From a phage: a DNA stretch of 64,000 nt. Within the stretch, counting starts at the first letter, position 1. The number at the start of each line of letters is the position of its first letter. The stretch lies in the sequence record PZ674596.1. One strand, 5' to 3'. The notes beneath the pieces are model-generated. The model did no database searches, was not told the origin of the DNA, and worked only from the letters and a program-made list of their open reading frames with translations. The position numbers and the translations under genes are program-made. Positions 1-64,000 of this stretch are shown here, piece after piece.

Positions 1-293
1 TGGATGGTGAAAGCATAGCCAGCCTTGCATCGTTATTTTCCGGTCGCTTGGAGGACAGGAAGATCATGCTTGTTCTGAGTGATGGCGCGCCGTGGGCTGT
101 TGGGAGAGGTTTTGACGCTCATTTGCGTTCAGTTGCGAAGCAAATTGAAACGCAGACTGATATTGATTTGATGGCAATTGGCATCATGACTGACGCACCG
201 GAGAGATTTTACTCAAATCATGCCCTGGTAACGAGCGTTGATAGTCTTGGTTCATCTGTAGTTACTGAACTATCTCGTATCATTTTAAAGTGA
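1..293 (+). CDS. vWA-domain protein, C-terminal fragment (CobT-like); 5' end lies outside window
   Basis: Open frame runs from window edge to stop at 293 (table ORF 48..293 is its tail); LVLSDGAP vWA-like motif; followed by an AAA ATPase as in phage cobT/cobS-like pairs. Confidence 0.4.
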   Translation, partial: DGESIASLASLFSGRLEDRKIMLVLSDGAPWAVGRGFDAHLRSVAKQIETQTDIDLMAIGIMTDAPERFYSNHALVTSVDSLGSSVVTELSRIILK

Positions 294-388
294 ACAAAAC
301 AGCCTTAATGATAAGTAACCACTTACGATAGATGATGATATATTTATATAAGAAGTTGAACGCTCATTAGAGAACAAAGGAAAAACGC

Positions 389-1624
389 ATGACGACTACT
401 GCACTGCAAAATGAAAAAAATCCTTCTGATTACCTTGTTTGCAAGTGGTGCGGCAAATCATTTCACTATTTTAAGTCCCATGTAGCCAATGGTAATTGCG
501 AGGGCATTCCTGAGTCAGTAAAAGATGCCGATCCTGACACCGTACTGAAAATGTACACAACGCAGTTTCCAGATGAACCAACGCTATCGAAAAAGGCACT
601 TGATGCAATTCAAGCTAAACGTGCCGAGCAAAAAAGCGAAATGGCCAAATCTTCTGGCTTGACCAGTAGCCCTGGCTACACAGGCACAGTTGAGTACAAG
701 ACAGATCTGGTCGCAGCTCACGAACTGCTAAACGTAACGGTGGAAGAACTCGGAACAAAACGTGGGACGCCGCTCATGGTTAGCGTCAACGTCAATACGC
801 CGTATCCAGAGTTCGTTCCCGAAGTGAAGAAAGGCTACGTATATGGCGACTTCGAACTGATCAAAGATATTTTCATGATGCTTGAACTTGGCATACCTGG
901 CTATTTGTGGGGTCATGCAGGAACAGGCAAATCGTCATTGCCTACACAGCTATGTGCTTTGCTCAATCGTCCGTTGATCCGTGCCCAACATACAGCATCA
1001 ATGGAAGAGGCACATGTTACGGGGCAAATTCTGGCGCGTGATGGCTCTACGTATTTCGAACCTGGCTTGCTTGCGCTCGCAATGAAGCATGGCTGGGTTT
1101 ACCTCGCGGATGAATACGACTTTGCGTTTCCACAAATTCTTGGCGTGTATCAGCCAGTGCTGGAAGGTGAAGCGTTGGTCATCAAAGAGGCAACTCCAGA
1201 ATGGCGTCGCATTACTCCGCATGAACGGTTTGCTTTCATTGGCACTGGCAACACGAACGGATCTGGTGATGAAACCGGCTTGTACCAGGGTACAAACATC
1301 CAGAACGCCGCGAACTTTTCGCGTTTTGGCATCGTTTCGAATGTGAAATACATGAGCAAAGACGCAGAGATCAACATGCTGACAAATGCAGGCATCGTGG
1401 ATGAATACGCTGAAAAGATGGTTAAGTTTGCCGGTATCGTTCGCGATGGATACGAAGAACACCTCATTAGTCAGCCAATTGGCCCTCGTGAACTTTTGTT
1501 GTCGGCCAAGATTGGAATGATGCGAGGCGACTTTGTGACAGGTATTGAGCGTTCTTTCATTAACAAACTCCCTTCAGCTTCTGCACAAGCGGCTCGTGAA
1601 GTTGTTCAAAAAATATTTGGTTAA
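389..1624 (+). CDS. AAA+ ATPase, CobS/MoxR-like
   Basis: 411 aa; ATG after AAAGGAAAAACGC; Walker A GHAGTGKSS; N-terminal CxxC...C zinc-ribbon-like motif. Confidence 0.6.
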   Translation: MTTTALQNEKNPSDYLVCKWCGKSFHYFKSHVANGNCEGIPESVKDADPDTVLKMYTTQFPDEPTLSKKALDAIQAKRAEQKSEMAKSSGLTSSPGYTGTVEYKTDLVAAHELLNVTVEELGTKRGTPLMVSVNVNTPYPEFVPEVKKGYVYGDFELIKDIFMMLELGIPGYLWGHAGTGKSSLPTQLCALLNRPLIRAQHTASMEEAHVTGQILARDGSTYFEPGLLALAMKHGWVYLADEYDFAFPQILGVYQPVLEGEALVIKEATPEWRRITPHERFAFIGTGNTNGSGDETGLYQGTNIQNAANFSRFGIVSNVKYMSKDAEINMLTNAGIVDEYAEKMVKFAGIVRDGYEEHLISQPIGPRELLLSAKIGMMRGDFVTGIERSFINKLPSASAQAAREVVQKIFG

Positions 1625-1804
1625 TCGTGCGTAAAGGATGTTTCGGCTCTCTTATCGCTGCTTCTGAAACTGGTAAGGCTTGTCTGGTGTGTCCAGACAA
1701 GCCCGATTGTCACCAATCAGCAAAAGAAGTTGCGATTTCGATGCATGGGAAGTTCGTAGGCTTCCCCAATGACAAAATCAAAAAAACCAGAAAGGTAAAA
1801 ACAC

Positions 1805-4800
1805 ATGAAGGCACTGATGGTTCGAACTGACTTCTCACTTGGGGAGTCGGCTCTAAAAGCAGAAAACGCGGTGAAGATTGCCAGAGAAGCTGGCTACACC
1901 GCTGTAATTTCAGCAGATAGCATGAATATTGCGAGCGTTATTCCACTACAACGTGCCGCTGGTGACGACATGGCGGTTATTTGTGGTGTGAAACTAAACA
2001 TTGTTGATGATCCCACATACGAGCACCGGGCTAAACTTGCTAAAGAATCTATGAGATGTATGGAATCATTAGAGCGAGGACGTAACTACTCGTTTACCGC
2101 TCTAATTAAAAATGAGAAAGGATATCGCGACATCTGCGAACTAATGACGGCGGCCAACACACGAGAACAGTTCTACTTTGTACCGCGTCTCTCGCTCGAA
2201 CAGTTGGTTTCTACATATGCCAAAGGCAACATCATCCTGCTTACTTCCGACATCGGTAGCGTGTTCCAACGCAACGATTTTGCAAAAATCATAAGCACAC
2301 TGATTACAGCGGGTGGAAAAGACAACTTCTATAGTGTGGTTTATCCGCACCCTACCCCATTCTACGACCAGATTAACGTCCGGGCGATGAAAGTCGCCAG
2401 CGCATTGAAAATAGAGCCAGTGGCGTTCTATCCCGCTTATTACGAATCGATCGACGATGCAGACATTAAAGACATTGCGCACATGGTTACGAACAACATC
2501 AAAATCGACCAGCCGCATCGTCTGCGTATCCCCCACCAGCGAGATAACGCCGTCAATGGTCGCCGCCATCTCCTTGAGGCGCTTAAAGCCTTCTCCGTTC
2601 GCATGGATGTGCCGGTAACAGCTGCAATGGCCTCAACAACGCAGGATACCATTATCGATGCCTGCACATGGCGCTGGCATGAATTGCCGCCAGCACTGCC
2701 AAAGATGGCAGACGACGAGCCTGCAACGCTGATGAAACTGGCTGTTGCAGGGCTGCGTAAACGTCTTACCACAAAAGAGTTTGGATACACACCACCTGCT
2801 TCTGAGAACAGGGTTTATGTTGAGCGGCTAAAGTACGAAATGGACACGCTGACTCGCCTGGGATTCTGTGGTTACTTCCTGATGGTACGCGATCTGATGA
2901 ATCACAGCCGTGAAACTGGCATTCCTGTCGGGCCTGGTCGTGGTTCCTCCGCTGGATCTCTGGTGGCATGGTGCATAGGCATAACCAACGTCGACCCAAT
3001 CCGTCACGGTCTTCTGTTTGAGCGTTTCATCAACCCTGAGCGTCTCGACTTGCCAGATGCGGATTTGGACTTCAGCCAGGCACGTCGCCATGAGGTGATC
3101 GAGTATCTGAATGAACGATACGGCGAAGATTACGTTGCAGGTATTCCTAACTTCACATATCTGGGCGCAGCCTCTGCACTACGTGACACCGCTCGTATTT
3201 ATGGTGTGGAGTCCGCAGATATGGCGGTATCAAAAGAGCTGAGGAACGTCGAGGATGATAGCCTTCCATTGGAAGAGCTGCGCGAACAACTGGCAAGTCT
3301 CGACAAATACGCGACAAAATACCCTGATGCATTCAATGCAGCCTGCAAGTTACAAAGCCTTATGCGTGGCTTTGGTAGACATGCGGCAGGGATGATTGTA
3401 GCAGGTGTTCCTCTGACAGAACGTACACCGGTTGAACGACGTGGTGACGCGCGTTGTATCGCATTTGACAAGCGTTACTGCGAGGCTATGGGCCTAATTA
3501 AGCTGGACGTGCTTGGCCTGGCAACTCTCGATTTGCTCGATAGTGCAAAACGCTACATAAAAGAGAACACAGGTGAAGATATCAATCTTGATGCCATTTC
3601 TCTTGAAGATCGCAAGGTGCTGGATGGTTTTGCTGCTGGGTACACTCAAGGTGTTTTCCAGCTTGAATCAGGCCCAATGCGCAAGCTGCTTAAAGATTTA
3701 GGTGGTGGAATTGAGCCAATGAGCTTTAAAACGGTCGTTGCTACGACTGCGCTCTTCCGGCCGGGGCCAATTCAGTCAGGCATGTTGGATGATTATGTTT
3801 CTGTCGCCAAAGGCTTTATGACGCCGGAATCATTACACCCCGTTCTTGATGAACTTACCGCAGAAACAAATGGCGTGATTCTTTATCAGGAACAGACGAT
3901 GAACGCGACTCGATTGCTTGCTGGCTTCACAATGGCTGAAGCTGACGGCGTTCGTAAAGCGATCGGCAAAAAAGACATGGAGAAAATGAAGAGCATGGGT
4001 GAGAAGTTCATCGTTCAGGCTCAAGCTGGCTGGATAGACGTTGAGCTGGAAGATGGCACTACACAGCGCATTCACCGTGCGGAACATTTTAAATGCGAAG
4101 ACGGAACACTGAAAACTGTCGAAGAGGCACTTGAGTACGGCGCAAAACTACCTATAAACGCAGTACGCGTTACAGCGTCACATCCAGGGCTATCAGAGAT
4201 GAAAGCGAAGGAGATCTGGACCGCATTCGAAAAGAATGGTGCCTACCAGTTCAACAAATCACACTCTGTTGCTTACTCCTTAATCAGTTATCAATCTATG
4301 TGGTTGAAAACTCATTATCCCGCAGAGTTTTTCGCTGCTGCTCTCACTATTCTTGGCGAAGATAAACACCAGGGGCTGGTTAAAGATGCGCTGACCTATG
4401 GTATTCGCGTATTGCCACCAGACGTTAACGTGTCATCTAACCGAATCGAGATCCGCACGCTTGAAGATGGCAGCCAGGTGCTGTATGCGCCCTTCTCTGC
4501 TGTGAAAGGGTGTTCTGAGAATGGCTGCCAAGCCATCATGAGAGCGCGAGAAAAAGTTGGCGGCAAATTCGAGTCACTGGCGCAATTCGAAGAAGCTGTC
4601 GAGAAACGTGCCTGTAATAGTCGAGTGCGCGAATCACTGCAAAAAGTAGGTGCGTTTGCATCCATCGAGCCAGGTAGTCTGCCAGCAACTGATCCAGAGC
4701 GTCTCCGCGACCAGGCTGAATTGATGGGAAACCTTGTCATAGACGCAGTTAAAGCCTCACGTCCGTTTGAGATGAACCCCAAACGTTCGGCTGAAATTAA

Positions 4801-5323
4801 CGCACTCATGACACGGATGGCGGCTGAAATGGGCTTAGGTGATGAACTAATCCGCCCCAGCATTGGTATTAAGCCGAAAATCATGATCATTCTGGACAAT
4901 GCGAACGGCAATGATGCTCGAACCGGTTACTTCATGGAGAACGGATACGACGACTTTAAGGCCAAGCTATTGACGGCTGGAGATTTACGCATGGGCGATC
5001 TCTATGTCACAGGCGTTTGCAAGAAGGTTAAAGACAAAGAAAAAGACTACACCAAAGACGAGATCGGCCAGTTCACCGACTTTATACGTGAAGAGATCAA
5101 TCTGGTGCGTCCGACCTATGTGCTGACGTGTGGCAGCCGGGCAACGGCATTGTTTAACAACAAAAACAAGCCATCCGATTTGGTCGGCAGGAAGGAGTAT
5201 CTTCCAGACCTTGACGTTACTGTCTTTTACGGGTTTAACCCCAACATTCTTTACTTCAGACCTGAAGAGGGAGAACGACTAGAAGCGATATTAGCCGACG
5301 TAGCAGAAACTATTAAGACGTGA
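1805..5323 (+). CDS. dnaE: DNA polymerase III alpha-subunit-like replicative polymerase (DnaE family) with divergent C-terminal ~170 aa
   Basis: 1172 aa; conserved DnaE core GYFLMVRDL...GPGRGSSAGSLVAWCIGIT..DPI..GLLFERFINPER; RBS AAAGGTAAAAACAC before ATG. Confidence 0.9.
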   Translation: MKALMVRTDFSLGESALKAENAVKIAREAGYTAVISADSMNIASVIPLQRAAGDDMAVICGVKLNIVDDPTYEHRAKLAKESMRCMESLERGRNYSFTALIKNEKGYRDICELMTAANTREQFYFVPRLSLEQLVSTYAKGNIILLTSDIGSVFQRNDFAKIISTLITAGGKDNFYSVVYPHPTPFYDQINVRAMKVASALKIEPVAFYPAYYESIDDADIKDIAHMVTNNIKIDQPHRLRIPHQRDNAVNGRRHLLEALKAFSVRMDVPVTAAMASTTQDTIIDACTWRWHELPPALPKMADDEPATLMKLAVAGLRKRLTTKEFGYTPPASENRVYVERLKYEMDTLTRLGFCGYFLMVRDLMNHSRETGIPVGPGRGSSAGSLVAWCIGITNVDPIRHGLLFERFINPERLDLPDADLDFSQARRHEVIEYLNERYGEDYVAGIPNFTYLGAASALRDTARIYGVESADMAVSKELRNVEDDSLPLEELREQLASLDKYATKYPDAFNAACKLQSLMRGFGRHAAGMIVAGVPLTERTPVERRGDARCIAFDKRYCEAMGLIKLDVLGLATLDLLDSAKRYIKENTGEDINLDAISLEDRKVLDGFAAGYTQGVFQLESGPMRKLLKDLGGGIEPMSFKTVVATTALFRPGPIQSGMLDDYVSVAKGFMTPESLHPVLDELTAETNGVILYQEQTMNATRLLAGFTMAEADGVRKAIGKKDMEKMKSMGEKFIVQAQAGWIDVELEDGTTQRIHRAEHFKCEDGTLKTVEEALEYGAKLPINAVRVTASHPGLSEMKAKEIWTAFEKNGAYQFNKSHSVAYSLISYQSMWLKTHYPAEFFAAALTILGEDKHQGLVKDALTYGIRVLPPDVNVSSNRIEIRTLEDGSQVLYAPFSAVKGCSENGCQAIMRAREKVGGKFESLAQFEEAVEKRACNSRVRESLQKVGAFASIEPGSLPATDPERLRDQAELMGNLVIDAVKASRPFEMNPKRSAEINALMTRMAAEMGLGDELIRPSIGIKPKIMIILDNANGNDARTGYFMENGYDDFKAKLLTAGDLRMGDLYVTGVCKKVKDKEKDYTKDEIGQFTDFIREEINLVRPTYVLTCGSRATALFNNKNKPSDLVGRKEYLPDLDVTVFYGFNPNILYFRPEEGERLEAILADVAETIKT

Positions 5324-5448
5324 TCCCATAAACATGGCCTCTATGGCCATGTTTTCCCTTATCCCCTCATATCCCCTATCCTCGAACTCCTTGCCTTATC
5401 ATCACAATGATATAATCAATATAAGATGATAAGTAAAAAGGAAAGCAC

Positions 5449-5880
5449 ATGATCACCGATATTTACGAGAAAATAATGTCTGATCTCGAGTTTGACCGAG
5501 ACAATCTGGAGGAAGTCTGGCGTAGACAACCCCGCCTTTTAATGGAGTATGGCTCAAAACTCGCTCATGCAGAAAGAAGTGTCGCAGAGGCAAAACTTAA
5601 CCTTGAAGCTGTTGAAGCAAAGCTATACGACACAGAGCGTAAGAACTTGAGTATGAACGGCATTAAGTTCAACGAATCTGTACTGGACGCTAAGGTTAAA
5701 ACAAACCCACAGTATCTGTCTAAACGGCAGAAGTTGGATGAAGCACGGCACATCGCAGACATATACAAACATGCTGTCGCCGCCTTTTCGCATCGCCGAG
5801 ACATGATCGTTCAGGCGTCAAAGATGGCCATCGTTGAATTAGAGCGATTAGGCTCTGAACGCTTTATTACTCCCCGTTGA
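5449..5880 (+). CDS. hypothetical protein (possible UvsY-like recombination mediator)
   Basis: 143 aa helical/charged protein; start context AAAAGGAAAGCACATG; lies between polymerase and SSB/RecA-like genes; homology not verifiable here. Confidence 0.45.
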   Translation: MITDIYEKIMSDLEFDRDNLEEVWRRQPRLLMEYGSKLAHAERSVAEAKLNLEAVEAKLYDTERKNLSMNGIKFNESVLDAKVKTNPQYLSKRQKLDEARHIADIYKHAVAAFSHRRDMIVQASKMAIVELERLGSERFITPR

Positions 5881-5997
5881 TTTTTGATAGATAATAAGTA
5901 AGTACTGATCTATCATTTAACAGCTCGAAAGAGCCACGAATGAACGAAAGCCCAACGCGCATAGCGCCATCGGCCAAATCACAACAAGGAGAAACAC

Positions 5998-7026
5998 ATG
6001 TCTAAGACATTACTTGATTTGCTTAACAAAACTCGTGAAGACATTGCCGCCAAACGTGGTAACAACGTTGATCTGACTCGCTTAAAAGACGGCGTCAACT
6101 ATATTCGCATCTTCCCGAATAAAGACGACCCAAACGGTAAGTTCTTCCAGACTTTCGGTATGCACTACGTTAAGTATCAGAACGAGGAAGGTAAAGAAGC
6201 AACCAACGCTTATATTTGTGAGCAACATACTCACGGTCGCGCTTGTCAGCTATGCGAAATGGTGATGGAAGGTCGCGCTCGTCACAAGGGTAACAAAGCA
6301 ATGGAAGAACGCATCGGTCAAATGCGTGCCACTCCTCGCTACCTGGTCAACGGCATTCTTTCTGCTCGTGAGGATTTCGCAGATGCTGAGAAATGCCAGT
6401 TAATCGAGCTGCCGTCTACTGTATTCGATGATATCTGCAAAGCAATCACCGAAGACATCGCTGATGATATCGGCAATCCACTGAGCAAAGAGGAAGGCTA
6501 CGCATTCCTGATTAAACGTACTGGCTCTGGTCGCGATACCAAATATGACGTCTCGCCTAAGCGTAAAGTCTACAAAGGCGATATCGAAGATAAATTCTGG
6601 AATACCCAGCATGATCTGATCGCATACGCAAATCAGGCTGATGAAACTCGTCTTCTGTCGACAGTTCGCACTATGGGTCGTCTGATTGGCATCGCTGCAC
6701 CAACTGCCGCAGCATCTGCACCAGCAATTTCCTCAACCGCGAAAACATCGGCTGCGGCACTACCTGGATTTGGCTCTGTCACTGGTCATACGGAGGGTGC
6801 GACTGCTGTAGCTACCGCTCATACCCCAGCTTCTGAACCAACCAGTCTGGTTGATGAAGAAATCCTCCGTGCCGTTGAAACTGAATTTAAACCAGAAGCA
6901 AGTCCCGCTGCCGTTGCAGTATCAGTCAAAGAGTCTGAAGCAGTCGCAGCGACATCTGTAGCAGCCGCATCTGCGACGGAAGATGAAGGTCTGGATGACC
7001 TACTGAGAGAGCTGGACTCTCTGTAA
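5998..7026 (+). CDS. ssDNA-binding protein, T4 gp32-like
   Basis: 342 aa; His/Cys zinc-site-like cluster CEQHTHGRACQLC; Ala/Ser/Thr-rich linker; acidic C-terminal tail DEGLDDLLRELDSL. Confidence 0.65.
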   Translation: MSKTLLDLLNKTREDIAAKRGNNVDLTRLKDGVNYIRIFPNKDDPNGKFFQTFGMHYVKYQNEEGKEATNAYICEQHTHGRACQLCEMVMEGRARHKGNKAMEERIGQMRATPRYLVNGILSAREDFADAEKCQLIELPSTVFDDICKAITEDIADDIGNPLSKEEGYAFLIKRTGSGRDTKYDVSPKRKVYKGDIEDKFWNTQHDLIAYANQADETRLLSTVRTMGRLIGIAAPTAAASAPAISSTAKTSAAALPGFGSVTGHTEGATAVATAHTPASEPTSLVDEEILRAVETEFKPEASPAAVAVSVKESEAVAATSVAAASATEDEGLDDLLRELDSL

Positions 7027-7043
7027 TCCCATTACGTGACCAG

Positions 7044-7072
7044 TAAGGCGTCTACGGACGCCTTACTTTTTG
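7044..7072 (+). terminator. Rho-independent terminator after SSB gene
   Basis: Hairpin TAAGGCGTC-tac-GGACGCCTTA followed by CTTTTT. Confidence 0.6.
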
Positions 7073-7086
7073 GAAGGAATGTACCG

Positions 7087-8031
7087 GTGAATTATCTCTT
7101 CGTAGATGGCAATAGCCTGGGTTATTACCACCAACAATCTGACAAATTGCACAACGGCGAAATGGAAGTACAGGCTGCTTTCGGCTTTGTTAAGAACGTC
7201 CGTCGTTATGCCTCCATCCTCCATGCCCGACCTATGATTCTTTGGGATGGATTTAGTGACAAGCGCCGCGACTTTTACCCGGACTACAAAGCAAATCGCG
7301 ACGACGATCCTGATATGAAAAAGATGAAGGAAGGCTTTGCTATCCAGAAGCCATACATCCTCAAAATGATGACCGCGCTTGGAGTTACCCAACTCATTGC
7401 AAAAGATGCAGAAGCGGATGATCTGGCCGGGCTGCTGGTAGCCAGCATTGCACCGCAGCCAATCGTTGAACACATCTATCTGTTAACAGGCGATAGCGAC
7501 TGGCTTCAGTTAGTTCGCGAAAACGTAAGCTGGGTAAGCCTGCGCGAAGACGCCAAAAACAAGCAGGTTAATTTTGAGCAATTTGCGGAACTGACAGGAT
7601 TCGCTACTCCTCGCGCATTTTTGGAAGCAAAAGCATTACAAGGCGATAACTCGGACAACATTAGCGGTGTTGGTGGCATTGGTGCTGGCGGTGCGAAAGA
7701 GCTGCTGCATGAATGGGGAAGTGTCGCAACGATGGTACGCGGCATCAACGACGGCTCAATCGTGGTTGACAAAGGACGCCATAAGACCGCCTTCAACAAA
7801 CTAGCGAAGAATGCCTTCAACGAGAAAACAGGCTGTCGAATGCTCGAAGCGTTCAAGAGAAACATCACGCTAATGAACCTGATTGAGACGAAGTTTCCGC
7901 CTACCGAAATCGAAACAATCAAAGGCAATCGTGACGTGAAAGCATTCGAGCAACTGTGCTACGAGCTGAATTTCCGTTCGTTCCTTGAAGACCTTGAAGT
8001 GTTTGTTCTTCCATTCGAAAGGTATTGCTAA
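7087..8031 (+). CDS. 5'-3' exonuclease / flap endonuclease (T4 RNase H / T5 D15-like)
   Basis: FVDGNSLGYY N-terminal nuclease motif and H3TH motif GDNSDNISGVGGIGAGGAKELL; start placed at in-frame GTG 7087 after GGAAGGA, because table start 7036 lies inside the upstream terminator hairpin. Confidence 0.8.
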   Translation: MNYLFVDGNSLGYYHQQSDKLHNGEMEVQAAFGFVKNVRRYASILHARPMILWDGFSDKRRDFYPDYKANRDDDPDMKKMKEGFAIQKPYILKMMTALGVTQLIAKDAEADDLAGLLVASIAPQPIVEHIYLLTGDSDWLQLVRENVSWVSLREDAKNKQVNFEQFAELTGFATPRAFLEAKALQGDNSDNISGVGGIGAGGAKELLHEWGSVATMVRGINDGSIVVDKGRHKTAFNKLAKNAFNEKTGCRMLEAFKRNITLMNLIETKFPPTEIETIKGNRDVKAFEQLCYELNFRSFLEDLEVFVLPFERYC

Positions 8032-8297
8032 TGCTTAAATCGATTATCAATGGCGCTACAACCACCCCTGCCCAACTGGCAAAAGAAATTGTCTTTTATC
8101 ACGGTGAGTACGCTGTCATCGCACTGCCGTCAATTCTAGGCGCTGCCGGAATGAAAGCGACAGATCGCGAGTTTGGATTAGTCAGCGAGCAGGTCGTAAA
8201 AATCCTCGCTCGTGTATCCAGACTCCTTAACCACGATGCGATTGTATTCGACGAATCCGCCGCTTTAAAACGAATCAACGAAACAAAAGGAGCCTGA
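8031..8297 (+). CDS. hypothetical protein
   Basis: 88 aa from ATG overlapping upstream stop (TAATG); table ORF starts 6 nt earlier at TTG. Confidence 0.4.
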   Translation: MLKSIINGATTTPAQLAKEIVFYHGEYAVIALPSILGAAGMKATDREFGLVSEQVVKILARVSRLLNHDAIVFDESAALKRINETKGA

Positions 8298-8299
8298 TC

Positions 8300-9373
8300 A
8301 TGGCAAAAGGAAAATCCGCACTGGCACTTGCTCTGAAAAAGAAAATCGGTAGCAACGACGAAATTCAGAAAGTAACTCATTGGATTGATACAGGCTTTCC
8401 ACCGTTAAACAAAGCTATTTCTGGTCGTTACGATGGCGGCTTCCCATGTGGTCGTATCGTCGAAGTATTCGGTCCTCCAAGTGCAGGGAAAACGTTCCTT
8501 GCAACAGCAGCGATGATCTCCGCTCAAAAACAAGATGGTCTGGCGGTATTCCTCGATCATGAAAACAGTTTTGACGTTGGCCTGGCTGTAGCCAATGGCC
8601 TGAACGCAGATGAGGATGACGGTCAGTGGGTATACAAGCAGCCTGATACCTTCGAAGACTCTGTAGAGTTGATCGGCACAATTCTTAAATTGGTACGTGA
8701 TGAAGAGCTTATTCCTGAATCAGCACCTATCTGTATCGTGGCTGACTCACTTGCGTCTATGGTTCCGAACTCCAAAGCCGAGAAGTTCGAAAAGATGGCT
8801 GAAGGCACTGCCAAAGACAAAGATCAGCTAAACATGAACGACAATACGGCACTGGCTCGTGCGACAAGTGCGAACTTCCCTACTCTGGCTTTGTGGGCAC
8901 GCAAATACAACGCCTGCATCATCTTCTTGAATCAGGTTCGCACAAAAATCGGTGTAATGTTTGGCGACCCTACTACGTCGCCAGGTGGAGATTCACCGAA
9001 GTTCTACGCTTCTGTACGTATCCGTCTTGGTGCATCGGTGATGAAGGATGGTAAAGAGAAGATCGGCCAGGACGTAGGCGCAGAATGCATCAAAAACAAA
9101 GTTGCACCACCGTATGGCAAATGCACCTGGAAATTCTACTTCGATCCTACTCGTGGCCTCGACGTTATCGAATCGCTCGTCGAGTACATGCTGGAAGAAG
9201 GATACCTGCCAAAGAACGCCAGCGGGCGAGTTGAAATTGGTGACAAGAAATACACCAAATCGCAGATCGTCGAGATGTATCGGGAGAAGCCACTGGCTGA
9301 AATCATTGCGGCTTTGCAGGCAATCGACGACCGAAGAGCAAAAGACAACCCCACCGAGTCAGTAGAAGAGTAA
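8300..9373 (+). CDS. RecA-family recombinase (UvsX/RecA-like)
   Basis: 357 aa; RecA-type Walker A VEVFGPPSAGKTFLA; RBS AAAGGAG. Confidence 0.75.
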   Translation: MAKGKSALALALKKKIGSNDEIQKVTHWIDTGFPPLNKAISGRYDGGFPCGRIVEVFGPPSAGKTFLATAAMISAQKQDGLAVFLDHENSFDVGLAVANGLNADEDDGQWVYKQPDTFEDSVELIGTILKLVRDEELIPESAPICIVADSLASMVPNSKAEKFEKMAEGTAKDKDQLNMNDNTALARATSANFPTLALWARKYNACIIFLNQVRTKIGVMFGDPTTSPGGDSPKFYASVRIRLGASVMKDGKEKIGQDVGAECIKNKVAPPYGKCTWKFYFDPTRGLDVIESLVEYMLEEGYLPKNASGRVEIGDKKYTKSQIVEMYREKPLAEIIAALQAIDDRRAKDNPTESVEE

Positions 9374-9377
9374 ACAC

Positions 9378-9402
9378 AAGGCGTCCACAGGACGCCTTTT
9401 TT
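9378..9402 (+). terminator. Rho-independent terminator
   Basis: AAGGCGTCC-aca-GGACGCCTT followed by TTTT. Confidence 0.7.
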
Positions 9403-9465
9403 ATCTCTTGAAAATATATAAGTACTTACTTATTATTTTCGCATAACAACCACATAGGAAAACAC

Positions 9466-9666
9466 ATGATCAAAATCTATCTATTGGCAGTAGCCACAGG
9501 CGTTTCAGTGGCTCTCATCTACGGTTTACTGGTTCCGTCGCTGATTTCTACCAAGAGTGATTTAGCCGTCATGTTTGGAGTTATCGTTGGTTTTGGTGCT
9601 CCTGTAATCGGTCTTATTGCTGGTCGTAAGTTTATCAACTCATTAATCAAAGCAAAGGGGAAATAA
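9466..9666 (+). CDS. small hydrophobic membrane protein (possible NfeD-like partner of SPFH protein)
   Basis: 66 aa, two hydrophobic helices, basic C-terminus; 3 nt upstream of SPFH gene. Confidence 0.45.
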   Translation: MIKIYLLAVATGVSVALIYGLLVPSLISTKSDLAVMFGVIVGFGAPVIGLIAGRKFINSLIKAKGK

Positions 9667-9669
9667 GTA

Positions 9670-10500
9670 ATGAAGAAAGGTTTACTTGCAGTTGCTCTGG
9701 CGGCTATTTGCACAATGGGTCTTACTGGCTGTGATCGCGTGGAGCCTGGATACGTTGGCATCAAAGTAAACAAATTAGGTGAAGACAAAGGGATCGGTGA
9801 AGTGGTTGGCGTTGGTCGCCAATGGACAGGTCTTAACACCGAACTTTACGTATTCCCGACCTTCAAACAAATGAAGACCTACGACGAACCGTTCACATTC
9901 CAGATGAGTGACGGTACTGCTATTGGTCACAAAATTGGCGTTGCGTATCTGGTTAATCGTGACAAGGTAACGACGGTGTTCCAGACCTATCGCAAAGGCG
10001 TAGACGATATCACCGAATCAGATCTGCGTCAGAAAATTGCCGACTCTCTAAACCGTTTGGCCAGCCGTATGACCACTGACTCATTTATCGACGGTGGTAA
10101 GGCGCAATTGCTGGACAACGCACTGAAAGATATTCAGAAAGAGATGTCTCCGGTTGGTATTGAGGTACTGAGCCTGTCATGGGTTGGAAAGCCTGATTAC
10201 CCAAAAACCGTCATTGAATCTATCAACGCCAAAGTAACGGCTAACCAGCGTACTCTGCAACGTCAGCAGGAAGTTGAACAACGTAAAGCTGAGGCGAATA
10301 TGCTACGTGAACAGGCTAATGGTGAAGCTGATGCTATCCGTGCTCGTGCGCAAGCAGAAGCAGACGCCATTCGTCTGCGCGGTGAAGCTCTGCGTCAAAA
10401 CCCGAACGTTATGGAACTGGAAGCCATCAATAAATGGAATGGCCAGTTACCGCAGTACATGACTCAAGGGGCTAACACTCCTTTCATTACAGTGAAATAA
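9670..10500 (+). CDS. SPFH/band-7 (prohibitin/HflC-like) domain lipoprotein
   Basis: 276 aa; signal peptide with lipobox LTGC; C-terminal A/E/R/Q-rich coiled coil typical of SPFH proteins. Confidence 0.6.
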   Translation: MKKGLLAVALAAICTMGLTGCDRVEPGYVGIKVNKLGEDKGIGEVVGVGRQWTGLNTELYVFPTFKQMKTYDEPFTFQMSDGTAIGHKIGVAYLVNRDKVTTVFQTYRKGVDDITESDLRQKIADSLNRLASRMTTDSFIDGGKAQLLDNALKDIQKEMSPVGIEVLSLSWVGKPDYPKTVIESINAKVTANQRTLQRQQEVEQRKAEANMLREQANGEADAIRARAQAEADAIRLRGEALRQNPNVMELEAINKWNGQLPQYMTQGANTPFITVK

Positions 10501-10516
10501 CTCCCCTAAAAAGTTC

Positions 10517-10542
10517 AGGCGTCCAGTTGGACGCCTTTTTTA
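10517..10542 (+). terminator. Rho-independent terminator
   Basis: AGGCGTCC-agtt-GGACGCCT followed by TTTTTT. Confidence 0.7.
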
Positions 10543-10591
10543 TCGCAATTATCTTATTAAGAAAATAATTTGTTTAAAAGGATAAGAAAAC

Positions 10592-11017
10592 ATGACAGCT
10601 ATTAAGAAACTCTACGATGCCGCAAACGTGGCTCTGGATGTTATTGATGATGAAGCAGCAAAAGGCTTTCCTGAACCTGATTGGGCGCATCAGCTACGAA
10701 ACGCTATCGCAGAAATGACCCCACCAGATCCAACCCCCGAGGAGACAGACTGGCAGCGATTCATCCGTATGTACGCTCAGGAAATAGGTCCAACGCCAAC
10801 GGCAGAGCAGGCAATGCTGCTGAAATACTTCAAAGAGGCGGGAGAGGATTTACCAATTGATGACTCAGCATATTGGTTCCACTGCGCATGGCGTAAGTAT
10901 GACGTGATATTCACACAAGGCATGGGAAGCAAAGATATGGTTGTGTGGCATCTACTCCATATAGACACAGCCGTTGACAGAGTTATTGAACAGTTTTTCC
11001 CTAAACAAGAAGATTGA
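10592..11017 (+). CDS. hypothetical protein
   Basis: 141 aa; ATG after GGATAAGAAAAC; no recognisable motif. Confidence 0.45.
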   Translation: MTAIKKLYDAANVALDVIDDEAAKGFPEPDWAHQLRNAIAEMTPPDPTPEETDWQRFIRMYAQEIGPTPTAEQAMLLKYFKEAGEDLPIDDSAYWFHCAWRKYDVIFTQGMGSKDMVVWHLLHIDTAVDRVIEQFFPKQED

Positions 11018-11072
11018 TCGCCTATTCATAACTAACAAAATAAGTAAACACTAACCACAAAAGGAAAAACAC

Positions 11073-11348
11073 ATGAGAGTTTTAGTTCGAATCGTTACCA
11101 CCACTGTCTATGACGTGTTTCCGCTTTTTATGGTCAAAGTCGATGGCCTTAACGATGAAGAAACTGACGCGCTGATCCAGCGTACTCTTGTTGAATATAC
11201 AGGTCATGACGCTGATTCAGTGATGGTTGATGACGATGGTGTTTGTTGGCATAACGGCAACTGTTGGTACGTAGAAGAGACTCAACAAATCAGTAATGAA
11301 GATGCTGAACATCTTGAGCGTATTTTAAGCATCAGCACTTTTGAGTGA
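11073..11348 (+). CDS. hypothetical protein
   Basis: 91 aa; conserved start context AAAAGGAAAAACACATG. Confidence 0.4.
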   Translation: MRVLVRIVTTTVYDVFPLFMVKVDGLNDEETDALIQRTLVEYTGHDADSVMVDDDGVCWHNGNCWYVEETQQISNEDAEHLERILSISTFE

Positions 11349-11563
11349 GTTTACAGTAAAGTTTATATAAGTTAGTATCTACCTATCATGAAGATTTTTA
11401 TTGAATACTTGTTACTCATCGTTTCAATAGCTTTTGTCATCGACTGCATTTTCACTGGTGTCATTCGTAAAGTCTTTTCCCCGGTGCACGACGTAGTCAT
11501 AAACGCTTTGGCTATCGTGCTCGTATTTAATTCAGCATTTGATGTAATCAAAGAGGTGGCAGC

Positions 11564-11899
11564 ATGAAGACCATTCCATTCGCGCTGTTGTTTCTTTCTT
11601 CGATCGTTGTGGCCGACACCACTGTTTATCAGTGTGAAATGTCTGTAGCCGACGTTAAGAATGGCGCTCTTACCGACGTCATAAAAGCACCATATGGAGC
11701 GATGGTCGTAGACAGCGGCGACCAGTTCTATGTTGTGCGTGACGATCGAGTGTTGTCATCCCCATATCTCACAAATCGTAATGGCAAATTAACCGGCGTC
11801 GGAGAAGACCACTTCGTATACAACAAATACAAGGGCTTCTATGGCGTTCACGCTTCTCAGCAAAGCTACCTTTTCGATGACTGCAAGGAGGTTGGGTAA
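11564..11899 (+). CDS. secreted hypothetical protein
   Basis: 111 aa; N-terminal signal peptide MKTIPFALLFLSSIVVA. Confidence 0.45.
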   Translation: MKTIPFALLFLSSIVVADTTVYQCEMSVADVKNGALTDVIKAPYGAMVVDSGDQFYVVRDDRVLSSPYLTNRNGKLTGVGEDHFVYNKYKGFYGVHASQQSYLFDDCKEVG

Positions 11900-12111
11900 T
11901 GGCATTAACACTGGCAGGTCTGGAAATCGAGAAAACAAGCGGCTACTGGCGTGCTAAGGGTTTCAAGCAGCCTGGCATTCTTGAGCGTCTGGAACGTGAA
12001 GATGGGTATATCGTCCACCAGCGGCGTGAATGGCGTATGTACGATCCAGAAACAGGAAAACTGACTACAAAAGCCGGAACACTTTGGGGTCTGTTAAAGA
12101 AAATACACTAA
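11899..12111 (+). CDS. hypothetical protein
   Basis: 70 aa; ATG overlaps upstream stop (TAATG). Confidence 0.35.
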   Translation: MALTLAGLEIEKTSGYWRAKGFKQPGILERLEREDGYIVHQRREWRMYDPETGKLTTKAGTLWGLLKKIH

Positions 12112-12158
12112 ATGCAAACTGACTGCGGCACGTTCCGCAGTCATATTTCATAGTCGTC

Positions 12159-12691
12159 ACCGCTGACAGCATACACAATCAACTACCGCTGATAGCATAT
12201 CGAGAGTCTATCTCACCGCTCACAGCATACTTTACTCGATTTTTTACCGCTGACAGCATACTTAAGAAATTGCATGAATAATGTGTCCCGGTATGGGTAT
12301 AACCAGAACAAAATTACCGCTGGCAGCATACGAATGTCTGACATATACCATTAATTACCGCTGATAGCATATCCAAACAAAAATTCCTCAATAAAACACC
12401 GCTGACAGCATACGTTCTATCAGGGAGTAGCAGGCAATAAATGCCTTTCACTACAAGCAATCAGCGCAATAGCAATAGAATGTTAGTGAGCGCAAACCTA
12501 TATGGAATGCACTCTTCGAGGTTAGTAACCACTGGGGAGGTATGACAGAGCATTGAGTGGTGATAGATGATTTACCGCTCACAGCATACGTTCATCTCAC
12601 TATACCGCTGGTAGCATATCTTTAACCGTTCACAGCATACTTTTCAGAAAAATAGCCGCTGATAGCATACATTTCACCGCTGACAGCATAT
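12159..12691. repeat. iteron array: 12 direct copies of 16-bp ACCGCTGACAGCATAC (incA-like, downstream of repA)
   Basis: Copies start near 12159, 12185, 12215, 12246, 12316, 12357, 12398, 12574, 12604, 12625, 12655, 12676; all in one orientation, 1-2 mismatches each. Confidence 0.85.
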
Positions 12692-13785
12692 CAAAGCAGT
12701 TTGAGACTATTGGAAAGGATCTCAATCATCTTGATATTTTCAGGCGTCAAATTCTGCGAAAGTTCGGTTATCTTGTTGATAATGTTCTGTTTGGCATCAA
12801 TTTCCCCAGCTTTCTCATCTGGTTTTTTGGGTTCGATGTCTTCAGGTTTTGGCGGTGCGACTTTGAGTTTTGGATTGCGGCTGTGAATCTGGATATAGAT
12901 CGACCGCCCACGCTTAATCTCGCTGTATTCGAGATAGCCCAAATCTTGGAGAGCTTTTAAGCCGTTACGTATAGTCTGATTCTGCGAGCTGACATTCCTG
13001 CTACTCAAATTGAGTCGCGCACGCAATCGAGCAAGCGATACCGGCGCAGGCTTGGTTGGAAGACTTTCGATGAAGGTGTACAGAGCCTGTGCTGTTTCTT
13101 TGCGTGGTAGCTTATTGATAACCTTTAACTGCAAAAGAACCTTATGGTCAAAGCGATATAGTTCGGCCAGCTTCGGTTCTGCATAGAACACCACCGTATC
13201 TTTCTGCTCGTTGTAGTCCACGCTATTGATGAGGTGCACCATCAGAAGCGAGATCTTGTTAGAGCCGTCGACGTTCTTTTCTTCATACGTTCTCTGGAAA
13301 GACAGAGTTGTACGCATGATCTTCAAAAGACTGTTTGTAAGCCGGTCGCGGAGTGTTTTGCGGATCTGTGACGATGGATAGCCACAAAACTTAGCAAATT
13401 TCGTGATGCTTAACTCGACACGACCGTTAGGTTCGCCGTATTCTGCCAGCGAACGCACAACGCCCACCCACGTTTTGAAATCATGATCCATGTCGAGACG
13501 AGGACCGGTTATCTTGATATCGGAATAGCCTTCAGAACGGGCTACTTCGAGCTGGACAAGCTCCTTTGAAGCATCGATCTCATTTGGCTTGTTACGTTTA
13601 CTGTATTTTGTTCCCTTAAGCGTGGGGACGAACAACCCCAGTCGCATCAACGCAATTGGTTGGACTGTATTGTTGCTATTAGGGACAAGTTCCCCTGTGT
13701 ACAATTCAAGGGAACCTTCTTCAAAGTTGTCGATGTTATCTTCTACTTCTTTGTTATTTTTACCTTTTTTATTTTTTGTGGACAT
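12691..13785 (-). CDS. repA: plasmid replication initiator RepA (P1 RepA / RepFIB-like)
   Basis: 364 aa from ATG 13785 (the table's N-terminal 40 aa is read-through of the iteron region); motifs SNNTVQPIALMRLG, DIKITGPRLDMD, LYTFIESLP, HSRNPKLK match my recollection of P1 RepA; flanked by iterons on both sides. Confidence 0.8.
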   Translation of the reverse strand: MSTKNKKGKNNKEVEDNIDNFEEGSLELYTGELVPNSNNTVQPIALMRLGLFVPTLKGTKYSKRNKPNEIDASKELVQLEVARSEGYSDIKITGPRLDMDHDFKTWVGVVRSLAEYGEPNGRVELSITKFAKFCGYPSSQIRKTLRDRLTNSLLKIMRTTLSFQRTYEEKNVDGSNKISLLMVHLINSVDYNEQKDTVVFYAEPKLAELYRFDHKVLLQLKVINKLPRKETAQALYTFIESLPTKPAPVSLARLRARLNLSSRNVSSQNQTIRNGLKALQDLGYLEYSEIKRGRSIYIQIHSRNPKLKVAPPKPEDIEPKKPDEKAGEIDAKQNIINKITELSQNLTPENIKMIEILSNSLKLL

Positions 13786-13805
13786 GTGGACACCTTTGTC
13801 ATTCA

Positions 13806-13907
13806 ACCGCTGACAGCATACTTGATTTGCCGCTGACAGAATACCAAAAACAGTTGGCAGCATACGGTGAACCGCTGACAGACTATCAATTACCGCTGAC
13901 AGCATAC
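13806..13907. repeat. upstream iterons (4 full + 1 half copy), incC/origin-like
   Basis: Same 16-bp iteron near 13806, 13829, 13871, 13892 plus half-site GGCAGCATAC near 13856. Confidence 0.75.
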
Positions 13908-13947
13908 ATGAACATGACTTCAGACCAGTCGTGGCGCGGGTTACAGC

Positions 13948-14020
13948 GATCGGGGATCTTATTTGATCTATATAAGGATCTATCTATGGATCTCTTTATT
14001 AGGATCTATCCTGTGGATAT
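13948..14020. promoter_or_regulatory. origin-like region: six GATC sites in ~60 bp plus DnaA-box-like TGTGGATAT
   Basis: GATC at about 13948, 13955, 13965, 13977, 13989, 14003; CCTGTGGATAT at 14010-14020; next to the iterons. Confidence 0.55.
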
Positions 14021-14106
14021 GTGAATAATTAAAACAGGCATTTACTACCTTCGGCGCACCTGGTGGGTTATCGTTGCCTCGGCTAACAATCACAGAAAAA
14101 TGACAT

Positions 14107-14751
14107 ATGGATCTAAAACGCACGCGCTGGGTTCGTCGTCTTGAAGACGGCTCCTACACTATCGAATCAAATTCCAACCTGAATAAGCAGAAGTTGCTTT
14201 GTGACATCTGCGGTATAGCGGCGAAGTGCCCGATCTACGAAACCAGAATTAAACTTGATAAGGCTGGTGTGAATTTTCATTTAAACAGTTGCATCAGGTA
14301 CGTTCCATTACTCGCATTTCGTAAACCGATCATCGGATTGGATGCCCCCTACTTCAACACACTCCGTTCAGGTGTGACGTGGCGAGATCGTTTATCACCA
14401 GACAAGCTGATTTGCCTCGTATCCGCAGACACAGGGAAAATCATCCGTTTTGGGAAAGTAGACAAGGTTTACTCAGGCCCAGTAGACGAAATGTTGCGGA
14501 AACACAGCCGGTTTAATCATCTCTGTATGGGTGGTGAGAAAATCGAGAAGGTAGAAGAAGTGATCCGCAAATCCTACGGACACTTTCTGACCAAAGATAG
14601 CCTGCTCACCGCAATCTACATCAGACATGTAAAACGTGAGTTCGACCTCGAATACCACAGCGAAGAAGAGCTTAACCTTGTTGACCCACGTCCAAAAGCT
14701 GGCGTCATAAGCATAAACGCAGCGCGTAAAAAGCCCACTGACGCGCTGTAA
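14107..14751 (+). CDS. hypothetical protein
   Basis: 214 aa; first gene after replicon; no recognised motif. Confidence 0.45.
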   Translation: MDLKRTRWVRRLEDGSYTIESNSNLNKQKLLCDICGIAAKCPIYETRIKLDKAGVNFHLNSCIRYVPLLAFRKPIIGLDAPYFNTLRSGVTWRDRLSPDKLICLVSADTGKIIRFGKVDKVYSGPVDEMLRKHSRFNHLCMGGEKIEKVEEVIRKSYGHFLTKDSLLTAIYIRHVKREFDLEYHSEEELNLVDPRPKAGVISINAARKKPTDAL

Positions 14752-15005
14752 CCCTCCAGATCGTATATTGGCGTAGATAGAATCTACGCCTCCTCAAAAT
14801 AGCTCTCATAGCGTTCTACAGTGATCCTGTCTTATTTTTAGTCATACAGACAAGCAAAGTTGCGCCACAATAAATAGGTATATACTTACTTATAAATTTT
14901 GTATATTAAGGCGCTCGTTTCATTCATAACATACCGTTATGCATAGTTGTTTACCTTCTCATTGCTCTTAAAATTTGTATCAAAATAACCACAAAGGAAA
15001 AACAC

Positions 15006-16091
15006 ATGACTTTGCCATACGGCGTCATTTCTGACTGCCACTACCACAAATGGGATGCGTTCTCCACGACGAACGCAGAGGGACTTAACTCCAGACTTGA
15101 AATACAGTTGGAAGCAACGAAAGAAGCAGCCATCGCCATGAAGAAGGCCGGTTGTAAGTACATGTTGGTTGCCGGTGATACATTTCACGTCCGAGGAACT
15201 GTGTCCCCTTCTGTTTTGCATTACGTAACTGAAACGTACAAGTGGATTATCAACGAGCTTGATCTGACAGTAGTAATGCTGGCCGGTAATCACGATCTTG
15301 AAACCAACGATTCAGTATATAGCGCCAACGCAGCAGCATCGCTGAGTTCTATCGGCGTGGTAATCGTATGTGGCAAACGCCCACACTCAATAAAAATTGG
15401 TGATGTGACTGTCCACCTGATTAGCTGGCGTAACAATCATGCGGAGCTTATCAGCGATCTGAAAGCATTACGTAAGAGCGTAGAAGGTGATAATCATGAC
15501 GTTGTTATCCATACATCCATTAACAAAGCCATTCCAACAATGCCTGACGTCGGTATCGATGCGCAGGAGTTAAAGGATATCGGCTTTCGTCTCGTGCTTA
15601 GTGGGCATTACCACAACCACAAAGAGGTCATTCCTGGAGTTATCAGTGTCGGTGCGCTGACCCATCAAAATTGGGGAGATGTTGGATCTCTGGCTGGTTA
15701 CATGATCGTAAACCCGGACGGCAGTTTCAGTCACTACGAAACCAGTGCGCCTAAATTCATTAACCTGGAAGATTATGTTGCCGATGACCAAATTCGCGGC
15801 AACTACGTGCGTTTCCGCGCCGTAATTGAGAACGATGAAGAAGGCATTAAGTACCAGAACATCCTCAAAACAATGGGTGCAAAAGGTGTCGTGTGCAACT
15901 TCATCCGTAAGTCATCAATGATGGAAGGGACAGCAAGCACAACGGAAACCAGCAAAATCGATAGCCTGGGAGAGTCGGTATCTGCTTATTGCAAGATTGT
16001 CCACGATACTGACGGCGGATTTGATCTGAGCAAGTTGGATATTTTGTGTCAGGAAATCCTCACCGAAGCGGAGAGTTCGGAGGCTGTGTGA
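15006..16091 (+). CDS. SbcD/Mre11-like nuclease (T4 gp47-like)
   Basis: Calcineurin-like phosphoesterase motifs DCHYH, GDTFH, GNHD, GHYH in order; start context AAAGGAAAAACACATG. Confidence 0.8.
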   Translation: MTLPYGVISDCHYHKWDAFSTTNAEGLNSRLEIQLEATKEAAIAMKKAGCKYMLVAGDTFHVRGTVSPSVLHYVTETYKWIINELDLTVVMLAGNHDLETNDSVYSANAAASLSSIGVVIVCGKRPHSIKIGDVTVHLISWRNNHAELISDLKALRKSVEGDNHDVVIHTSINKAIPTMPDVGIDAQELKDIGFRLVLSGHYHNHKEVIPGVISVGALTHQNWGDVGSLAGYMIVNPDGSFSHYETSAPKFINLEDYVADDQIRGNYVRFRAVIENDEEGIKYQNILKTMGAKGVVCNFIRKSSMMEGTASTTETSKIDSLGESVSAYCKIVHDTDGGFDLSKLDILCQEILTEAESSEAV

Positions 16092-16132
16092 GGCAAAGTC
16101 GTTATGGGAGCTTTCGAGACTTTGCCATCACG

Positions 16133-16324
16133 ATGAAAAGACTTGAACGAGGCCAGACGGTGATGTTTCACAAGCCCTACCCGCCACAAGGAAATCCCGT
16201 AGCGTTTTATCTTGGAAGGTTAACCAGAAAAGGCGTATTGAGGCGCAGATCCTTCCCGGCGCATACGGAGTTCAGATTGAAAGAAGGTCAAAAGCTAACA
16301 CACGGTATCAAAGGTGTTATATGA
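16133..16324 (+). CDS. small hypothetical protein
   Basis: 63 aa from internal ATG of table ORF 16046..16324, which otherwise overlaps the SbcD-like gene. Confidence 0.3.
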   Translation: MKRLERGQTVMFHKPYPPQGNPVAFYLGRLTRKGVLRRRSFPAHTEFRLKEGQKLTHGIKGVI

Positions 16325-18237
16325 AGTTTTTAAAGCTCCAGGTTGAGAATTTTATGGCTATCGCCAGCGCGGAGGTCGAGTTAGATCAGCGTGGTTTAGT
16401 GCTCATTCAGGGTGTTAATAGTGATGATAGTTCCGCATCAAGTAATGGCTCTGGAAAGTCAACGCTAATGAATAGCCTGATGTGGTGTCTTTATGGCGAA
16501 ACAGCTCATGGTGTGAAGGGTGACGATGTGTTGTCTACCGACCATGAAAAGAACTGTCGTGTTGCAGTAACCATCGAGGATGAAGGCAAGAGATATGCGA
16601 TCATTCGTCACCGTAAACACAAAGAGTTCAAAAATCGGCTTATCGTTCGTGGTGAAGACGGCGATATGACGAAAGGCAAAGATGCGCTGACGCAAGAGTT
16701 CGTCGAGCGTCTGATCGGTGCATCTAAAGAGGTTTTCATGGCTTCCATCTATGCGAGCCAAGAAGCTATGCCAGATTTACCTGGAATGTCCGACAAAAAC
16801 CTCAAAACCATCGTAGAAGAAGCCGCTGGCGTTGACAGACTGACACGCGCCTACGCTATTGCTCGTGAGCGAGCTAATGCAGCTGCCGCACGTATGGATG
16901 TGGTTAAAACCAAATTGGAGTCGACAATCTCGACCATTGAGGCAACACAGTCAGAAATTGAGTCAGCGAAAGCCTCCTCTGAATCATGGGAGCAAGAGCG
17001 TTCTAAACGTTATGACGATGCCCTGGCTGGGCTGGCCAGTGCCGAAGTTGAGTTAACGGAAGTTGAACTTGAGATCCGCACTCTTCCCGAACAGATCCGT
17101 GATACCGAGAAGGCAATCGAAAGTGAGCGCAAAAAGTTAGCCTCAAAAGAAGAACATGACGCCAAGTTGCTCAAAGTTCGTGGTGCGATAACTGATATTC
17201 GGGCAAGCATCAAAGCTACAGAAAATAGTCAGGCTGATGCAATGAGCCGCGCGCGTAATTTTAAGACCAAAGCAGAAGAGGTTGGTACTAAAGTGGGATC
17301 ACCATGCCCTACTTGTGGCAAAGCCTACTGCGAAGAAGATCTATCAACGGTGAAGGAGAATTTCATTGAACAAGCACGTCAGGAAATTGGTCAGGCGAAG
17401 ACACTTGCAGAGGCAATGGCTAAACACAAAACGAATCTTGAGAAAGCGTTAAGCATTGAGTCTGCCCTTGTTAAAACGACACCTGATGTAACGGCTATCA
17501 TTGCCCGGATTGAAGAGCTTACGAAACAACTCTCATCTTTGCGTCATCGTGAGAAGGAGGTTGTTGCTATTGAGTCTCTTGTGACTCGTGCTCGTACTGA
17601 GGTCGATCGTATATCAAAAGAGATTAATCCGTTTATTGCTCTTATCGCCAGACACGAAGATAACCTGGTATCCAGTAAGTCTACCTTCAAGTCCTTAAAA
17701 GATGAGTTGAAGGCTATTCAGGAACAAACGTTGCTATTGGAAAAAGCTCGTCAGGTCTACTCTCCTGCCGGGGTGCGTTCTCATATTTTGACGTCTGTTA
17801 CGCCTTTCCTGAATACACGCACTGCCGAGTATCTCAATACGTTGTCTGACGGGAATATTACTGCTGAGTGGTCGACGATGGATGTCACTAAAAAAGGTGA
17901 GTATCGCGACAAATTCAACATTAGTGTGCAGAAGAAAGGTTCAAGTAAGTCGTTCCAGACCCTCTCTGGTAGTGAGAAGCGGAAGGTTCGCATTGCGTGT
18001 TCTTTGGCATTGCAGGATCTGGTTAGTAACCGGGCGAGTAAAAACATCGATTTGTTTATCGGCGACGAAATTGACGATGCACTCGATACAGCCGGTCTTG
18101 AACGCCTCATGGGTATTCTGGAGTCCAAAGCTCGCGAGCGAGGTACTGTGCTGATTATCTCCCATAAAGAGATGAAGTCATGGTTCCGGGAAACTATTAC
18201 GCTGGAAGTTAAAGAGGGGCGCAGCTATGTCGTTTAA
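16321..18237 (+). CDS. SbcC/Rad50-like ATPase (T4 gp46-like)
   Basis: N-terminal Walker A NGSGKST, long coiled coil with central CPTCGK zinc-hook-like motif, C-terminal DEIDD Walker B. Confidence 0.8.
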   Translation: MKFLKLQVENFMAIASAEVELDQRGLVLIQGVNSDDSSASSNGSGKSTLMNSLMWCLYGETAHGVKGDDVLSTDHEKNCRVAVTIEDEGKRYAIIRHRKHKEFKNRLIVRGEDGDMTKGKDALTQEFVERLIGASKEVFMASIYASQEAMPDLPGMSDKNLKTIVEEAAGVDRLTRAYAIARERANAAAARMDVVKTKLESTISTIEATQSEIESAKASSESWEQERSKRYDDALAGLASAEVELTEVELEIRTLPEQIRDTEKAIESERKKLASKEEHDAKLLKVRGAITDIRASIKATENSQADAMSRARNFKTKAEEVGTKVGSPCPTCGKAYCEEDLSTVKENFIEQARQEIGQAKTLAEAMAKHKTNLEKALSIESALVKTTPDVTAIIARIEELTKQLSSLRHREKEVVAIESLVTRARTEVDRISKEINPFIALIARHEDNLVSSKSTFKSLKDELKAIQEQTLLLEKARQVYSPAGVRSHILTSVTPFLNTRTAEYLNTLSDGNITAEWSTMDVTKKGEYRDKFNISVQKKGSSKSFQTLSGSEKRKVRIACSLALQDLVSNRASKNIDLFIGDEIDDALDTAGLERLMGILESKARERGTVLIISHKEMKSWFRETITLEVKEGRSYVV

Positions 18238-18970
18238 ATTAAGCCGCTCGCAGTTTTTGCAGGTATTTGCAGTGATGCAGTCGATAAAACTGATCAATGG
18301 GCATACTTCCAATGGTGCGGCTCCACGTATTCTGTGGAGCAGCAACAATATTGACGGAGTACAATTCGCCGCGTTGCTTGGTCTAATATCCGAGACACCA
18401 TTGATGCAAAGTTTGAAATCACTACCACCTGGATGTATTGCGCCGATCCTGATTAATCCTTTTGTTGAGGGGGGATATCTTCCCAACGTCGGGCCTGGGT
18501 TTATTGCATCCCATGAAACTGAAGATCTTAACATTAATAGCGAAGGGTTCTTTGGGGGAATGGGTGCGCATCACTGTATGGCTTTCACGAACCTTATTCG
18601 ACTTGCCAATAAGCGGGTGGATAGTTTGGCATCGCCAGGTGATGCTTTTACTGGTTTCCTTATCCAAAGGAGGGATAAAAAGTACAGTACGGACAAACTA
18701 CAGTTTGTTGGTAAGTATGGAGAAATGGTAGAAATCGAACTTCAGCTCCCTCATGTTTTAGCAAACGATAGTGCAGACAGTCGGAGGCTGTTGGGCATCA
18801 TGCGTCATTTCATAGCAAGTGGTGTTAAACATGCCGCAGATAAACGTGTCACGCAGGAAAATGAGTATTCAGACTTTGCAAACTATCCCCAACCAACGTT
18901 GCAAACGGCAATAGTAGCCAATTCGTTGGAGGCGAGATTATTGGAAAACCCTATATGGGGAACATGGTAA
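18227..18970 (+). CDS. hypothetical protein
   Basis: 247 aa; start overlaps SbcC-like stop. Confidence 0.45.
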   Translation: MSFKLSRSQFLQVFAVMQSIKLINGHTSNGAAPRILWSSNNIDGVQFAALLGLISETPLMQSLKSLPPGCIAPILINPFVEGGYLPNVGPGFIASHETEDLNINSEGFFGGMGAHHCMAFTNLIRLANKRVDSLASPGDAFTGFLIQRRDKKYSTDKLQFVGKYGEMVEIELQLPHVLANDSADSRRLLGIMRHFIASGVKHAADKRVTQENEYSDFANYPQPTLQTAIVANSLEARLLENPIWGTW

Positions 18971-18979
18971 GGAGACTAT

Positions 18980-19549
18980 ATGAGTAAAAAAATCAGCGTA
19001 GTTGGTGTTGATCCCTCAATGAGCAACTTTGGGCTTGCTGTGGGCACTTTAGACCTTGAGACGGACGAACTTGAGATTCACGGCCTTACTCTTGTTGAGA
19101 CTAAAGCGGGGAGTAACAAAAAGACCGTTCGTGTGAACAGTGACGATCTGCGCCGAGCCAGTGAAATATGGCGTGTTGCGAAGCCAATCATTGATAAGGC
19201 AAATATGGTTTTTTGTGAGCTACCGGTTGGGAGCCAAAACTCTCGTTCGCAGACGTCTTACGGTATTTGTATCGGTGTACTTGCGTGTGTGGATAAGCCA
19301 TTGATCCAGGTTACTCCAAACGAAATCAAGCATTTTGTCGGCAATAAACTTACTACATCGAAAGAAGAGATTATCCAGTGGGCTACGAAAAAACACCCTA
19401 AAGCACCGTGGCTGCGTCGTAAGCAATCTGGACAGGATGTTCTCGTGAACAAAAACGAACATTTGGCTGATGCGGTGGCTGCCATCCATACCGGTATGCA
19501 AACAGATCAGTTCCGCCAGGTGCGCGATGTTCTTAAGTCTCTCATTTGA
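18980..19549 (+). CDS. RuvC-like Holliday junction resolvase
   Basis: 189 aa; N-terminal VVGVDPS..FG acidic motif and later E/H/D residues in RuvC-like order; RBS GGAGACTAT. Confidence 0.55.
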   Translation: MSKKISVVGVDPSMSNFGLAVGTLDLETDELEIHGLTLVETKAGSNKKTVRVNSDDLRRASEIWRVAKPIIDKANMVFCELPVGSQNSRSQTSYGICIGVLACVDKPLIQVTPNEIKHFVGNKLTTSKEEIIQWATKKHPKAPWLRRKQSGQDVLVNKNEHLADAVAAIHTGMQTDQFRQVRDVLKSLI

Positions 19550-19583
19550 TTTCATTGATAGGTAAGTGCTTATCTATTAACAT

Positions 19584-19614
19584 GGGCCACTATATTTAGT
19601 GGCCCTCTTTATTT
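19584..19614 (+). terminator. Rho-independent terminator
   Basis: GGGCCACTA-tatt-TAGTGGCCC followed by T-rich run. Confidence 0.6.
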
Positions 19615-19622
19615 GGTGATAC

Positions 19623-21938
19623 ATGATAAGCATCGTAAAACGTAACGGCCAAACAGAGCCGTTATCCGAAGAAAAATACAACCGCGTCGTAATGTATGGC
19701 GTAGAAGGCATTCGTGGTGTAAGCGCATCCGCTGTAGCAATGGGAGCTGCGGCCAGCATTTTTGATGGGATGACCACCAGCCAGTTGCATGAGGCTTTGG
19801 TTAAATCTGCCGCTGATTTGATCTCACCAGAAGCACCAAATTACTCACAGGTGGCTGCCCGCCTGAACATTTTTAAAATCCGCAAAGATGCCTTCGGTCG
19901 TTACGACTATCCGAACTTCTACCAACACATTGTCAAGAACGTTAACAAGGGCGTTTATGACAAGGATTTGCTGACACATTATTCGTTTGAAGAGATCGAA
20001 GAACTCGGCAATTACATTAAGCCTAAACGTGACGATCTTTTTGGCTATGCAGCTACGGTGCAGTTGCAAAGCAAATACCTCGTTCAAAACCGTGTTACTG
20101 GTGAGATTCATGAGGGGCCGCAACATATCTATATGCTGGTAGGCATGTGTCTGTTCCAGAATTGGGAAGACGACTGCGCTGGCAAAACACGTATGGAGAT
20201 GGTCAAAGGTTTCTATGACGTTACAAGTACGTTCAAACTGTCTCTGCCCACACCAATCATGGCCGGCGTCCGTACTCCAACCCGTCAGTTCTCCAGTTGT
20301 GTGCTGATTGAGTCTGGCGATAGTCTGAAAGGGATTAGTGCAGCTTCAGCCGCAATTATCGACTACGTTTCACGTCGTGCTGGAATTGGTATTGGTTTTG
20401 GCCGTATCCGTGCGCTGGGCAGCGAGATCCGCAATGGTGAAGCCACCCATACCGGAGTTATTCCATTCCTGAAGCATTTCCAGACGGCTGTTAAATCTTG
20501 TTCGCAAGGTGGTGTTCGTGGTGGCGCAGCAACAGCGTTTTACCCGATCTGGCATCTTGAAGTTGAAAGTCTGCTGGTGGTGAAAAATAACCGTGGTATT
20601 GATGAAAACCGCGTTCGCCATCTTGATTACGGCGTCATGAGTAACCGTCTAATGTACCGTCGACTCGTCAGAAGCGAGAACATCACTCTGTTCAGCCCGC
20701 ATGATGTGCCTGATATGTACGAAGCCTTCTTCACAGACCAGGAGCTGTTTGAAAAGCTGTACCATAAATACGAAGCCGATGATTCAATTCGCAAGAAGTC
20801 AGTACCTGCCATTGAGCTGTTCTCATCTCTGATGCAGGAACGAGCGTCCACGGGCCGAATTTATATTGCGAACGTCGATCATATTAATGAGCATGGCGCT
20901 TTCATTCCTGCTCTTGCACCTGTCCGCCAGTCAAACCTGTGTATGGAGATCACCCTACCCACCCGTCCACTGGCATTTACCGACGACCCGAACGGTGAGA
21001 TCGCGCTATGCACTTTATCCGCTTTTAACCTCGGAGCCATCCGTTCACTGGAGTCTCTTAAAGAGGTGGCGTTCTATGCCGTTGCTGCACTGGATTCGTT
21101 ACTGGATTATCAAGACTATCCGATGGAGGCAGCCGAAGTGCCTGCCAAAGCTCGTCGTAGCTTGGGAATTGGTGTAACCAACTTTGCTTATTACCTGGCA
21201 AAGAATGGCGTTCGTTATTCTGATACCGCTGGCAATAAACTGGTGCATGAAACGTTCGAAGCTATCCAGTATTACCTTCTTGATGCCAGCTGCCGACTTG
21301 CTGAAGCAAAAGGTGAGTGTGACTGGTTTGAGCAGACCAAATACGCAATTGGTCAGTTGCCGATCGACCATTACCGTTCTTCATTAGACGAAAGTGGCGA
21401 AACCAACTTTGAGTTAAAGATGCCGTGGGAAGAACTGCGTGAACGTATTGCAAAATACGGCCTTCGCAACTCCACACTGACGGCACAAATGCCATGCGAG
21501 ACTTCCAGCCAGATCACTAATTCCACCAACGGCATCGAACCGCCTCGTGGCCCGGTGTCGGTGAAATCTTCTAAGGACGGCATCGTTAAGATGGTCGTGC
21601 CTGAGTTTGAAAAACTGAAGGAACAGTATGAATACCTGTGGGATATGCCGGACAACCGCGGCTATCTGACAAAGGTGGCGATCATCCAGAAGTTCTTTGA
21701 CCAGGCTATTTCAGCCAATACCAACTATGACCCTTCTCGCTTTGAAGGCGATAAAGTCCCAATGATGACGCTACTGTCAGATTTGCTTCTCGCCTACAAG
21801 ATGGGAGTTAAAACGCTTTACTACCACAACACCAGAGATGGTGCAGGAAAGCGTGATGACGACGAACCGCAGAATCCACTGGCGCAAGCTGTAGCCGTCG
21901 AGCCAGAAGATGAGTGCGACGGAGCCTGCAAAATCTGA
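19623..21938 (+). CDS. nrdA: ribonucleotide reductase class Ia large subunit
   Basis: 771 aa; active-site region SNLCMEITLP and overall NrdA-like sequence. Confidence 0.9.
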   Translation: MISIVKRNGQTEPLSEEKYNRVVMYGVEGIRGVSASAVAMGAAASIFDGMTTSQLHEALVKSAADLISPEAPNYSQVAARLNIFKIRKDAFGRYDYPNFYQHIVKNVNKGVYDKDLLTHYSFEEIEELGNYIKPKRDDLFGYAATVQLQSKYLVQNRVTGEIHEGPQHIYMLVGMCLFQNWEDDCAGKTRMEMVKGFYDVTSTFKLSLPTPIMAGVRTPTRQFSSCVLIESGDSLKGISAASAAIIDYVSRRAGIGIGFGRIRALGSEIRNGEATHTGVIPFLKHFQTAVKSCSQGGVRGGAATAFYPIWHLEVESLLVVKNNRGIDENRVRHLDYGVMSNRLMYRRLVRSENITLFSPHDVPDMYEAFFTDQELFEKLYHKYEADDSIRKKSVPAIELFSSLMQERASTGRIYIANVDHINEHGAFIPALAPVRQSNLCMEITLPTRPLAFTDDPNGEIALCTLSAFNLGAIRSLESLKEVAFYAVAALDSLLDYQDYPMEAAEVPAKARRSLGIGVTNFAYYLAKNGVRYSDTAGNKLVHETFEAIQYYLLDASCRLAEAKGECDWFEQTKYAIGQLPIDHYRSSLDESGETNFELKMPWEELRERIAKYGLRNSTLTAQMPCETSSQITNSTNGIEPPRGPVSVKSSKDGIVKMVVPEFEKLKEQYEYLWDMPDNRGYLTKVAIIQKFFDQAISANTNYDPSRFEGDKVPMMTLLSDLLLAYKMGVKTLYYHNTRDGAGKRDDDEPQNPLAQAVAVEPEDECDGACKI

Positions 21939-22044
21939 CATATGGTGGGGGATATCCCCACCTTCTCTTTGATTTGTAAGCCTTGTTTAAACACATAAGA
22001 TAACAACTTGTTTAAACGCACCAAAAAAGAAAAAGGAAAAACAC

Positions 22045-23187
22045 ATGTCATATTCAACGTTCCGTTTGGGTGCTAATGATGCAACCAAAGAGCCTATGTT
22101 CCTCGGACAATCTGTCAACGTGGCACGTTACGATCAGCAAAAATACCGTGATTTTGAAAAGTTGATTGAACGTCAATTGTCTTTCTTCTGGCGGCCGGAA
22201 GAAGTTGATATTTCGAGCGATCGTATCGACTTCAACACGAAGCTGCGGGACCACGAACGTCACATTTTTCTGAGCAATCTCCGTTATCAAACGTTACTCG
22301 ATTCAGTTCAGGGACGTAGTCCAAATGCAACGCTGCTGCCGCTTATCTCTATTCCTGAACTGGAAACGTGGGTTGAAACGTGGTCTTTCTCTGAGACTAT
22401 CCATAGCCGCAGCTACACCCACATTATTCGTGGCATGGTGGACGATCCGAGCATTGTTTTTGACGGTATTGTTACGGATGAAGAAATCATCAACCGAGCG
22501 ATCAGTATCTCTGCTGAATATGACAGGCTTTATGGGATGACCTGCGAGCGCCAGTCGTTAGGTGAGAAGGAATTTGAGCGTCTGTACGTAAATGAATATG
22601 GCTGGGAGCCATACCCTTTGCATCGTCAGCTTTTCCGCACGTTGGTGTCCATTAATGCGCTTGAGGCGATCCGTTTCTACGTAAGTTTTGCATGTACGTT
22701 TGCCTTTGGTGAACGGAAGTTGCTTGAGGGTAACACCAAAATTATGCGCTTTATTGCCCGTGATGAAGCTCTGCATTGCGAAGGAACTGAACGCATGATC
22801 CGCTTCATGCGTACCGGTCGCGAAGGTTTATTGTGGAAAGAGATTGCTGCTGATGAAGAAAACGTCATTTACGACACCATGAAATCAGTCGCCGAACAAG
22901 AAATGAACTGGGCAGACTATCTCTTCAAAGACGGTTCGATGATTGGTTTAAACGCGGATATTCTCAAAACCTATGTAAAATACCGCACCAATCTGGCTAT
23001 GAATCGTCTTGGCCTGAAGGCTTTATTTCCAGAAGTTACCACTGATCCGCTGGTCTGGATGAACAAGTGGTTGTTAACCGACACACTGCAAATTGCACCA
23101 CAAGAGGCAGAGCAAAGCACATATCTGGTAGGTCAGATCGATTCTACCGTGGATAAGGCTTCTCTAAGCCAGTTTGCAGACCTGTAA
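22045..23187 (+). CDS. nrdB: ribonucleotide reductase class Ia small subunit
   Basis: 380 aa; di-iron ligand motifs SETIHSRSY and DEALHCEG; start context AAAAAGGAAAAACACATG. Confidence 0.85.
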
Positions 23188-23264
23188 ACCGATACAAAGC
23201 ATTATGTGGCCTGGCAACGCTGGGCCACAATGGATCACAAGAATTAAGAAGGAGCAAAACTAGC

Positions 23265-24134
23265 ATGAACTTTACCAAACTGACTGACCACCTGAAACTT
23301 GCCACCGATCGACTCATTGGATTTAAGCCAGAACCATATGAGTTGCATGAAGGCCATGGTGTAGCCACTGAAAGTATTTACAAGATGGTCGATCAGTTTC
23401 ATGAACTCTTCCAGCATCCGAGACGCGTTATGCCGACACCAGAGCTGCTTCGTCTCCGTGCAAGCCTGATTCATGAAGAAGCTGTAGTGGAAGGTATTCC
23501 AGCCGCAATGAATGGGGATATTGAGCAACTGCTGGATGCAATGGCCGACTTTTTATACGTTGGTGTTGGTACGATGGTCGCCATCAAAGGTGGTATTTCT
23601 ACCGGCATGACTTATTACACGCAGGAACAGAGCATTGATCGCTTTATGCAGACAATTTTTGTGCCTGGTAACACTGTTTTCGATGATATGGCAATGCCAT
23701 TTCAGGAAGCTCGTGAGGCGTCATGTATGCTCGAAGAGCTGGCAGATAAACTTGAGAAGAAGACTGTTAAGGATTCTGAGCTGATTCAGGAACTGCGCCG
23801 TGTAATGAACAAAATCTATGTGGCGTGCATGATGACTTATCGACTGGCTGATTTTCTCGGTATCAATGTCGTCGAGCTGGTTGGCGAAATTCATCGGTCC
23901 AACATGACAAAATTATGGCCTGCAGATGCCGAAGAGCGTCGCCATGCTGTGGCCAACTGCAAATACGACTCTTCTGACCTGGGATTTCGCCATGCTGATG
24001 GCACCGATAAGATGATCGGTTTTCGAATTTCCGATGGAAAGATTCTGAAGTCTCCAACCTATAGTGATGTCGATTTATCCTCCTTTGTTGAGCAAGCTAA
24101 AGCCTCAGCAATGTACGGAATGATCAAAAAATAA
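23265..24134 (+). CDS. putative MazG-like all-alpha nucleotide pyrophosphohydrolase
   Basis: 289 aa; EExxE..D-like acidic motifs (HEEAVVEGI..DIEQLLDAMAD; EELADKLEKK); tentative. Confidence 0.35.
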   Translation: MNFTKLTDHLKLATDRLIGFKPEPYELHEGHGVATESIYKMVDQFHELFQHPRRVMPTPELLRLRASLIHEEAVVEGIPAAMNGDIEQLLDAMADFLYVGVGTMVAIKGGISTGMTYYTQEQSIDRFMQTIFVPGNTVFDDMAMPFQEAREASCMLEELADKLEKKTVKDSELIQELRRVMNKIYVACMMTYRLADFLGINVVELVGEIHRSNMTKLWPADAEERRHAVANCKYDSSDLGFRHADGTDKMIGFRISDGKILKSPTYSDVDLSSFVEQAKASAMYGMIKK

Positions 24135-24203
24135 TTGTAGGTAGTTATCTATCTGTGTATATTGCGCTGGCGCGTTAAATTTCTGAAACAACTATTCGTT
24201 TTT

Positions 24204-24228
24204 GGTGGCCTATGGCCACCATTTTTTT
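24204..24228 (+). terminator. Rho-independent terminator
   Basis: GGTGGCC-tat-GGCCACC followed by TTTTTTT. Confidence 0.7.
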
Positions 24229-24305
24229 ATCTGTCTGGTCTTGTTCTCTCAATAAATGTAAACTCACGCAATGAATAAGTGGTTACTTATCTTTGTGAGG
24301 TTTTT

Positions 24306-25409
24306 GTGTCACTCCTTTTGAATCGTGAGCATACGAACGGTCAGGTAACAAACGCATCGTATGCAAAAGTTATTGAGACGGTGCTTAAAAGCGGCGTGCA
24401 GGCTGATGATCGCACAGGCACTGGTACTTTAAGCACCTGTTACGTTCCCTCTTACTACATGCTTACTGGTGGGACTGTGCCGCTTATTTCTGGAAAGGCG
24501 GTAAATCTTAAGCCACTGCTTGTCGAACTTGAGTGGTATCTGAAAGGCACGGGCAACATCCAATTTCTCAAGGATAACGGCGTTAAGATTTGGGATGCAT
24601 GGGCCGATGAGAATGGCGATTTGGGGCCGGTTTACGGTAAGCAGTGGCGTCGATGGGAAGATACCCGCATCGTGAGCCATAGTGAATATCTGAGCAAGAT
24701 CGCTACTTTCCGTGAACGCGGGTACAAAGTCGAGGGATACCTGGGTATCAGTGAAGATCGCGTAGTGCTGTCCCGTGAAATCGATCAGCTACAGCGTATT
24801 GTCGATACACTGCGCACGAACCCTACCGATCGTCGCATCATGCTTAACGCATGGAACGTAGGCGAGCTTGAGGATATGAAACTGCCACCTTGCCACTTTG
24901 TCTTCTCTTTGTGGAGTCGTGAGCTGGATTTTGAAACCCGTTTAACGATGGCAACTGACATTGGTCTTCAACACAGTCGCCTCGGTTACGAGTCTATCTA
25001 CACCAAGATGCTATACGATCTGGAGATAGACGGCAGTGTTACTGAAGCTGAACTGGATGAACTTGGAATCCCCAAACGCATCCTCAACTCCTGCCTCGTA
25101 CAGCGTAGCGTAGACACTTTTGTTGGTATGCCATTCAATATTGCTGGCTATGGCATTCTCACTCATTTTCTCGCGAAGATTACGGGTCACATGGCCGGTG
25201 CATTTGTGCATTTTGGCTTTGACGTGCATTTGTACAACAACCACATGGAAGGTGTGTGTGAGCTAATGCAACGACAGGCTCCAGAGCATTCAGATCCGGT
25301 CGTTATATTCCCTAATGAATGGTCTGAGCTGGATGATTTCAAATGGGACGAGATTCTTATTCTTGGCTATGCCCCTCTACCGTGGATCAAGGTTCCAGTG
25401 GCGGTGTGA
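24306..25409 (+). CDS. thyA: thymidylate synthase (ThyA family, with insertions)
   Basis: ThyA motifs DRTGTGT, DRRIMLNAWNVGEL, PPCH, GMPFNIAGY; start uncertain: placed at in-frame GTG 24306 after GAGG, since table GTG 24279 lies inside an operator-like palindrome. Confidence 0.8.
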   Translation: MSLLLNREHTNGQVTNASYAKVIETVLKSGVQADDRTGTGTLSTCYVPSYYMLTGGTVPLISGKAVNLKPLLVELEWYLKGTGNIQFLKDNGVKIWDAWADENGDLGPVYGKQWRRWEDTRIVSHSEYLSKIATFRERGYKVEGYLGISEDRVVLSREIDQLQRIVDTLRTNPTDRRIMLNAWNVGELEDMKLPPCHFVFSLWSRELDFETRLTMATDIGLQHSRLGYESIYTKMLYDLEIDGSVTEAELDELGIPKRILNSCLVQRSVDTFVGMPFNIAGYGILTHFLAKITGHMAGAFVHFGFDVHLYNNHMEGVCELMQRQAPEHSDPVVIFPNEWSELDDFKWDEILILGYAPLPWIKVPVAV

Positions 25410-25410
25410 T

Positions 25411-25824
25411 ATGGCAAGAGGTATGTATGTCTTATGCGAAATTGAAGGTGTGCTGGCAAATACCAGCCATCGTAAATCTGTATCTGACTCGGATGCAGGC
25501 CAATTCATTGCCGGTGATGAACTCATTTTCCCCACCAGCCGTATGTTGCGTGGTTTTGCTCGCTCAGGGGCTGAAGTGGTGCTTATCAGTAGCCGCTCTG
25601 AAACTCTTGAAGCGCCCACTAAACGATGGCTGAAAGATTTTGGTGTTGATTACGACTGGCTTCACCTCGTACCGAATAGCACCAGTTATGAGAAGCATAT
25701 TAAGCGCACATTAGCGGAGCATAAAGGCGATCTGCTTATCGCTGCGCTGGTGCACGATCCTCGACTCCGTGCCGCTTTAGCTGACTCTCATCATAGACCG
25801 GTCATCTATGAGGTGAGCAAATGA
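25411..25824 (+). CDS. hypothetical protein
   Basis: 137 aa from ATG overlapping thyA stop; upstream part of table ORF overlaps thyA. Confidence 0.4.
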   Translation: MARGMYVLCEIEGVLANTSHRKSVSDSDAGQFIAGDELIFPTSRMLRGFARSGAEVVLISSRSETLEAPTKRWLKDFGVDYDWLHLVPNSTSYEKHIKRTLAEHKGDLLIAALVHDPRLRAALADSHHRPVIYEVSK

Positions 25825-26297
25825 AGATGATAGCTGCTGTTGGCCGTAACTATGAGATCGGCATAGCGAACGAACTGCCCTGGCGTTGTTCTACCGATCT
25901 GAAGCTATTTAAGAGACTCACCAAAAACGCCACTGTCGTTATGGGGCGTAAAACGATGGAAAGTCTCAAACGCCCTCTTCCAGAGCGTCATAACCTCGTT
26001 TTGACGCGCTCTCATGGCTTTGTACCAAATGGATTCTACCCTGCTGGTGTGGATGATGTGTTGCGATTACCAGAGCCTGTGTGGGTGATTGGCGGGGAAC
26101 AAATTTACTCGCTATTCATGCCGCATGTTGAAGAGATTTGGCTCTCCCACATCGGCGTTGATGTGCCAAACGCCGATGCATTCTTCCCGGCAAGCATGAT
26201 GCGTAATTTAGGCTTTGTGCCTGTTGAAACAGCTTATACCCAACGAGCCAGCGAGGAAGAGCCTGGCTTTTCGCAGATCGTATACAGAAGGTCGTAA
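25821..26297 (+). CDS. folA: dihydrofolate reductase
   Basis: 158 aa; DHFR-like N-terminus MIAAVGRNYEIG..LPW and VVMGRKT; adjacent to thyA as in T4 td/frd. Confidence 0.85.
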   Translation: MKMIAAVGRNYEIGIANELPWRCSTDLKLFKRLTKNATVVMGRKTMESLKRPLPERHNLVLTRSHGFVPNGFYPAGVDDVLRLPEPVWVIGGEQIYSLFMPHVEEIWLSHIGVDVPNADAFFPASMMRNLGFVPVETAYTQRASEEEPGFSQIVYRRS

Positions 26298-26941
26298 TGG
26301 ATTACCGGATTGGGATCACTGGTGCTCAGGGCAGTGGGAAAACAACCCTGGCTAAATATATCGACAAACATTACGGAATCCCTTACGTGGATGCTGGTGT
26401 CGGAAGTTTGATGAGCCGCCTCGGTGTTCGAGTAGGTGATTCTATGCCTCTATATGAGCGGCTTCAGATTCAAATGGAAATAGCAAAGCATATAGAGCTA
26501 CTTACGCGTGGTGCTGAAGGCTTTGTTATCGATCGCACACCTGCTGATGTTATGGCCTACACGTTGGATTTGGTCGGCCATACAAATGAAGATCGGTGTA
26601 TTGAGTTAGCCCTCGATATCGAAAAGTTTTGCCACAAAACTGCTATTTCAAACTTTAACGCCATTGCTGGCCTACGCCCGGGGGGCGCTCTCTCAGAGCG
26701 AGATTACTTGCGGTCACAACGAGCATCATTAGACCGTCTGTATGTCGCTCGTATTGATGCGTTGATGTGCGGGGAACTGACAAAAATTCACCTGCATCCG
26801 CAAAGGGGAGATCTGCAAACCTTCGTCGTTTCCAACCGGTATCGCACAGTTGAAGCAAGAGCCAGATCAGTGATGAGAATGCTAGATAACGCTGTAGAAA
26901 AGATAGAAAACCGGTTCTGTGGCCGAGTGACCGTTCATTAG
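26297..26941 (+). CDS. P-loop nucleoside/nucleotide kinase-like protein
   Basis: 214 aa; Walker A GITGAQGSGKTT at N-terminus. Confidence 0.5.
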   Translation: MDYRIGITGAQGSGKTTLAKYIDKHYGIPYVDAGVGSLMSRLGVRVGDSMPLYERLQIQMEIAKHIELLTRGAEGFVIDRTPADVMAYTLDLVGHTNEDRCIELALDIEKFCHKTAISNFNAIAGLRPGGALSERDYLRSQRASLDRLYVARIDALMCGELTKIHLHPQRGDLQTFVVSNRYRTVEARARSVMRMLDNAVEKIENRFCGRVTVH

Positions 26942-27002
26942 AAATTGTTCGCCTCTTCGACATTGCGACAATAAAACTCTCAAAATGGGTTAAGGATAAA
27001 AA

Positions 27003-27422
27003 ATGTTTAGTGAAATGTTGCTTGAAGATGAACTGGATCGGAAAACAACAGAGGCTTTGATTCGTGTAGCGGACGAACATTCCCGGTCGCTTATGAGCGA
27101 TCGAGAGGCTCGTCTGGCTATTCGTGCCATATTCGAAACTGCGCAGGGGCTTGTTGGCGCACAAGTAGGTGAAGCCATTAACATCGCCATGTCTCAGTTC
27201 AGTGAAGACAGTAAAAAGCCTCTGTTTCCTATGCATTTGATGCTGGCTGGTGGCACGGTGCTTTATATCTCTGTTTGTCTGGATAGCAACCAAATCAATA
27301 TTCTCAACACTGCGTCAGGTAAGTGGAAAGATCCGATTGTCTGTGAAACCAGTGAAGAAACTTTGAAAAAAGCGGCTCAATTTGTACGTAGCGCACTACT
27401 TAAGGGCGCTAAGAAGTTGTAA
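27003..27422 (+). CDS. hypothetical protein
   Basis: 139 aa; no recognised motif. Confidence 0.45.
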   Translation: MFSEMLLEDELDRKTTEALIRVADEHSRSLMSDREARLAIRAIFETAQGLVGAQVGEAINIAMSQFSEDSKKPLFPMHLMLAGGTVLYISVCLDSNQINILNTASGKWKDPIVCETSEETLKKAAQFVRSALLKGAKKL

Positions 27423-27431
27423 GGAGTAGTA

Positions 27432-28226
27432 ATGGGACAACCGGTAGACATAACAGGTAAACGTTTTGGAAAGTTGGTTGCACTTAAATATTCCGGTATT
27501 TCAAACAAACAAGGGCGACTTTGGGATTGCATCTGCGATTGCGGCAACACCTGCCTGGTTAGTTACGGGAAGCTAAATCACGGGGCGACAATATCGTGTG
27601 GCTGTGTCTACAACGCACATCGCCGTAGCGTAAAGCCTCATGGTATGAGTAAAACGCCAATTTATCGTATATGGCTGGGTATGCGGGAACGATGTGAAAA
27701 ACCAACCCATCACGCCTATAAGTGGTATGGCGGCCGAGGTATCAAAGTCTGCGAGCGGTGGCAAATATTTGAAAATTTTTATGCTGACATGGGAGAGCGA
27801 CCAGAGGGGATGTCTCTTGATCGCAAAGATGTGAATGGTGACTACGAACCTGAAAATTGCAGATGGGCGACTTTTGAAGAACAGGCCAATAACACGCGTT
27901 CAAACTTAATTTTGGAGCATAAGGGGGAAAAGCTGACTCTCTCACAATGGGCTAAAAGAGCCGGGATTCAGACATCAACTCTTCACTATCGAATCAAGAA
28001 AGGGTGGCCATTAGATCGCGCGCTTAACGCCAGCGTCGACACGTATGCCAACCGAGATAGTAAGCGTCTGATCGAGTGTCGCGGCAGAACTCAGCGAATT
28101 ACCGAATGGGCTAGAGAGGTTGGCTTGACTGCGACCATTATCTCGCAGCGAATTTTGAGGGGGTGGGATGTTGAAGCTGCCATCTTCACACCGTCCAAAC
28201 GACCAGTAAAAGGAGATAAAAAGTGA
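27432..28226 (+). CDS. HNH endonuclease (homing-endonuclease-like)
   Basis: 264 aa; Cys cluster CDCGNTC..SCGC and HNH-like core DRKDVNGDYEPENCRWATFEEQANN. Confidence 0.6.
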   Translation: MGQPVDITGKRFGKLVALKYSGISNKQGRLWDCICDCGNTCLVSYGKLNHGATISCGCVYNAHRRSVKPHGMSKTPIYRIWLGMRERCEKPTHHAYKWYGGRGIKVCERWQIFENFYADMGERPEGMSLDRKDVNGDYEPENCRWATFEEQANNTRSNLILEHKGEKLTLSQWAKRAGIQTSTLHYRIKKGWPLDRALNASVDTYANRDSKRLIECRGRTQRITEWAREVGLTATIISQRILRGWDVEAAIFTPSKRPVKGDKK

Positions 28227-28771
28227 TTGCTACAGGGGTGGACATCGAATCAACAGGTCTTGATTTCCTCTCAGGCCATAAAATCATTGAAATCGCAATG
28301 GTGAAGTACGAAATTGAGACACAGACAATGGTTGATAGTTTTGTAATGCGGTTCAACCCGCGTCGCAGTATCGATCCGAAAGCGCAAGCGGTACACGGCA
28401 TCAGTCTTGAAGATTTAGCCGCCGAGCCGTTACTAGCCGATCACGCTTCATCTGTCGCTTCGTATCTCTCTTCTTCCGATATTTGGATAGCCCACAACGG
28501 CGAAGCGTTCGATATTCCGTTTATTAGGCATGAGCTGAAAAGTTACGGTTTTTCGCTTCCAGACATCCCATTGATTGACACTCTATTTTCCCTGTGGGCC
28601 ACAGAAGACGGTAAACGTCCCCGCCTTGAAGAGTTGGCCTTCTCTCTTGGCTTTATATACGATCATGCCAAAGCACATAGTGCCTTATATGACACAAACT
28701 TAATGATGCAATGCTTCTTTAAGGCACGTAATAAGTACGGATTTTTTAAATTACCCTCTGAAATTGTGTAA
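28223..28771 (+). CDS. DnaQ-like 3'-5' exonuclease (DEDDh)
   Basis: Exo motifs GVDIESTGLD, HNGEAFDIPF, H-x4-D (AHSALYD); GTG start after AAAGGAG. Confidence 0.8.
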   Translation: MIATGVDIESTGLDFLSGHKIIEIAMVKYEIETQTMVDSFVMRFNPRRSIDPKAQAVHGISLEDLAAEPLLADHASSVASYLSSSDIWIAHNGEAFDIPFIRHELKSYGFSLPDIPLIDTLFSLWATEDGKRPRLEELAFSLGFIYDHAKAHSALYDTNLMMQCFFKARNKYGFFKLPSEIV

Positions 28772-28775
28772 AACA

Positions 28776-28814
28776 AAAGCCTACTTTAAAAAGTTTAAAG
28801 TAGGCTTTCTTTTA
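28776..28814 (+). terminator. Rho-independent terminator
   Basis: 15-bp stem AAAGCCTACTTTAAA / TTTAAAGTAGGCTTT followed by T-rich run. Confidence 0.7.
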
Positions 28815-28929
28815 AAGAACAGTCGCCTTTCAATCATTTCCTGCCTGTATTTAATACTTTTCCGCCTGATAGGTTTAGTCAAAATGCAGCCATCGAAACG
28901 CAAATGTAACCAAACAGAAGGAGACTTAC

Positions 28930-29739
28930 ATGAGTTCGGTTGAAAATGTAATGACAAATGATGATCTGGACGAGCTGACAGCCATGTTGCAATCACTTGA
29001 TGAACCAGTAAAAAAAGCTGCACAGGTTGAAAATACTGATGATATTGACGATCTGCTGCTCGGCCTAGATGCTGGCGTAGCCATGAGTTCTGATGATGTT
29101 GCCGAAGAACTGTTCAATGAAGAAAAAGCAGGTGATTTCAGCTCTGCTTTAAATGAGTTGGAGTTAGCGCATGAGCCTATAAACATAATTAACGCTGAAA
29201 GTGTTGAAGCTGCCGAAAACGAGCCAGAACAATTGGGATTTATTGAGGTTGAAGAGTGTGTTGAGGTTAATGATGAATTAAAAGTTCAACAGTCAAATGA
29301 TAGCAATACAAATAAAAAAGCTCGTACTGCAAGAGGTCCTCGTTTTACTTTAAGTGATAAAGATGATTCGTTTTTCAATAAAGCGGGCTTAGAAAAAGAT
29401 ATTTTCTTAGACGCTTACGATAACGCGCCTGTCAAAGCAAAGGATAAGATATTAAACCTTCTTAATTGGTTTAGCGGAGGTCCAGATATTAGTGTTTACA
29501 CGGTAATTTCCATGAGACACCTTCTCACAGAAAAGAAGGCTACAAGTAATAGTATTAAGATTGCTTTAATGAGCAATCCAGAAAAACCGTATCCGCTTAA
29601 TACTGCGTCAACTCAGGCTGGGCAAATGATGGCTGTATTTCCAGCGACAGGAATTGCCGTTAGAGACGGTGGAAATCTAACATTGAACGAAGAATCACCG
29701 ATCGTTAAGAAGTTTGTCGCGGAGTACACTATTGGATGA
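28930..29739 (+). CDS. acidic hypothetical protein (candidate DNA mimic)
   Basis: 269 aa; N-terminal ~120 aa very rich in D/E; RBS AAGGAG. Confidence 0.5.
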   Translation: MSSVENVMTNDDLDELTAMLQSLDEPVKKAAQVENTDDIDDLLLGLDAGVAMSSDDVAEELFNEEKAGDFSSALNELELAHEPINIINAESVEAAENEPEQLGFIEVEECVEVNDELKVQQSNDSNTNKKARTARGPRFTLSDKDDSFFNKAGLEKDIFLDAYDNAPVKAKDKILNLLNWFSGGPDISVYTVISMRHLLTEKKATSNSIKIALMSNPEKPYPLNTASTQAGQMMAVFPATGIAVRDGGNLTLNEESPIVKKFVAEYTIG

Positions 29740-29813
29740 CGTTCCCCTACTTAAAATAAAGCCCATAGAGAGCTTTATAGTACTGGGTAAGCCAATCACA
29801 TACCCAGCACCAC

Positions 29814-29860
29814 AAAAACGCGCCAGAGAGCTTCTCGTTTGCATTTCTGGCGCGTTTTAT
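29814..29860. terminator. bidirectional hairpin terminator
   Basis: AAAACGCGCCAGA...TCTGGCGCGTTTT perfect inverted repeat. Confidence 0.6.
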
Positions 29861-29922
29861 TTGATTGCCAGACATAAAATCAAATGCAAAAATAGGTATA
29901 TACTTACCTATCGAGAAAGAAG

Positions 29923-30516
29923 ATGATTGCAGCCGAAAAAATCAAACAGCGAAAGCGCGACAACTCTCTTCGTGACCTCTGGAGAACACCTGACTGGCTG
30001 TTTTCTGCCATTCAACGTTATCTTGGAGTGACATTTGATGTTGACGTTGCCTGCAACAAGGACAATGCAAAGCTGCCTAATTTCATAGGCGTTGAGCGTG
30101 ATGCTTTGAAATCTGAATGGGGACAGCCAGGTACAATTGCCTTCCTCAATCCACCCTACTCCAAAATCTACCCCTGGATTGATGCGGCTATACGTGAGCA
30201 GGCTCGTGGAGTTACAACAGTGATGCTAATTCCTCAATCCCTAGATACAAAGTGGTATGAGCGTGCAACAGAGTGTGCGAATGAGACGATTATTCTGTCT
30301 GGTGGCCGCGTAGCGTTTGTCGAGCCTGACGTAAATCTGGGTCAGGTAGAAGTAAACATCAACCCAGGTGGCAGTATGCTCGTTGTTTTTCGAGGATTCT
30401 GTCAGGACGCTGGGCACTCTATAAGCAAGATCCCTTTGGACGTCATGAAAAGTCTGGGAGGGTATGATCCTGCGAATGTGATCAGGAAAAAAAGACCATC
30501 AAAGAAGGCTGCTTAG
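29923..30516 (+). CDS. phage-type N6-adenine DNA methyltransferase (Dam-like)
   Basis: 197 aa; catalytic motif FLNPPYS; small size typical of phage Dam family. Confidence 0.75.
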   Translation: MIAAEKIKQRKRDNSLRDLWRTPDWLFSAIQRYLGVTFDVDVACNKDNAKLPNFIGVERDALKSEWGQPGTIAFLNPPYSKIYPWIDAAIREQARGVTTVMLIPQSLDTKWYERATECANETIILSGGRVAFVEPDVNLGQVEVNINPGGSMLVVFRGFCQDAGHSISKIPLDVMKSLGGYDPANVIRKKRPSKKAA

Positions 30517-30537
30517 TTTGTTCTGGCGTCTGTAATT

Positions 30538-30595
30538 AGCCTGCTTCTGTATATATAAATAACTACATATTAATTATTAATATACGGAAGCAGGC
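30538..30595. repeat. large AT-rich palindrome (copy 1 of 2)
   Basis: AGCCTGCTTCTGTATATATAAAT...ATATACGGAAGCAGGC; near-identical arms recur at 63197-63251. Confidence 0.7.
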
Positions 30596-30701
30596 AGCTT
30601 TGTATCAGAGACTCCAGACCTGAACATCACTACAGAATCCACTAGAACCCCTTCCCAGACGCTTTAAAATCGATTTTATGAACCACTTTAAGGAAACCAA
30701 C

Positions 30702-30932
30702 ATGTCATACCCGACTAATGTCGTTGCGCTCGTAGAGAGCGATTTTCTGGCCCAGGCTCGTGAAATGATGAAAGATCGTGAGCAGGCTTTCAACTTGTAC
30801 GAATGGGCAATTAAGTGCTTGCATCTTGGCGAGCATCGCGAACTTGTTGAACAGCTTTTAGGTGAGTTGATCAATGAGGTGTTTGCCTTGAATGTTCAAC
30901 TACATGGTAGAGAAAATAATCAATCACAATGA
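30702..30932 (+). CDS. hypothetical protein
   Basis: 76 aa from ATG after AAGGAAACC; table ORF starts 24 nt earlier. Confidence 0.4.
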   Translation: MSYPTNVVALVESDFLAQAREMMKDREQAFNLYEWAIKCLHLGEHRELVEQLLGELINEVFALNVQLHGRENNQSQ

Positions 30933-31514
30933 TAGATAAGTACAAACTATTCATAAAGTGAATTGTAAGTGCTAAGATCTGATAGTTTCCAGTCGTAGAC
31001 TGGAGACTCGACCTGATGGGTGGGGGTAAGCGTCACTGGCGTCAGGTTTAAAAAAGCTCACTACCAGCGTAGAACTGGTGCCGTTTAGGTGTCGGGGAAG
31101 GGGGAACCAAAGTGAGCAGAGACAAGGGTCACTTTATGATTGTCGAGTCTGGGGTGTTTCGAGAGGTTGAATCCAGTACTCCCCTTCATAAAGTGTGGGA
31201 AGATCTCGGTTCTGGGGTGCTGTCATCCATAACTTCCCAAGTCTAAGCTGGCAGTAGACTTAGACCATAACTTTTCAGGTTATGAAACGACCAGGTTGGT
31301 GAGAGATTTTTATACTCACCTCCCTGGGAGAGTATTACCTGAAAAGACAACCTCTCACTTCGTTCGAGGTGAACTTCACTCACTTCGTTCGTTCAGTTCA
31401 GGTTTATAAAAACCTGTTCTGGGAAGTAATTTGTTTATTTTAATAATTATTAACACGCACGCGTGTGCGCACGCGCGAGGAAAAATCGGCGCGGCGCTTG
31501 ATTCAGGAGTTTAT

Positions 31515-32105
31515 ATGACGACGAAGACACCAGCCCGATCGCAAGCAAAAACTCGCAAAAAAGCCAAAAACAAAAATTCCCCCCGCACCAATCCCACAAC
31601 GCCTGTCGTAGAGTTCAATCCCCAGCTTAAAACCGTGAAAATCTTTAGTGATGGCTCTTGCCTTAAAAATCCGGGTGGCCCGGGCGGTTACGGTATCGTT
31701 CTCCAGTATCGTGGTGAGGAACGCGAGTTCTCAGATGGTTTTCATAGCACCACCAATAACCGCATGGAGATGATGGGGGCACTTATCGGGCTGGAGCGTT
31801 TGAAATATCCATGCAACGTTATTTTGCACTCTGATAGCCAGTATCTGAAAAACGGCATGACACAGTGGATGAAATGGTGGAAACGCAATGGATGGATGAC
31901 TTCTGACAAAAAACCGGTAAAGAATGTTGATCTGTGGAAGCGTCTGGATGAGGCCGCAAGTCGACATAATGTTCGCTGGAAGTGGGTTAAAGGTCACGCC
32001 GGGCATCGTGAAAATGAAATATGTGATCGACTCGCGAAGATCGCAGCTTTTTCAGCAGCAGATATGCCTCACAAGAAAGATATTGGTTTTGTTTATAATA
32101 AATAG
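31515..32105 (+). CDS. rnhA: ribonuclease HI with basic N-terminal extension
   Basis: Near-complete match to RNase HI core ([35 protein letters not shown]); start at ATG 31515 after CAGGAG. Confidence 0.85.
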
Positions 32106-32253
32106 TAAGTAAGTGTTTACCTATCATTTTAAATCATGTATCTTATCGGCGTCAGGATGACAATGTGTCGGTAAGACACAGTTCCAGGATGGAACGAGAA
32201 AGGCGGCTGGCAATCGCCAGCCGCAACTCTTTCTGACACTGGATGGAGTCCAC

Positions 32254-32748
32254 ATGGCACGTCAAACCTATTTCACTTCTGTAACTAAACGCCCTCGTTC
32301 TTTACGTCAAATTTTGGCCGAATTATTTAGCGGTCGTGTTATGTCACGCCTTGAAGAACTAGAGACTACCGTTCGGTTGCTGAATGAACGTTTAGATAAT
32401 CAAGCGTCAGTTGTTGCGAACGTGGGGGCGATTGTTGCCTCTGGCTCTTCACGCGAAGCGAAAAATGCACGGCCTTTAGTGAAGGAGAAAAACAACAAGG
32501 ACAGTTCGAATGGAAAATTTTCAAAGAAAGAGGCTGAAACCAATGGCCTACGTTCTCATTATAGTTTCACTGGCGACGGTAGCCGTTCCAGCCGGTCAGA
32601 GCCTTTTGATGCCGGATTCATCCATCACCACACCTTCGTCGACGACAATTACCACCACTCCAGTGGAGCGTCCTGTCACTCTGGATGGGATGGCGGTGGA
32701 TGCGATACCTCAAGTTCATCCAGTTACTCAGGATCATGCTGTGACTAA
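32254..32748 (+). CDS. hypothetical protein (frame uncertain)
   Basis: 164 aa; 3' part is low-complexity S/G/C-rich and overlaps an alternative frame 32510..32761. Confidence 0.3.
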   Translation: MARQTYFTSVTKRPRSLRQILAELFSGRVMSRLEELETTVRLLNERLDNQASVVANVGAIVASGSSREAKNARPLVKEKNNKDSSNGKFSKKEAETNGLRSHYSFTGDGSRSSRSEPFDAGFIHHHTFVDDNYHHSSGASCHSGWDGGGCDTSSSSSYSGSCCD

Positions 32749-32757
32749 GGCGGTTGT

Positions 32758-32946
32758 ATGAACTGGTTTTCAAATCACTTTGGAAAAATTTGGCTGGCAA
32801 TTCTTGCCCTTATGGCCGCCGGTTGGGTATCGAACATTATAAAACTTGTTTGCTCTGGCGATCTCCAGTTTCAGGCTGGCATGACCTTGGCTCGTGTAGT
32901 TGGGATTTTTGTTTTTCCAGTTGGTTCGGTACTTGGTTATTTCTGA
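32758..32946 (+). CDS. small membrane protein
   Basis: 62 aa with two hydrophobic segments; overlapped by alternative ORF 32754..32984. Confidence 0.35.
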   Translation: MNWFSNHFGKIWLAILALMAAGWVSNIIKLVCSGDLQFQAGMTLARVVGIFVFPVGSVLGYF

Positions 32947-33039
32947 CGGCTGTTAGTGCATATGCATTGACCATCTCTGCGTAAGCAATTTATGTAATTA
33001 GAAAACAACTTGTTTTGACAAATAATAAAAGGAAAGCAC

Positions 33040-33465
33040 ATGTTAGGTTTCTTCAAAAAGAAAACTCGTAAAGCTGTTATCGAAGTCAAAAAAATGGAGA
33101 ACCGTGATGCGGTTGAGGCCACCGTGTGGGGCGCGTACATGATCTCCTATGCCGACGGCACATGTGACGCAAAAGAAATTGCCATTCTTGAGAAGACAAT
33201 TGCAGCTCTGCCTGCGTTTTCTCCGTTTGCTGGTGAAATTGCCCAAATGAGCGCCAATATCCGTGCTCGTTACGAAGCGTCCCCTCGTTCTGCTAATGCA
33301 CAGGCTATTCGTGAGCTGTCTGATATTGCGGGTACTCCAGAGGCGGTCGATGTTCTGTGTCTGTGCCTTGATATTGCCGATCAGGACGGCATTGGTGAAC
33401 AAGAAGAGCAGGCACTGAAAAAGATCGCCCAGGCGCTTCAGTTGTCACTGGATGCTTATCTCTAA
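33040..33465 (+). CDS. TerB-like (tellurite-resistance-type) domain protein
   Basis: 141 aa; size and helical acidic pattern reminiscent of TerB; start context AAAAGGAAAGCACATG. Confidence 0.4.
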   Translation: MLGFFKKKTRKAVIEVKKMENRDAVEATVWGAYMISYADGTCDAKEIAILEKTIAALPAFSPFAGEIAQMSANIRARYEASPRSANAQAIRELSDIAGTPEAVDVLCLCLDIADQDGIGEQEEQALKKIAQALQLSLDAYL

Positions 33466-33623
33466 TGCTTGAGAGATTCCGGCTTGTGATCGTCATTGCT
33501 CTTCTGGTGATGGCGGTGTTGGTGGATTTTACGGGAAAGATGATGTCTGTCATTTCTGATGGCGTCCTCATTGGTCTGGCGATCTACTTCGCTTATCCGT
33601 TAGTTCGTAAAGCAAAGTGTTAA
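33465..33623 (+). CDS. small membrane protein (52 aa, not in ORF table)
   Basis: ATG overlaps upstream stop (TAATG); translation MLERFRLVIVIALLVMAVLVDFTGKMMSVISDGVLIGLAIYFAYPLVRKAKC; followed by a terminator hairpin. Confidence 0.4.
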   Translation: MLERFRLVIVIALLVMAVLVDFTGKMMSVISDGVLIGLAIYFAYPLVRKAKC

Positions 33624-33626
33624 TGA

Positions 33627-33653
33627 CAAGGGCCAAATGGCCCTTGTGTTTCG
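33627..33653 (+). terminator. Rho-independent terminator
   Basis: CAAGGGCC-aaat-GGCCCTTG followed by TGTTTCGTT. Confidence 0.6.
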
Positions 33654-33762
33654 TTGACCGAAATAGAGAGTTTGCACCTTTACGTTTAGCTTGCTCCCCT
33701 TTTATGCCACATCACAATAAAGCCAATAAGAAAACAACTTGTTTAAGCATTAGGAAAAACAC

Positions 33763-34329
33763 ATGTGCAAGAAATGCAAAGCGATAGCTGATGAACAAAA
33801 CGCCTTATTCGAAGAAATGGATGCTAATGAACTGGTCAAAATGTTAGCCATTCTTCGAGGAATAGAAGACGTTTCCATATTTGAGAGACTGTTTACAATA
33901 CTTAATTTTAATTCCACCTTTGAAGAGCCAACTCAGATTGTAGCTTTGGCACACCATTTCGGTGTTCATTACCTTGCTGAAAAAGAGAGAGCTGATAAGT
34001 TGCAAGCGACTTTGGATATGGTGAGCGAGACTCAAGAAACTGATGACGGTAACAAAAGTGAGACGATTATTGCCAGCAAAGATCGTGAAATTGCCGGGCT
34101 TAAATCCTCTCTAACGATGTTGATGTCTGCAATCAACCTTATGTCTTCTAAAGCAGGTTCTAAAATGCCATCACTAAACAGCGACGATCCGATGGCCGTT
34201 CGCCAGCTTTTAGGTGCAATGGCCGACCAGCTCGACGACACAAAGAGTCGCCTTGAAGACATGATGCGGGAGCTCACGCATCGCCATGACTTGAATAAGC
34301 AGCCGCACAAAACGCAATACGCACTCTAA
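33763..34329 (+). CDS. hypothetical protein
   Basis: 188 aa; start context AGGAAAAACACATG. Confidence 0.5.
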   Translation: MCKKCKAIADEQNALFEEMDANELVKMLAILRGIEDVSIFERLFTILNFNSTFEEPTQIVALAHHFGVHYLAEKERADKLQATLDMVSETQETDDGNKSETIIASKDREIAGLKSSLTMLMSAINLMSSKAGSKMPSLNSDDPMAVRQLLGAMADQLDDTKSRLEDMMRELTHRHDLNKQPHKTQYAL

Positions 34330-34346
34330 TACAGCACCAGTCGACA

Positions 34347-34369
34347 GGGGGCGACAGCCCCCATTTTTA
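34347..34369 (+). terminator. Rho-independent terminator
   Basis: GGGGGC-gaca-GCCCCC followed by ATTTTTA. Confidence 0.65.
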
Positions 34370-34470
34370 CGCCTTAAATCTGCTGTAACGCCTATGAATG
34401 CAGCTTTTATGCCTTTTCAAGTTTGCGATAATTACACCAATCAGAAAACAAATTATTTAATGGTGTAATT

Positions 34471-36156
34471 ATGAATACAGCCCTTTCCATCATCGACGAT
34501 GCCAGCTCAAACACGGCTATCGACTATCGTCAGGAAATGAATGTCATCCACGAAATCGTGGCCGAGTGCGAGAAAGAGATCGCCTTCATGTATCAGGTAC
34601 ACGACTTCGTTTATGGCGACGAACGCCACAACATGATTAATCGCCTGCTGAGACTAAACCATCGACCAGATGAAGATCGCTCGCGTTTAAATCGAGGTTG
34701 GTTGGATAAAGTCGATCTGGAATGGGTGAAACAGAATATTTGGGCCGAGTACTGGAGGAAGGTCACGGACATGACTAACGTTTTGCTGATCATGCCAGCT
34801 TCCCGTCGAGATGAGTGGCGCGAGCAGTTTATAGAGGGCAAACAGGAAGTCATCAAAACTGACAGAACCGGCTACCAGATGAAGGTTAAAGAGTTCGTTG
34901 GTGTACCGGAGTTCAAAGCAGAAACGGTCATACCCACGATGCTTAATTTGCTGAATGACAGGCACAAATATCTCTCTGAGCGCGTGTATGGCTTGTTTAA
35001 GGCGCTGAGTCCTGCGCACAAGACAAATAAGACAAACGGTTTCAGCGAGCGGCTGATAATCGCTGACTGCATTTCTGATTTCTGGCGGGACAGCGTTAGC
35101 GTGAACTATCGCAAAGAGGACTACATCGACGATCTGCGTGTCTTGCTTCATTTCTTCGCGCACAAAGAATTTATTACCATCAACCGCACTGCTGAGGTGC
35201 TATCAGCTGCGTATCGGGCAAACGACTGCCAGACCGGTGACTGGATGAACGTCGATGGAAATCTGATGCGCGTGAAGATGTTCAAGAACGGCAACGTTCA
35301 CTTTGAAATACATCCTGACGTGGCCTGGAAGTTGAATGAGGTGCTGGCTTACAGTATGCCTGCTGCAATCCCCGCGCCATGTCGCACCGCGCCAAAAACA
35401 CGGGCACCAAAGCAGTTCGGGTTAATCCAGAAGACGATCTCCGTGCCGGTTCGCACTGCGCTTCGTGACGGGCGATTGAGCAAAGACAAAGGCGTATGGT
35501 ACTTCTCTGATTCAGCTCTCCAGAAGTCGCAGGTGGAAGAGCTTGAGCGCACACTGAGCTTCATTGGCGGCGTGCAGGAGAAAAAACACTGGCAGTTCCC
35601 GTATGACATCGTCCATACGCTAAATACGATTGTGGCTACCGGATTAATACCGGATACAAAATCACACCAGTTCTACCCTACCCCACGCTTGATTGCTGAG
35701 TACGTTGCCAGAGCCACTGAATTGAAGCCTGGTGAGAAGCTGCTGGAGCCTCAAGCCGGACGTGGGGATCTTCTGGCCTATATTAACGCCGATCTGGAAG
35801 ATGTTACCTGCATAGAAATCGCACCTCTCTTCGCTGATATCCTGCGTGGAAAAGGGTATACGAACACGATTTGCTGCGACTTCATAAAGTGGTCTGAGGA
35901 CAACGCAGGTTATCAGTTCGACAAAATCGTTATGAACCCGCCGTACTCGCTTGGTCGTCATAGAGAGCACACTCTGGCTGCGCTTGGGCATCTGAAAGTC
36001 GGCGGGCGTCTTGTAGCAGTATTGCCGGGCACTGCGCCAATACTGGACTGGATGACGATGGATAATTACGTTTATGCCAGAGGGAAGTCGTTTACCAACG
36101 AGTTTGAAGACACAGGGATCACAGTCAGCGTATACGTTTTCAAACGCGTTAAATGA
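34471..36156 (+). CDS. large protein with C-terminal N6-adenine DNA methyltransferase domain
   Basis: 561 aa; SAM-binding-like LEPQAGRGDL then catalytic VMNPPYS near C-terminus; ~400 aa N-terminal region of unknown function. Confidence 0.6.
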   Translation: MNTALSIIDDASSNTAIDYRQEMNVIHEIVAECEKEIAFMYQVHDFVYGDERHNMINRLLRLNHRPDEDRSRLNRGWLDKVDLEWVKQNIWAEYWRKVTDMTNVLLIMPASRRDEWREQFIEGKQEVIKTDRTGYQMKVKEFVGVPEFKAETVIPTMLNLLNDRHKYLSERVYGLFKALSPAHKTNKTNGFSERLIIADCISDFWRDSVSVNYRKEDYIDDLRVLLHFFAHKEFITINRTAEVLSAAYRANDCQTGDWMNVDGNLMRVKMFKNGNVHFEIHPDVAWKLNEVLAYSMPAAIPAPCRTAPKTRAPKQFGLIQKTISVPVRTALRDGRLSKDKGVWYFSDSALQKSQVEELERTLSFIGGVQEKKHWQFPYDIVHTLNTIVATGLIPDTKSHQFYPTPRLIAEYVARATELKPGEKLLEPQAGRGDLLAYINADLEDVTCIEIAPLFADILRGKGYTNTICCDFIKWSEDNAGYQFDKIVMNPPYSLGRHREHTLAALGHLKVGGRLVAVLPGTAPILDWMTMDNYVYARGKSFTNEFEDTGITVSVYVFKRVK

Positions 36157-36217
36157 TAGGTAAATACTTACCTAATTTGTGTAAGAATGTAGTTACTAAA
36201 CGATAAGAGAAAAACAC

Positions 36218-36922
36218 ATGAACAACCTCCAGTTAGAGCATTTTAACGTCACAGGCCATTCTGATTTTCCTTTCAAGTTTACATTGAAAGGTTATGCAGA
36301 GGATGCGGTAGGCCAGATCATTATTGATAAAGGCATCGTTAAGTTTGAGGGGAATTTTGATGAATCCGCGAAAACATTCATAGACTTCGTTGCCAAACGT
36401 TGGAGCGAGCAATGGAAAGACCTGGAAAAGCGCGCTAATGAGTTTGATCGGTTCATGGATGCAATGGATACAGCAAAAGAGGCTCTTGCTGCCGGGACTC
36501 CGTTAGATCTGGAGTCACTTTTCAACGGCGAAGTGGCCTCTGCGATGTTCGCCACCATGTTCGCGGGTGAGTTCGTCCGCAGCGGTGCCAAAAACTACCT
36601 TGAGCTGGATTACAACGTCCCTGCAATTGGCGACTTCGTCGTTACCATCCAACGCAAAGAAGGTAAGACGCCAGGTGAACGCGTCGCAGAGCTTGAGGCC
36701 GTTGTGGATCAGCGTAACGGAGAGTGTGACCGTTTGATCAACGAGCTTCATGCACTTCGGGAAGAAAGAATATGTGCGGGTAGCAATACACGTAATGCTG
36801 CGGATATCTACTTCCAGTTAGTCGAGGAATGCCAGATTCCACCAGGTGGCTCTCTTGTCGATTACGTCAGACATTTAATGGCGGAAGTTAACTCCAGCCA
36901 TAAAGATGGTGAGGTGCGCTGA
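36218..36922 (+). CDS. hypothetical protein (shares C-terminal module with 39406..40098)
   Basis: 234 aa; C-terminal NTRNAADIYFQLVEECQIPPGGSLVDYV also present in a second protein. Confidence 0.5.
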   Translation: MNNLQLEHFNVTGHSDFPFKFTLKGYAEDAVGQIIIDKGIVKFEGNFDESAKTFIDFVAKRWSEQWKDLEKRANEFDRFMDAMDTAKEALAAGTPLDLESLFNGEVASAMFATMFAGEFVRSGAKNYLELDYNVPAIGDFVVTIQRKEGKTPGERVAELEAVVDQRNGECDRLINELHALREERICAGSNTRNAADIYFQLVEECQIPPGGSLVDYVRHLMAEVNSSHKDGEVR

Positions 36923-37302
36923 TGTTTGGCATTGACGCACAGCGTGTAGCCGCTTTTGCAAAAAGCCCTCTTGATAATCCCTTGTCTCGTAGTGAGCAAA
37001 TGGAGCTGGCAAGGCTTTTTCTTCACATTCAAAAACAGGCAGACATTTTCAATAACATGCCTAATCAACCTATTCTGGATGGTCACATCCAGATGGTCAT
37101 TAACAGTCATGAGAAAGGCTGGGCTGCAATCGTCCCCTGCACAATTACATACAAGTTGGCGAAAGAGGTTCAAGAGTTTCGAAAAGCCAGTGTCGAATCG
37201 GAGGCTACCAAAGCCGCAATAAACACTCTTATTCGCATGGGGTTCACATGGAACGGTGGAGCCTACTGGCAAGCACCTCACCCCATTTTATCCGGCAATT
37301 AG
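36922..37302 (+). CDS. hypothetical protein
   Basis: 126 aa; start overlaps upstream stop. Confidence 0.45.
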   Translation: MFGIDAQRVAAFAKSPLDNPLSRSEQMELARLFLHIQKQADIFNNMPNQPILDGHIQMVINSHEKGWAAIVPCTITYKLAKEVQEFRKASVESEATKAAINTLIRMGFTWNGGAYWQAPHPILSGN

Positions 37303-37332
37303 ACGCTACAAATCCTTCGGCATGAATAAATA

Positions 37333-37395
37333 AAGGCCATAAGTTGTGGCCTTAAATAAATTGTTTTCCACCTTTTCTTATTTGTGAAAATAACC
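37333..37395 (+). promoter_or_regulatory. conserved terminator-promoter cassette
   Basis: Hairpin AAGGCCATAAGTTGTGGCCTT followed by AAATAAATTGTTTTCCACCTTTTCTTATTTGTGAAAATAACC; related copies near 42960, 46910, 50971, 51577. Confidence 0.55.
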
Positions 37396-37421
37396 ACAAC
37401 TAGAAAACAACGGAGTTAAGA

Positions 37422-38063
37422 ATGTCTAGTATTTCCGAAGCTCATATGTTCGCCGCTGGCGCTCATGGTGGCGTTGGTCAGAAAAGAAAATATACCGGCG
37501 AAGACTACATCAACCACCCGGTTGCGGTCCGAGAGATTGTTGCATTGCATGACGGAACCGTGGAGATGCAAATCGCGGCGCTTCTGCATGATGTGGTCGA
37601 AGACACCCATGTAACCATAGAGATGGTTCGTGATCACTTCGGTGAGCGCGTAGCTGAAATGGTTCAGGCTCTGACCAACATTGCAAGGCCAGAAGACGGC
37701 AATCGAATACAGCGTTTCATCATCAATGTCCGGGAGCTGGAGCAAAATCTCGACATGCAGACGCGCATGATCAAGCTGGCTGACCTGCTCGACAATACCT
37801 CTTCTATCGTGAGTCGCGATCCCGAGTTTTCAGCTGTCTACCTCGCAGAGAAAGAACTGATGCTGGACGTACTCTTTCACGGCAAAGAGATTGGTGCCAA
37901 CGCTGATGTTGTCGAGTACATGGAGAGGATAGGTATAGAACACCCGTTGCTATTAAGCGCAATGGCGAAAGTCACTGAAGGTATTGCGCTTCTGAAACCG
38001 GTACACATCAAACGTTATGAAAAACACAAATCGCTGATCTGGAGCGCGTGGGAGGCTGCATGA
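37422..38063 (+). CDS. SpoT/RelA-type HD-domain (p)ppGpp hydrolase-like protein (small alarmone hydrolase)
   Basis: 213 aa; aligns to RelA/SpoT hydrolase domain: EDYINHPVAV..IAALLHDVVEDT..FGERVAEMV..IKLADLLDN. Confidence 0.7.
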   Translation: MSSISEAHMFAAGAHGGVGQKRKYTGEDYINHPVAVREIVALHDGTVEMQIAALLHDVVEDTHVTIEMVRDHFGERVAEMVQALTNIARPEDGNRIQRFIINVRELEQNLDMQTRMIKLADLLDNTSSIVSRDPEFSAVYLAEKELMLDVLFHGKEIGANADVVEYMERIGIEHPLLLSAMAKVTEGIALLKPVHIKRYEKHKSLIWSAWEAA

Positions 38064-38602
38064 AGGTCGAAAAAATAGATGTTCTTTCCTTTGTGCTGAC
38101 GGATCTGGAACGCCTCGATCCGGTTCGAGTAATGATTGAAAACTACGAACCTGGTAAGGGAAGAATCACCATCATCTGCTACGGAAAAGCGTGGACTGCG
38201 GCTTGGTTTGCTATGGGCGGTGATGATGTGCAGACGTTCATTAAGCGGGTCAGCAACGAGTATCTAATCGGCTATTTCGACTCTCAACTGCGAAGCACGG
38301 TCGACGATGACAACGATGCAAATCTGCTTTTCGTGAAGTCAGAAATCATAAAGTTACGAAGAGAGAGAGAAATCGACGCCGTACTGGCTCGTGAAATGTG
38401 GGACGAGGCGGAAAACGCCGATGACGTAAAAGAAAGCTGCTGTTGTTTCGGCGTCGGTAACAAACTGCTGAATCTCTTTGGTGATGATCCGTGGTATGCC
38501 GACTGGCCAACGGTACCAAACCCGAAATACCAGTATCTGGAACGCATTGTGAACGCGGTACGTGAAGGGCTGAAAGAGTTAGACAAGTTAGAGGCATCGT
38601 AA
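38060..38602 (+). CDS. hypothetical protein
   Basis: 180 aa from ATG 38060 overlapping upstream stop. Confidence 0.45.
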   Translation: MKVEKIDVLSFVLTDLERLDPVRVMIENYEPGKGRITIICYGKAWTAAWFAMGGDDVQTFIKRVSNEYLIGYFDSQLRSTVDDDNDANLLFVKSEIIKLRREREIDAVLAREMWDEAENADDVKESCCCFGVGNKLLNLFGDDPWYADWPTVPNPKYQYLERIVNAVREGLKELDKLEAS

Positions 38603-39108
38603 TGAGAGAGAAAATCAAGAACCCGGTCGTCGTATTGTATAAACGGGAAACCAGCGATTCTTATGCGGTATCCATCACTGATGGAAGCCAGAACATGCAC
38701 GATGGTCTGCTAATGGCCGCCGTATCTCCTGATGATTCGGACTACCCTTTCGCCACTTTCGCTATGGTTGGTTACTACATGGCTGCCGAAATTGAGAAGT
38801 TGCGGGCGCAGAGAGACGCATTAGCGGCGGAGAATGTGGCATTGCGATCTAAGGCTGCGGAACTGGCACATGAAGCGTCAAAAATTTACTCGGCATATAA
38901 CGCCACTATCACAGAGCCTGACGGGGATTTTATGGACATGCAGACATTGCATGAAATGCAGTGCATAGAAACTCCAGCCACCGACGCTTTTCTGGCTGAA
39001 GTACGTGCGCAGGGCGTGGAGATGTTTGCGGAGTGTGCATACACACTTGAACATCATGATCACGCATTAGCTTTTGCCGCCGAGCTACGTGAAGGAGGCA
39101 ACCAGTGA
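38602..39108 (+). CDS. hypothetical protein
   Basis: 168 aa; start overlaps upstream stop. Confidence 0.45.
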   Translation: MREKIKNPVVVLYKRETSDSYAVSITDGSQNMHDGLLMAAVSPDDSDYPFATFAMVGYYMAAEIEKLRAQRDALAAENVALRSKAAELAHEASKIYSAYNATITEPDGDFMDMQTLHEMQCIETPATDAFLAEVRAQGVEMFAECAYTLEHHDHALAFAAELREGGNQ

Positions 39109-39404
39109 CTGTATGTCTTATTGATAAACGTCGACGTGGGCAACAAATACCATCTGTTGAAATGCCGAATCACACATGGTTTTGCGTACTTGATATCGAT
39201 GGTATCGATACGTTGATCGACACTCGTCATTACTGCGAAACCGCAACAGCTACTCCTGCAAAAGCAAAGAAAATGGCTGCTCTGATAGAAAACTGGACTC
39301 CACCTGATGGTTGGTGCAATGGGAATGATCGAGATTGGCACGAAAAAATGAAGGGCTATATCTGCGATTTTTTACGTAAATGCAACGGATTCAGGGTGAT
39401 GTGA
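39105..39404 (+). CDS. hypothetical protein
   Basis: 99 aa; GTG start after GAAGGAGG. Confidence 0.4.
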   Translation: MTVCLIDKRRRGQQIPSVEMPNHTWFCVLDIDGIDTLIDTRHYCETATATPAKAKKMAALIENWTPPDGWCNGNDRDWHEKMKGYICDFLRKCNGFRVM

Positions 39405-39405
39405 T

Positions 39406-40098
39406 ATGACCAACATTAACTATCAGGCACTGCGTGAAAAGGCAGAAAAAGCAACGTGGGGAGACTGGGACTCATATAAACCACACCGTGGCGCACGTGG
39501 TTATAAGGTCCGACTAAGTGGTCAGGCCATTGCGCAACACGTTCTGAAAAACAACGCTGAATTTATTGCTGCCTTTAATCCAAAGGTTGCTTTGGCATTA
39601 CTGGATGAACTGGAAAGAAACCAGCAATACATCAAACGCCGTGACCAGGAGAACGAGGAAATTGCGCTAACGGTAGGGAGGCTTCGCGTTGAGCTGGAAG
39701 GCAAAGACAGCAAAATAGCCAATCTTACCGCCGAACGCGATGCTCTTCGTGAAGGTGAGATGGGCGACGCTAGGCATAGCAACACACGGGCCGCAGCTGA
39801 TATCTACTTCCAACTGGTCGAGGAGTGCGAAATTCCTGCTGGCGGTTCTCTGGTCGAGTACGTTGACGATATGCGCGAGAAGTTGGAAGCCGCAGAGAAG
39901 CGCATTGCAGAGTTAGAAAGTGGTTCTCAGGCACAAAAGTTAGTTGAAGCAATCATTGTTGCGATAGAAAACGAACAGGAAAGGCTTTTTGATGAAGATT
40001 ACCTAATGGATTCGAAAGAATGCATTGACGTAATTCGTGAAGAAGTAAAGCGATGGAATGATTCCCGTGCCGCTGGCATTCGCATCAAAGGAGAGTGA
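39406..40098 (+). CDS. hypothetical protein (paralogous C-terminal module)
   Basis: 230 aa; NTRAAADIYFQLVEECEIPAGGSLVEYV matches C-terminus of 36218..36922. Confidence 0.5.
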   Translation: MTNINYQALREKAEKATWGDWDSYKPHRGARGYKVRLSGQAIAQHVLKNNAEFIAAFNPKVALALLDELERNQQYIKRRDQENEEIALTVGRLRVELEGKDSKIANLTAERDALREGEMGDARHSNTRAAADIYFQLVEECEIPAGGSLVEYVDDMREKLEAAEKRIAELESGSQAQKLVEAIIVAIENEQERLFDEDYLMDSKECIDVIREEVKRWNDSRAAGIRIKGE

Positions 40099-40099
40099 T

Positions 40100-40363
40100 A
40101 TGGCAACTTTGACAAAAAAAGAACAAGCATGGTTGAGCGAATTACAGGACGTTCTTGATCGCTGCCCATCACCGAAAAAAATTGGTTTTTACACCATTGG
40201 CGATAAAAGCATTTACCTGTATGACCTGCGCCGCATGGATGAAATCATGGAGGCTCTTGATAATCGTTCGTCGATGGATTGGTGTGTTGCTGTCCATGAT
40301 ATGAATGCCGGATTTGATGAAAGGATTTTGTTCCCCTCGTCAGTTGAAAGCACTGCGGGTTAA
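40100..40363 (+). CDS. hypothetical protein
   Basis: 87 aa from ATG 40100 after AAAGGAGAG; table ORF extends into upstream gene. Confidence 0.4.
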   Translation: MATLTKKEQAWLSELQDVLDRCPSPKKIGFYTIGDKSIYLYDLRRMDEIMEALDNRSSMDWCVAVHDMNAGFDERILFPSSVESTAG

Positions 40364-40373
40364 GGAGTAACAC

Positions 40374-41213
40374 ATGACCACTATAACCGATAAGAAACAG
40401 TATCCAGGCGAGCAATATCTTAATGAGCTAATCACCAACATAGAGTTTGCTGCAAGGGCACCAGTTGAAGTCGTGAGAGCGATGGCAGCAGAGCTACAGA
40501 AGCGGCGCGAAGCTGATAGTGCAGAACCTGCAAGTAATCATGAAGAGTTGCCGCTTGATTATCTCCAAGGTCAAAAAGATGGTCTTGAATGGGCTGCGCA
40601 GCTTGCAGAAGCAAATCACCCACAAACTGGCGACTGGCTTTACGATGACCCGCTGGAGCTGGCTAAAGCTATCAGAAAAGGTCCTGACATGCCCGAATTC
40701 GATGGACCAACTCCGGTAACTCCGGATGGTTGGATAAGCTGTAGTGAGCGAATGCCTGTAATTGGCGAGCTAAATTGGAGAACTAGTTTTCCTTTACTGG
40801 TTATGTGTGAGATCGGCGTTATACCTGCTTATTACGGCTTTGTGAGCGTTAATGGTGATAGGCATTATGGCTTTATGGAGAGTCTTAAATACGGAGACGA
40901 TAACGGCAACCATCCTCAAACTAATGAATATGGTCTGATTAGCAATGTCACACACTGGATGCCACTACCAGAACGCCGCAGGAGTCGAACAGTGAATAAA
41001 GCAGAGTTATTTCAGAAAATATCGGCTCTCGCGACTGAATGTCACGCTATAGCATCTGAGCTTGATGTTGGCGGTGAACGAACCGAGATGTTCGAAATAT
41101 ACAGTGTGCTGCGCAATCTCTGTCGGCGTGGCTACGCTACTCAGGTAGGGCGAATGACTAACCCACTACTTTCATTCTGTGATGAGGATGACTCGGATGA
41201 GGATGACGAATGA
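40374..41213 (+). CDS. hypothetical protein with acidic C-terminal tail
   Basis: 279 aa; ends DEDDSDEDDE; central W..C..RMP / THWMPLP segment. Confidence 0.45.
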   Translation: MTTITDKKQYPGEQYLNELITNIEFAARAPVEVVRAMAAELQKRREADSAEPASNHEELPLDYLQGQKDGLEWAAQLAEANHPQTGDWLYDDPLELAKAIRKGPDMPEFDGPTPVTPDGWISCSERMPVIGELNWRTSFPLLVMCEIGVIPAYYGFVSVNGDRHYGFMESLKYGDDNGNHPQTNEYGLISNVTHWMPLPERRRSRTVNKAELFQKISALATECHAIASELDVGGERTEMFEIYSVLRNLCRRGYATQVGRMTNPLLSFCDEDDSDEDDE

Positions 41214-41593
41214 TGCATAAATCAGTAGCCGGTGAGCTTCAGAAGGAAGTCGATAATACCACTGATCTATTGGACGATATTTTAAGCATTCTCGCGCTGC
41301 TTGAGGCTGGTGATTGGTCAGAACATTGCACTAAAACAGAGCTAGGCGGTCGGCTTGAAAGAGAGATTACACGACTGATTAGCGATGCCCAAAATGATTT
41401 GTCACCTGAGCATCTCCCCTGCGATGTAGTTCTTGTGCCAGGGATGAGGATACACGAAGGCGTCAGAACGAAAACATTATTAACCGCATTACAGAGAAGA
41501 GCCGAACTAAGCTCGCGGATAAAGTTGATGCCATCCAAAATATTTGATGTCGTCAAATTTACGCCATCGCAACATACTGAGAGAGATAAATGA
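41210..41593 (+). CDS. hypothetical protein
   Basis: 127 aa; start overlaps upstream stop. Confidence 0.4.
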   Translation: MMHKSVAGELQKEVDNTTDLLDDILSILALLEAGDWSEHCTKTELGGRLEREITRLISDAQNDLSPEHLPCDVVLVPGMRIHEGVRTKTLLTALQRRAELSSRIKLMPSKIFDVVKFTPSQHTERDK

Positions 41594-42405
41594 GCACGGT
41601 AGCGAAAGATCTCACAGAAGATATTCTCAATGAAATTATTGCTGGTGCAAATACCTCGCTTGAGCAACTTCTTGCGTTAGCACTGAGAGCCGAACGTCGA
41701 GACAGAAATCGTTTTTATGAGCGATTACCAGGGAAGCGACCAGATAGATCGGATGAAGAAGGTTGCGATATAGACTACATGGAGCCTTCAGAGATTTATC
41801 AACTTGGTAAAGATGACGGCTGGAACGCTTATCACGATGCTGTGATGAAGTTGGATGAAAAAGTTAAACCTCTTTCTCGACCGGTAGATCACGGTTTCCG
41901 CGATAACTGCGAATGCTCTAGTTGCCAGACCACGGCCCGTATTTGTTCCGAATTGACAGATAAGTCCAGCCTAATCTACGAAGTTAATGTAGGCGGTAAT
42001 ACATGGGTCGAATGCACAAGAGCTGCATACGTAAGAGCAAAAGACAAGGGTGAATTAACCAGAGTTGTTACCCATCACCCAAATAATGAGCTTAAAGATC
42101 ACCAGATTAGAGAACTGGTGAACGAGTTGCGGGATATTGCGGTTACGTATCACGGAACGCAGCAATTGCGGGAGAAAATTGCCAGAGCAGTGAACAACTC
42201 GCTCAAAGGTGGACAATCCCAACCGAAACGTATACGAATTACACATATAGGTGAAAACGGAACAGAAATCCCCCAATTTTCTGTTGGGGACATCTTTGAT
42301 GTACATGGAGAAGAGTTTGGCGAGCCTCACATCACTATGCCTAGTGGCCATGTTTATTGGCTAAGAGCTATGGAGAAATATGGTGATAAATGGGAAGTGT
42401 TATGA
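41590..42405 (+). CDS. hypothetical protein with Cys-rich motif
   Basis: 271 aa; CECSSCQ..C motif; overlaps next gene start. Confidence 0.45.
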   Translation: MSTVAKDLTEDILNEIIAGANTSLEQLLALALRAERRDRNRFYERLPGKRPDRSDEEGCDIDYMEPSEIYQLGKDDGWNAYHDAVMKLDEKVKPLSRPVDHGFRDNCECSSCQTTARICSELTDKSSLIYEVNVGGNTWVECTRAAYVRAKDKGELTRVVTHHPNNELKDHQIRELVNELRDIAVTYHGTQQLREKIARAVNNSLKGGQSQPKRIRITHIGENGTEIPQFSVGDIFDVHGEEFGEPHITMPSGHVYWLRAMEKYGDKWEVL

Positions 42406-42418
42406 GGGATGCGAAGTT

Positions 42419-42943
42419 ATGACTAAATTTGGAAAGCTGGAAGCTCATTTGCTAACTCGTAACTACCGCCATGATGTGCATCCATATAGACAGTGGATCG
42501 ATGAAAGCGAAGGAGTTGTTACATTCCCTCTATACAGGTTTGATGGGATGTTGGCCGGGTATCAGACATACAGACCAGGCGCTCCTAAGCAGCATAGCAA
42601 TCCGAAGATGGCCCGGTATTTCACACGAGCGCACGGCAGACAGCTACTATGGGGAACCTATCTTCCTTTAAAAGATGGACCGATATGGATAACTGAGTCG
42701 ATTTTTAAAAGTGCAGCAGTGCACAACGCGGGCGGAAATTCGTGGGCGCTGTTAGGTTCGACTTTCTCAGCAGGATTACGTCGTCAACTGGCAATGCTGC
42801 CGTATGACTTTCGCGTAATAGGTGACAATGATGCGGCTGGTGAATCACTTGTGAAGTCTTTCGGAAAAGGTTTTGTGGCCCCGGATCTTGACGAGCTACA
42901 ACCAAATGAAGTGTCTCATTTGATTTTTAGCCATAGCCAATAA
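42419..42943 (+). CDS. Toprim-like domain protein (tentative)
   Basis: 174 aa from ATG 42419; acidic motifs ITESIF and GDNDAAGE spaced like Toprim E and DxD. Confidence 0.4.
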   Translation: MTKFGKLEAHLLTRNYRHDVHPYRQWIDESEGVVTFPLYRFDGMLAGYQTYRPGAPKQHSNPKMARYFTRAHGRQLLWGTYLPLKDGPIWITESIFKSAAVHNAGGNSWALLGSTFSAGLRRQLAMLPYDFRVIGDNDAAGESLVKSFGKGFVAPDLDELQPNEVSHLIFSHSQ

Positions 42944-42959
42944 GCATCCCTTCTCCATT

Positions 42960-43022
42960 AAGGCCACTAGTTGTGGCCTTAAACAATTTGTTTTCTACCT
43001 TTTCTTGTTCGAGAAAATAACG
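42960..43022 (+). promoter_or_regulatory. conserved terminator-promoter cassette
   Basis: AAGGCCACTAGTTGTGGCCTT followed by AAACAATTTGTTTTCTACCTTTTCTTGTTCGAGAAAATAAC. Confidence 0.55.
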
Positions 43023-43079
43023 TTCATTTGTCTGGTGCTATGTACCGATCAGTTGCACTGAGTGAGCTTCTTTCATGTA

Positions 43080-43099
43080 TACTGTATAAATGAACAGTA
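43080..43099 (+). promoter_or_regulatory. LexA (SOS) box upstream of humD-like gene
   Basis: TACTGTATAAATGAACAGTA fits CTGT-N8-ACAG; 17 nt upstream of ATG 43116. Confidence 0.7.
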
Positions 43100-43115
43100 T
43101 TGAGGGCAAAACGCT

Positions 43116-43505
43116 ATGGGCTTCCCTTCTCCTGCGGCGGATTATGCTGAGAGCCGTATTTCTCTTGATCAGCAGATAATTAGACATCCTTCAGCGACCT
43201 ACTTCATGAGAGCGGCTGACAGCCATCATCGTGAGGGAATATTGCAGGGCGCATTGCTGGTGGTCGATTCCTCACTTACCCCGGTTGATGGTTCTCTGCT
43301 TGTATGCGCTCTGGATGGGGAATATCGCGTAAAAAGATACCGGAAGTATCCACGTCAGCATCTGGAGGATTTAAGAACTGGTAAGAAGGAAGCATTGCCA
43401 AAGGATGACGATGGATGCACGGGCAGCAATGCCGTGTTTGGTGTGATCACTCACATTATCAACGACGCAAGAAGTGGCGAGTTTGATGATTGTCCCGTGA
43501 TGTAG
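43116..43505 (+). CDS. humD: UmuD'-like protein lacking the N-terminal arm (HumD-like)
   Basis: 129 aa beginning MGFPSPAADY, i.e. at the UmuD Cys24-Gly25 processing site; Ser and Lys of the catalytic dyad alignable (ADSH; VKR); P1 HumD has the same form. Confidence 0.75.
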   Translation: MGFPSPAADYAESRISLDQQIIRHPSATYFMRAADSHHREGILQGALLVVDSSLTPVDGSLLVCALDGEYRVKRYRKYPRQHLEDLRTGKKEALPKDDDGCTGSNAVFGVITHIINDARSGEFDDCPVM

Positions 43506-43516
43506 GAGAACTGATT

Positions 43517-43542
43517 AGGCGGTGCATTGCACCGCCTTTTTA
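43517..43542 (+). terminator. Rho-independent terminator between convergent humD and mrp
   Basis: AGGCGGTGCA-tt-GCACCGCCT followed by TTTTT. Confidence 0.7.
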
Positions 43543-44643
43543 TCACACTGCGCGGAATGCGATTTCGCCAGGTATTACTTCACCTTGCCAATACATTTGG
43601 GCAGCAACGCGATCTGCGAGGTCACGATAAATAGCTGTAAATTCGCTATCTGGACGACTAATAACGGTTGGTGTTCCGTTATCCAGATCTTCACGAAGAG
43701 AGATATGAAGTGGCATTTGGCCTAACAACTGCGTGTTGTATTTCTCGGCCAGTTTCTGTGCGCCACCGGTGCCAAAAATTGGCTCGTGATGACCGCAGTT
43801 ACTGCAAATATGCACACTCATGTTTTCAACGATACCCAGTACCGGCACTTCGACTTTTTCGAACATCACAATGCCTTTCTTCGCATCGATCAGCGCGATG
43901 TCTTGCGGCGTAGTTACCACAACCGCACCAGTTACAGGAATGTTCTGCGCCAGCGTCAACTGAATATCACCAGTGCCCGGCGGCATATCGAGAACAAGAT
44001 AGTCCAGATCAGGCCACAATGTTTCCTGCAACATCTGCATTAACGCCTTGCTCGCCATCGGTCCACGCCACACCATTGCATTGTCGTCGGTGACCAGATA
44101 ACCAATAGAGTTGGTTGCCAGGCCATGAGACATGATAGGTGCCATGTGAGTACCGTCAGGTGAGGTTGGACGTTGGTTTTCCGCGCCCAGCATGGTTGGA
44201 ATTGATGGACCATAGATATCGGCATCCAAAATACCAACTTTCGCACCTTCAGCAGCCAACGCCAGTGCCAGGTTTACCGCCGTGGAGGATTTACCCACGC
44301 CGCCCTTGCCTGAGCTGACGGCGATAATGTTCTTAACGCCATTAATGCCTGGTTGGTTTTTGACGCGCTTAAGCGTGGCAATGTTGTACGACAGCTTCCA
44401 GTCAATAGCCTTTGCGCCAGTGATACGGAGCAGATCACCACTACATTGCTCTTTCAGGTCTTCAAAAGGCTTATTCCACACGAAAGGCATGATTAGTTCG
44501 ACATGCAGTGTGTCATCCATCAACGCAACATGGTGTAACGCTTTAAGCGTAGTCAGGTTGTGTTTCAGGGTTGGGTGCTGAAAATTAGCCAGCGTACCGG
44601 CTACCATTGCTCTCAGGGCATCCGGCGATTTGGACTCGCTCAT
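43543..44643 (-). CDS. mrp: Fe-S cluster carrier ATPase Mrp/ApbC (host-type)
   Basis: 366 aa; deviant Walker A SGKGGVGKSS; matches my recollection of enterobacterial Mrp. Confidence 0.9.
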   Translation of the reverse strand: MSESKSPDALRAMVAGTLANFQHPTLKHNLTTLKALHHVALMDDTLHVELIMPFVWNKPFEDLKEQCSGDLLRITGAKAIDWKLSYNIATLKRVKNQPGINGVKNIIAVSSGKGGVGKSSTAVNLALALAAEGAKVGILDADIYGPSIPTMLGAENQRPTSPDGTHMAPIMSHGLATNSIGYLVTDDNAMVWRGPMASKALMQMLQETLWPDLDYLVLDMPPGTGDIQLTLAQNIPVTGAVVVTTPQDIALIDAKKGIVMFEKVEVPVLGIVENMSVHICSNCGHHEPIFGTGGAQKLAEKYNTQLLGQMPLHISLREDLDNGTPTVISRPDSEFTAIYRDLADRVAAQMYWQGEVIPGEIAFRAV

Positions 44644-44800
44644 CCCGTCTCCTTTATTTTAATTTGCGCAATTGTCGCCTTGTAGTGTACTCCAGCTACG
44701 ACATTTAATCATTTATGAGAAATGCTGTTATCACATGGCAGACATAAGGCCATTTTGTTACTATCAAGCCCCTTTTCACTACAAAGAAGTAATGCCTACT

Positions 44801-46834
44801 ATGACCCAAGTCGCGAAGAAAATTCTGGTGACGTGCGCGCTGCCGTACGCTAACGGCTCAATCCACCTCGGCCATATGCTGGAGCACATCCAGGCTGATG
44901 TCTGGGTTCGTTACCAGCGAATGCGCGGCCACGAGGTTAATTTCATCTGTGCCGACGATGCCCACGGTACGCCGATCATGTTGAAAGCACAGCAGCTTGG
45001 TATCACACCGGAGCAGATGATTGGCGAAATGAGTCAGGAACATCAGACTGATTTCGCAGGCTTTAACATCAGCTATGACAACTATCACTCGACGCACAGC
45101 GAAGAGAACCGTCAGTTGTCCGAGCTTATCTATACTCGCCTGAAAGAGAACGGTTTTATTAAAAACCGCACCATCTCTCAGCTGTACGACCCGGAAAAAG
45201 GCATGTTCCTGCCGGACCGTTTTGTAAAAGGCACATGCCCGAAATGTAAAGCGCCGGATCAATACGGCGATAACTGTGAAGTCTGCGGCGCTACTTACAG
45301 CCCGACTGAACTGATCGAGCCGAAATCGGTAGTTTCTGGTGCTACGCCGGTAATGCGTGATTCCGAACACTTCTTCTTTGATCTGCCTTCTTTCAGCGAA
45401 ATGTTGCAGGCATGGACCCGCAGCGGTGCGTTGCAGGAGCAGGTGGCAAACAAAATGCAGGAGTGGTTTGAATCTGGCCTGCAACAGTGGGATATCTCCC
45501 GCGATGCGCCGTACTTCGGTTTTGAAATTCCGAACGCACCGGGCAAATATTTCTACGTCTGGCTGGACGCGCCGATTGGCTACATGGGTTCCTTCAAGAA
45601 TCTGTGCGACAAACGCGGCGACACTACCAGCTTCGACGAATACTGGAAGAAAGACTCCACCGCCGAGCTGTACCACTTCATCGGTAAAGATATCGTTTAC
45701 TTCCACAGCCTGTTCTGGCCTGCCATGCTGGAAGGCAGCAACTTCCGCAAGCCGACCAACCTGTTTGTTCACGGCTATGTGACGGTGAACGGCGCGAAGA
45801 TGTCCAAGTCTCGCGGCACCTTTATTAAAGCCAGCACCTGGCTGAATCATTTTGACGCCGACAGCCTGCGTTACTACTACACTGCGAAACTCTCTTCGCG
45901 CATTGATGATATCGATCTCAATCTGGAAGATTTCGTTCAGCGTGTGAATGCCGATATCGTTAACAAAGTGGTTAACCTGGCCTCCCGTAATGCAGGCTTT
46001 ATCAACAAGCGTTTTGACGGCGTGCTGGCAAGCGAACTGGCTGACCCGCAACTGTACAAAACCTTTACTGATGCCGCTGAAGTGATTGGCGAAGCATGGG
46101 AAAGCCGCGAATTTGGCAAAGCTATCCGTGAAATCATGGCACTGGCTGACCTGGCTAACCGCTATGTTGATGAACAGGCTCCGTGGGTGGTGGCGAAGCA
46201 GGAAGGACGCGATGCCGATCTGCAGGCGATTTGCTCTATGGGCATTAACCTGTTCCGCGTGCTGATGACGTACCTGAAACCGGTACTGCCGAAACTGACT
46301 GAACGTGCAGAAGCATTCCTGAATACAGAACTGACCTGGGATGGTATCCAGCAACCGCTGCTGGGCCATAAAGTGAATCCGTTCAAGGCACTGTATAACC
46401 GTATCGATATGAAACAGGTGGAAGCACTGGTGGAAGCATCCAAAGAAGAAGTGAAAGCCACAGCTGCACCGGTAACTGGCCCACTGGCTGACGACCCGAT
46501 TCAGGAAACCATCACCTTTGACGACTTCGCCAAAGTTGACCTGCGTGTGGCGCTGATTGAAAACGCGGAGTTTGTCGAAGGTTCTGACAAACTGCTTCGC
46601 CTGACGCTGGATCTCGGTGGTGAAAAGCGTAATGTCTTCTCAGGCATCCGTTCCGCTTATCCAGATCCACAGGCACTGATTGGTCGTCACACCATTATGG
46701 TGGCTAACCTGGCACCACGTAAAATGCGCTTCGGTATCTCTGAAGGCATGGTGATGGCTGCTGGCCCCGGCGGGAAAGATATCTTCCTGTTAAGCCCGGA
46801 TGCTGGTGCTAAACCTGGCCACCAGGTTAAGTAA
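44801..46834 (+). CDS. metG: methionyl-tRNA synthetase (host-type)
   Basis: 677 aa from ATG 44801 (table ORF has spurious 43-aa extension); [16 protein letters not shown], Zn knuckle CPKCK..CEVCG; near-identical to enterobacterial MetG as I recall it. Confidence 0.95.
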
Positions 46835-46856
46835 TTAAACAACCTCTCTTCGCAAT

Positions 46857-46880
46857 GCCCGGCAACACGCCGGGCATTTT
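46857..46880 (+). terminator. Rho-independent terminator after metG
   Basis: GCCCGGC-aacac-GCCGGGC followed by ATTTT. Confidence 0.7.
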
Positions 46881-46995
46881 CATATAGACACAATCCCTCC
46901 TGATTTACACAAGCCCTAAAACAATTTGTTTTCTACCTTTTGTTGATTGAGATAATAAGCCACATAAGAAAACAACTTGTTTTGGAGTAGTTGAA

Positions 46996-47295
46996 ATGTT
47001 GAACATTACCCAAGCCTACCAGGTGGCATTGATCAGTTCATCTCATACATCAGAGGAAGATGCTCGCCGATTCATGATCGCAAGCAATGAGCTGGATTGG
47101 GTTTCACAAATTGATGGCGGTTGTATTGTTCACGCCGGGTTACAGGATGATGTCTGGAAAGACGACTTGCGTCGATATGGTATATCCGAAGGCGCGATTG
47201 CTAACATTCAGAAAGTACTTGATGTAGGCTTTGACTCTGTACATTTTGATTGTGGAGCACCAGTCGTTGAAGGGCTTGAGTGCTGGAACTGGTAA
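46996..47295 (+). CDS. hypothetical protein
   Basis: 99 aa; preceded by AAAACAACTTGTTTT palindrome and GGAG. Confidence 0.45.
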   Translation: MLNITQAYQVALISSSHTSEEDARRFMIASNELDWVSQIDGGCIVHAGLQDDVWKDDLRRYGISEGAIANIQKVLDVGFDSVHFDCGAPVVEGLECWNW

Positions 47296-47340
47296 CAGAT
47301 ATTAAAGCATTGGTAGTTTGTTTTTAGGATTATCAAAGAA

Positions 47341-48075
47341 ATGAAAAAGTTGAAAAGTTTAGAAATCCCTGGGACTGGTTATAAATTCTTTATGGACAAC
47401 GCGGAGTGTGCGCCTAACGCGTTGGAAAAAATACAAAGTCTTATCAACAGCCTTACTGAAGAAGCGAAAGAACTGAAGAGCGAGGCGACAAAGGACAATA
47501 CAGCTAAAATCCAATGCTTAAATCTCGTTTCTTATTGTTTATATCAAGTGTCCAAAACACTGATTAAAGGCAATATCTATTACGACGATGAAGACACCTC
47601 GACACCTGAAGAAAAAGATAGCGATGAAGAACTCTATGAAGATATCTCTACCAGTGCGGGTCACGCTGCCTTCGATGCTATGGGTGAATCGTCAGGCATC
47701 AGATCGTTTGTTGAACAGAACAATTCGACAATAATGATTGAGTACTGTGAACAAACAAGCTCCAAGGCCATACATGTTCTTCACGATGTTGCTGCAGGGG
47801 TTCGCTGTGAGGCTGAAGCGGTCAGAAAAGATGTATTTGGTGCAGACAGTAATACCGTGAAAGCGTTCATCAACAGTGCTCTGCTAAATTCTTACTCAAA
47901 CCTTATCGTCAATGCGGCACTATGCGCAAATTCAGGTGAAGAACACATTGTCATAACTGAAACCAAACATGAGCATCAACAGTCACCAACCATAGAAGAG
48001 GTAACTGCATTGGCTATCAAACAGGCGAGTGAAATTAGTGATGAAATTCTCTCTCTGCTAAACAAAACTATGTAA
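47341..48075 (+). CDS. hypothetical protein
   Basis: 244 aa; acidic central region. Confidence 0.5.
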   Translation: MKKLKSLEIPGTGYKFFMDNAECAPNALEKIQSLINSLTEEAKELKSEATKDNTAKIQCLNLVSYCLYQVSKTLIKGNIYYDDEDTSTPEEKDSDEELYEDISTSAGHAAFDAMGESSGIRSFVEQNNSTIMIEYCEQTSSKAIHVLHDVAAGVRCEAEAVRKDVFGADSNTVKAFINSALLNSYSNLIVNAALCANSGEEHIVITETKHEHQQSPTIEEVTALAIKQASEISDEILSLLNKTM

Positions 48076-48189
48076 AACATTGATAATGGCGGTCAAAATT
48101 TGATTCTTTTCTATAAGAATCCGTTGATCGCCACTACTCCCCTTCCATACCTGCAATCATACCCTTAAATATCAATAGGTTATGGTTGT

Positions 48190-48935
48190 TTATACAAATA
48201 AGAAAACAACTAAATAACAGATCAACGAAACGTCAACGCTTTCACCCGATTTGGTCTAAAAAATTGACGTTTTCACACATCACTTCTTATACCCGTAACT
48301 CTACGCAGCAGACAGCGCCACAGCGTCCAATTTTCACCACAGACGACCCAACACACTACCAACAAAAACACACGCTCAAAATCGCTCCCGTTGCGTTACA
48401 CAACCATATAAACAACTTATTTTCAGGCATAACAAAACAACTAAATAACACACATGCCATTCCCAAAAACAACCAACCTCTTTATGGCAGGCTACCGAAA
48501 AGACCCACCTCTTCTCCCCAGGCTACCGGACAACCAACCTAACTTTCACAGGCAATCCGAAAACATTCATACGCGCGATACCCACGACACGCCATTCCCC
48601 AAACAGCGAAGAAACACCAGAATCACTGAAACCCCAACGAAGCCTGTAACCGCAAGGATTCTCTCAATCCCAAAAGACACGAAACAGAACAATCACGGGA
48701 AACGCCATTACCCAATACACGAATAACTACAAAAGCCTTTCACACACTCCAGACAAACAACTCAAACACAATAACGAAAGGAATCGCCCACCTGCCATTA
48801 CTCCATACACGGAGAAGAACAATCACCAAAACGACGAGAACACCCCATAGAAGAACCACCGCAAAACGAACGAAACCACATACACCGACAGAGAAAACAG
48901 CACACCCAATTCACCAACAGAAATAGTCGCCGTAT
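48190..48935 (+). repeat. G-depleted A/C-rich low-complexity tract with dispersed direct repeats
   Basis: ~750 bp with almost no G on plus strand; 17-mer AAAACAACTAAATAACA twice (near 48199 and 48434); GCCATT(C/A)C(C/T)C-type repeats near 48456, 48591, 48704, 48794. Confidence 0.7.
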
Positions 48936-49127
48936 AGAACATTCTGGAAGGAGTGAGCATTAACGCCTATAGAGAGGTTGAGACAGATAAAACACAACAT
49001 GTATAGCGAAGAAGCCAGGTATGTATAAGTGGGGAGGGAAGGAGGGGTGTCGCCTCCTTTTTCGTATTTATTCAACTCCTGATTTTATCCCCCGTAACAC
49101 CCCTACGGTCAGCCTTCGGTCCATACA

Positions 49128-49266
49128 GGGAAAAGGCTGCATCCCGCTACAGAAACGGCTGGGTTGCCTTCGGGGAACGGCTGGGGATTTTCAGGGAAAC
49201 GGTCGAGTTGCCTGTGTGGATTTCGGGAAAAGGCTCGATGCCGGTTCAGGAACGGTGGCGTACCGG
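49128..49266 (+). repeat. tandem imperfect repeats RGGAAAMGGCT (6 copies, ~21-31 bp period)
   Basis: GGGAAAAGGCTGCATCCCGC, AGAAACGGCTGGG, GGGGAACGGCTGGGG, AGGGAAACGGTCGAG, GGGAAAAGGCTCGATGCCGG, AGGAACGGTGGCG; related 20-mers at 52353-52395. Confidence 0.7.
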
Positions 49267-49616
49267 TATAGCGAGAGGGAGAGTTGCGGCTACCCACCTG
49301 TAATGTGCGGGAAGAAGAGAGGCGCTCACGTAGGCGGACTTGCTTACCGCTGGATTCCCTCTGAATGCCCAGCTACAGCGTAATTGTGCCAGACAGCCAA
49401 CGGGTCACAATCGATTTCAGTAGGTTTTTGGGGAGAGGATTACTCTGCCACCAGCCACTTTCGGCCACTAAATCAGAATAATGTAAAAAGTGTACTCGGT
49501 ACTGAACCTGAAAACTCACTGCCAAAACCACATTCACCGGAATAAAATCCTTTTTCGCCTGTGCGTTATTGCGATAATAACACCATCAAGAAAACATGTT
49601 GTTTAAGGATTGCTTT

Positions 49617-49946
49617 ATGTTTACAAACATCGACATCAACCAAATCAAGAAATTAACTCAAAAAGAGTTTGATCAGTTTTATGAGTTAGAAGGTTGGTCT
49701 TCCACTCTGATCAATTCAAGATGGGTGCTGGAACTGATGACTCGTGATGACGCACCTGCTTTGATGATTTGCGACATGGGTGAAGATGCTGACTTTATGG
49801 ATATGAGCGAATTTTGTGTGGACACATACAACCGCAGCCAGAAGTACTACTTCACATGCGATAGCGAGAATGACGTTATTTCTAAGGTCTATCTTCACCT
49901 TGTCCAGCATTGGGACGTTCAGGAGTTTCTTGAAGTATTCGAGTAA
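49617..49946 (+). CDS. hypothetical protein
   Basis: 109 aa from ATG 49617 after AAGGA; table start 49596 lies in the promoter palindrome. Confidence 0.4.
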   Translation: MFTNIDINQIKKLTQKEFDQFYELEGWSSTLINSRWVLELMTRDDAPALMICDMGEDADFMDMSEFCVDTYNRSQKYYFTCDSENDVISKVYLHLVQHWDVQEFLEVFE

Positions 49947-50099
49947 CCCCAACCAAAGCCAGCATTGCTGGCTTAATTTCTCTATAGCCGCAGGGAAGAA
50001 CCTGCATATCGCTCATGCACCTGATCAATATGCTTTGTAGCCGTTTTCTTACTGGTATTATTTACGCCATTGAGAAAACAAGTTGTTTACGGAGTTGTA

Positions 50100-50411
50100 A
50101 TGAAAAAATCATTGGTTCTTGGTCTGGACAAAGACCAGAAGAGAAAAGAGAAGCCTGCGCTGGTTGCTCAATTAACTTTGCTGGACATCGTTGCCAATGG
50201 AACCTCTATTCGTCTGTTCCGTGAAACAGCGGTGTCTTTCGATAAAAACACCTTTACTCGTTATGTAATGAATGTTCGTCGCCAGCGTGGAAAAGGCTGG
50301 GTGGCATTTCAAAGAATGTGGCCGGAACATCAGCTCGAACTGGCTTTGATGGAAGTTAACCGCGTGGCCCAGCAAGAGATTCAGAGAGCATCAGTGATGG
50401 CAATAGCCTGA
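50100..50411 (+). CDS. hypothetical protein
   Basis: 103 aa from ATG 50100 after ACGGAG. Confidence 0.45.
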   Translation: MKKSLVLGLDKDQKRKEKPALVAQLTLLDIVANGTSIRLFRETAVSFDKNTFTRYVMNVRRQRGKGWVAFQRMWPEHQLELALMEVNRVAQQEIQRASVMAIA

Positions 50412-50446
50412 TAATGTGCAAGTGGCAATTAGTCGACAGTACGACA

Positions 50447-50473
50447 GCCCCGCCATCCTTACGGGGCTTTTTT
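50447..50473 (+). terminator. Rho-independent terminator
   Basis: GCCCCG-ccatccttac-GGGGC followed by TTTTTT. Confidence 0.65.
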
Positions 50474-50537
50474 GTATTGTAAGTACATACTTACGATCAT
50501 AGAATATAAAAATAATCAAAACACTACGGAGAGTGAA

Positions 50538-50933
50538 ATGACCGTTAAACGCGAAAAACTGACAGTTGATGTTTACTATGCCTCTGAAACCGCCGAAGGT
50601 AAGAATGTGGCAAAAATCACCGTTGTTACGTACAACACCGAAACTGGTGCCGAAGTACAGGCCAGTACGATCGTGCGTAAAGGTGATGCCTCCGGCGGCG
50701 AGTACGCGACTCAATACCAGTCCATTCTCGATGCAACTGACCCGCTGCTGCTGAAAATCGAGAACTACTTCCGCCAGGTTGATGAAGAGGTGTTTGAAAC
50801 CATGATGAATATGGTTAACACCGTATTCGCCTCCAGCCTGAATACCAACACTACCTGGATTGGTCAGTACGGCCTGCGCATTACCTCTGGCATTCCTGCC
50901 GACACCTTAATCCCTGAAAGCGTATTCGCTTAA
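50538..50933 (+). CDS. hypothetical protein
   Basis: 131 aa from ATG 50538 after GGAGAG. Confidence 0.5.
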   Translation: MTVKREKLTVDVYYASETAEGKNVAKITVVTYNTETGAEVQASTIVRKGDASGGEYATQYQSILDATDPLLLKIENYFRQVDEEVFETMMNMVNTVFASSLNTNTTWIGQYGLRITSGIPADTLIPESVFA

Positions 50934-50942
50934 TCCTCTTTA

Positions 50943-50970
50943 AATGGCGCGTAAACCGCGCCATTTTATT
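50943..50970 (+). terminator. Rho-independent terminator
   Basis: AATGGCGCG-taaac-CGCGCCATT followed by TTATT. Confidence 0.65.
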
Positions 50971-51050
50971 AAGCCCGATAACAATTTGTTTTCTGCCTTA
51001 TCTGATTTGTGAAAATGATTTCACTGAAGCAAGTTAATAAGGAAACCATC

Positions 51051-51425
51051 ATGGGACTTGATATCTATATCGAGACACAGCCTAAAAACGATCTGAATAA
51101 CGAGGCATCCAGAAAGCAGGTTGCTTACTTCCGTAAGTTCAATGCGCTCGTTGGGTGGATGGAGCGCAACGTAGGTGAAGTCGAAAATTGTGAGCTTTTA
51201 GAATTAACGATGAATGACATTTGTTTTCTGAAGGCTCATTTGATGCACATAAACGAAAGTAATTGCGAAGAGTACTTGCCTACCCGGGAAGGTTTTTTCT
51301 TCGGCAGTCAGGAGTACGATGAAGGTTACTGGCATGATGTGGGGCAGTTGAAAGAGCTTGTGGAAGATCTGATTAAGAACCACGACTTTCACAATAACAG
51401 ACTGACCTTCTGCGCCTGGTGGTAA
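51051..51425 (+). CDS. hypothetical protein
   Basis: 124 aa from ATG 51051 after AAGGAAACC. Confidence 0.45.
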   Translation: MGLDIYIETQPKNDLNNEASRKQVAYFRKFNALVGWMERNVGEVENCELLELTMNDICFLKAHLMHINESNCEEYLPTREGFFFGSQEYDEGYWHDVGQLKELVEDLIKNHDFHNNRLTFCAWW

Positions 51426-51775
51426 ATATGGGCGATTTCAAGAAACGCCTGAAGGAAAGAGCCGAGATGGTCAGAAAGCAAAACGCCTCTTCTGTCATCA
51501 GATACGCAAGGCAGTTTAGTCGCAACAACAAATCAGTTGAGGAAAAGATCCTTAGCGTAATCGTGCGATAATTATTAAGGCCACCAGCATTGGTGGTCTT
51601 AAATGACCATCCTGTTTCCCTCAGGCTAATAACACCAACCTCTTACCTCCAGGCAACCGACAAACCCACCTGTTCCCGTCCGGCTACCGCAACTTTCCAC
51701 TTTGACGCCTTATTCGTACAACGATAATTAACGCCAACAAGAAAACAATTTGTTATTTACGATAAGGAATTAATC

Positions 51776-52258
51776 ATGAATTTTATCGCTACTGTAAACG
51801 CACCCGCACATGGCAATATCGCTGTAACGTTCTCTGACATTGAAAAACGAGTACTTGGTGCATGGCGCGACAATGAGACGGTAGAACTGTCAGCACAAGA
51901 AAAATGCATTATTGCACGCGACATCATTGGCAATCGTCGTTACTCGAGGGTATTTGAGAAAGCATATGTGGTAAATTCTGGATTCGGAACGTTCGTCTTT
52001 CCGGTGCGCTCCGGGCGATTCTGCCAGTCCAAGCTGATTGAGTTCGCTACGCAGATTTCTTTCTGGATTAAAACTCAATCGTCGTTCAAATTTTCCGACG
52101 ATGAAGCAGTATCGCAGGGGATGCGGATCGCCAACAATGCGATTAAATGCAAAAACATTACGTATACCGCTGGCGTTGATACATGGAAACTGTTTTGCGC
52201 TAACTTTATGCTGAATGTATACGCAAGCAACCGCATCCACATCCTTGATGGCGTGTAA
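51776..52258 (+). CDS. hypothetical protein
   Basis: 160 aa; ATG after AAGGAATTAATC. Confidence 0.5.
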   Translation: MNFIATVNAPAHGNIAVTFSDIEKRVLGAWRDNETVELSAQEKCIIARDIIGNRRYSRVFEKAYVVNSGFGTFVFPVRSGRFCQSKLIEFATQISFWIKTQSSFKFSDDEAVSQGMRIANNAIKCKNITYTAGVDTWKLFCANFMLNVYASNRIHILDGV

Positions 52259-52267
52259 CTGAGAAGA

Positions 52268-52288
52268 GGGCCAGAAACGGCCCTTTAT
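52268..52288 (+). terminator. Rho-independent terminator
   Basis: GGGCC-agaaac-GGCCC followed by TTTAT. Confidence 0.6.
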
Positions 52289-52511
52289 CTATAGCCACCA
52301 GCTGCCGCAGGGAAATTTTCAGAAGCGGCGAGGAACGTATTCATGAGCCGACGGGGGAACGGCCAGGATTTTTTCGGGAAACGGCTGCATTCGCCTTTGT
52401 GTAGAAAAAACATCGGGAAGCTGGTGGAATCCAACCAGCGGTTGTCGGACAGGTGAGCGGGGAAAATTATGATGACTTTCGTCACCTGAGACATCCAGAT
52501 TTCTTTCGTAG

Positions 52512-52557
52512 CATAATCACATACGTGATTAAGTGGTGTGATTAAGTGAAAAATCAC
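52512..52557. promoter_or_regulatory. two adjacent operator-like palindromes (GTGATTA / TAATCAC family)
   Basis: TAATCAC-atac-GTGATTA and GTGATT-aagtgaaa-AATCAC, with direct repeat GTGATTAAGTG x2. Confidence 0.45.
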
Positions 52558-52804
52558 GCGCACATAATACGCGAGCGGATACAGAACAAAACAAAATACC
52601 GATCCGCACCGACAAATAAGCGCGGATCACATAGCAAGACTAAAAGCCAATGATTAACCATACTCTATAGCGCAATATAACGCGTTTTAAGCGCGTTAAT
52701 GTGTTAAGTAATGGGCATGTACTGGTAAGGATATAAAAGCGCGTCTATGGCGTTATTTTGGCGCTTATTTTTATGTTGTTGGAGTGAGTTAAAGACAATA
52801 AAAA

Positions 52805-52871
52805 ACGCGCCATCAATGGCGCGTTATTGTGGAAGTATTGGAAACGAAAAAAGCGCCCATAGTGGGCGCTC
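52805..52871 (-). terminator. tandem hairpin terminators downstream of minus-strand island genes
   Basis: AACGCGCCAT-ca-ATGGCGCGTT and AGCGCCCA-tag-TGGGCGCT, each with A-run on plus strand (T-run on minus); second hairpin recurs near 53347. Confidence 0.55.
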
Positions 52872-52875
52872 GATT

Positions 52876-53106
52876 TTATTTGTGTAAACTGATTTTAAAT
52901 CCCATTTCTACGAACGCTTTTAACATTAAAAATATATCAGCGTCGTTCACGTCTGCTTTTTTTCGCTCCTGGTCGCTCAATAAGTCAATTTTGCGCGTCG
53001 TTTCATCTATAAGCTCGACTGCGCGCCCAGCGTAACCAGCGATCCCAGCGATGCGATTAACATAATATTCATTATGGACGTTAACGCCAGCGATAAGAAC
53101 AAACAT
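52876..53106 (-). CDS. small hypothetical protein
   Basis: 76 aa; RBS AAGGAG 6 nt upstream of ATG. Confidence 0.45.
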   Translation of the reverse strand: MFVLIAGVNVHNEYYVNRIAGIAGYAGRAVELIDETTRKIDLLSDQERKKADVNDADIFLMLKAFVEMGFKISLHK

Positions 53107-53126
53107 GATTAAGCTCCTTAAAAAAA

Positions 53127-53330
53127 TTAAATAGAATTTTGAAGTTTTCCGATTAATGCGCTTAAACGTAAGTATTCACGTTTGCGCTTGCAATCTCGCT
53201 TGCTGTTAAGCAAATCAGAAAACGTAAAATTTAATTGGTCGCGTTGCGCGATCAAATCATCGATTAATTCCAGTTTATAAGCGCGATACTTTGCGCGATA
53301 TTCTGCGCGGATCTTGTCATAGCTGACCAT
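53127..53330 (-). CDS. small basic hypothetical protein
   Basis: 67 aa from ATG 53330 with RBS AAAGGAG; table N-terminal extension covers a hairpin. Confidence 0.4.
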   Translation of the reverse strand: MVSYDKIRAEYRAKYRAYKLELIDDLIAQRDQLNFTFSDLLNSKRDCKRKREYLRLSALIGKLQNSI

Positions 53331-53378
53331 TTTTAAAGCTCCTTTAAAGCGCCCATAGTGGGCGCTTGATTCCATTAA

Positions 53379-54029
53379 TTACGCTTTGAAAGCATCAGCT
53401 AAATAATTGTAGAAATCATTTTTAATGAAGCGATATTGCTGAGTACCAGCTTTTGCGCTCCCAGCTCCTTTGACTTTCTCAACAAGTCCGAGACGTTCGC
53501 AAAGATTGATCAACTGGTTGGCTTGAGTATAGCCAGCGTCCAATTTAATTTCGCACGCTTTTTTAGCTTCATTCATTAAATCGAAAACAGCGCCATTAGT
53601 GAACGTGTCGATCTCGTCGTTAATCATATCGATTAAAGCGAATACACGAGATCCTGACATATCAGCGACGGAATAAACGCATTTACCAGCTTTAATGGAT
53701 TTAACCAGATAAACCAGTTTTTCCAGTGAATAACTATTAGTCATTGCATCACGGAAAAATACTTCTGGCGCTTGTTTGCTTGCTTTAATCGCATAGTAGA
53801 AAACAGAGCATAATTTTTCGTCTTCAACAGCGTTTACAACGTTGTTGATGAAGTAAGCAAGTTTAGTGGTAGCAGCTTGCATATTTGCTTTATCTGCTTT
53901 GGTGTGCGTACCATTTTTATAATGTTCGTTATATGTTTGAGTTGCCAGATCTGCTTTTTCTTTTAATTCATTTGTTACAACACGCGCAGCTTCAACGATG
54001 GATTTTTTAGATAAGATAATATTGGTCAT
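53379..54029 (-). CDS. hypothetical protein
   Basis: 216 aa from ATG 54029 with RBS AGGAA; low-GC coding region. Confidence 0.5.
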   Translation of the reverse strand: MTNIILSKKSIVEAARVVTNELKEKADLATQTYNEHYKNGTHTKADKANMQAATTKLAYFINNVVNAVEDEKLCSVFYYAIKASKQAPEVFFRDAMTNSYSLEKLVYLVKSIKAGKCVYSVADMSGSRVFALIDMINDEIDTFTNGAVFDLMNEAKKACEIKLDAGYTQANQLINLCERLGLVEKVKGAGSAKAGTQQYRFIKNDFYNYLADAFKA

Positions 54030-54322
54030 GGTTTTATTCCTTACAAAAATTAAAATGAATTTATTTTTTACTGTCGTTAGCCAGTTCGCTTTCGACGAGT
54101 TCAATTATCGATACGCAAAAAAAGATTGCAAGTGTTTTTTTTAGTTTTTTGCAGGGACGAAAGTCCTAGAAATAAAAGCGAGATCGTCGAAGGTGTTCCC
54201 TAAATAAATAATTAATTCCGGCTTATAACCTTATATGTTTATACGGAGTAGAATTGGAGGTGTATTTAATAAATGGCATTTAAAAAAATAACCGGACTTA
54301 GCCGGTTATTACCCTTATACAT

Positions 54323-54619
54323 TTATCGGACTGATTCTACAGCCTTACGATTGGTGTCAAATAACGCATCAACGAACTGCACAGAAGAGTTGTTCGATTC
54401 ACATGGTTCATAATTTTCCACTTGTTCACATAGTTGAGCGGTCTTACCAATGTTTATCCCTAATTTTACAGCTGCTGAAAGTTTAAACATGCAAACTGGT
54501 ACATTCTGAGACGTTGAGCATACGTCATTCATCAGCGACTGAATAATTGCGATATCATCCTTTGCATTGGCCGAAATTGAGTAAACTAAAAATAAAGATG
54601 TCAATAGTATCGATTTCAT
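54323..54619 (-). CDS. small secreted Cys-rich protein
   Basis: 98 aa; signal peptide MKSILLTSLFLVYSISANA; six Cys in mature part. Confidence 0.5.
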   Translation of the reverse strand: MKSILLTSLFLVYSISANAKDDIAIIQSLMNDVCSTSQNVPVCMFKLSAAVKLGINIGKTAQLCEQVENYEPCESNNSSVQFVDALFDTNRKAVESVR

Positions 54620-54622
54620 AAC

Positions 54623-55144
54623 TCAAAACGGTAAAATTCGTTCAACCCAATCGAAGAATACAAGTGTTTTTCTGCCGTCTTCTAACTTAAGAGTGACCTG
54701 GCAAGCATCAACGCCTCTTGATATCCCTTCTATTTCACGACCGTCTGCCATGTAGACCCTTATAGATTTGCCGTTTTGGTAAGCCTGACGACATATCTTA
54801 AAAAAGTCACGACGTGATGGCTGATTGTCAACATAGTCTGGATGTATTGTTAGCCTACCTTTGAACTCGCGAGCAATGCCATCGATTACACCTGATTCAA
54901 TTGTGCTAATGCGCTCAAGTGGGAGTCTTATACGATTTTCTTTATCATATGGAAGCGGGCATAAATCTAGCTTATTGCGGGAAGGCATTGTCCCCTGAAC
55001 GTACATGCAAAACACCTGACCGTCTTCAAGCGTGACTCTTACAGGAATGTTGTTTTTCCGCCAGAACATAAGTATGTTTTCAGCATGTTCGTAGTCTCGT
55101 GGCCAGACTTCTGCTGGAATGCCGTAGGTGATGTCTTTAACCAT
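54623..55144 (-). CDS. hypothetical protein with internal tandem repeat of ~80-aa domain (weak Sm/Hfq-like signature)
   Basis: 173 aa; halves share R..N.IPVRVTLEDGQV / GKSIRVYMADGREIEG pattern; ends 3 nt before the secreted-protein gene. Confidence 0.45.
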   Translation of the reverse strand: MVKDITYGIPAEVWPRDYEHAENILMFWRKNNIPVRVTLEDGQVFCMYVQGTMPSRNKLDLCPLPYDKENRIRLPLERISTIESGVIDGIAREFKGRLTIHPDYVDNQPSRRDFFKICRQAYQNGKSIRVYMADGREIEGISRGVDACQVTLKLEDGRKTLVFFDWVERILPF

Positions 55145-55246
55145 AGTCTACCTTTTTAAGTCTTTTTTGGTCATTATATACATCTCTATGATGCGTAGAC
55201 AGACTAACCGTACATTCCAACAAAAATTGATTATGGAACAAGTTTC

Positions 55247-56047
55247 ATGAAGAATGGGGTGAATAAAAAATACTCATTAGCATTGTTAATAGCGGCTTTA
55301 CTATTAACAGGTTGTGATTCTGATGAAGAGCGAGCCATAAATCTGGTCGAGAAGGATATTCGCTCTACACTGCTAGATCCTGATGCTGGTCGGTTCACGA
55401 ATATGCGAGCTATTCAGTTAGGTGAAAATAGCTATTCATATATGGTATGTGGAGAGGTGAATGGCAAAAACGTCTTGAACGCCTATACAGGTGCGACCGC
55501 ATTCAATGCACACATCTTTGATGTTCGTGAACGTAACCCGATTGTATTCGTTGCAATGGATAAAAATACCAACTCGGCAAGAGAACGATTACGTTTTGAA
55601 CGCCAAAATCTAGCATGTAAAGAAAATGGTGTGAAACTTTATCTGGAAAACGAATCTAATATCAGGAAGGAAAAAGAGAAAATAGATGATTTAAAAAAAA
55701 CTCCATTAGGTCAGGCTGTGTTTGATGCTGCAAGTGATTCGACATATGTGAGTAGAGAGTTGGGCGAATCGAGAGGTGTTAGTGAAGTGTATGCAAGAGA
55801 AAATGATAAATATGCTCTTGTTAGCGTCACCAATTATGACACTCCTGACTTTTACAAATTTAGGAAAAAAGATAACGGTGAACTAGAACCTGTTAGAGGA
55901 CTGTCTTACACCGGCTATCCATTCGCGGTTACACTGTGCCATTCTGAACAAACAGATTATGACAAATGCATAACAGAAGAAGAAATCAAGTTGCTTCGAG
56001 ACGAAAAGAATAAGCTGGATGATTTTGTCGTGCCACCAGAAGAATAA
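55247..56047 (+). CDS. lipoprotein of unknown function
   Basis: 266 aa; signal peptide with lipobox LLTGC; only plus-strand gene in the low-GC island. Confidence 0.55.
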   Translation: MKNGVNKKYSLALLIAALLLTGCDSDEERAINLVEKDIRSTLLDPDAGRFTNMRAIQLGENSYSYMVCGEVNGKNVLNAYTGATAFNAHIFDVRERNPIVFVAMDKNTNSARERLRFERQNLACKENGVKLYLENESNIRKEKEKIDDLKKTPLGQAVFDAASDSTYVSRELGESRGVSEVYARENDKYALVSVTNYDTPDFYKFRKKDNGELEPVRGLSYTGYPFAVTLCHSEQTDYDKCITEEEIKLLRDEKNKLDDFVVPPEE

Positions 56048-56106
56048 CATATACAAAATATTTAATTGCTGTTAACATTTAATCGTTCAGACATAGGGAA
56101 AGTCCT

Positions 56107-56144
56107 ATGCCCTCGACAAATCTTTCTGGTATTGTCGAGGGCAT
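56107..56144. terminator. bidirectional hairpin between convergent genes
   Basis: ATGCCCTCGACAA...TTGTCGAGGGCAT inverted repeat. Confidence 0.6.
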
Positions 56145-56169
56145 GTTTCACATTTATAGGTAGATAGCG

Positions 56170-57303
56170 TTAATTGGCGTTTTCGTTCTTCTCTTTTTTG
56201 CTAATTTCATCACATGCAAGGTTCATTATGTCTATGTTTTCTTGTTTTTGAAGGTTGCCGACAATTTTTTGGCGCAATTCATAAAATCGCTCGCGTGGTA
56301 TAGCTTCCTTGTTGCCGCTGATGTGAAGTATTGCGTGACAGCTAGGGCAGACGGCAATCAGATCTGTTTTTGGGTTCACGCTTCGTGCACCTTCGCCTTG
56401 TGAAAGTGGGATGATGTGGTGAGCGTGTAGCAGCGTTTTCGTTTCTTTACCGTCAATTTCCTTGCCGTATATTTCCGACATCGTTCTGCAACATAGTTGA
56501 CACCTGTAGTCTGCGTTTGCCAGAACGTCATTCCTTAACCCGGATACGCGGCTACGATGTTGCGACTGGATTAATCTTGTTTCGCCCTCTATATATTCCT
56601 CAACTTCTTCTTTCTGGAGGTCGTAGCTGATTTCTTCTTGAGTTACGTTGTCTTCTGCTTTGGCTGAGACTGCATGAATCTCTTTCTTATTCAACGAGAA
56701 AGGTGATTTGAGAGCATCAGCACTGTTTTGCCCTCTTGAATGTTGTGATTTTAGAGCAAGATTGTAAATCTCTTTTAATTTGACATTTTTTTTGTTTGTT
56801 CTAAAGAACTTTCTGCTCTCTACTTGTGAGATAATCCCTGATTCTATATATTGAATTAACACACGAAGAAAATGTTCTATAGATTTTTTACTTTTGAATG
56901 AAAAGGAATAGCCGACTTTCTTTCTCAACTCGTTTTCGCTAAAGAACTCTTTCAGATTTTCGTCGTCAGTCAGGTTAATGGTTGCACCTGCCCAGGTTGA
57001 AGCTTCTACAATTTCAGGAATAACCTCTTGGTCGCCAAGCTGATTGTTTATTTCATCCAGCATTTTAAAGACTGTCAATATTGGATACGGATTCGTCACC
57101 AGACCGTTAGAGGATTTCGTTCTAGGCCCATTCTTTTTTATAATGATGGGGTGCTGTTGAGAAGTTTTCTTTAATTGTAAATAATAAAGGTTTATATTAT
57201 TATTCGTTGATATACCTGCCGGTTTTATCAAGGATAATTTTTCATCACATGCAATATCATCTATTATATTTCTTAGGTCACACGTTTTTATAAATTGACG
57301 CAT
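56170..57303 (-). CDS. HNH-nuclease-domain protein with unknown N-terminal domain
   Basis: 377 aa; C-terminal CQLCC...HAHHIIPLS...CPSCH HNH signature; low GC; RBS GGAGGA lies in a CCTCCGAA/TTCGGAGG hairpin. Confidence 0.6.
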   Translation of the reverse strand: MRQFIKTCDLRNIIDDIACDEKLSLIKPAGISTNNNINLYYLQLKKTSQQHPIIIKKNGPRTKSSNGLVTNPYPILTVFKMLDEINNQLGDQEVIPEIVEASTWAGATINLTDDENLKEFFSENELRKKVGYSFSFKSKKSIEHFLRVLIQYIESGIISQVESRKFFRTNKKNVKLKEIYNLALKSQHSRGQNSADALKSPFSLNKKEIHAVSAKAEDNVTQEEISYDLQKEEVEEYIEGETRLIQSQHRSRVSGLRNDVLANADYRCQLCCRTMSEIYGKEIDGKETKTLLHAHHIIPLSQGEGARSVNPKTDLIAVCPSCHAILHISGNKEAIPRERFYELRQKIVGNLQKQENIDIMNLACDEISKKEKNENAN

Positions 57304-57443
57304 ATATCCTCCGAATTTCTTCGGAGGCGGAGCCTACAAATATCGTTCAGCCAATCAAGAAATTTTTTCAGCCGGAGGTGTACATTTCAAAAAATGTGAC
57401 GAATGTCACATGCAGGTGCTCTCATACACCTGCATGTAGACTA

Positions 57444-58010
57444 TTAATCATTCAATAATCTATATTTTCTTTTGATTAAATCTTCACCTTTTTTGGTGAA
57501 CACAAAACCAAATTGCGATTTTTTGTTTAGACGAAGGACTCTGTTATCCAACGCATCGGTTGATGGAATCAATGTTTGATCATCTATCCAATTAAGTAGC
57601 GTAAGAAAGTTCAGCAGCCTCAACGTTGTTGTGCGAAGCTCTTTCGATATATTTTCAATGCTGGCAATTCGTCTTTCTTTTTTCTCAGGTGGTACAGATA
57701 ATTGTTCTTGAGGTTTCGTGGATAGATAATCAATTTCGTTTGCTGCATCGAATGATATGTGTGGCGTAATTTTGCTAAAAAAGCCTTTCGCTGACTCACT
57801 TGATAATAAACCAGACCTATTCATATCGTTTGTTATTCTGTACAGGAGTGGACTGTGTTTCATTTCAGGATAACGTTGATAAAAGTTAAGCAATTCAAAA
57901 GCAGCATTAGCGCCAACAAGAAAATCAGAAGGATCGCTGACTTTCCAGAAAGAATGATTTTTCTTAGCGCCAGTGGTGTCAACAAATGATAATTCTTTTA
58001 ACCAACTCAT
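57444..58010 (-). CDS. hypothetical protein
   Basis: 188 aa from ATG 58010 with RBS AAGGAG; inverted repeat GATGTGCTC-N13-GAGCACATC overlaps the RBS. Confidence 0.45.
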   Translation of the reverse strand: MSWLKELSFVDTTGAKKNHSFWKVSDPSDFLVGANAAFELLNFYQRYPEMKHSPLLYRITNDMNRSGLLSSESAKGFFSKITPHISFDAANEIDYLSTKPQEQLSVPPEKKERRIASIENISKELRTTTLRLLNFLTLLNWIDDQTLIPSTDALDNRVLRLNKKSQFGFVFTKKGEDLIKRKYRLLND

Positions 58011-58075
58011 GATGTGCTCCTTTCTAACAAGTGAGCACATCATAGAATTAGTAGATAGGGGGTAAATATGAAATG

Positions 58076-58354
58076 TTACGGCAACCTGCTCAGTATTTCC
58101 TCTAAATCTTTTTTTGTCATATTGGAGTTTTCATAGATGCGCATGATTTTCTCACGCGTCTTAGCGGAAACCCCAACGGCAGATGTGACTTTGTCAAATT
58201 CAGCCATAGTCATCGTCTCCAGAATGGCATTGATAACTTCAGCCTTAGACATCTTGATTTTTTTCTCTTTGAGTTTTATTTGAAATTTTCCAAGTTTTTC
58301 ATTGGCCTTATCAGACAATGCCACTTGGCAATAAGTTGTTTTTTTTTCGCTCAT
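58076..58354 (-). CDS. small hypothetical protein
   Basis: 92 aa, Lys-rich; starts 2 nt after helicase stop. Confidence 0.4.
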   Translation of the reverse strand: MSEKKTTYCQVALSDKANEKLGKFQIKLKEKKIKMSKAEVINAILETMTMAEFDKVTSAVGVSAKTREKIMRIYENSNMTKKDLEEILSRLP

Positions 58355-58356
58355 AA

Positions 58357-59916
58357 CTAATCTCGTTTCAGAATTCCAAAATCGAATGCGCCATCAACAG
58401 GCAATACACCTTCCGCAAAGCCAGGTGTGGTGTCGATGATGTGTTTTCGCTCATAAGAGTGAGACAACAGGTATTTGTTGCTAGTGTCAATGAAATCAGT
58501 GATAAAACACACGTTTGCCTGATTCTTCTTGGCTCGTAAGCCACGACCGACACGCTGCCTCATTTCAACTTCTGCTTTCCCACCACCAGCCAGAATGACC
58601 GCACCAACGCTTGGCACATCAACACCGACATCCAGAATAGTCGAGCCTATTAAAACATCTATGTCGCCAGACGCTAAACTGTTCAGCTTTGCTTGCCTTG
58701 TCGACTGGTTCGATTCCCCATAAATGAAGTCAACTCTAAGGCCGGACTCTTTCATCATTTCCATCAGGATTTGCCCGTGGCGTTTAAGACGAACCAGAGT
58801 CATACAATTGAGAGAATGTTGCTTATAGAGCAATGCTTCGCGAACAATGGCCTCATTACGTCCCAAATTATACACGATCCCCAACTGATAAGCCTTTTGG
58901 TAGGCAGTGCTCATACCTACTCTAAAATTGAGGTATTTGTTGGCAAGTTCTGCCTTGATTCTGGCCTCGTCCGGCTTGTAGGCAACTTTATGATAAAGGA
59001 AGTATGGTTTTGCCAGAATGCCTCTATCAATCAGGTACTTTTCTGTGACTTTAATTTCAATTCGCCCGGCCACCGCCATCAGGCGCATGTTGGCTTCCGT
59101 CGAATCCTTCATGAACGGCGTGGCTGTAAGCGCCAGACGATAGTCTGCGTTCACACATAATCTGGCGATGTCATAGAAATTTGAGCCTGAAGACTCATGC
59201 GCCTCTTCCAGAATAAGAAGAGAGACACTTGAAAGGAAGCGTTTCACCAACTCCCGACGTTTGAGGTGGTAGCTTTTCTTATCTGGTGTTGCATCGCGTG
59301 GTGGTTCTTCGAGGAAACTTGCAAGAGTTTGAACTGTAGCGACGTTGATATGTCGTGATACCTGGAACTCACCCGAGCCAATGACTCCAACCTTTTGGTC
59401 CTTTAACCACGGTTCGCCATTTTCGGCGCGGTAGTCGATGGATCTCTGGAAGTTTTCGGCCATTTGAAACATCAGAACAGAGCGGGTTGTTAAAAATAAT
59501 GTCATTCGACCGATACGTGCAGCTGCTTTGCAGGCAACGTTAGATTTCCCACCACCAGTAGCGATCTGGGCAATCATCATTCCCTCGCGAACTAGTGTTT
59601 CCACAGCCTGATCCTGATATGCATAATCAGGATTGTATGGGAATGGGTTAACCGCCGGATTTGGCTTTCCAAGCGCCGGGGCTTTGTCTTTGCGGATATG
59701 AACACATTTGATGCCCGCCTTGTTCAAGTTCGCCGCTACAGGCTTGGCAAAGCCAGCAGGGAACGAGTTTTTACTCCAGTTGAACATCGTGCTTGTGCCC
59801 TTCCAGTCGCCAGTCTCGACTTCGTAGCTCAACATTTGCTGCACCAGTTGCTTTACCTTGTCATCTGCGCCAGAAATAAGCGCATTTACTGCGTTAGATA
59901 CAATCCGAACAGTCAT
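58357..59916 (-). CDS. SF2 helicase (UvsW-like, tentative)
   Basis: 519 aa; motif I ATGGGKS, motif II ILEEAHE, motif III TATP, motif VI QRVGRGLR; N-terminal region loosely resembles UvsW N-domain. Confidence 0.65.
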   Translation of the reverse strand: MTVRIVSNAVNALISGADDKVKQLVQQMLSYEVETGDWKGTSTMFNWSKNSFPAGFAKPVAANLNKAGIKCVHIRKDKAPALGKPNPAVNPFPYNPDYAYQDQAVETLVREGMMIAQIATGGGKSNVACKAAARIGRMTLFLTTRSVLMFQMAENFQRSIDYRAENGEPWLKDQKVGVIGSGEFQVSRHINVATVQTLASFLEEPPRDATPDKKSYHLKRRELVKRFLSSVSLLILEEAHESSGSNFYDIARLCVNADYRLALTATPFMKDSTEANMRLMAVAGRIEIKVTEKYLIDRGILAKPYFLYHKVAYKPDEARIKAELANKYLNFRVGMSTAYQKAYQLGIVYNLGRNEAIVREALLYKQHSLNCMTLVRLKRHGQILMEMMKESGLRVDFIYGESNQSTRQAKLNSLASGDIDVLIGSTILDVGVDVPSVGAVILAGGGKAEVEMRQRVGRGLRAKKNQANVCFITDFIDTSNKYLLSHSYERKHIIDTTPGFAEGVLPVDGAFDFGILKRD

Positions 59917-59998
59917 AAACCTCTTTCCTTAGTGCCTTTTGTATGTTATTTGGCTATTATAATAAGTAAGTGATTACTTAGTGGATTGTAGCAATAAA

Positions 59999-60679
59999 AT
60001 GGATGTAAAAATCACGATTTTGCAGGTTGATGTTGCCAACCTTCGCCCGAATACCTGGAACACCAATTCGGTTGGTGCGCAGAATTTTGAAAAACTGAAA
60101 GGTTCTATCGAAAAATTGGGCTTTTTTAAGCCAATTTTGGCTCGTGAACTTGAAGATGGATTTTTTGAAATCCTCGGCGGCGAACATCGCTGGCGTGCTG
60201 CTATTGAGCAAGGAATTTCAACGGTTCCGGTGCTTTCTGTGGGCAAAATTAGCGATGTCGTAGCTAAACAGATGTCACTGGTGGACAACGAGCGATACGG
60301 TGAAGACGACCAAATCGCATTGCAACGCTTCATTGAAGAAATTCAGTCAGAACTTGACTATCAACTGTCTGAAATCGCCCCGTATGACGACGAAATCTCG
60401 ATGGTTTTAGCAAAAGAGGCGGCAATCGACCTTGAAGCACTGGAGGCGTTGTCTCGTGGTAGTGATGAGCCTGTCGATACCGACAAACGAGAGAAAACCG
60501 AACGTGTGGGTGCGGAACATCAGACCATGCGCTTCAAAGTAACTTTCGATGCGTCAGATCGTGTTGCAGAAACCATAAAAAACATCATCAAAGAGCAGGC
60601 TATTAACACCGGTAATGAAATGGAGAACGCTGGTGAGGCTCTGGTGTGGCTGGTCGACTACTACAAGGAGCGTATGTAA
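59999..60679 (+). CDS. ParB N-terminal-domain (ParB/Srx-like) protein 1
   Basis: GGEHRWRAA ParB box-II-like motif; start uncertain (ATG 59999 or GTG 59981). Confidence 0.5.
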   Translation: MDVKITILQVDVANLRPNTWNTNSVGAQNFEKLKGSIEKLGFFKPILARELEDGFFEILGGEHRWRAAIEQGISTVPVLSVGKISDVVAKQMSLVDNERYGEDDQIALQRFIEEIQSELDYQLSEIAPYDDEISMVLAKEAAIDLEALEALSRGSDEPVDTDKREKTERVGAEHQTMRFKVTFDASDRVAETIKNIIKEQAINTGNEMENAGEALVWLVDYYKERM

Positions 60680-61347
60680 TGACCAAAAAGTTTGAAATCG
60701 TATATCGCGACCCGGCAGATCTTATTCCCTATGAGATGAATGCCAAAAAGCATGATGAACAGCAGATCCGAGATCTGGCCGCAGCCATTAAAAAGCGCGG
60801 ATTTGACCAGCCAATTACGGTCGATAAGAACGACGTAATTATTACTGGCCACGGCCGCCGTGAGGCTGCAATTTTTGCTGGACTTGAGCGCGTACCGGTT
60901 ATTGTTCGCGATGATCTCAGTGATGACGAGGTTCGTGCGAAGCGCCTTGAAGATAACCGACTTGCCAGCATTGATTACGATGCAATTAAGCTACAGAAAG
61001 AGCTTGAGTCGCTTGTTCTGGACGATATCGAGGTTTTCGGCTTTGAAGAGCGTGAGTTGAATGTTCTCGTTGGCAGTATGACAGAAGAAATGGACACCGA
61101 TTCGCTAGTTATCGATCTTGGCGAAGAAACTAAACGACAGAAGGATGAACACACCGAGATCAGTCGTGAAGTTGCAGCGGAAGAAGTACGTGTTGTCGAC
61201 GTATTGGGCTTTAAAACGCTCCCTGCTGGCTCTGCCATTGTTGTTGGTGATTTGCTTGCCCACATGGAAGAAATGACGGGAGAAAGCGGGGTAGACGCAT
61301 TTGTGGCATATGCGGAGAAGATCTCTTCCGGGGAGATGGCTGCATGA
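60679..61347 (+). CDS. ParB N-terminal-domain (ParB/Srx-like) protein 2
   Basis: 222 aa from ATG overlapping upstream stop; ITGHGRREAA motif; acidic C-terminal half. Confidence 0.5.
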   Translation: MTKKFEIVYRDPADLIPYEMNAKKHDEQQIRDLAAAIKKRGFDQPITVDKNDVIITGHGRREAAIFAGLERVPVIVRDDLSDDEVRAKRLEDNRLASIDYDAIKLQKELESLVLDDIEVFGFEERELNVLVGSMTEEMDTDSLVIDLGEETKRQKDEHTEISREVAAEEVRVVDVLGFKTLPAGSAIVVGDLLAHMEEMTGESGVDAFVAYAEKISSGEMAA

Positions 61348-62009
61348 GCAAATACATCATCAACGTATCGTTTCAGACACGCGTAAATAAAACCACGCGC
61401 ACGTTGGAAATCGCTGAGTCGTTCGGGCTTGGCCTGGACGAAAAAGAGTGGACGCTTTACGACAATCTGGAGCTGGAAGTGAAGCAGGGCGATGTGGTGT
61501 ACATCACCGGCCAATCCGGTTCTGGCAAATCCGTTGTGCTGCGCGAGTTGCAACGCCAGATGAAGGATGAAGGGCTTTCTGTAGCCTCCATCGATGATTT
61601 TACCTTCGATAATGAGGTTAACGTCATCGATCAGTTGGGCAAAACGACCAGTGATGCGCTTGGGTTGTTATCTATGGCTGGTCTGAACGATGCATATCTG
61701 TTTGTTCGCAAGCCTTCTGAAATGTCAGACGGCCAGAAATATCGTCTCAAGATTGCCAAACTGATTGAGTCAGGCGCTAAAGTGTGGGCTGCTGACGAGT
61801 TCGGCGCTGTTCTCGACCGTGTAACCGCTCAGGTTGTGGCGTCTAACCTCCAGCGTGCCGCTCGAAAGGTTGGTGCGACGGTAATGGTGGCGACGACTCA
61901 CGAAGACCTGAAGAACGCGCTGCGCCCGGATATGCAGATCACCAAGCACTACAAAGAACGCGTGAAGGTGGAATATCACAATGGTAGTCACGATGAGGTC
62001 CATTCATGA
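61344..62009 (+). CDS. soluble ABC-type ATPase
   Basis: 221 aa; Walker A GQSGSGKS, signature-like SDGQKYRL, Walker B VWAADEF, H-loop TTHED; no membrane domain. Confidence 0.55.
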   Translation: MSKYIINVSFQTRVNKTTRTLEIAESFGLGLDEKEWTLYDNLELEVKQGDVVYITGQSGSGKSVVLRELQRQMKDEGLSVASIDDFTFDNEVNVIDQLGKTTSDALGLLSMAGLNDAYLFVRKPSEMSDGQKYRLKIAKLIESGAKVWAADEFGAVLDRVTAQVVASNLQRAARKVGATVMVATTHEDLKNALRPDMQITKHYKERVKVEYHNGSHDEVHS

Positions 62010-62896
62010 CGGACATCATCATTAAACGCTACCGCCCTGAAGAGTTTCCGCGTCATCTGGACTTTCTGGAGCGAATGACTGTTACAAAGGGAACTGTAGA
62101 GGACTGGCACGCTCTTAAGTCGCTTCACTACAAAACAGACGGCAAACCTTTCGCGCCAACTTACTATCGCTGCGAACTTGATGACCGTCTGGTGGGCGTC
62201 GTGGTTATGGCTTACCCGAAACTACTGTTGGCACCTCGCCACCGCATGTTTCCTAAGTTGAAACCAACCACTAATACCACCGTGGCTAACCAGTACTGGG
62301 GTCGGTACGTGAATAACAACTTTGCGGTGATCAGTCGCTCAGTTGTGGATACTCAGTATCGTGGCGTAGGCGTCTCTTATCGAATGATTAACCTGGTTAG
62401 CAGGATGCATGACCGGCCAATCATTGAGATCCAGTCCTCGATGAGCAAATACAATCCCTTCGCCATGAAAGCAGGGTTTAAGTTCATCCGCCCTGAGCGA
62501 CCGAAGAGCTATGAAAGTGCACTGCGTGTATTCCAGCGCCATTTCCGTTCTGACCCGGGTAATAACGAGGCGATCGTCAAAGAGTTGTTCGCAATGAGCG
62601 AGTCTCGTCGTCGCCGTGCACTGCGTGATCTGGTGGCGGACTACCACAAGAACAGTTCCCTGGCAAAAGCTGGGCGGAATCGTGGCACGACGATTCAGGA
62701 CATTGCCGACAGTCTGGTGGACGAGGCCAGCATTGTGAAGCTGCTCAAGGACATTCACAACCTGAGCTTTACGTCTCCGTTGTATGGTGTGTACCGAAAC
62801 CCTGACTTTGGCCGTCGACTGCCTGACACGCTGCCACTGCTGGCATTCGACAAACAACCTTTGGATAAACCGTTAGAAATTGCTTTACCGGCATAA
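62006..62896 (+). CDS. hypothetical protein (possible GNAT-like fold)
   Basis: 296 aa; RSVVDTQYRGVGVSYRMINLV resembles acetyl-CoA-binding motif; overlaps ATPase stop. Confidence 0.4.
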   Translation: MTDIIIKRYRPEEFPRHLDFLERMTVTKGTVEDWHALKSLHYKTDGKPFAPTYYRCELDDRLVGVVVMAYPKLLLAPRHRMFPKLKPTTNTTVANQYWGRYVNNNFAVISRSVVDTQYRGVGVSYRMINLVSRMHDRPIIEIQSSMSKYNPFAMKAGFKFIRPERPKSYESALRVFQRHFRSDPGNNEAIVKELFAMSESRRRRALRDLVADYHKNSSLAKAGRNRGTTIQDIADSLVDEASIVKLLKDIHNLSFTSPLYGVYRNPDFGRRLPDTLPLLAFDKQPLDKPLEIALPA

Positions 62897-62905
62897 GGAT
62901 TTGCC

Positions 62906-63172
62906 ATGACGTTAACCGACAAACAAAAGGACATCATCAAAACGCTCAATCTCGGTTATGAGCGAGGTCATCTACTTGATCTGGACGAATTGCTTGAAGT
63001 TTTGCCGTACAAGACAACAAAGCAAAGTATCCAGTTCTCAATTCGCGCTCTGATAAAAAAGGGGCTGGTGGAGAAAGGGCATACGCGCCAACGCAGTGAC
63101 AATCGCTATCACCGCCGGACTCTTGGGTTAACCACTTTAGGTCGAGCCAAAGCGAAGTTACTGGTGATGTAA
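62906..63172 (+). CDS. small basic protein, possible winged-helix DNA-binding
   Basis: 88 aa; helix-turn-wing-like segment; last gene of operon. Confidence 0.4.
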   Translation: MTLTDKQKDIIKTLNLGYERGHLLDLDELLEVLPYKTTKQSIQFSIRALIKKGLVEKGHTRQRSDNRYHRRTLGLTTLGRAKAKLLVM

Positions 63173-63196
63173 TCGGTCTGGGAGCTTATTTAAAGA

Positions 63197-63251
63197 CCTG
63201 CTTCTGTATATATAAATAATAAGTAACTTATTAAATATATACGGAAGCAGG
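63197..63251. repeat. large AT-rich palindrome (copy 2 of 2)
   Basis: CCTGCTTCTGTATATATAAATAATAAGTAACTTATTAAATATATACGGAAGCAGG; centre is ATAAGT-A-ACTTAT. Confidence 0.7.
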
Positions 63252-63368
63252 CTTAGTAAGACATGCCCAGACCTAATTAAACACCCCAGAAAACAAGTTG
63301 GTTAGCATACGCAGTAAACAAGTTGTTTTAGAGCGCATGGACGCGCTCTGTGTGTTTTAGAGGGATCT

Positions 63369-64000
63369 ATGACGGTCGAAAAAGACGAGGTAAAAACTCG
63401 CCTGACACCAGCGGAGTGGGCCGAAGCTGAAGCCAAATGGACGTCAGGCGAATATACACTCTCAAAGCTGGAGGAAGAGTACGGCATTCGTCGTGAAACA
63501 CTCTCCAGACATTTCAAAAAGCGAGGATTAGAGAAAGGCGCGGACTCTGTTGGGAAGATGGTTCGTGAGTCTCTTAAATCTGACGCAGAGCTTCGCGCTA
63601 AAGCTCGTGCGGAAAAGATAGAAGAACGTCGTACACGTTATGACGGCTGGGCGTATGCGTTGGGGCAGATGGTGATGGTCGAAGTCACTACGGCCAAACG
63701 TGAGGGTAAGCCTTTAGGGGCGATTGAGGATTCTCTCAAGAGCTTACAGAGAGCCAGTAATACCCTTGCAAAATGCTTTGAAGTTTCGTCCAAAGCATTG
63801 GGCATGGATCATGCGGAAAATGACGAGGAAGAAATTCCGAACCTGGTATTTGGTGAGCTTACGCCTTCCCAGGTGGCGAAATTACGTCAGGAAGACGACG
63901 AGCCTGAAATCATCGATGACGAATTGCTTGAGACGTTGGAAGAAGAAGCTCTAAGCGAATTTGATGCGACAGATGATGGAAGTGAAGGGGAGGACGAATA
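63369..64000 (+). CDS. hypothetical protein, 3' end outside window (possible DNA-binding / terminase small subunit-like)
   Basis: Open frame from ATG 63369 to window end (not in ORF table); very acidic downstream part; preceded by AAACAAGTTGTTTT motifs. Confidence 0.4.
   Translation, partial: MTVEKDEVKTRLTPAEWAEAEAKWTSGEYTLSKLEEEYGIRRETLSRHFKKRGLEKGADSVGKMVRESLKSDAELRAKARAEKIEERRTRYDGWAYALGQMVMVEVTTAKREGKPLGAIEDSLKSLQRASNTLAKCFEVSSKALGMDHAENDEEEIPNLVFGELTPSQVAKLRQEDDEPEIIDDELLETLEEEALSEFDATDDGSEGEDE

Follow-up and report, generated by a model that had tools for sequence, protein, structure and literature searches.

The 64,000-nucleotide (nt) stretch of phage DNA analyzed here (sequence record PZ674596.1; the window) is from an SSU5/pHCM2-type phage-plasmid, and the A/C-rich tract at 48190-48935 is a conserved, selectively maintained, non-coding plus-strand unit of the SSU5 family. 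The reading that we favor, with a probability of about 0.35, is that the tract is a long untranslated leader of these phage-plasmids that would load Rho (rut-like) and be conditionally terminated. The features of the tract and its surroundings are as follows.

48087..48133, plus strand: hairpin A, a nested inverted repeat with the invariant loop TTTCTATAAG, nearly invariant in an alignment of 12 representatives.
48197..48953, plus strand: A/C-rich, G- and T-depleted, start-codon-poor non-coding body, defined by composition, C/G run, NTG count, and homologues.
48198-48219, plus strand: half-operator-like 22-mer ATAAGAAAACAACTAAATAACA, copy 1, from the repeat search; it contains the repeated 17-mer of an earlier note on this DNA.
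48226..48274, plus strand: inverted repeat CGAAACGTCAAC ... (G)TTGACGTTTTC, a conserved alignment block.
48264..48292, plus strand: promoter-like site TTGACG-17 nt-TTATAC (or TATACC at 18 nt), from homologue comparison.
48410..48422, unstranded: putative operator palindrome AAACAACTTATTT, from its recurrence in the window and in homologues.
48429-48450, plus strand: half-operator-like 22-mer, copy 2, 95% identical (21/22) to copy 1.
48456..48822, plus strand: dispersed direct repeats GCCATTAC(C/T)C(A/C)ATACACGGAGAAGAAC, starting at 48456, 48591, 48704, and 48794.
48467..48558, plus strand: X repeats, a 31-nt tandem repeat in three copies, ACCnACCTcTT-N5-9-CAGGCTACCG, from repeat search and alignment.
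49024..49062, plus strand: invariant GGTATAAG; homopurine G-rich block (GGGGAGGGAAGGAGGGG); hairpin with a T-run on its 3′ side, compared across 29 sequence variants.
49128..49260, plus strand: Y repeats, six GGGAAAMGGCTGG-like direct copies with an ~22-bp period, iteron-like, from repeat search and alignment.
49570..49604, plus strand: promoter/operator cassette of the next gene (49596-49946), which closes a 1.5-kb unannotated block.

The plus strand of the tract contains 299 A, 239 C, 92 G, and 116 T (40.1, 32.0, 12.3, and 15.5%, respectively; A+C, ∼72%), against means of 28, 22, 24, and 26% for A, C, G, and T over the 64-kb window. At the 746-nt scale, the window maxima of A and C and the minimum of T all lie within ∼110 nt of the tract, and the minimum of G lies ∼160 nt upstream, overlapping it. 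The C/G ratio is ≥1.5 in all 78-nt windows from 48197 to 48953 (757 nt), a run that is unique within the 64 kb, the runner-up comprising 137 windows. The plus-strand A/C bias (40.1% A and 32.0% C) claimed in the earlier note was confirmed by this calculation. Its G depletion is likewise real and a window extreme, but "almost no G" is wrong, since 92 Gs remain and G is halved, and T, which had not been singled out, is depleted equally. The description as low-complexity AAC/ACA sequence did not hold: the compressed size of the tract is close to that of its shuffles (258 versus 265 ± 3 bytes), ACA and AAC occur at the level expected from dinucleotide shuffles (48 versus 46.5 and 46 versus 43.0, respectively), and Tandem Repeats Finder reported only one array (16 nt × 2.2). 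Predicted folding is weak on the plus strand (∼−0.12 kcal/mol per nt, versus −0.25 on the minus strand), NTG triplets number 5 versus 41 ± 8 per 746 nt, and the tract has the orientation of all flanking genes (plus). A search for DNA bending or helical periodicity in the tract found none.

The tract is non-coding. Its homologues differ by indels of 1, 2, 5, 16, and 23 nt, including frameshifting ones, their open frames differ from homologue to homologue with none shared, and period-3 power is 1.0, versus 3 to 8 in the neighboring genes. As the earlier note had stated, no long minus-strand ORF crosses the tract; a conserved, codon-biased ORF was sought in the homologues and not found, which leaves its non-coding reading standing. 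RefSeq annotates nothing from the upstream gene to the gene at 49596-49946, and in the deposited records that do place ORFs in the tract (e.g., CYRAN_103 and SSU5_108), position and strand vary by record. That the tract is a gene for a low-complexity, Thr/Pro/Gln/Asn/Lys/His-rich protein is scarcely credible: some depositors annotated ORFs here, and plus-strand open frames of 90 to 141 codons are present because T-poor sequence has few stops, but the annotations are mutually inconsistent and absent from RefSeq, the indels, unshared frames, and period-3 power speak against translation, a Pfam search with the 118-amino-acid (aa) ORF gave no match, and published RNA-seq gives 0 FPKM. The ORFs annotated within the tract in several records are almost certainly spurious. 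In one homologue, L083, the tract at first seemed to be naturally deleted, but it is intact there, with a spurious gene called across it.

The tract was found in 839 plasmids and 67 viral contigs and never in E. coli chromosomes; its carriers are hundreds of SSU5-type phage-plasmids of gut bacteria. Its composition is kept in 64 homologues and withstands divergence of 30 to 40%, and in a distant relative, L082, composition and architecture are retained while DNA similarity is undetectable and specific motifs are altered or missing. A+C is 72% at conserved columns versus 57% at variable columns, and among low-frequency polymorphisms in the tract, 32 go against the bias (A/C→G/T) and 14 with it (P = 0.011), compared with 67 and 54 in the flanks. 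With the bias at its peak in conserved columns and opposed by new mutations, these comparisons point to selection on one strand as what holds the A/C richness. A by-product of strand-asymmetric mutation, with composition serving no function, is very improbable. Under that explanation, the minus strand would repeatedly be single-stranded and become G/T-rich through deamination of C to U and of A to hypoxanthine, and the direction of the bias (A/C-rich, G-depleted strand) is indeed that of vertebrate mitochondrial DNA, in which one strand is A/C-rich and G-depleted and the heavy strand G/T-rich. The bias is, however, weakest at the least constrained columns, the excess of A/C→G/T changes is the reverse of what mutational equilibrium predicts, and divergence between the window and SSU5 is no higher in the tract than in the adjacent non-coding block (31 versus 30%).

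On its left side, homology stops at the border with a variable accessory-gene region (metG, apbC, or others, by lineage), and hairpin A marks this edge whichever gene precedes it. Three stem variants of hairpin A have plus-strand RNA energies of −21.1, −17.4, and −13.2 kcal/mol and minus-strand energies of −20.8, −10.0, and −9.9 kcal/mol; in L082, a wholly different 10-bp stem (TCAACCTCTC/GAGAGGTTGA) surrounds the unchanged loop, and in pJN2-26 (L004), the left arm is absent. The hairpin is not followed by a U-run. The inverted repeat at 48226-48274 overlaps the −35-like hexamer with its right arm, its arms pair in the centroid fold, and its L082 equivalent is GTCAAA...TTTGAC. At the promoter-like site, from which transcription is predicted to start at ∼48299, 66/66 homologues retain both hexamers at exactly 17 nt across 16 distinct spacer sequences, L082 with TTGACA-17-TTATAC among them; a strict sigma-70 consensus scan did not call this site because its −10 lacks the canonical A2 and T6. 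The repeat of the 17-mer is real and lies within the 22-nt repeat (21/22 identical), although the spacing is 231 nt and not 235 nt as previously given. The 22-mer shares AAGAAAACAA with the promoter/operator cassettes of neighboring genes, and the second palindrome half is absent from it. The operator palindrome at 48410-48422 had escaped the earlier reader. Its perfect form AAACAANTTGTTT is found in most other lineages, the window has eight perfect occurrences in the promoter cassettes of small plus-strand genes, and in homologues of the tract, the palindrome always lies 116 to 118 nt past the −10-like hexamer.

Several unrelated motif families, all A/C-rich on one strand and all in direct orientation, populate the tract. 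All four GCCATTMC-type repeats reported earlier were recovered, at 48456, 48591, 48704, and 48794 (spacings of 135, 113, and 90 nt), against 9 matches on both strands window-wide; the hexamer GCCATT is 24-fold enriched across homologues, and the SSU5 group has one extra copy of the GCCATTAC repeat. The first reading had passed over the 31-nt tandem repeat (three copies at 48467-48558). A second X locus, at 51606-51689, immediately precedes the −35 of the promoter of the next-but-three gene, and a search of the window and ∼100 kb of the reference plasmid for further X repeats returned only this locus. We also rejected an origin of the tract, by duplication and decay, from the 160-aa gene that lies between the second X and Y arrays, as tblastn and blastn found no similarity outside the repeats.

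At the right edge, the hairpin and T-run at 49036-49062 correspond to the hairpin terminator that had been placed at ∼49040. The hairpin forms in 29/29 variants with one to five G·U pairs each and is always stabler on the plus strand (mean, −12.0 versus −6.6 kcal/mol), and the conservation of the T-run 3′ of its stem is lost in the SSU5 group. The tract does lie between a promoter-like site and a hairpin, as the earlier note had it, both of them conserved. Pairing of the 5′ C-rich segment or the X repeats with the 3′ purine block was rejected: the duplexes are stable (∼−25 and −16 kcal/mol) but have no covariation support, and cognate pairs are no better than non-cognate ones. The Y repeats lie beyond the tract but within one conserved non-coding block with it, and a second Y array is located at 52300-52430; L082 has four GGAAACGG copies. 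The 22-bp-period array at 49128-49260 is a further element not recorded in the first reading. A structured RNA in the Y-repeat region was rejected, with z-scores of +0.75 and +0.55 on the two strands (no excess).

Transcription was assessed from published RNA-seq of a lysogen of Cyrano, a phage-plasmid 96 to 97% identical (S1 table, PMC9928086). The feature covering 48186-48542 had 0 FPKM in LB and ≤∼14 FPKM in ten samples, and the gene upstream of the tract had ∼57 (the table's normalized LB values), with all counts coming from lysogens only, being made per annotated ORF, and possibly not strand-specific (PMC9928086). The tract is silent in lysogens though the adjoining upstream gene is expressed, and the transcribed unit of the earlier note shows no transcript where RNA-seq exists (Cyrano lysogens, ∼0 FPKM); a tract transcript, if it exists, would be made outside lysogeny. 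A canonical intrinsic terminator was sought between the upstream gene and the tract and none was found, an Rfam scan of 46800-50200 at E ≤ 1 gave no match, and a literature search for a description of the region or of SSU5 non-coding RNAs returned nothing relevant.

E. coli Rho loads on C-rich, G-poor, unstructured, untranslated RNA of ∼80 nt or more. The tract provides a C-rich, G-poor stretch of at least this length (C, 32%; G, 12%; 48197-48953) with little predicted structure (∼−0.12 kcal/mol per nt) and no expected ribosome cover (5 NTG; no conserved ORF; no period-3 signal). Going by these established loading rules, polymerase entering from the variable accessory-gene block upstream, or starting at the tract's own promoter, would be released inside the tract, and a repressor on the internal operator may assist as a roadblock. 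Transcription would thus stop short of the G-rich block, the 22-bp Y repeat array, and the early genes beyond, which would remain unreached until relief of both repression and termination in the lytic cycle.

In favor of a Rho-loading leader, C/G is ≥1.5 over 757 nt of weakly structured, untranslatable plus strand, the orientation is that of the flanking genes, strand-specific RNA hairpins stand at both ends, and the Cyrano signal falls from ∼57 to 0 within the tract with no canonical intrinsic terminator between. The apparent action of selection rather than mutation bias, the persistence of composition and architecture in L082, and the position of the left homology edge at the border of the variable accessory-gene region are also consistent with it. 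Against it, ∼100 nt suffices for a rut site, and 750 nt plus an own promoter would be superfluous for a simple terminator; T is depleted like G, which Rho, accepting UC as well as CC dinucleotides, does not require; the conserved repeat families (GCCATTAC..., X repeats) are left unexplained; the −10 of the promoter-like site (TTATAC or TATACC) is non-canonical and putative; and the downstream genes possess their own promoters.

The conserved promoter-like site with its putative operator, the plus-strand-specific terminal hairpins, the several unrelated A/C-rich motif families in direct orientation on one strand, and the apparent selection on strand composition would also suit a lytic-phase non-coding RNA of ∼770 nt made from its own promoter, a sponge or scaffold that titrates an RNA-binding protein, which we consider possible but unlikely. 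Such an RNA would lack structure, contain few start codons and little G or U, and end in a 3′ hairpin, and it would carry four or five copies of GCCAUUAC...GGAGAAGAAC, three of ACCnACCUcUU...CAGGCUACCG, and many GAAGAAC/GAAAAC motifs; conceivable partners include Rho, Hfq, and the FljA-like protein encoded by the phage. A gene of the FljA family of post-transcriptional repressors lies 6 kb away and is conserved in every member, including the Klebsiella phage-plasmids; Klebsiella is a non-flagellate host. FljA's known target is the fliC 5′ untranslated region (UTR). A 9-mer, ACCCAATAC, is common to the tract repeat and the E. coli fliC 5′ UTR, but the resemblance is not significant (local alignment score of 18, equal to the shuffle mean of 18.3), and we rejected it as evidence. 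The Hfq distal-face motifs proposed in the earlier note reflect composition alone: A-R-N runs of ≥4 triplets number 1 (0.9 ± 1.0 in dinucleotide shuffles) and those of ≥3 triplets number 6 (4.8 ± 2.0). GGA, the CsrA motif, occurs 5 times against 5.4 expected, and none of the CsrA, Hfq, and MazF-type motifs (GGA, A-R-N, and ACA) is enriched beyond dinucleotide composition. The sponge is further weakened by the lack of a transcript in the Cyrano lysogen RNA-seq, by the lack of an Rfam match at E ≤ 1, and by the expectation that unprotected RNA of such composition should be Rho-terminated before completion. A related and similarly doubtful proposal is that a lytic-only, A/C-built RNA of ∼770 nt, unfoldable, untranslatable, and with few RNase E sites, acts as a decoy for Rho or a single-stranded-RNA-binding protein or as a Rho-gated primer for a lytic origin of the R-loop type.

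The plasmid-mode replicon lies elsewhere: a RepB-family gene at 12691-13905 with 15 iterons (TATGCTGTCAGCGGT) that are unrelated to the tract repeats and 35 kb away. For this reason, we rejected the tract as plasmid origin or copy-control locus, and the role in plasmid maintenance that the earlier note had envisaged is unlikely. A packaging site is also unlikely, the terminase genes being ∼15 kb away. With the plasmid replicon accounted for, a separate lytic origin is still to be placed, and the element encodes DnaE, a DnaB-like helicase, a primase, RNase HI, a 5′-3′ exonuclease, and a ligase. The tract could, though we think it improbable, be part of an R-loop-primed lytic (phage-mode) origin modeled on ColE1 RNA II or mitochondrial CSB priming: the transcript would cross an R-loop-averse C-rich leader and form a stable hybrid at the homopurine G-rich block, which the phage RNase HI would turn into a primer beside a short AT-rich stretch and the 22-bp iteron-like array. 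The conserved order of promoter, ∼740 nt, GGGGAGGGAAGGAGGGG, AT-rich CGTATTTATTCAA, and six GGGAAAMGGCTGG copies at ∼22 bp, which is the same in L082, agrees with such an origin, as does the fit of the Y region, free of excess RNA structure, to DNA-level sites. The ∼22-bp-period direct repeats expected of iterons occur, however, only outside the tract (49128-49260), whose own repeats are 31-nt tandem or 90 to 135 nt apart. No initiator gene adjoins, and the neighboring genes belong to PHROG families of unassigned function; X and second Y (52300-52430) arrays recur 3.2 kb away; no clear DnaA box was seen by eye, the partial match to TTATCCCCC at ∼49084 being the only one, and a scan allowing one mismatch found no site in the block; and the 740-nt length and A/C richness of the leader are not accounted for.

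That X and Y repeats recur in the same order 3.2 kb away could instead reflect an array of protein-binding sites at the DNA level, a regulatory hub or repressor sink between modules in which RNA plays no role; we regard this as decidedly doubtful. The early-gene repressor would occupy the palindrome and many half-site-like AAGAAAACAA/GAAGAACAA sequences, and the X, GCCATTAC, and Y repeats would be targets of other factors, perhaps with loops formed to the second X/Y locus. One full and two half putative operators are present in the tract, parts of it resemble degenerate promoter cassettes (e.g., ACGCCATT...GAGAAGAACAA versus ACGCCATTGAGAAAACAA at 50073), the bias is concentrated in conserved columns, and the region is silent in RNA-seq. 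There is, however, no reason for DNA sites to be all A/C-rich on one strand, the end hairpins are stable only as plus-strand RNA because they use G·U pairs, and L082 keeps the composition with its specific motifs altered or missing.

Clinical Escherichia coli, Klebsiella, Salmonella, Enterobacter, and Citrobacter commonly harbor SSU5/pHCM2-type phage-plasmids, which carry resistance genes, and the 1.5-kb block is among the largest conserved non-coding regions of these elements. Selection on strand composition rather than exact sequence over 0.75 kb is unusual in bacteria. Rho gating, if true, would show how a phage-plasmid stops foreign accessory genes from firing its lytic program. A sponge RNA or an R-loop origin would be a new type of phage regulatory RNA or would locate the lytic origin of the family, and a decoy or Rho-gated primer RNA would be a phage RNA device not described before.

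Several known systems share traits with the tract. Like CsrB/RsmZ (CsrA) and CrcZ (Hfq/Crc), it has repeated short motifs in unpaired context and a hairpin end, and like CrcZ, it is A-rich with CA motifs; unlike these RNAs, it has no GGA or A-R-N excess, no Rfam match, no expression in lysogens, and no identified partner. The three tandem ∼31-nt repeats on the transcribed strand recall ToxI-like antitoxins of type III toxin-antitoxin systems, which need an adjoining ToxN/AbiQ-type toxin, whereas no gene follows the array for 1 kb and Rfam gave no match; these repeats also recur upstream of another promoter and so need not be RNA elements. T4-type PeSL cassettes, which combine an early promoter with a stem-loop, lie beside small genes and mediate their shuffling. 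Here, too, a cassette of conserved promoter and AAACAANTTGTTT palindrome stands at each neighboring small gene, and the tract, at the edge of the variable region, has one full and several degenerate copies; the palindrome in the tract is more likely a repressor operator than a PeSL stem-loop, and unlike the gene-flanking cassettes, the tract is a gene-free 0.75-kb block with its own composition rule. Hairpin A may be compared with antitermination sites such as lambda nut and HK022 put, in which a stem-loop with a conserved loop precedes the terminator and acts with or without a phage factor: its loop is invariant, its stem is replaced in L082, and its left arm is missing in pJN2-26. As in ColE1 RNA II, T4 oriF/oriG, and mitochondrial LSP-CSB, a promoter lies several hundred nucleotides before a G-rich block, AT-rich and repeat elements adjoin the block, and the element has an RNase H gene; RNA II, however, folds extensively and is under antisense RNA control, whereas the leader in the tract is structure-poor with no known antisense partner. 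Compared with Rho terminators, the tract is ∼10 times longer than a typical rut, is depleted of T as strongly as of G, and, unlike rut, includes a promoter-like site and several repeat families, all conserved, plus an internal operator. As at lambda tR1 or in long untranslated leaders under Rho control, however, its RNA would have much C, little G, and weak structure and would go untranslated past a stop codon; the Cyrano signal is lost without an intrinsic terminator; and the tract is immediately preceded by a stable hairpin that has no U-run, a frequent arrangement at the processed 3′ ends of Rho-terminated transcripts.

The tract (48190-48935, plus strand) is carried by a phage-plasmid of the SSU5/pHCM2 type. 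A 1-kb query around it matched 243 E. coli plasmids of ∼110 kb and no chromosomes, the phages Cyrano, CMS-2020a, and PhiR41_1 (95-97% identity), Salmonella phage SSU5 (70%), and six Klebsiella phage-plasmids (∼74%); in PLSDB, 839 plasmids from Klebsiella, Escherichia, Enterobacter, Salmonella, Citrobacter, and Cronobacter contain it. The papers searched contain no description of this region. The gene layout below, in window orientation, is that annotated for a plasmid of 99% identity.

Replication and nucleotide-metabolism genes
RepB-family plasmid replicon, used in plasmid mode (12153-13906; RepB-family initiator gene 12691-13905, minus strand)
Captured host apbC-metG pair, plus two small genes
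1.5-kb interval with no annotated features, with the tract inside
Small genes of unknown function, followed by a leftward block and finally by ParB-like and terminase genes

The iteron TATGCTGTCAGCGGT flanks the RepB-family gene in 15 copies (4 upstream and 11 downstream); a tie between the tract and the RepFIB-like iterons of the element was rejected, the two being unrelated. The genes apbC (mrp) and metG (43543-46834; metG full length), divergently arranged as on the E. coli chromosome, are a host segment captured by the phage-plasmid, and other lineages have different genes at this position.

The plus strand of the tract is 40.1% A, 32.0% C, 12.3% G, and 15.5% T (window mean, 28, 22, 24, and 26%). 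At tract-length scale, the extremes of A, C, and T in the window sit at most ∼110 nt from the tract, and the G minimum lies ∼160 nt upstream, overlapping it. The C/G ratio is ≥1.5 in every 78-nt segment throughout 48197-48953; the next-longest run in the window comprises 137 such segments. These base counts bear out the strand skew described in an earlier note, but "almost no G" was an overstatement: the tract has 92 Gs, and T is depleted to the same degree. Nor is it low-complexity sequence, as had been proposed, since it compresses about as well as its shuffles and Tandem Repeats Finder detected one tiny array only. ACA, AAC, GGA, and A-R-N runs showed no excess over the expectation from dinucleotide composition, which leaves the suggested Hfq motifs (A-R-N runs) without specific support. 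The reported 17-mer is real and part of a 22-mer repeat (48198 and 48429), with a spacing of 231 nt rather than 235; the four GCCATTMC-headed repeats are likewise present (48456, 48591, 48704, and 48794), with spacings of 135, 113, and 90 nt. Not mentioned in the earlier note were a 31-nt tandem repeat in three copies (48467-48558), an operator palindrome (48410), and a 22-bp-period array (49128-49260).

The tract is non-coding, as the earlier note had suggested. A conserved ORF was sought in homologues and not found: indels between them measure 1, 2, 5, 16, and 23 nt, the longest open frames vary in frame and length, and the period-3 power is 1.0 (3.0 to 8.4 for neighbouring genes). RefSeq has no annotation in the tract in the six independent plasmids examined, and the 118-amino-acid ORF in it has no Pfam match. 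The long open frames arise only from the scarcity of stop triplets in T-poor sequence (17 versus a window mean of 35). The small ORFs annotated by the SSU5, Cyrano, and pJN2-26 records differ, including in strand; those annotated or called in public records (SSU5_108, 4373-4612 of the SSU5 locus; CYRAN_103, 4087-4443 of the Cyrano locus; 4666-4788 of the pJN2-26 locus; and 3278-3820 of a further relative, L083) fall in mixed strands and frames. They are almost certainly spurious by-products of the stop-codon-poor composition, and a protein product, hardly credible on these data, is largely excluded.

The composition persists among homologues (64 usable: A, 34-41%; C, 29-32%; G, 12-18%; T, 16-19%), the pairwise identities of which range from 57 to 93%. 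The most distant relative found, L082 (50% identity in the neighbouring anchor protein), has no similarity to the tract detectable by blastn; it has the same layout, with a 688-nt body of 39% A, 29% C, 19% G, and 14% T and five NTG triplets. A+C amounts to 72% at conserved alignment columns and 57% at variable ones. Polarised low-frequency polymorphisms of the tract in the E. coli clade ran 32 from A/C to G/T versus 14 in the opposite direction (binomial P = 0.011; 67 versus 54 in the adjacent unbiased flank), in a small sample in which the frequency-class contrast alone was not significant. Conserved-column bias and polymorphism direction speak against mutation as the sole origin; the skew as a mutational by-product is very improbable and largely excluded. 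The alignments give moderate evidence that G and T are kept out of the plus strand by selection.

Promoter-like, palindrome, and hairpin sites lie at the following positions.

48264-48269 and 48287-48292, plus strand: promoter-like site, TTGACG, 17 nt, TTATAC, in 66/66 homologues
33003, 33732, 42981, 46919, 46970, 49592, 50076, and 63316: perfect AAACAANTTGTTT palindromes
48410 (in the tract) and 51743: near-copies of AAACAANTTGTTT
48087-48133: hairpin A, at the left edge of homology
49036-49062: 3′ hairpin

The spacing of the promoter-like site is exact in all 66 homologues, among which 16 spacer sequences occur, and conserved hexamers with varying spacers are the pattern expected of a real promoter; its −10 (TTATAC) is non-canonical, and a consensus scan does not call it. 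A AAACAANTTGTTT palindrome follows 116 to 118 nt further on. Eight perfect copies occur in the window, versus ∼0.06 expected by chance, most of them within a cassette, GATAAT-N-GCCAnn-AAGAAAACAAnTTGTTT-N15-25-ATG, before small plus-strand genes; the 17-mer is a half-operator-like copy of this cassette. AAACAANTTGTTT is probably the operator of an early-gene repressor, and the cassettes its regulon. Adjoining the copy at 42981 is an S24 peptidase gene (43116-43505, plus strand) that encodes a HumD-family (UmuD-like) translesion-polymerase subunit (NCBIfam E value, 8e-66) and not a LexA-type repressor; expression of the gene (CYRAN_98) is high in Cyrano lysogens.

The palindrome is followed by the 31-nt repeats, then by repeats of the form GCCATTAC...GGAGAAGAAC and a tail rich in purines. 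An invariant GGTATAAG comes next, and a homopurine block and the 3′ hairpin complete the unit. Past the hairpin, a short conserved AT-rich segment precedes six GGGAAAMGGCTGG-like copies with a period of ∼22 bp, in which no excess RNA structure is predicted. The 31-nt and 22-bp repeats each recur at exactly one further locus, 3.2 kb rightward, in the same order. There, a 31-nt array (51606-51689) and a 22-bp-period GGGAAACGG array (52300-52430), spaced similarly to those around the tract, lie on either side of an ordinary promoter-gene-terminator unit (gene 51776-52258, PHROG 1641).

Plus-strand RNA of the tract is predicted to be nearly structure-free (∼−0.12 kcal/mol per nt; minus strand, −0.25). 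The terminal hairpins are stabler as plus-strand RNA because of G·U pairs. The three stem variants of hairpin A reach −21.1, −17.4, and −13.2 kcal/mol on the plus strand versus −20.8, −10.0, and −9.9 on the minus strand; in L082 an unrelated 10-bp stem replaces the usual one and the loop TTTCTATAAG is invariant. The 3′ hairpin, which the earlier note had placed at ∼49040, is predicted in 29/29 distinct sequence variants, has one to five G·U pairs, and is in every case stabler as plus-strand than as minus-strand RNA (mean, −12.0 versus −6.6 kcal/mol). All genes flanking the tract are on the plus strand. Gene orientation and the folding predictions point to plus-sense RNA, or the act of plus-sense transcription, as the constrained entity. 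The tract belongs to a unit that is conserved, non-coding, and constrained on the plus strand; this unit starts at a promoter-like site, has a putative operator inside, and ends in a hairpin.

The only expression data found are RNA-seq counts from lysogenic E. coli LF82 carrying Cyrano, 96-97% identical at the tract (S1 table; log2[FPKM+5]) (PMC9928086). CYRAN_103 (window 48186-48542) stood at 2.32 in both LB samples, that is, 0 FPKM, and at 2.7 to 4.3 in the other eight, while CYRAN_102, just upstream of the tract, reached 5.6 to 9.2 and CYRAN_105, the next downstream gene with its own cassette, up to 7.8 (PMC9928086). In lysogens, then, the unit is silent, in counts that are possibly not strand specific, and transcription of the upstream gene does not run on into it; no canonical intrinsic terminator was found between the two. 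The "transcribed noncoding unit" of the earlier note is a structurally plausible candidate, but is contradicted for the lysogenic state.

Two minus-strand genes lie further to the right. One (54623-55144; 173 amino acids) encodes a protein that matches over its full length the FljA family of post-transcriptional regulators (Pfam PF03614, repressor of phase-1 flagellin; E value, 3e-82), with a weak, sub-threshold Hfq-like match at its C terminus. It is conserved in 12/12 SSU5-type phage records, six of them Klebsiella phage-plasmids, and is expressed in Cyrano lysogens; Klebsiella is described as non-flagellate. Its target may therefore be phage RNA rather than fliC. The other (56170-57303; 377 amino acids) weakly matches the RNA-guided endonuclease IscB in NCBIfam (residues 208 to 353; E value, 2.4e-5; 23.6 bits, far below the cutoff of 175), possibly through a common nuclease domain.

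In E. coli, Rho loads on unpaired, untranslated RNA with much C and little G. The tract would give such RNA over 750 nt without interruption, and start codons are depleted eight-fold, so that ribosomes cannot shield its RNA. By the rules of Rho loading, the tract would best be read as a barrier or leader that depends on Rho and can be passed conditionally, to which we assign a probability of roughly 0.35. Such a barrier would sit where a variable block of accessory genes meets the conserved early block, and the internal operator could act as a roadblock in lysogens. The Rho reading does not account for the length, the T depletion, or the repeat families; therefore, three rivals remain. A lytic-phase sponge or scaffold RNA is unlikely: like sponge RNAs, the tract is repeat-built and unpaired, but tests for CsrA and Hfq motifs were negative and no Rfam family matched. 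It is similarly doubtful that the tract forms part of a transcript-primed, R-loop-type lytic origin using the G-rich block and the 22-bp repeats, a scheme that recalls ColE1-type priming in layout only. A purely DNA-level array of binding sites is more doubtful still. Something new, an A/C-only decoy RNA or primer RNA, is conceivable at about the level of the sponge.

Among known systems, the AAACAANTTGTTT/AAGAAAACAAnTTGTTT cassettes are reminiscent of the promoter-stem-loop cassettes of T4. For the tract itself, the rut site of a Rho-dependent terminator would be closest in working, but the tract is some tenfold longer and comes with a promoter-like site and an operator of its own.

Follow-up and report, generated by a model that had tools for sequence, protein, structure and literature searches.

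A conserved pair of phased direct-repeat arrays in SSU5/pHCM2-type phage-plasmids: a candidate iteron-like binding platform

Short repeats in regular series are known from replication origins, partition sites and regulatory RNAs. In phage P4, the alpha protein binds both the ori and the crr site, and replication requires both. Centromeres built as repeat arrays are bound cooperatively, and in pB171 two such arrays flank an operon. At the RNA level, ToxI-type repeats are near-perfect, 34–45 nt long, and followed first by a terminator and then by a toxin gene. Phage-plasmids of the SSU5/pHCM2 type abound in Klebsiella, E. coli, Salmonella (S. Typhi pHCM2 among them), Enterobacter and Citrobacter, and in the literature we found no recognised cis-acting sites of this group besides the RepA replicon and the partition locus. 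Here we analyse two arrays of phased direct repeats in a phage sequence (PZ674596.1); no description of them was found in the phage-plasmid literature searched. Throughout, the window refers to the whole stretch of 64,000 nt that was analysed, and coordinates are positions in it.

Across the 5 kb surrounding the first array, identity is 98.6% with Escherichia phage CMS-2020a and 97% with phage Cyrano (pLF82 of E. coli LF82). The same 5 kb partially match Klebsiella phage-plasmids and Salmonella phage SSU5. Based on these matches, the window belongs to an SSU5/pHCM2-type phage-plasmid. A repA gene of the Rep3 family is located on the minus strand (12691–13905). The replication genes of the window encode Pol III alpha, a gp32-like SSB, FEN, a RecA-like protein and a UvsW-type helicase, and they are accompanied by genes for an SbcCD-like nuclease, a DnaQ-like exonuclease, RNase HI and Dam, and for the nucleotide-metabolism enzymes ribonucleotide reductase, thymidylate synthase and DHFR. 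Beyond the region covered by the window, Cyrano adds terminase, structural genes, a parA-type partition locus, a DnaB-like helicase, primase and ligase.

Two arrays of one repeat and their conservation

Array 1 consists of six direct units on the plus strand (49127–49268), with 13-nt cores starting at 49127, 49149, 49171, 49193, 49224 and 49246. The plus-strand heptamer GRAAMGG is invariant in all six (starts at 49130, 49152, 49174, 49196, 49227 and 49249), and the units are spaced by 22, 22, 22, 31 and 22 bp, the 31-bp step falling between units 4 and 5. An earlier note on this DNA had described six tandem units with a period of roughly 21–31 bp, and this holds: there are six units, all on the same strand, at spacings of 22–31 bp. 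The heptamer occurs 32 times in the window, counting both strands. In 300 dinucleotide-preserving shuffles, the maximum per 150 nt was three, reached in 8 of the 300, and six copies were never reached. The cores of array 1, six in 120 nt, exceed chance by a wide margin. The looser consensus RGGAAAMGGCT, with one mismatch allowed, has 8 sites compared with 3.6 expected. The unit consensus cRGGRAAMGGCTG(G), followed by about nine variable bases, comes from 45 pooled units in eight representative sequences from five clades. Tandem Repeats Finder, the check that the earlier note had proposed, reported nothing on array 1 even at a score of 30, because the conserved part makes up only about half of a unit. 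Array 1 is visible only through its core motif.

The recurrence of the repeat 3 kb away, also described in that note, was confirmed, with GGGGAACGGCCAGG at 52355–52368 and GGGAAACGGCTGCATTCGCC at 52376–52395. This second array (52308–52395, plus strand) contains two clear units, whose cores are at 52353–52365 and 52375–52387 and whose GRAAMGG heptamers, at 52356 and 52378, are spaced by 22 bp. Ahead of the clear units, degenerate copies are found within 52310–52338 (GGGAAAT at 52310, GAAGCGG at 52322 and GGAACGT at 52332). Array 2 is a paralog of units 3–4 of array 1, matching at 81% over 31 nt (repeat family D5), and the paralogy takes in the T-rich spacer and the 3' flank GCCTKTGTGKA. In 33 loci, array 2 follows array 1 at a distance of 1.5–4.3 kb, both pointing the same way. 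A scan of the window and of Cyrano 1–48 kb found no clusters beyond these two.

The array 1 region, used as a 651-nt query, matches 718 plasmid records, among them 310 from Klebsiella, 224 from Escherichia, 90 from Enterobacter, 49 from Salmonella, 25 from Citrobacter and 9 from Cronobacter. In nearly all of the records listed, no annotated gene lies under the match. We compared seven annotated relatives and about 60 IMG/VR contigs, and array 1 is at the same place in all of them; the prospect raised by the earlier note, that related elements might lack the repeats, did not materialise. The relatives fall into five clades: E. coli; pTB212; SSU5/pHCM2/Enterobacter; a four-unit clade D (loci L126, L157 and L215); and Klebsiella, where array 1 has four clear and two degenerate units. 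The block that survives between clades is 49023–49289.

Among 56 unique arrays, neighbouring cores are 22 bp apart in 165 of 205 cases, 31 bp in 30, 23 bp in three and 21 bp in one; the leftover spacings of 44, 53 or 66 correspond to one core lost through mutation. The alignment of the E. coli clade with the SSU5 clade runs for 153 nt free of indels, with gap-rich sequence adjoining, and identity is 78% in the cores versus 60% in the spacers. Phage PhiR41_1 is missing one 21–22-nt unit, as expected when whole units are gained or lost. The constant spacing may partly be a legacy of the original tandem duplication, not of selection. Other IMG/VR arrays with a GAAACGG core were set aside as lambdoid O-gene origins or simple tandem repeats; they have no proteins of interest in common with the window. 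Most matches from a scan of viral contigs with a 14-mer were due to chance, and the matches listed from a three-unit scan of genome contigs were mostly from unrelated taxa.

On the upstream side, DNA similarity across clades begins exactly at 49023, where a conserved leader of array 1 starts (49023–49126, plus strand). The leader contains an invariant TATAAG (49024–49029), the G-cluster GGGGAGGGAAGGAGGGG, an AT-rich segment ATTTATTCAAC..TTTTAT, and the motifs ATCCCCCGTAAC and CGGTCAGCCTTCGG. The consensus scan placed a terminator-like hairpin with a T-run at 49036–49062 on the plus strand, 66 nt upstream of array 1; the E. coli clade has it in clear form and Klebsiella in a weaker one, and in the SSU5 clade it is not evident. 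The AT-rich conserved stretch is about 26 bp long (49063–49090) and located about 35 bp upstream of the array. Cross-clade alignments reveal no conserved DnaA box or long AT-rich unwinding element at the arrays, and the DnaA-box-like TGTGGATTT in the 31-bp spacer of array 1 is found in the E. coli clade only. Downstream, a conserved tail (CCGGTAYAGMG..., 49259–49289, plus strand) ends the cross-clade block. Further on, a degenerate distal unit, TTTTGGGGAGAGGAT, followed by CCACCAGC, a minus-strand Chi site, occupies 49430–49455 and is kept in the E. coli, pTB212-type and Klebsiella clades.

Directly upstream of the array 1 region lies an A/C-rich non-coding tract (48100–48950, plus strand), in which plus-strand GC skew drops to −0.53 and AT skew climbs to +0.64. 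The A/C-rich composition is present in every clade, and the tract has repeat families of its own and collinear conserved motifs, such as AAAAATTGACGTTTTCACAC. TTGACG at 48264 is a candidate promoter element. Tract and array 1 together make up about 1.4 kb without genes, a region retained in every clade. The skew changes sign sharply at about 48.95–49.02 kb, and cumulative GC skew reaches a local minimum at about 48.9–49.0 kb. After the flip, the order of elements is TATAAG, G-cluster, hairpin (in the E. coli clade), AT-rich stretch, ATCCCCCGTAAC, CGGTCAGCCTTCGG and array 1. A long tblastn alignment made the tract look coding, but in-frame stops and frameshifts in other clades led us to reject an ORF. 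Several further motifs, judged by eye or by simple counts, were dropped as poorly conserved or ill-fitting: KOPS (GGGNAGGG), Chi-like GCTGG tails, DnaA boxes, an ops-like element and R-loop G-content.

Coding potential, RNA folding and transcription

We considered whether array 1 is a coding repeat and rejected this: the period of 22 is not a multiple of three, and no frame is open in all clades. A 120-codon ORF covering array 1 (49021–49383, CYRAN_104 in Cyrano) is broken in other clades, and the ORF calls CYRAN_103, CYRAN_104 and SSU5_109 are probably spurious. RNAalifold, run on 19 representatives over about 270 columns, yielded just −12.8 kcal/mol for the plus strand and −7.0 kcal/mol for the minus strand, and single-sequence folding of the window array gave z-scores of 0.0 and +0.45 relative to shuffles. 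Apparent compensatory changes in the spacers (CGGT..ACCG versus CGGG..CCCG) failed to generalise. Rfam contained no relevant match at the array, CsrB and CsrC included, whether searched at the gathering threshold or at E up to 10.

Published transcriptomes of LF82 lysogens show steps across this region: CYRAN_102 is expressed, CYRAN_103, which spans the A/C-rich tract, sits at the floor of detection, CYRAN_104, which covers array 1, is low, and CYRAN_105 is higher (PMC9928086, S1 table). The CYRAN_104 signal stays near the floor even where CYRAN_105 is clearly expressed (PMC9928086, S1 table), suggesting that the CYRAN_105 promoter is downstream of array 1, in agreement with the promoters described below (family D2). 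Array 1 is neither a structured RNA or ssDNA nor an abundant lysogen transcript.

These data bear on the possibility that the repeats act in RNA. The array would then be transcribed, perhaps after induction, and its many GGGAAAMGG motifs would be bound by an RNA-binding protein, as a sponge or as a target, for example for a FljA-family protein or CsrA. We consider this quite unlikely. The motifs include frequent GGA, as in CsrB, and all units share the sense strand with the flanking genes, an orientation that would also fit a role in RNA during lytic growth. A candidate partner is encoded 2.2 kb from the arrays, where a full-length FljA-family gene (PF03614, E = 3e-82) occupies 54623–55144; the C-terminal half of its product resembles Hfq below threshold. 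The FljA-like gene is core even in non-flagellate Klebsiella and Y. pestis, so the protein may have targets besides flagellin. FljA binds the fliC mRNA leader, GRAAAC is present in the fliC leader hairpin, and array 2 and the E. coli fliC 5'UTR have the 12-mer TGAGCCGACGGG in common. We rejected this 12-mer as a lead to FljA: it is not significant window-wide, because 35% of shuffled leaders also have a word of at least 12 nt in the window, and it is confined to the E. coli clade. Several other observations argue against a role in RNA. There is neither a conserved nor a stable fold, lysogen transcript levels are very low, and the arrays come after terminator-like hairpins, not before one. The Y. 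pestis plasmid pMT1 has the FljA-like gene and no arrays, and strict conservation of spacing is unexpected for a sponge.

A related proposal is that the arrays are the native nucleic-acid targets of the FljA-family protein found in every SSU5-type phage-plasmid, whose C-terminal half appears to be Hfq/Sm-like; this we regard as less probable still. If true, FljA, which represses flagellin in Salmonella phase variation, would be a regulator domesticated from a phage-plasmid, and it would recognise the fliC leader through co-option of the GRAAAC-type motif repeated in the arrays.

The bracketed cassette, plasmid maintenance and a possible lytic origin

Arrays 1 and 2 always bracket a gene cassette. 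Its cargo varies by clade and two of its genes are invariant: a 103-aa gene (50100–50411, plus strand), found between the arrays in every clade, and a 160-aa gene (51776–52258, plus strand), also in every clade and always immediately upstream of array 2. The most compact clade has a cassette reduced to homologs of these two. Both protein families are confined to SSU5-like elements. In Foldseek searches, the AF2 models of the 103-aa protein (pLDDT 80) and the 160-aa protein (pLDDT 83) had no significant PDB fold match; that the invariant proteins are modelled without a recognisable DNA-binding fold counts against the arrays as a binding site or origin. Searches of Pfam and PHROGs found no DNA-binding domain in 13 neighbouring genes. 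No initiator-like gene adjoining the arrays was found by Pfam, PDB-sequence or Foldseek searches, which, along with the lack of conserved DnaA boxes and of a clear unwinding element, weakens the case for an origin.

The enclosed genes each have a sigma-70-like promoter followed by the palindrome AAACAANTTGTTT (promoter family D2), and a hairpin precedes each array, at 49036–49062 for array 1 and at 52268–52283 for array 2. The latter, with its T-run (52268–52290, plus strand), is terminator-like and lies downstream of the 160-aa gene; a repeat unit forms the loop, with the sequence CCAGAAACGGCC in the window and GGCTGGAAACGCC in other clades. This hairpin was read from the sequence and is not listed by the terminator consensus scan because its T-run is short (TTTATCT). 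Array 2 is the meeting point of plus-strand and minus-strand transcription, a setting that fits a boundary or terminus better than an origin.

This arrangement raises the question whether the arrays mark a transcriptional boundary. Behind the terminators, a protein bound to them would form a roadblock or an insulator, or it would loop out the cassette, and cassette expression would thereby be isolated from the upstream genes expressed in lysogeny and from the converging minus-strand operon. Such a role appears unlikely to us, although it is nearly as good as the origin role discussed below. It would account for the position of each array just downstream of a terminator-like hairpin, for the unit in the loop of the array 2 hairpin, and for the convergence of plus- and minus-strand genes at array 2. 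It also agrees with the clade-variable cargo held in the 1.5–4.3 kb between the arrays, with the promoters of the enclosed genes being downstream of array 1 (family D2), and with the steps in lysogen RNA-seq across CYRAN_102–105 (PMC9928086). On the other hand, hairpin terminators are already there, array 1 is about 290–420 bp from the nearest promoter, and the searches of neighbouring genes identified no regulator. We know of no phage insulator of such a form.

The arrays are independent of RepA. Thirteen or more RepA iterons, ACCGCTGACAGCATA, flank repA at 12159–12695 and 13806–13911; they have no core in common with cRGGRAAMGGCTG, and repA is 36 kb from the arrays. RepA, which the earlier note had named as a protein to assay on the repeats, is therefore excluded as the array binder. 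The 22-bp period, and clusters located away from the origin as in P1 incA, might suggest additional RepA iterons, which would set copy number or incompatibility through titration or handcuffing. We give this reading hardly any credence, given the sequence of the real iterons and the presence in pMT1 of a RepFIB-type replicon without the arrays.

pMT1 is informative in other respects. Both arrays and the genes between them are deleted, and at the junction is a transposase-like ORF, which by eye we take to be IS200/IS1541. The plasmid keeps the FljA-like, UvsW-type and ParB_N genes in addition to its replicon. Yersinia accounts for none of the 718 array matches, compared with 62 records among the FljA-like matches. 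Roughly 110 plasmids carry the FljA-like gene and lack the arrays. pMT1 replicates via RepA as a plain plasmid and is stably inherited. Its loss of the arrays is indirect evidence that they are dispensable for plasmid replication and inheritance.

The same comparison bears on partition. The earlier note had suggested a centromere-like site for the ParB-like proteins, an idea that the genomic context does not support. Two ParB_N-domain genes are indeed present in the window (59981–61347), and in some partition loci direct-repeat arrays flank the operon; the two clusters would then resemble pB171 parC1/parC2 and be bound by the ParB_N proteins. The ParB_N genes, however, are about 8–11 kb from the arrays and grouped with an ABC-type ATPase, in a block that runs to the terminase gene in pMT1. 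No partition ATPase lies beside or between the arrays, and neither such an ATPase nor a centromere-binding operon was found at 46–56 kb. The ATPase gene at 43543–44643 is of the Mrp/NUBPL type, and its neighbouring gene is annotated as methionyl-tRNA synthetase in Cyrano. The parA-type locus of Cyrano is elsewhere and has no array-like repeats, and pMT1, with its ParB_N genes and stable inheritance, has no arrays. We thus give very little weight to a partition centromere bound by ParB_N proteins. Considering the lack of such repeats at Cyrano parA and the deletion of the whole region in pMT1, it is very unlikely that the arrays are a site needed for plasmid partition.

On balance, we favour the view that the arrays form a binding array in double-stranded DNA for a sequence-specific protein. 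Each 22-bp unit would consist of a 13-bp recognition half, cRGGRAAMGGCTG, and a free half. With 22 bp being about two helical turns, successive sites would lie on nearly one face of the helix, and the bound protein could consequently form a cooperative filament or a wrapped complex. This interpretation is drawn from the division into recognition and free halves, the two-turn period, the avoidance of indels, the change by whole units, the single orientation, and the failure of coding or folding to explain the repeats. In the earlier note, the regular spacing had been taken to suggest cooperative protein binding; that part is favoured by the 22-bp step in 165 of 205 cases, the higher conservation of cores than of spacers and the lack of indels, while the part concerning ParB and a centromere is not. 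The secondary origin that the note also suggested is a possible reading.

Array 2 could pair with array 1 through the bound protein, by looping or handcuffing, and the paired clusters would enclose the small gene cassette. The element is separate from the RepA/iteron plasmid origin and from plasmid partition, and could be an origin or control site for lytic growth, comparable to P4 ori plus crr or to T4 oriE. As a whole, this explanation, an iteron-like binding platform that is most plausibly a RepA-independent lytic origin or replication control, commands our belief and our doubt in about equal parts. Taken by itself, the role of RepA-independent lytic origin or replication-control element is tentative. 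We rank it first among roles because of the iteron format, the replication genes of the element itself in a type to which no lytic origin has been assigned, the P4-like layout in two clusters, the skew flip with the AT-rich stretch, and the loss in pMT1. In format the arrays match origin iterons: unrelated lambdoid O-type origins, recovered in the same search, have TGGAAACGGC-N6-GCCGAA repeated every 22 bp. The A/C-rich tract of the 1.4-kb region and the arrays may together be the lytic origin of this phage-plasmid family.

A second conserved cis element would offer a handle on the switch from plasmid to lytic growth, on the start of lytic replication, and on the insulation or exchange of the cassette. 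The array region might also serve in typing, as a non-coding marker that is conserved. Should the arrays be ordinary regulator sites, the gain is a modest one in annotation.

Comparison with known systems

Like the iterons of Rep proteins (P1, F, R6K and RepFIB) and of lambda O-type origins, the arrays are direct repeats of about 22 bp in one orientation, with a conserved half and a free half, and their units are gained or lost whole. The repeat of the lambdoid O-type origins (TGGAAACGGC-N6-GCCGAA, five copies) resembles unit 2 of array 1 (GAAACGGCTGGGTTGCC). In contrast to origin iterons, the arrays have no initiator gene adjoining or containing them, and no clearly conserved DnaA boxes or 13-mer unwinding element. 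Their sequence differs from that of the element's own RepA iterons. Lambdoid iterons show clear dyad symmetry and are located within the O gene; the dyads of the arrays are irregular.

The centromeres R1 parC, pB171 parC1/parC2 and F sopC also consist of phased direct repeats; unlike them, the arrays have no adjoining gene for a partition ATPase or adaptor and are dispensable in pMT1. Like the CsrB/RsmZ sponges and ToxI repeats, the arrays contain a short G/A-rich motif that recurs many times on one strand. They differ from CsrB/RsmZ in having no Rfam match, no hairpin presentation and low lysogen expression, and in being placed after hairpins. They differ from ToxI in that the units are 22 nt and half conserved, with no toxin-like gene downstream. 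The arrays are iteron-like in form but distinct from the element's own Rep iterons, and they fall outside the centromere, sponge-RNA and ToxI classes.

Among phage origins, T4 oriE (repEA, repEB) is, like array 1, a non-coding iteron cluster next to small genes, and the window carries T4-type genes for a gp32-like SSB, a RecA/UvsX-like protein, a UvsW-type helicase, an SbcCD-like nuclease and RNase H. As at the R-loop origins T4 oriF and oriG, the TATAAG of array 1, a putative promoter, and its G-cluster could launch a primer transcript. Array 1 is unlike the T4 origins in that there is no sequence relation, its G content of 31–37% is marginal for an R-loop, and in the E. coli clade its G-cluster is followed at once by the terminator-like hairpin. 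The repeat of P4 is an octamer (TGTTCACC type), unlike that of the arrays, which have no P4 alpha-like primase-helicase beside them. In layout, however, P4 ori plus crr matches what we describe here: two clusters of one short direct repeat, several kilobases apart.

The A/C-rich tract and a second repeat family

Upstream of array 1, the cluster of six direct-repeat units at 49127-49268, lies an A/C-rich non-coding tract of 850 nt (48100-48950). Read on the plus strand, its A+C content is approximately 70-80% and its G content approximately 14%, a composition common to all five clades of relatives. The tract contains collinear conserved motifs, one of which, AAAAATTGACGTTTTCACAC at 48259-48278, looks like an UP element with a -35 box, and a repeat family, GCCATTMCCCAAWAC, present in four copies. 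In lysogens of Cyrano, the 97%-identical phage of E. coli LF82, the tract is silent. The tract may belong to an origin, specify an unstructured non-coding RNA, or act as a very strong insulator that loads Rho (C>G).

Inside the tract we also observe three copies of a 30-nt repeat, ACCAACCTCTT....CAGGCTACCG.AAA (ACCMACCT..CAGGCWAYCG), at 48472-48562. Two more copies (51634-51693) directly precede the promoter that serves the 160-aa gene (51776-52258). Thus, a second repeat family also recurs approximately 3.1 kb apart, with an offset between recurrences that differs from that of the GGGAAAMGG units of the arrays.

Operator-like palindromes, hairpins and Chi sites

Window positions 22002, 33003, 33732, 42981, 46919, 46970, 49590, 50076, 50980, 51744 and 63316 carry AAACAANTTGTTT, a palindrome, or only its core AACAANTTGTT. 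At several start codons checked, including those at 22045, 33763, 46996, 50100 and 51776, it is placed ~20-45 nt upstream, and a 55-nt promoter-leader family at 49549, 50033 and 51700 includes it. Based on its position before start codons, the palindrome is consistent with a global-repressor operator or a translational operator. A second palindrome, AATCACATACGTGATT, and related copies of TGTGATTAAGTGA are found in the gene-free stretch downstream of array 2 (52500-52880), where they look like operators. Both strands of this stretch also carry terminator-like hairpins, several in all, including a bidirectional one, AAAGCGCCCATAGTGGGCGCT, which is duplicated, at 52850 and at 53346 (53346-53376).

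Chi (GCTGGTGG) is present at 13 sites in the 64 kb, compared with approximately 2 expected for a random octamer, and copies flank both arrays: two on the minus strand (49448-49455 and 52295-52302) and one on the plus strand (52420-52427). Of the eight aligned relatives, six have the 52295-52302 site intact. The 49448-49455 site is located in non-coding DNA and yet persists in the E. coli, pTB212-type and Klebsiella clades. Between the arrays, the conserved 103-aa gene (50100-50411) contains a unit-like sequence, GGAAAAGGCTGGGTGGCATTTCA (50288-50322), which encodes GKGWVAF and is 71-74% identical to the array units over 34 nt. This resemblance may be due to chance, or the sequence may be an extra site.

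The FljA-family gene, the pMT1 deletion and a possible captured locus

On the minus strand at 54623-55144 is a gene of the FljA family ('repressor of phase-1 flagellin'), with a full-length match to PF03614 (E 3e-82); the C-terminal half of its product gives sub-threshold matches to Hfq/Sm-like proteins. It is a core gene, found in 831 plasmids, among them 341 from non-flagellate Klebsiella and 62 Y. pestis pMT1 plasmids. Such a distribution suggests that the FljA-family protein of phage-plasmids has targets besides flagellin, and that Salmonella fljA may have come from a phage-plasmid. A 12-mer of array 2, TGAGCCGACGGG (52344-52355), is identical to part of the 5' untranslated leader of E. 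coli K-12 fliC (L237, the fliC upstream region), and in both places GGAA comes next. Among phage-plasmids, TGAGCCGACGGG is confined to the E. coli clade. When fliC leaders were shuffled, 35% shared a word of at least 12 nt with the window somewhere by chance.

In Y. pestis pMT1 (NZ_CP009702.1, here L238; region 10780-11600), the counterpart of window ~19.5-53.1 kb is missing, and with it the two arrays, the genes that they enclose and the nucleotide-metabolism genes further upstream. At the deletion junction is a transposase-like ORF, taken by eye for IS200/IS1541. Retained in pMT1 are the FljA-like, UvsW-type, ParB_N and SbcCD-like genes. The two ParB_N-domain genes lie in tandem and, together with genes for an ABC-type ATPase and a 296-aa protein, make up a block (59981-62896; L238, 3450-6594), which in pMT1 continues towards the large terminase gene, suggesting that it acts in packaging or DNA modification, not in partition.

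A Mrp/ApbC-type (NUBPL) ATPase gene and a divergent gene, annotated in Cyrano as methionyl-tRNA synthetase, occupy 43543-46834. In Cyrano the ATPase bears the label 'MinD'; lysogens express it, and it is distinct from partition ATPases. The chromosomal mrp and metG genes of E. coli are arranged in this way, and for this reason the pair looks like a captured host locus.

Replication functions and origins

At least 13 iterons of ACCGCTGACAGCATA flank repA on both sides in the RepA origin region (12159-12695, 13806-13911 and 13967-14010). Three copies of TCTATATAAGGATCTATC in this region look like the GATC-containing 13-mers of an unwinding element. Besides a bona fide RNase HI (31431-32105; PF00075, E 1e-44), the window encodes a UvsW-type helicase (58357-59916) and, as a distinct gene, a FEN-type 5'-3' exonuclease (7036-8031). 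Such a combination of enzymes is compatible with R-loop-primed replication.

Four IMG/VR contigs, L136 (887-1000), L174, L214 and L216, carry five 22-bp iterons, TGGAAACGGC-N6-GCCGAA, with GATC-rich DNA after them. Of the four, L136 is the one with translated ORFs, and there the iterons sit within a 366-aa ORF, for which no Pfam match was found. A lambda O-type origin is laid out in this way, inside its initiator gene.

What the first reader, a model, noticed from the sequence alone, without database searches (positions are those of the whole stretch)
52505..52875. Palindrome-dense boundary region with stacked hairpins
Within ~370 bp there are two GTGATTA/TAATCAC operator-like palindromes, a GCGGAT..ATCCGC repeat and at least three GC-stem hairpins, one of which (GCGCCCATAGTGGGCGC) recurs at ~53347. 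It sits at the left edge of the low-GC island and may be a genetic-switch or insulation region.
Basis: seen in the sequence. Interest (0 to 1): 0.4.

Follow-up and report, generated by a model that had tools for sequence, protein, structure and literature searches.

The report
Stacked terminators bounding swappable phage genes
The palindrome-rich stretch is real: it is mostly a stack of transcription stop signals in a conserved gene-free spacer of an SSU5-type phage-plasmid, and the hairpin that recurs is a lineage-wide boundary around small genes that are gained and lost between relatives.

Summary
All the named palindromes are at the stated coordinates, and hairpin density is far above shuffled controls (RNA folding z about -4.7 on both strands).

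The window is an SSU5/pHCM2/pMT1-type phage-plasmid. The finding lies in a 617-bp non-coding gap (52259-52875) between convergent genes. A gap of about 580-650 bp sits at this place in all close relatives and about 610-900 bp in deep ones.

Its right and middle parts carry three strong canonical intrinsic terminators in tandem on the minus strand (T1 52871-52851, T2 52825-52804, T3 52629-52600), plus weaker ones. That is about ten times the window's background density.

The recurring hairpin (GCGCCC-loop-GGGCGC) is not a switch. In 76 of 80 relatives found through a neighbouring protein it brackets [ribosome site-small ORF-hairpin] units present in 0, 1 or 2 copies. Internal copies are followed by a ribosome-binding site and the last copy by a U-run. 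Its loop is often inverted. The closest analogues are T4-type PeSL motifs and morons.

The GTGATTA palindromes are allele-specific and their function is open. No conserved operator-repressor arrangement was found.

The left part of the same gap holds 22-bp-phased repeats, paired with a second array 3.1 kb upstream. These are unexplained.

The parts
52268..52290 (+). Terminator hairpin of the rightward 160-aa gene (GGGCC-AGAAAC-GGCCC, then TTTATCT). Left boundary of the gap.
   Evidence: Sequence. Relatives carry GGGGC...GCCCC, a compensatory stem change. Stem paired in 52/52 sequences.
52273..52385 (+). Array B: 3-4 direct copies of the RGRAAMGG(CTGG) unit at 52273, 52321 (variant), 52355 and 52377. 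The last two are 22 bp apart. Outside the finding's coordinates but in the same gap.
   Evidence: The block TTTTCGGGAAACGGC is kept in four of the five deep relatives examined and with one substitution in L025. Array B is present in SSU5 and all relatives scanned.
52488..52517 (+). Weak sigma-70-like promoter match (GAGACA-18-CATAAT). Its -10 overlaps palindrome 1.
   Evidence: 9/12 match; the scan found fewer promoter-like sites than in shuffles, so this is weak evidence.
52514..52531 (.). Perfect palindrome TAATCAC-ATAC-GTGATTA (7-bp arms). Found only in the window-type allele.
   Evidence: Folds at -16.4 kcal/mol together with palindrome 2, z = -3.8.
52538..52557 (.). Inverted repeat GTGATT-N8-AATCAC. 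The core TGTGATTA(T/A)GTGAA is shared by both alleles.
52557..52573 (-). T4: weak terminator-like hairpin CGCGUAUUAUGUGCGCG followed by UGAUUUUU.
   Evidence: Energy only -10 kcal/mol, z = -2.2.
52600..52629 (-). T3: strong intrinsic terminator built from the ATCCGC/GCGGAT repeat (11-bp stem, then GGUAUUUUGUUUUGUU). Window-type allele only.
   Evidence: (-17.3 kcal/mol, z = -4.6).
52678..52698 (.). Hairpin TAACGCG-TTTTAAG-CGCGTTA. Lies in a block partly conserved in deep relatives (TAAAACGC..TTATTGTGGGTAAT).
   Evidence: z only -1.5.
52741..52765 (+). Weak plus-strand terminator-like hairpins followed by TTATTTTT.
   Evidence: Does not fold better than shuffles (z = -0.3).
52804..52825 (-). 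T2: second tandem intrinsic terminator (AACGCGCCA-UUGA-UGGCGCGUU, then UUUUUAUUGU).
   Evidence: -16.3 kcal/mol, z = -4.5. Stem essentially invariant (51-52 of 52 sequences) while the loop varies freely among relatives.
52851..52871 (-). T1, copy 1 of hairpin HP: AGCGCCCA-CUA-UGGGCGCU, then UUUUUCGUUUC. It starts 5 nt after the stop codon of the 76-aa gene. Terminal terminator of the leftward operon and right boundary of the gap.
   Evidence: -15.5 kcal/mol, z = -4.55. At least one exact copy of the hairpin in 76 of 80 protein-ascertained relatives. The last HP is followed by a U-run in nearly all of them.
52876..53106 (-). 76-aa cassette gene (phrog_1585, function unknown).
53127..53330 (-). 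67-aa cassette gene (phrog_6145). The source label 'MIT family metal ion transporter' is implausible for a 67-aa protein.
53348..53366 (-). Copy 2 of hairpin HP, between the stop of the 216-aa gene (53379) and the ribosome site and ATG of the 67-aa gene. Followed by UUUAAAGGAGC, so it has a weak U tract.
   Evidence: -15.1 kcal/mol.
53379..54029 (-). 216-aa conserved gene (phrog_1513) that precedes the cassette slot in all relatives. Helical N-terminal domain plus C-terminal winged helix.

Best explanation
The region is the middle and right part of a conserved 617-bp non-coding buffer (52259-52875) where a rightward module of small genes meets a leftward operon. The leftward operon runs FljA-like regulator, 98-aa ORF, 216-aa gene, 67-aa gene, 76-aa gene.

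Most of the stacked hairpins are Rho-independent terminators oriented to stop leftward transcription. T1 lies 5 nt after the last stop codon, T2 follows 46 nt later, and T3 lies about 200 nt further on. This keeps the leftward operon from reading antisense into the rightward genes. T1 may also act on the plus strand. This step is inferred from sequence and energy, not measured.

The recurring hairpin (HP, GCGCCC-loop-GGGCGC) has a second role that comparison shows directly. It is the constant boundary of a variable slot. Units of [ribosome site-small ORF-HP] sit in 0, 1 or 2 copies between the 216-aa gene and the gap. HPs inside the array are followed by a ribosome site and a poor U tract, which should allow read-through. 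The last HP is followed by six U and should terminate.

It is inferred that cassettes are gained, lost and exchanged by homologous recombination between HP copies, as proposed for PeSL motifs of T4-like phages.

The GTGATTA palindromes are a lineage-specific elaboration of a shorter shared core. Their function is not established.
For: Context:
- 100% identity to E. coli plasmid p4_0.2, and similarity to SSU5, Cyrano, PhiR41_1 and 780 plasmids including Y. pestis pMT1.
- A gap of about 580-650 bp with no conserved annotated feature lies between the same two convergent genes in every annotated relative.
- ORFs inside the gap break by frameshift even in close relatives.

Terminators:
- 5 minus-strand and 3 plus-strand terminator-like sites in the gap, against 0.3-0.4 per 617 nt in the window overall.
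- In 52 unique relatives the minus-strand mean is 3.8 (range 2-6) and the plus-strand mean 2.3.
- T1, T2 and T3 fold at -15.5, -16.3 and -17.3 kcal/mol (z about -4.5). Each is followed by a U-rich tract: six U directly after T1 and T2, and GGUAUUUUGUUUUGUU after T3.
- The T2 stem is essentially invariant and its loop varies.

Cassettes:
- The layouts seen are HP-p67-HP-p216, HP-p76-HP-p216, HP-p216, HP-p76-p67-HP-p216, HP-p76-HP-p76-HP-p216 and gene-free tandem HPs.
- In 80 loci found through the protein p216, not through the hairpin, 76 carry at least one exact HP.
- Similarity breaks exactly at the HP edges. Internal HPs are followed by a ribosome site and ATG, and the terminal HP by TTTTTTCGTTTC.
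- The HP is exact in relatives whose flanking proteins are only 31-62% identical. Those deep loci (L015-L036) were first found through the hairpin itself; the p216-ascertained deep relatives L171-L175 (61-62% identity) also carry it exactly.
- The loop is inverted (CTA to TAG) in about 20 loci, at either copy.
Against: No transcript data were available, so terminator function and direction are inferred only.

Three to five terminators in a row is more than simple operon termination needs. T3 and T4 exist only in the window-type allele. They could instead end a transcript born inside the gap.

The HP stems show no covariation at all. Comparative data therefore cannot separate selection on RNA structure from gene conversion or from a sequence-specific binding site.

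About 300 bp of conserved blocks in the gap (CCGCAGGGAAA, TTTTCGGGAAACGGC, CCAGATRGC, TAAAACGC..GGTAAT) are not explained by termination.

No recombinase or promoter accompanies the HP, so the recombination mechanism is inferred from comparison alone.
Confidence: 0.65

Rival explanations
1. Operator or genetic switch. The GTGATTA/TAATCAC palindromes are operators for a dimeric repressor controlling a promoter in the gap. The stacked hairpins insulate that switch.
For: There is a perfect 7-4-7 palindrome and a second inverted repeat 25 bp away. A weak plus-strand promoter match has a -10 (CATAAT, 52512-17) overlapping palindrome 1. The rightward small genes upstream show a similar layout of promoter-like unit followed by a palindrome (AACAAnTTGTT).
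Against: No gene lies downstream in either direction and no adjacent repressor gene exists. The sites are allele-specific, the spacer changes from 8 to about 16 nt, and one lineage lacks them. The motif is not reused elsewhere in the 64 kb. The promoter scan found fewer sites than in shuffles.
Confidence: 0.1
2. Non-coding RNA gene or genes. The gap encodes one or more small RNAs. One candidate is a plus-strand RNA from about 52524 ending near 52775 or 52880. Another is a minus-strand RNA born after T2 and ended by T3. Some of the 'extra' terminators would belong to these RNAs.
For: T3 is a strong terminator about 200 nt beyond T1 and T2, with no gene to terminate. Folding is strong on both strands. 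Blocks are conserved in deep relatives. The left part of the gap has a few compensatory pairs compatible with a plus-strand structure (52289-92/52343-47). Sub-threshold Rfam hits to Hfq-type sRNAs overlap T1 and T2.
Against: No Rfam family reaches threshold. No convincing conserved promoter was found (and by eye). Y. pestis RNA-seq lists two intergenic pMT1 sRNAs and neither maps to the homologous gap. The helices of the finding region show no covariation. T3 is absent from the other allele.
Confidence: 0.2
3. Protein-bound cis-acting DNA element. The gap, together with array A 3.1 kb upstream, would be for example the lytic replication origin or another site organised by 22-bp-phased repeats. 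The AT-rich hairpin-dense half would act as an unwinding or insulating zone.
For: Array A has six RGRAAMGG units at 22, 22, 22, 31 and 22 bp spacing (49129-49255). Array B has 3-4 units in the gap. All are on one strand, and only about 13 hits are expected in the whole window on both strands. SSU5 has the same two arrays with identical spacing and no other cluster in the ~100 kb of its 103-kb genome that was scanned. Deep relatives keep both arrays 2.7-3.8 kb apart. These repeats differ from the plasmid RepA iterons at 12.1-13.9 kb. The element encodes its own replisome, and no lytic origin is annotated. Two distant arrays recall P4 ori/crr (from memory).
Against: No initiator gene was identified next to either array. 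p160 has a confident but unmatched fold and p216 shows only a generic winged helix. No good DnaA boxes are present. The arrays lie mostly outside the finding's coordinates. The repeats could equally be activator sites or RNA motifs. GC skew gives no origin signal here.
Confidence: 0.15
4. Chance or neutral junk: a palindrome-rich AT-rich spacer with no selected function.
For: Parts of the central segment differ strongly between alleles.
Against: Hairpin density and folding energy are far beyond shuffles. The gap and its hairpins are kept across Escherichia, Klebsiella, Salmonella, Enterobacter, Citrobacter and Yersinia. They are also kept in relatives with 31-62% protein identity.
Confidence: 0.02

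Closest known systems
Tandem or bidirectional Rho-independent terminators at convergent gene ends
   Same: GC-rich 8-11-bp stems, 3-8-nt loops and a U-run directly after the stem. T1 is 5 nt after a stop codon. An A-run precedes and a T-run follows T1, so it could act in both directions.
   Different: Three strong and two weaker sites are stacked over 400 nt in a gap of about 600 bp that is conserved across genera. That is more than ordinary operon ends need. Two of them are allele-specific.
PeSL (promoter-early stem-loop) motifs of T4-like phages (PMC2839356, PMC4122927)
   Same: A short conserved stem-loop/terminator is repeated at the borders of small variable ORFs. Indels and replacements between close relatives have their junctions at the motif, which implies recombination between copies.
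   Different: No early promoter is part of the unit. Internal copies are followed directly by a ribosome site. There is a single slot with 0-2 cassettes rather than many hyperplastic regions. The host element is a temperate siphovirus phage-plasmid. The loop inversion polymorphism has not, to my knowledge, been described for PeSLs.
Morons (extra genes with their own terminator inserted between phage genes; Hendrix and colleagues, from memory)
   Same: Small accessory ORFs of unknown function, each ending with its own terminator, present or absent between otherwise collinear relatives.
   Different: The cassettes have no own promoter. They appear to be co-transcribed with the upstream gene through a leaky internal hairpin. 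All of them share the same terminator sequence.
Integron gene cassettes with attC hairpins
   Same: The [ORF + imperfect palindrome] units lie in tandem, in one orientation and without promoters.
   Different: No integrase is nearby. HP is a perfect 7-8-bp stem with a 3-nt loop, not a 57-141-nt attC with extrahelical bases. It doubles as a terminator.
Iteron arrays of plasmids and phage-plasmids (P1 incC/incA, P4 ori/crr; from memory)
   Same: Applies only to the left part of the gap plus array A: direct repeats phased at 22 bp in two clusters a few kb apart.
   Different: No initiator gene is adjacent. The element's true RepA iterons are a different sequence 36-40 kb away. Function is untested.
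Hairpin-loop 'minute inversions' in chloroplast non-coding DNA (Kelchner and Wendel, from memory)
   Same: The loop of a perfect stem flips to its exact reverse complement repeatedly and independently, while the stem stays unchanged.
   Different: Here it happens in a phage terminator hairpin present in two or more copies per genome.

Membership tests
Rho-independent (intrinsic) terminator | GC-rich stem of at least 5 bp with a short loop | tested here: met
   T1 has 9 bp with a 3-nt loop, T2 9 bp with a 4-nt loop, T3 11 bp with an 8-nt loop. Energies are -15.5 to -17.3 kcal/mol with z about -4.5.
Rho-independent (intrinsic) terminator | U-rich tract directly 3' of the stem on the transcribed strand | tested here: met
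   T1 has UUUUUUCGUUU, T2 UUUUUUAUUGU, T3 GGUAUUUUGUUUUGUU. HP copy 2 has only UUUAAAGG, which is weak.
Rho-independent (intrinsic) terminator | Position just downstream of a gene on the same strand | tested here: met
   T1 begins 5 nt after the stop codon of the 76-aa gene (52876). T2 to T4 have no gene of their own.
Rho-independent (intrinsic) terminator | RNA 3' ends or termination in vivo or in vitro | not testable with these tools
   No transcript-end data are held. Y. pestis RNA-seq tables list no feature here.
PeSL-like recombination boundary | The same short stem-loop repeated at the borders of variable small ORFs | tested here: met
   HP flanks p67, p76, both, two p76 paralogues, or nothing.
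PeSL-like recombination boundary | Indel or replacement junctions between relatives coincide with the motif | tested here: met
   The sequence on the inner side of each HP changes with the cassette, while the outer side stays constant.
PeSL-like recombination boundary | Composite unit includes an early promoter | tested here: not met
   No sigma-70-like site lies next to either HP copy. Internal copies are followed by GGAG and ATG.
Integron cassette array | Adjacent tyrosine-recombinase integrase and attI | tested here: not met
   Pfam and PHROG scans of ORFs from 43 to 60 kb found no integrase.
Integron cassette array | attC architecture (R''-L''/L'-R' arms, extrahelical bases, 57-141 nt) | tested here: not met
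   HP is a 19-nt perfect hairpin.
Repressor-operator switch | Dyad-symmetric sites overlapping a promoter that drives a gene | tested here: inconclusive
   The dyads are present. Only a 9/12 promoter match overlaps them, and no ORF lies downstream.
Repressor-operator switch | Cognate regulator gene adjacent, and sites conserved or co-varying with it | tested here: not met
   The nearest regulator is 2 kb away in the convergent operon. The sites are allele-specific and partly deleted in one lineage. Co-variation with a regulator was not tested.
Iteron-type origin | At least 3 direct repeats phased at about 22 bp | tested here: met
   Array A has 6 units and array B 3-4 units. Both lie mostly outside the finding's coordinates.
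Iteron-type origin | Adjacent initiator gene, DnaA boxes and an AT-rich unwinding element | tested here: inconclusive
   No initiator was recognised. TGTGATTAA is only an 8/9 match to a DnaA box, judged by eye. The right half of the gap is AT-rich.
Known small RNA family | Match to an Rfam covariance model at gathering score | tested here: not met
   There are 0 hits at gathering score in the whole window. The best sub-threshold hits score 20-26 bits against cut-offs of 41-56.

The most novel reading that the evidence does not exclude
The roughly 600-bp gap and its partner array 3.1 kb upstream form a so-far undescribed cis-acting element of the SSU5/pHCM2/pMT1 phage-plasmid lineage. It could be the lytic replication origin, or a control locus bound by an unknown protein at 22-bp-phased GGGAAACGG repeats. 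The terminator stack would shield this element from transcription. The invariant, loop-flipping hairpin would be an active recombination site that lets the lineage swap small accessory genes.
Probability: 0.2. Interest if true: 0.6.

Novelty: new variant of a known kind. Interest (0 to 1): 0.38.

Why it matters
SSU5-type phage-plasmids are common in clinical Enterobacteriaceae and include Y. pestis pMT1 and S. Typhi pHCM2-type plasmids. Their regulatory and cis-acting DNA is essentially unannotated.

This work does three things:
- It assigns a function to an unannotated conserved gap: a terminator stack that separates two convergent programmes.
- It identifies a defined hot spot, bounded by one 19-nt hairpin, where small accessory genes are exchanged. 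This helps annotation, typing and engineering (a natural insertion site).
- It flags phased repeat arrays that are candidates for a missing lytic origin or regulator site.

As a stand-alone finding, terminators at a convergent junction are ordinary.

Tried and rejected
- **Coding potential of the gap.** The 92-aa minus-strand ORF (partly annotated by PGAP in p4_0.2) and the 46- and 68-aa plus-strand ORFs break by frameshift or merely follow nucleotide conservation in relatives. Rejected.
- **tRNA/tmRNA.** None found.
- **Rfam.** Nothing at gathering score. Only sub-threshold Hfq-sRNA look-alikes, driven by the terminators.
- **Published sRNAs.** Y. pestis sR082 and sR083 on pMT1 map elsewhere, near ymt and near an IS. 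The LF82/Cyrano paper gives no data on this gap.
- **cos/pac idea.** GGAAACG resembles the lambda cosB R-site core, from memory. However, the SSU5 terminase genes lie about 8 kb away and nothing else supports it. Not pursued.
- **Plasmid origin.** The RepA replicon with 15 ACCGCTGACAGCATA iterons is at 12.1-13.9 kb, so the gap is not the plasmid ori.
- **p216 as an initiator.** AlphaFold pLDDT is 81.5. Only weak generic winged-helix matches were found (Foldseek E > 0.03) and there was no PDB sequence hit.
- **p160.** AlphaFold pLDDT is 91 with no structural match. Dead end.
- **CsrA-sponge idea for the GGA-rich left part.** The putative stems are not kept in deep relatives; only the sequence motif is. 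Left open, not supported.
- **Covariation.** The stems of T1 and T2 are invariant or nearly so, so covariation is uninformative.
- **Cassette genes outside the lineage.** p76 and p67 homologues occur only in SSU5-like phages.
- **Genome-contig scan.** It gave only 5 close relatives.
- **One relevant 2026 preprint** on SSU5-like copy-number changes could not be opened.
Full report
**1. What and where**

The window is an SSU5/pHCM2/pMT1-type phage-plasmid.
- Bases 52260-52880 are 100% identical to E. coli plasmid p4_0.2 (NZ_CP023851.1).
- They are 95-99% identical to Escherichia phages CMS-2020a, PhiR41_1 and Cyrano.
- Weaker matches reach SSU5 and 780 plasmids of Klebsiella, Escherichia, Enterobacter, Yersinia (pMT1), Salmonella and Citrobacter.

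The finding (52505-52875) lies inside a 617-bp gap, 52259-52875. On the left is a rightward 160-aa gene (51776-52258). On the right is a leftward 76-aa gene (52876-53106). Every annotated relative has a gap of about 580-650 bp between the same two convergent genes. It carries no conserved annotated feature: PGAP calls a 69-aa ORF in p4_0.2 and SSU5 has a 123-nt ORF (SSU5_118), and neither recurs in other records. ORFs within the gap are not conserved; they break by frameshift even in close relatives.

**2.

- The hairpin scan (perfect stem >=6 bp, nested register variants included) scored 12 in the region, from 5 distinct hairpins, against a mean of about 1 in 500 dinucleotide shuffles. The region is one of the two richest 371-bp windows in the 64 kb.
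- Folded as RNA, both strands are about 4.7 standard deviations more stable than shuffles.
- GCGCCCATAGTGGGCGC occurs exactly twice, at 52853 and 53349, with 0.09 expected.
- GC content falls to 0.36-0.40 from 53 to 58 kb.

**3. Most hairpins are minus-strand intrinsic terminators**

The consensus scan finds 10 terminator-like sites in 51500-54500 against 3.1 +/- 1.8 expected. Eight of them lie in 52471-52871.

On the minus strand:
- T1 (52871-52851) has a 9-bp stem and a 3-nt loop, folds at -15.5 kcal/mol and is followed by UUUUUUCGUUU. It starts 5 nt after the stop of the 76-aa gene.
- T2 (52825-52804) folds at -16.3 kcal/mol and is followed by UUUUUUAUUGU.
It folds at -17.3 kcal/mol and is followed by GGUAUUUUGUUUUGUU.
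- All three have z about -4.5. T4 (52573-52557) and a site at 52486-52471 are weak. The plus-strand candidates at 52741-52765 are no better than shuffles.

With my own implementation of the same criteria, the gap holds 5 minus-strand and 3 plus-strand sites, against 0.3-0.4 per 617 nt in the window overall. In 52 non-identical gaps from relatives the minus-strand count averages 3.8 (range 2-6) and the plus-strand count 2.3.

T1 and T2 are present in all 52 close-relative gaps. The T1 stem is invariant and the T2 stem nearly so (51-52 of 52), while the T2 loop varies freely. T3 and T4 belong only to the window-type allele.

**4. The recurring hairpin bounds a gene-cassette slot**

An exact-pattern search found the hairpin (HP) in 75 viral contigs. 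What lies on its gene side differs: the 76-aa gene, the 67-aa gene, a pMT1-type paralogue, the 216-aa gene directly, or further HP copies at a 44-47-nt period.

Mapping the flanking proteins gave these layouts, read left to right on the window's plus strand from the rightward p160 gene across the gap to the leftward p216 gene:

| Layout | Loci |
|---|---|
| p160 / HP / p67 / HP / p216 | 19 |
| p160 / HP / p76 / HP / p216 | 17 |
| p160 / HP / p216 | 11 |
| p160 / HP / p76-p67 / HP or degenerate HP / p216 (the window's own layout) | 16 |
| HP / p76 / HP / p76 / HP / p216 | 2 |
| Gene-free HP-HP(-HP) arrays | several |

To remove ascertainment bias I fetched 80 loci through the protein p216 instead of through the hairpin. 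Of these, 76 carry at least one exact HP, normally 17 nt after the p216 stop.

Read in the sense of p216, the unit is [HP]-[tttaaaGGAGc or tagttttaaGGAt]-ATG-small ORF-[HP]. Internal HPs are followed by a ribosome site and a poor U tract. The last HP is followed by TTTTTTCGTTTC in nearly all loci. Sequence on the inner side of each HP changes with the cassette, while the outer side stays constant.

The HP is exact in relatives whose p160 and p216 are only 31-62% identical to the window's. The loop is CTA in most loci. In about 20 loci it is the exact reverse complement, TAG, at either copy. Other loop variants also occur, and the stem never changes.

The cassette genes occur only in this lineage.

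In the window, the 31-nt repeat pair (52850-80 and 53346-76) brackets the p67 + p76 pair.

The comparison shows that HP is the boundary of a variable slot. That cassettes move by homologous recombination between HP copies is inferred, by analogy with PeSL motifs of T4-like phages (PMC2839356, PMC4122927) and with morons.

**5. The GTGATTA palindromes**

The central segment of the gap exists in two diverged alleles, and one E. coli plasmid (pTB212) is a mosaic of them.
- Both alleles share the core TGTGATTATGTGAA.
- The window-type allele carries an extra segment of about 24 bp that adds one inverted and one direct GTGATTA copy.
- The inverted repeat GTGATT..AATCAC is kept, but with a spacer of 8 versus about 16 nt.
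- A Klebsiella variicola-type lineage lacks the segment.

A weak promoter match (GAGACA-18-CATAAT, 52488-52517) overlaps palindrome 1. However, the promoter scan found fewer sites in the region than in shuffles. No gene follows and no repressor gene adjoins. The nearest regulator is an FljA-like protein (PF03614) at 54623-55144, in the convergent operon. I therefore do not accept 'operator of a genetic switch'. A flexible spacer fits a hairpin better than a fixed operator geometry. The function stays open.

**6. What termination does not explain**

Deep relatives keep several sequence blocks in the gap:
- CCGCAGGGAAA
- TTTTCGGGAAACGGC (window 52371-52385; exact in four of the five deep relatives examined, one substitution in L025)
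- CCAGATRGC
- TAAAACGC..TTATTGTGGGTAAT

The second block is the last unit of a direct-repeat array (array B: 52273, 52321 variant, 52355, 52377). A second array lies 3.1 kb upstream (array A: 49129, 49151, 49173, 49195, 49226, 49248, with spacing 22, 22, 22, 31, 22). All units are on the plus strand, although only about 13 matches to RGRAAMGG are expected in the whole window on both strands.

SSU5 has the same two arrays with identical spacing, and no other cluster in the ~100 kb of its 103-kb genome that was scanned. Deep relatives keep both arrays 2.7-3.8 kb apart. They bracket the rightward module of small genes.

They are not the plasmid replicon. That replicon sits at 12.1-13.9 kb, with 15 ACCGCTGACAGCATA iterons around a RepA-like ORF and GATC repeats.

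The putative stems around the units are not conserved, but the sequence is. This favours recognition by a protein, or of single-stranded nucleic acid. The neighbours gave no lead:
- p216 shows only a generic C-terminal winged helix.
- p160 has a confident but unmatched fold.

A lytic origin, an activator-site array or an RNA-protein platform all remain possible. I rate none above 0.2.

**7. Other negatives**

- No tRNA.
- No Rfam family at gathering score anywhere in the window.
- The Y. pestis RNA-seq catalogue places its two intergenic pMT1 sRNAs elsewhere.
- The LF82/Cyrano study reports lysogenic expression for the small gene CYRAN_109 upstream of the gap, but nothing for the gap itself.
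- The SSU5 terminase genes are about 8 kb away, so a packaging site here is not indicated.

**8. Verdict**

'Insulation' is the supported part of the interpretation and 'genetic switch' is not.

The best explanation has two parts (confidence about 0.65):
- a stack of leftward intrinsic terminators at a convergent junction;
- a family-wide terminator hairpin that also serves as the recombination boundary of a small-gene cassette slot.

This is a variant of known kinds (tandem terminators; PeSL- or moron-type modular exchange) in a lineage where it had not, as far as the searchable literature shows, been described. The phased repeat arrays are the most interesting loose end.

Noticed in passing
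window 48080-49020: About 900 bp of non-coding sequence that is C/A-rich and almost free of G and T on the plus strand (GC skew -0.35, AT skew +0.35 in the 48-49 kb bin). It has internal repeats of 22-41 nt. SSU5 has a sparsely annotated stretch at the same place.
   Followed up: partly
window 49129-49255: Array A: six plus-strand RGRAAMGG(CTGG) units spaced 22, 22, 22, 31 and 22 bp. It is followed by a conserved CCGGTATAG motif. The spacing is identical in SSU5 (91496-91615), and the array is present in deep relatives. It is the partner of array B in the gap.
   Followed up: partly
window 48467-48540 and 51601-51701: A second repeat family (units of about 28-30 nt, ACC(C/A)ACCT..CAGGCTACCG) occurs as 2 copies at 48.5 kb and 3 copies at 51.6 kb, upstream of the 160-aa gene.
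   Followed up: no
window 49549-49603, 50033-50087, 51700-51754 (and 50977-50990): A promoter-like unit of about 55 nt (TTGACG..GATAAT) ending in the palindrome AACAA(N)TTGTT is repeated just upstream of three or four of the small rightward genes. It looks like a shared promoter-operator cassette.
   Followed up: no
window 12153-14010: P1-like plasmid replicon: a RepA-like ORF (12691-13905, minus strand) flanked by 15 iterons ACCGCTGACAGCATA (11 on one side, 4 on the other), plus three GGATCTATC repeats containing GATC at 13967-14010.
   Followed up: partly
window 57308-57512: A second palindrome-dense stretch just upstream of an HNH-endonuclease ORF (56170-57303, minus strand). It includes CCTCCGAA-TTTC-TTCGGAGG, ATGTGAC-GAAT-GTCACAT and an 11-bp-arm palindrome ACATGCAGGTG..CACCTGCATGT.
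   Followed up: partly
related loci L097-L176 (hairpin 17 nt after the p216 stop and after each cassette): The 3-nt loop of the HP hairpin is flipped to its exact reverse complement (CTA to TAG) in about 20 of 80 loci, at either copy independently, with the stems unchanged. This is a recurrent 'minute inversion'.
   Followed up: partly
window 54623-55144 (minus strand): The 173-aa 'transcriptional repressor' is a full-length match to PF03614 (FljA, repressor of phase-1 flagellin, E = 3e-82). A sub-threshold Hfq-like hit covers its C-terminal part. FljA is known, from memory, to act on mRNA, so this regulator may be RNA-binding.
   Followed up: no
window 43116-46834: Unusual cargo next to the repeat-rich region: a UmuD-like peptidase S24 fragment, an Mrp/NUBPL-type ParA-like ATPase (366 aa), and a full-length methionyl-tRNA synthetase (about 680 aa).
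   Followed up: no
window 51776-52258 (plus strand): The 160-aa protein (phrog_1641) gives a confident AlphaFold model (pLDDT 91) with no Foldseek match in the PDB (best E = 0.33). It may be a new fold. It is conserved down to 31% identity, always just before array B.
   Followed up: partly
window 53127-53330 (minus strand): The 67-aa cassette protein carries the propagated label 'MIT family metal ion transporter / CorA' in SSU5 and PHROGs. That label is implausible for a 67-residue, charged, helical protein and is probably an annotation error.
   Followed up: no
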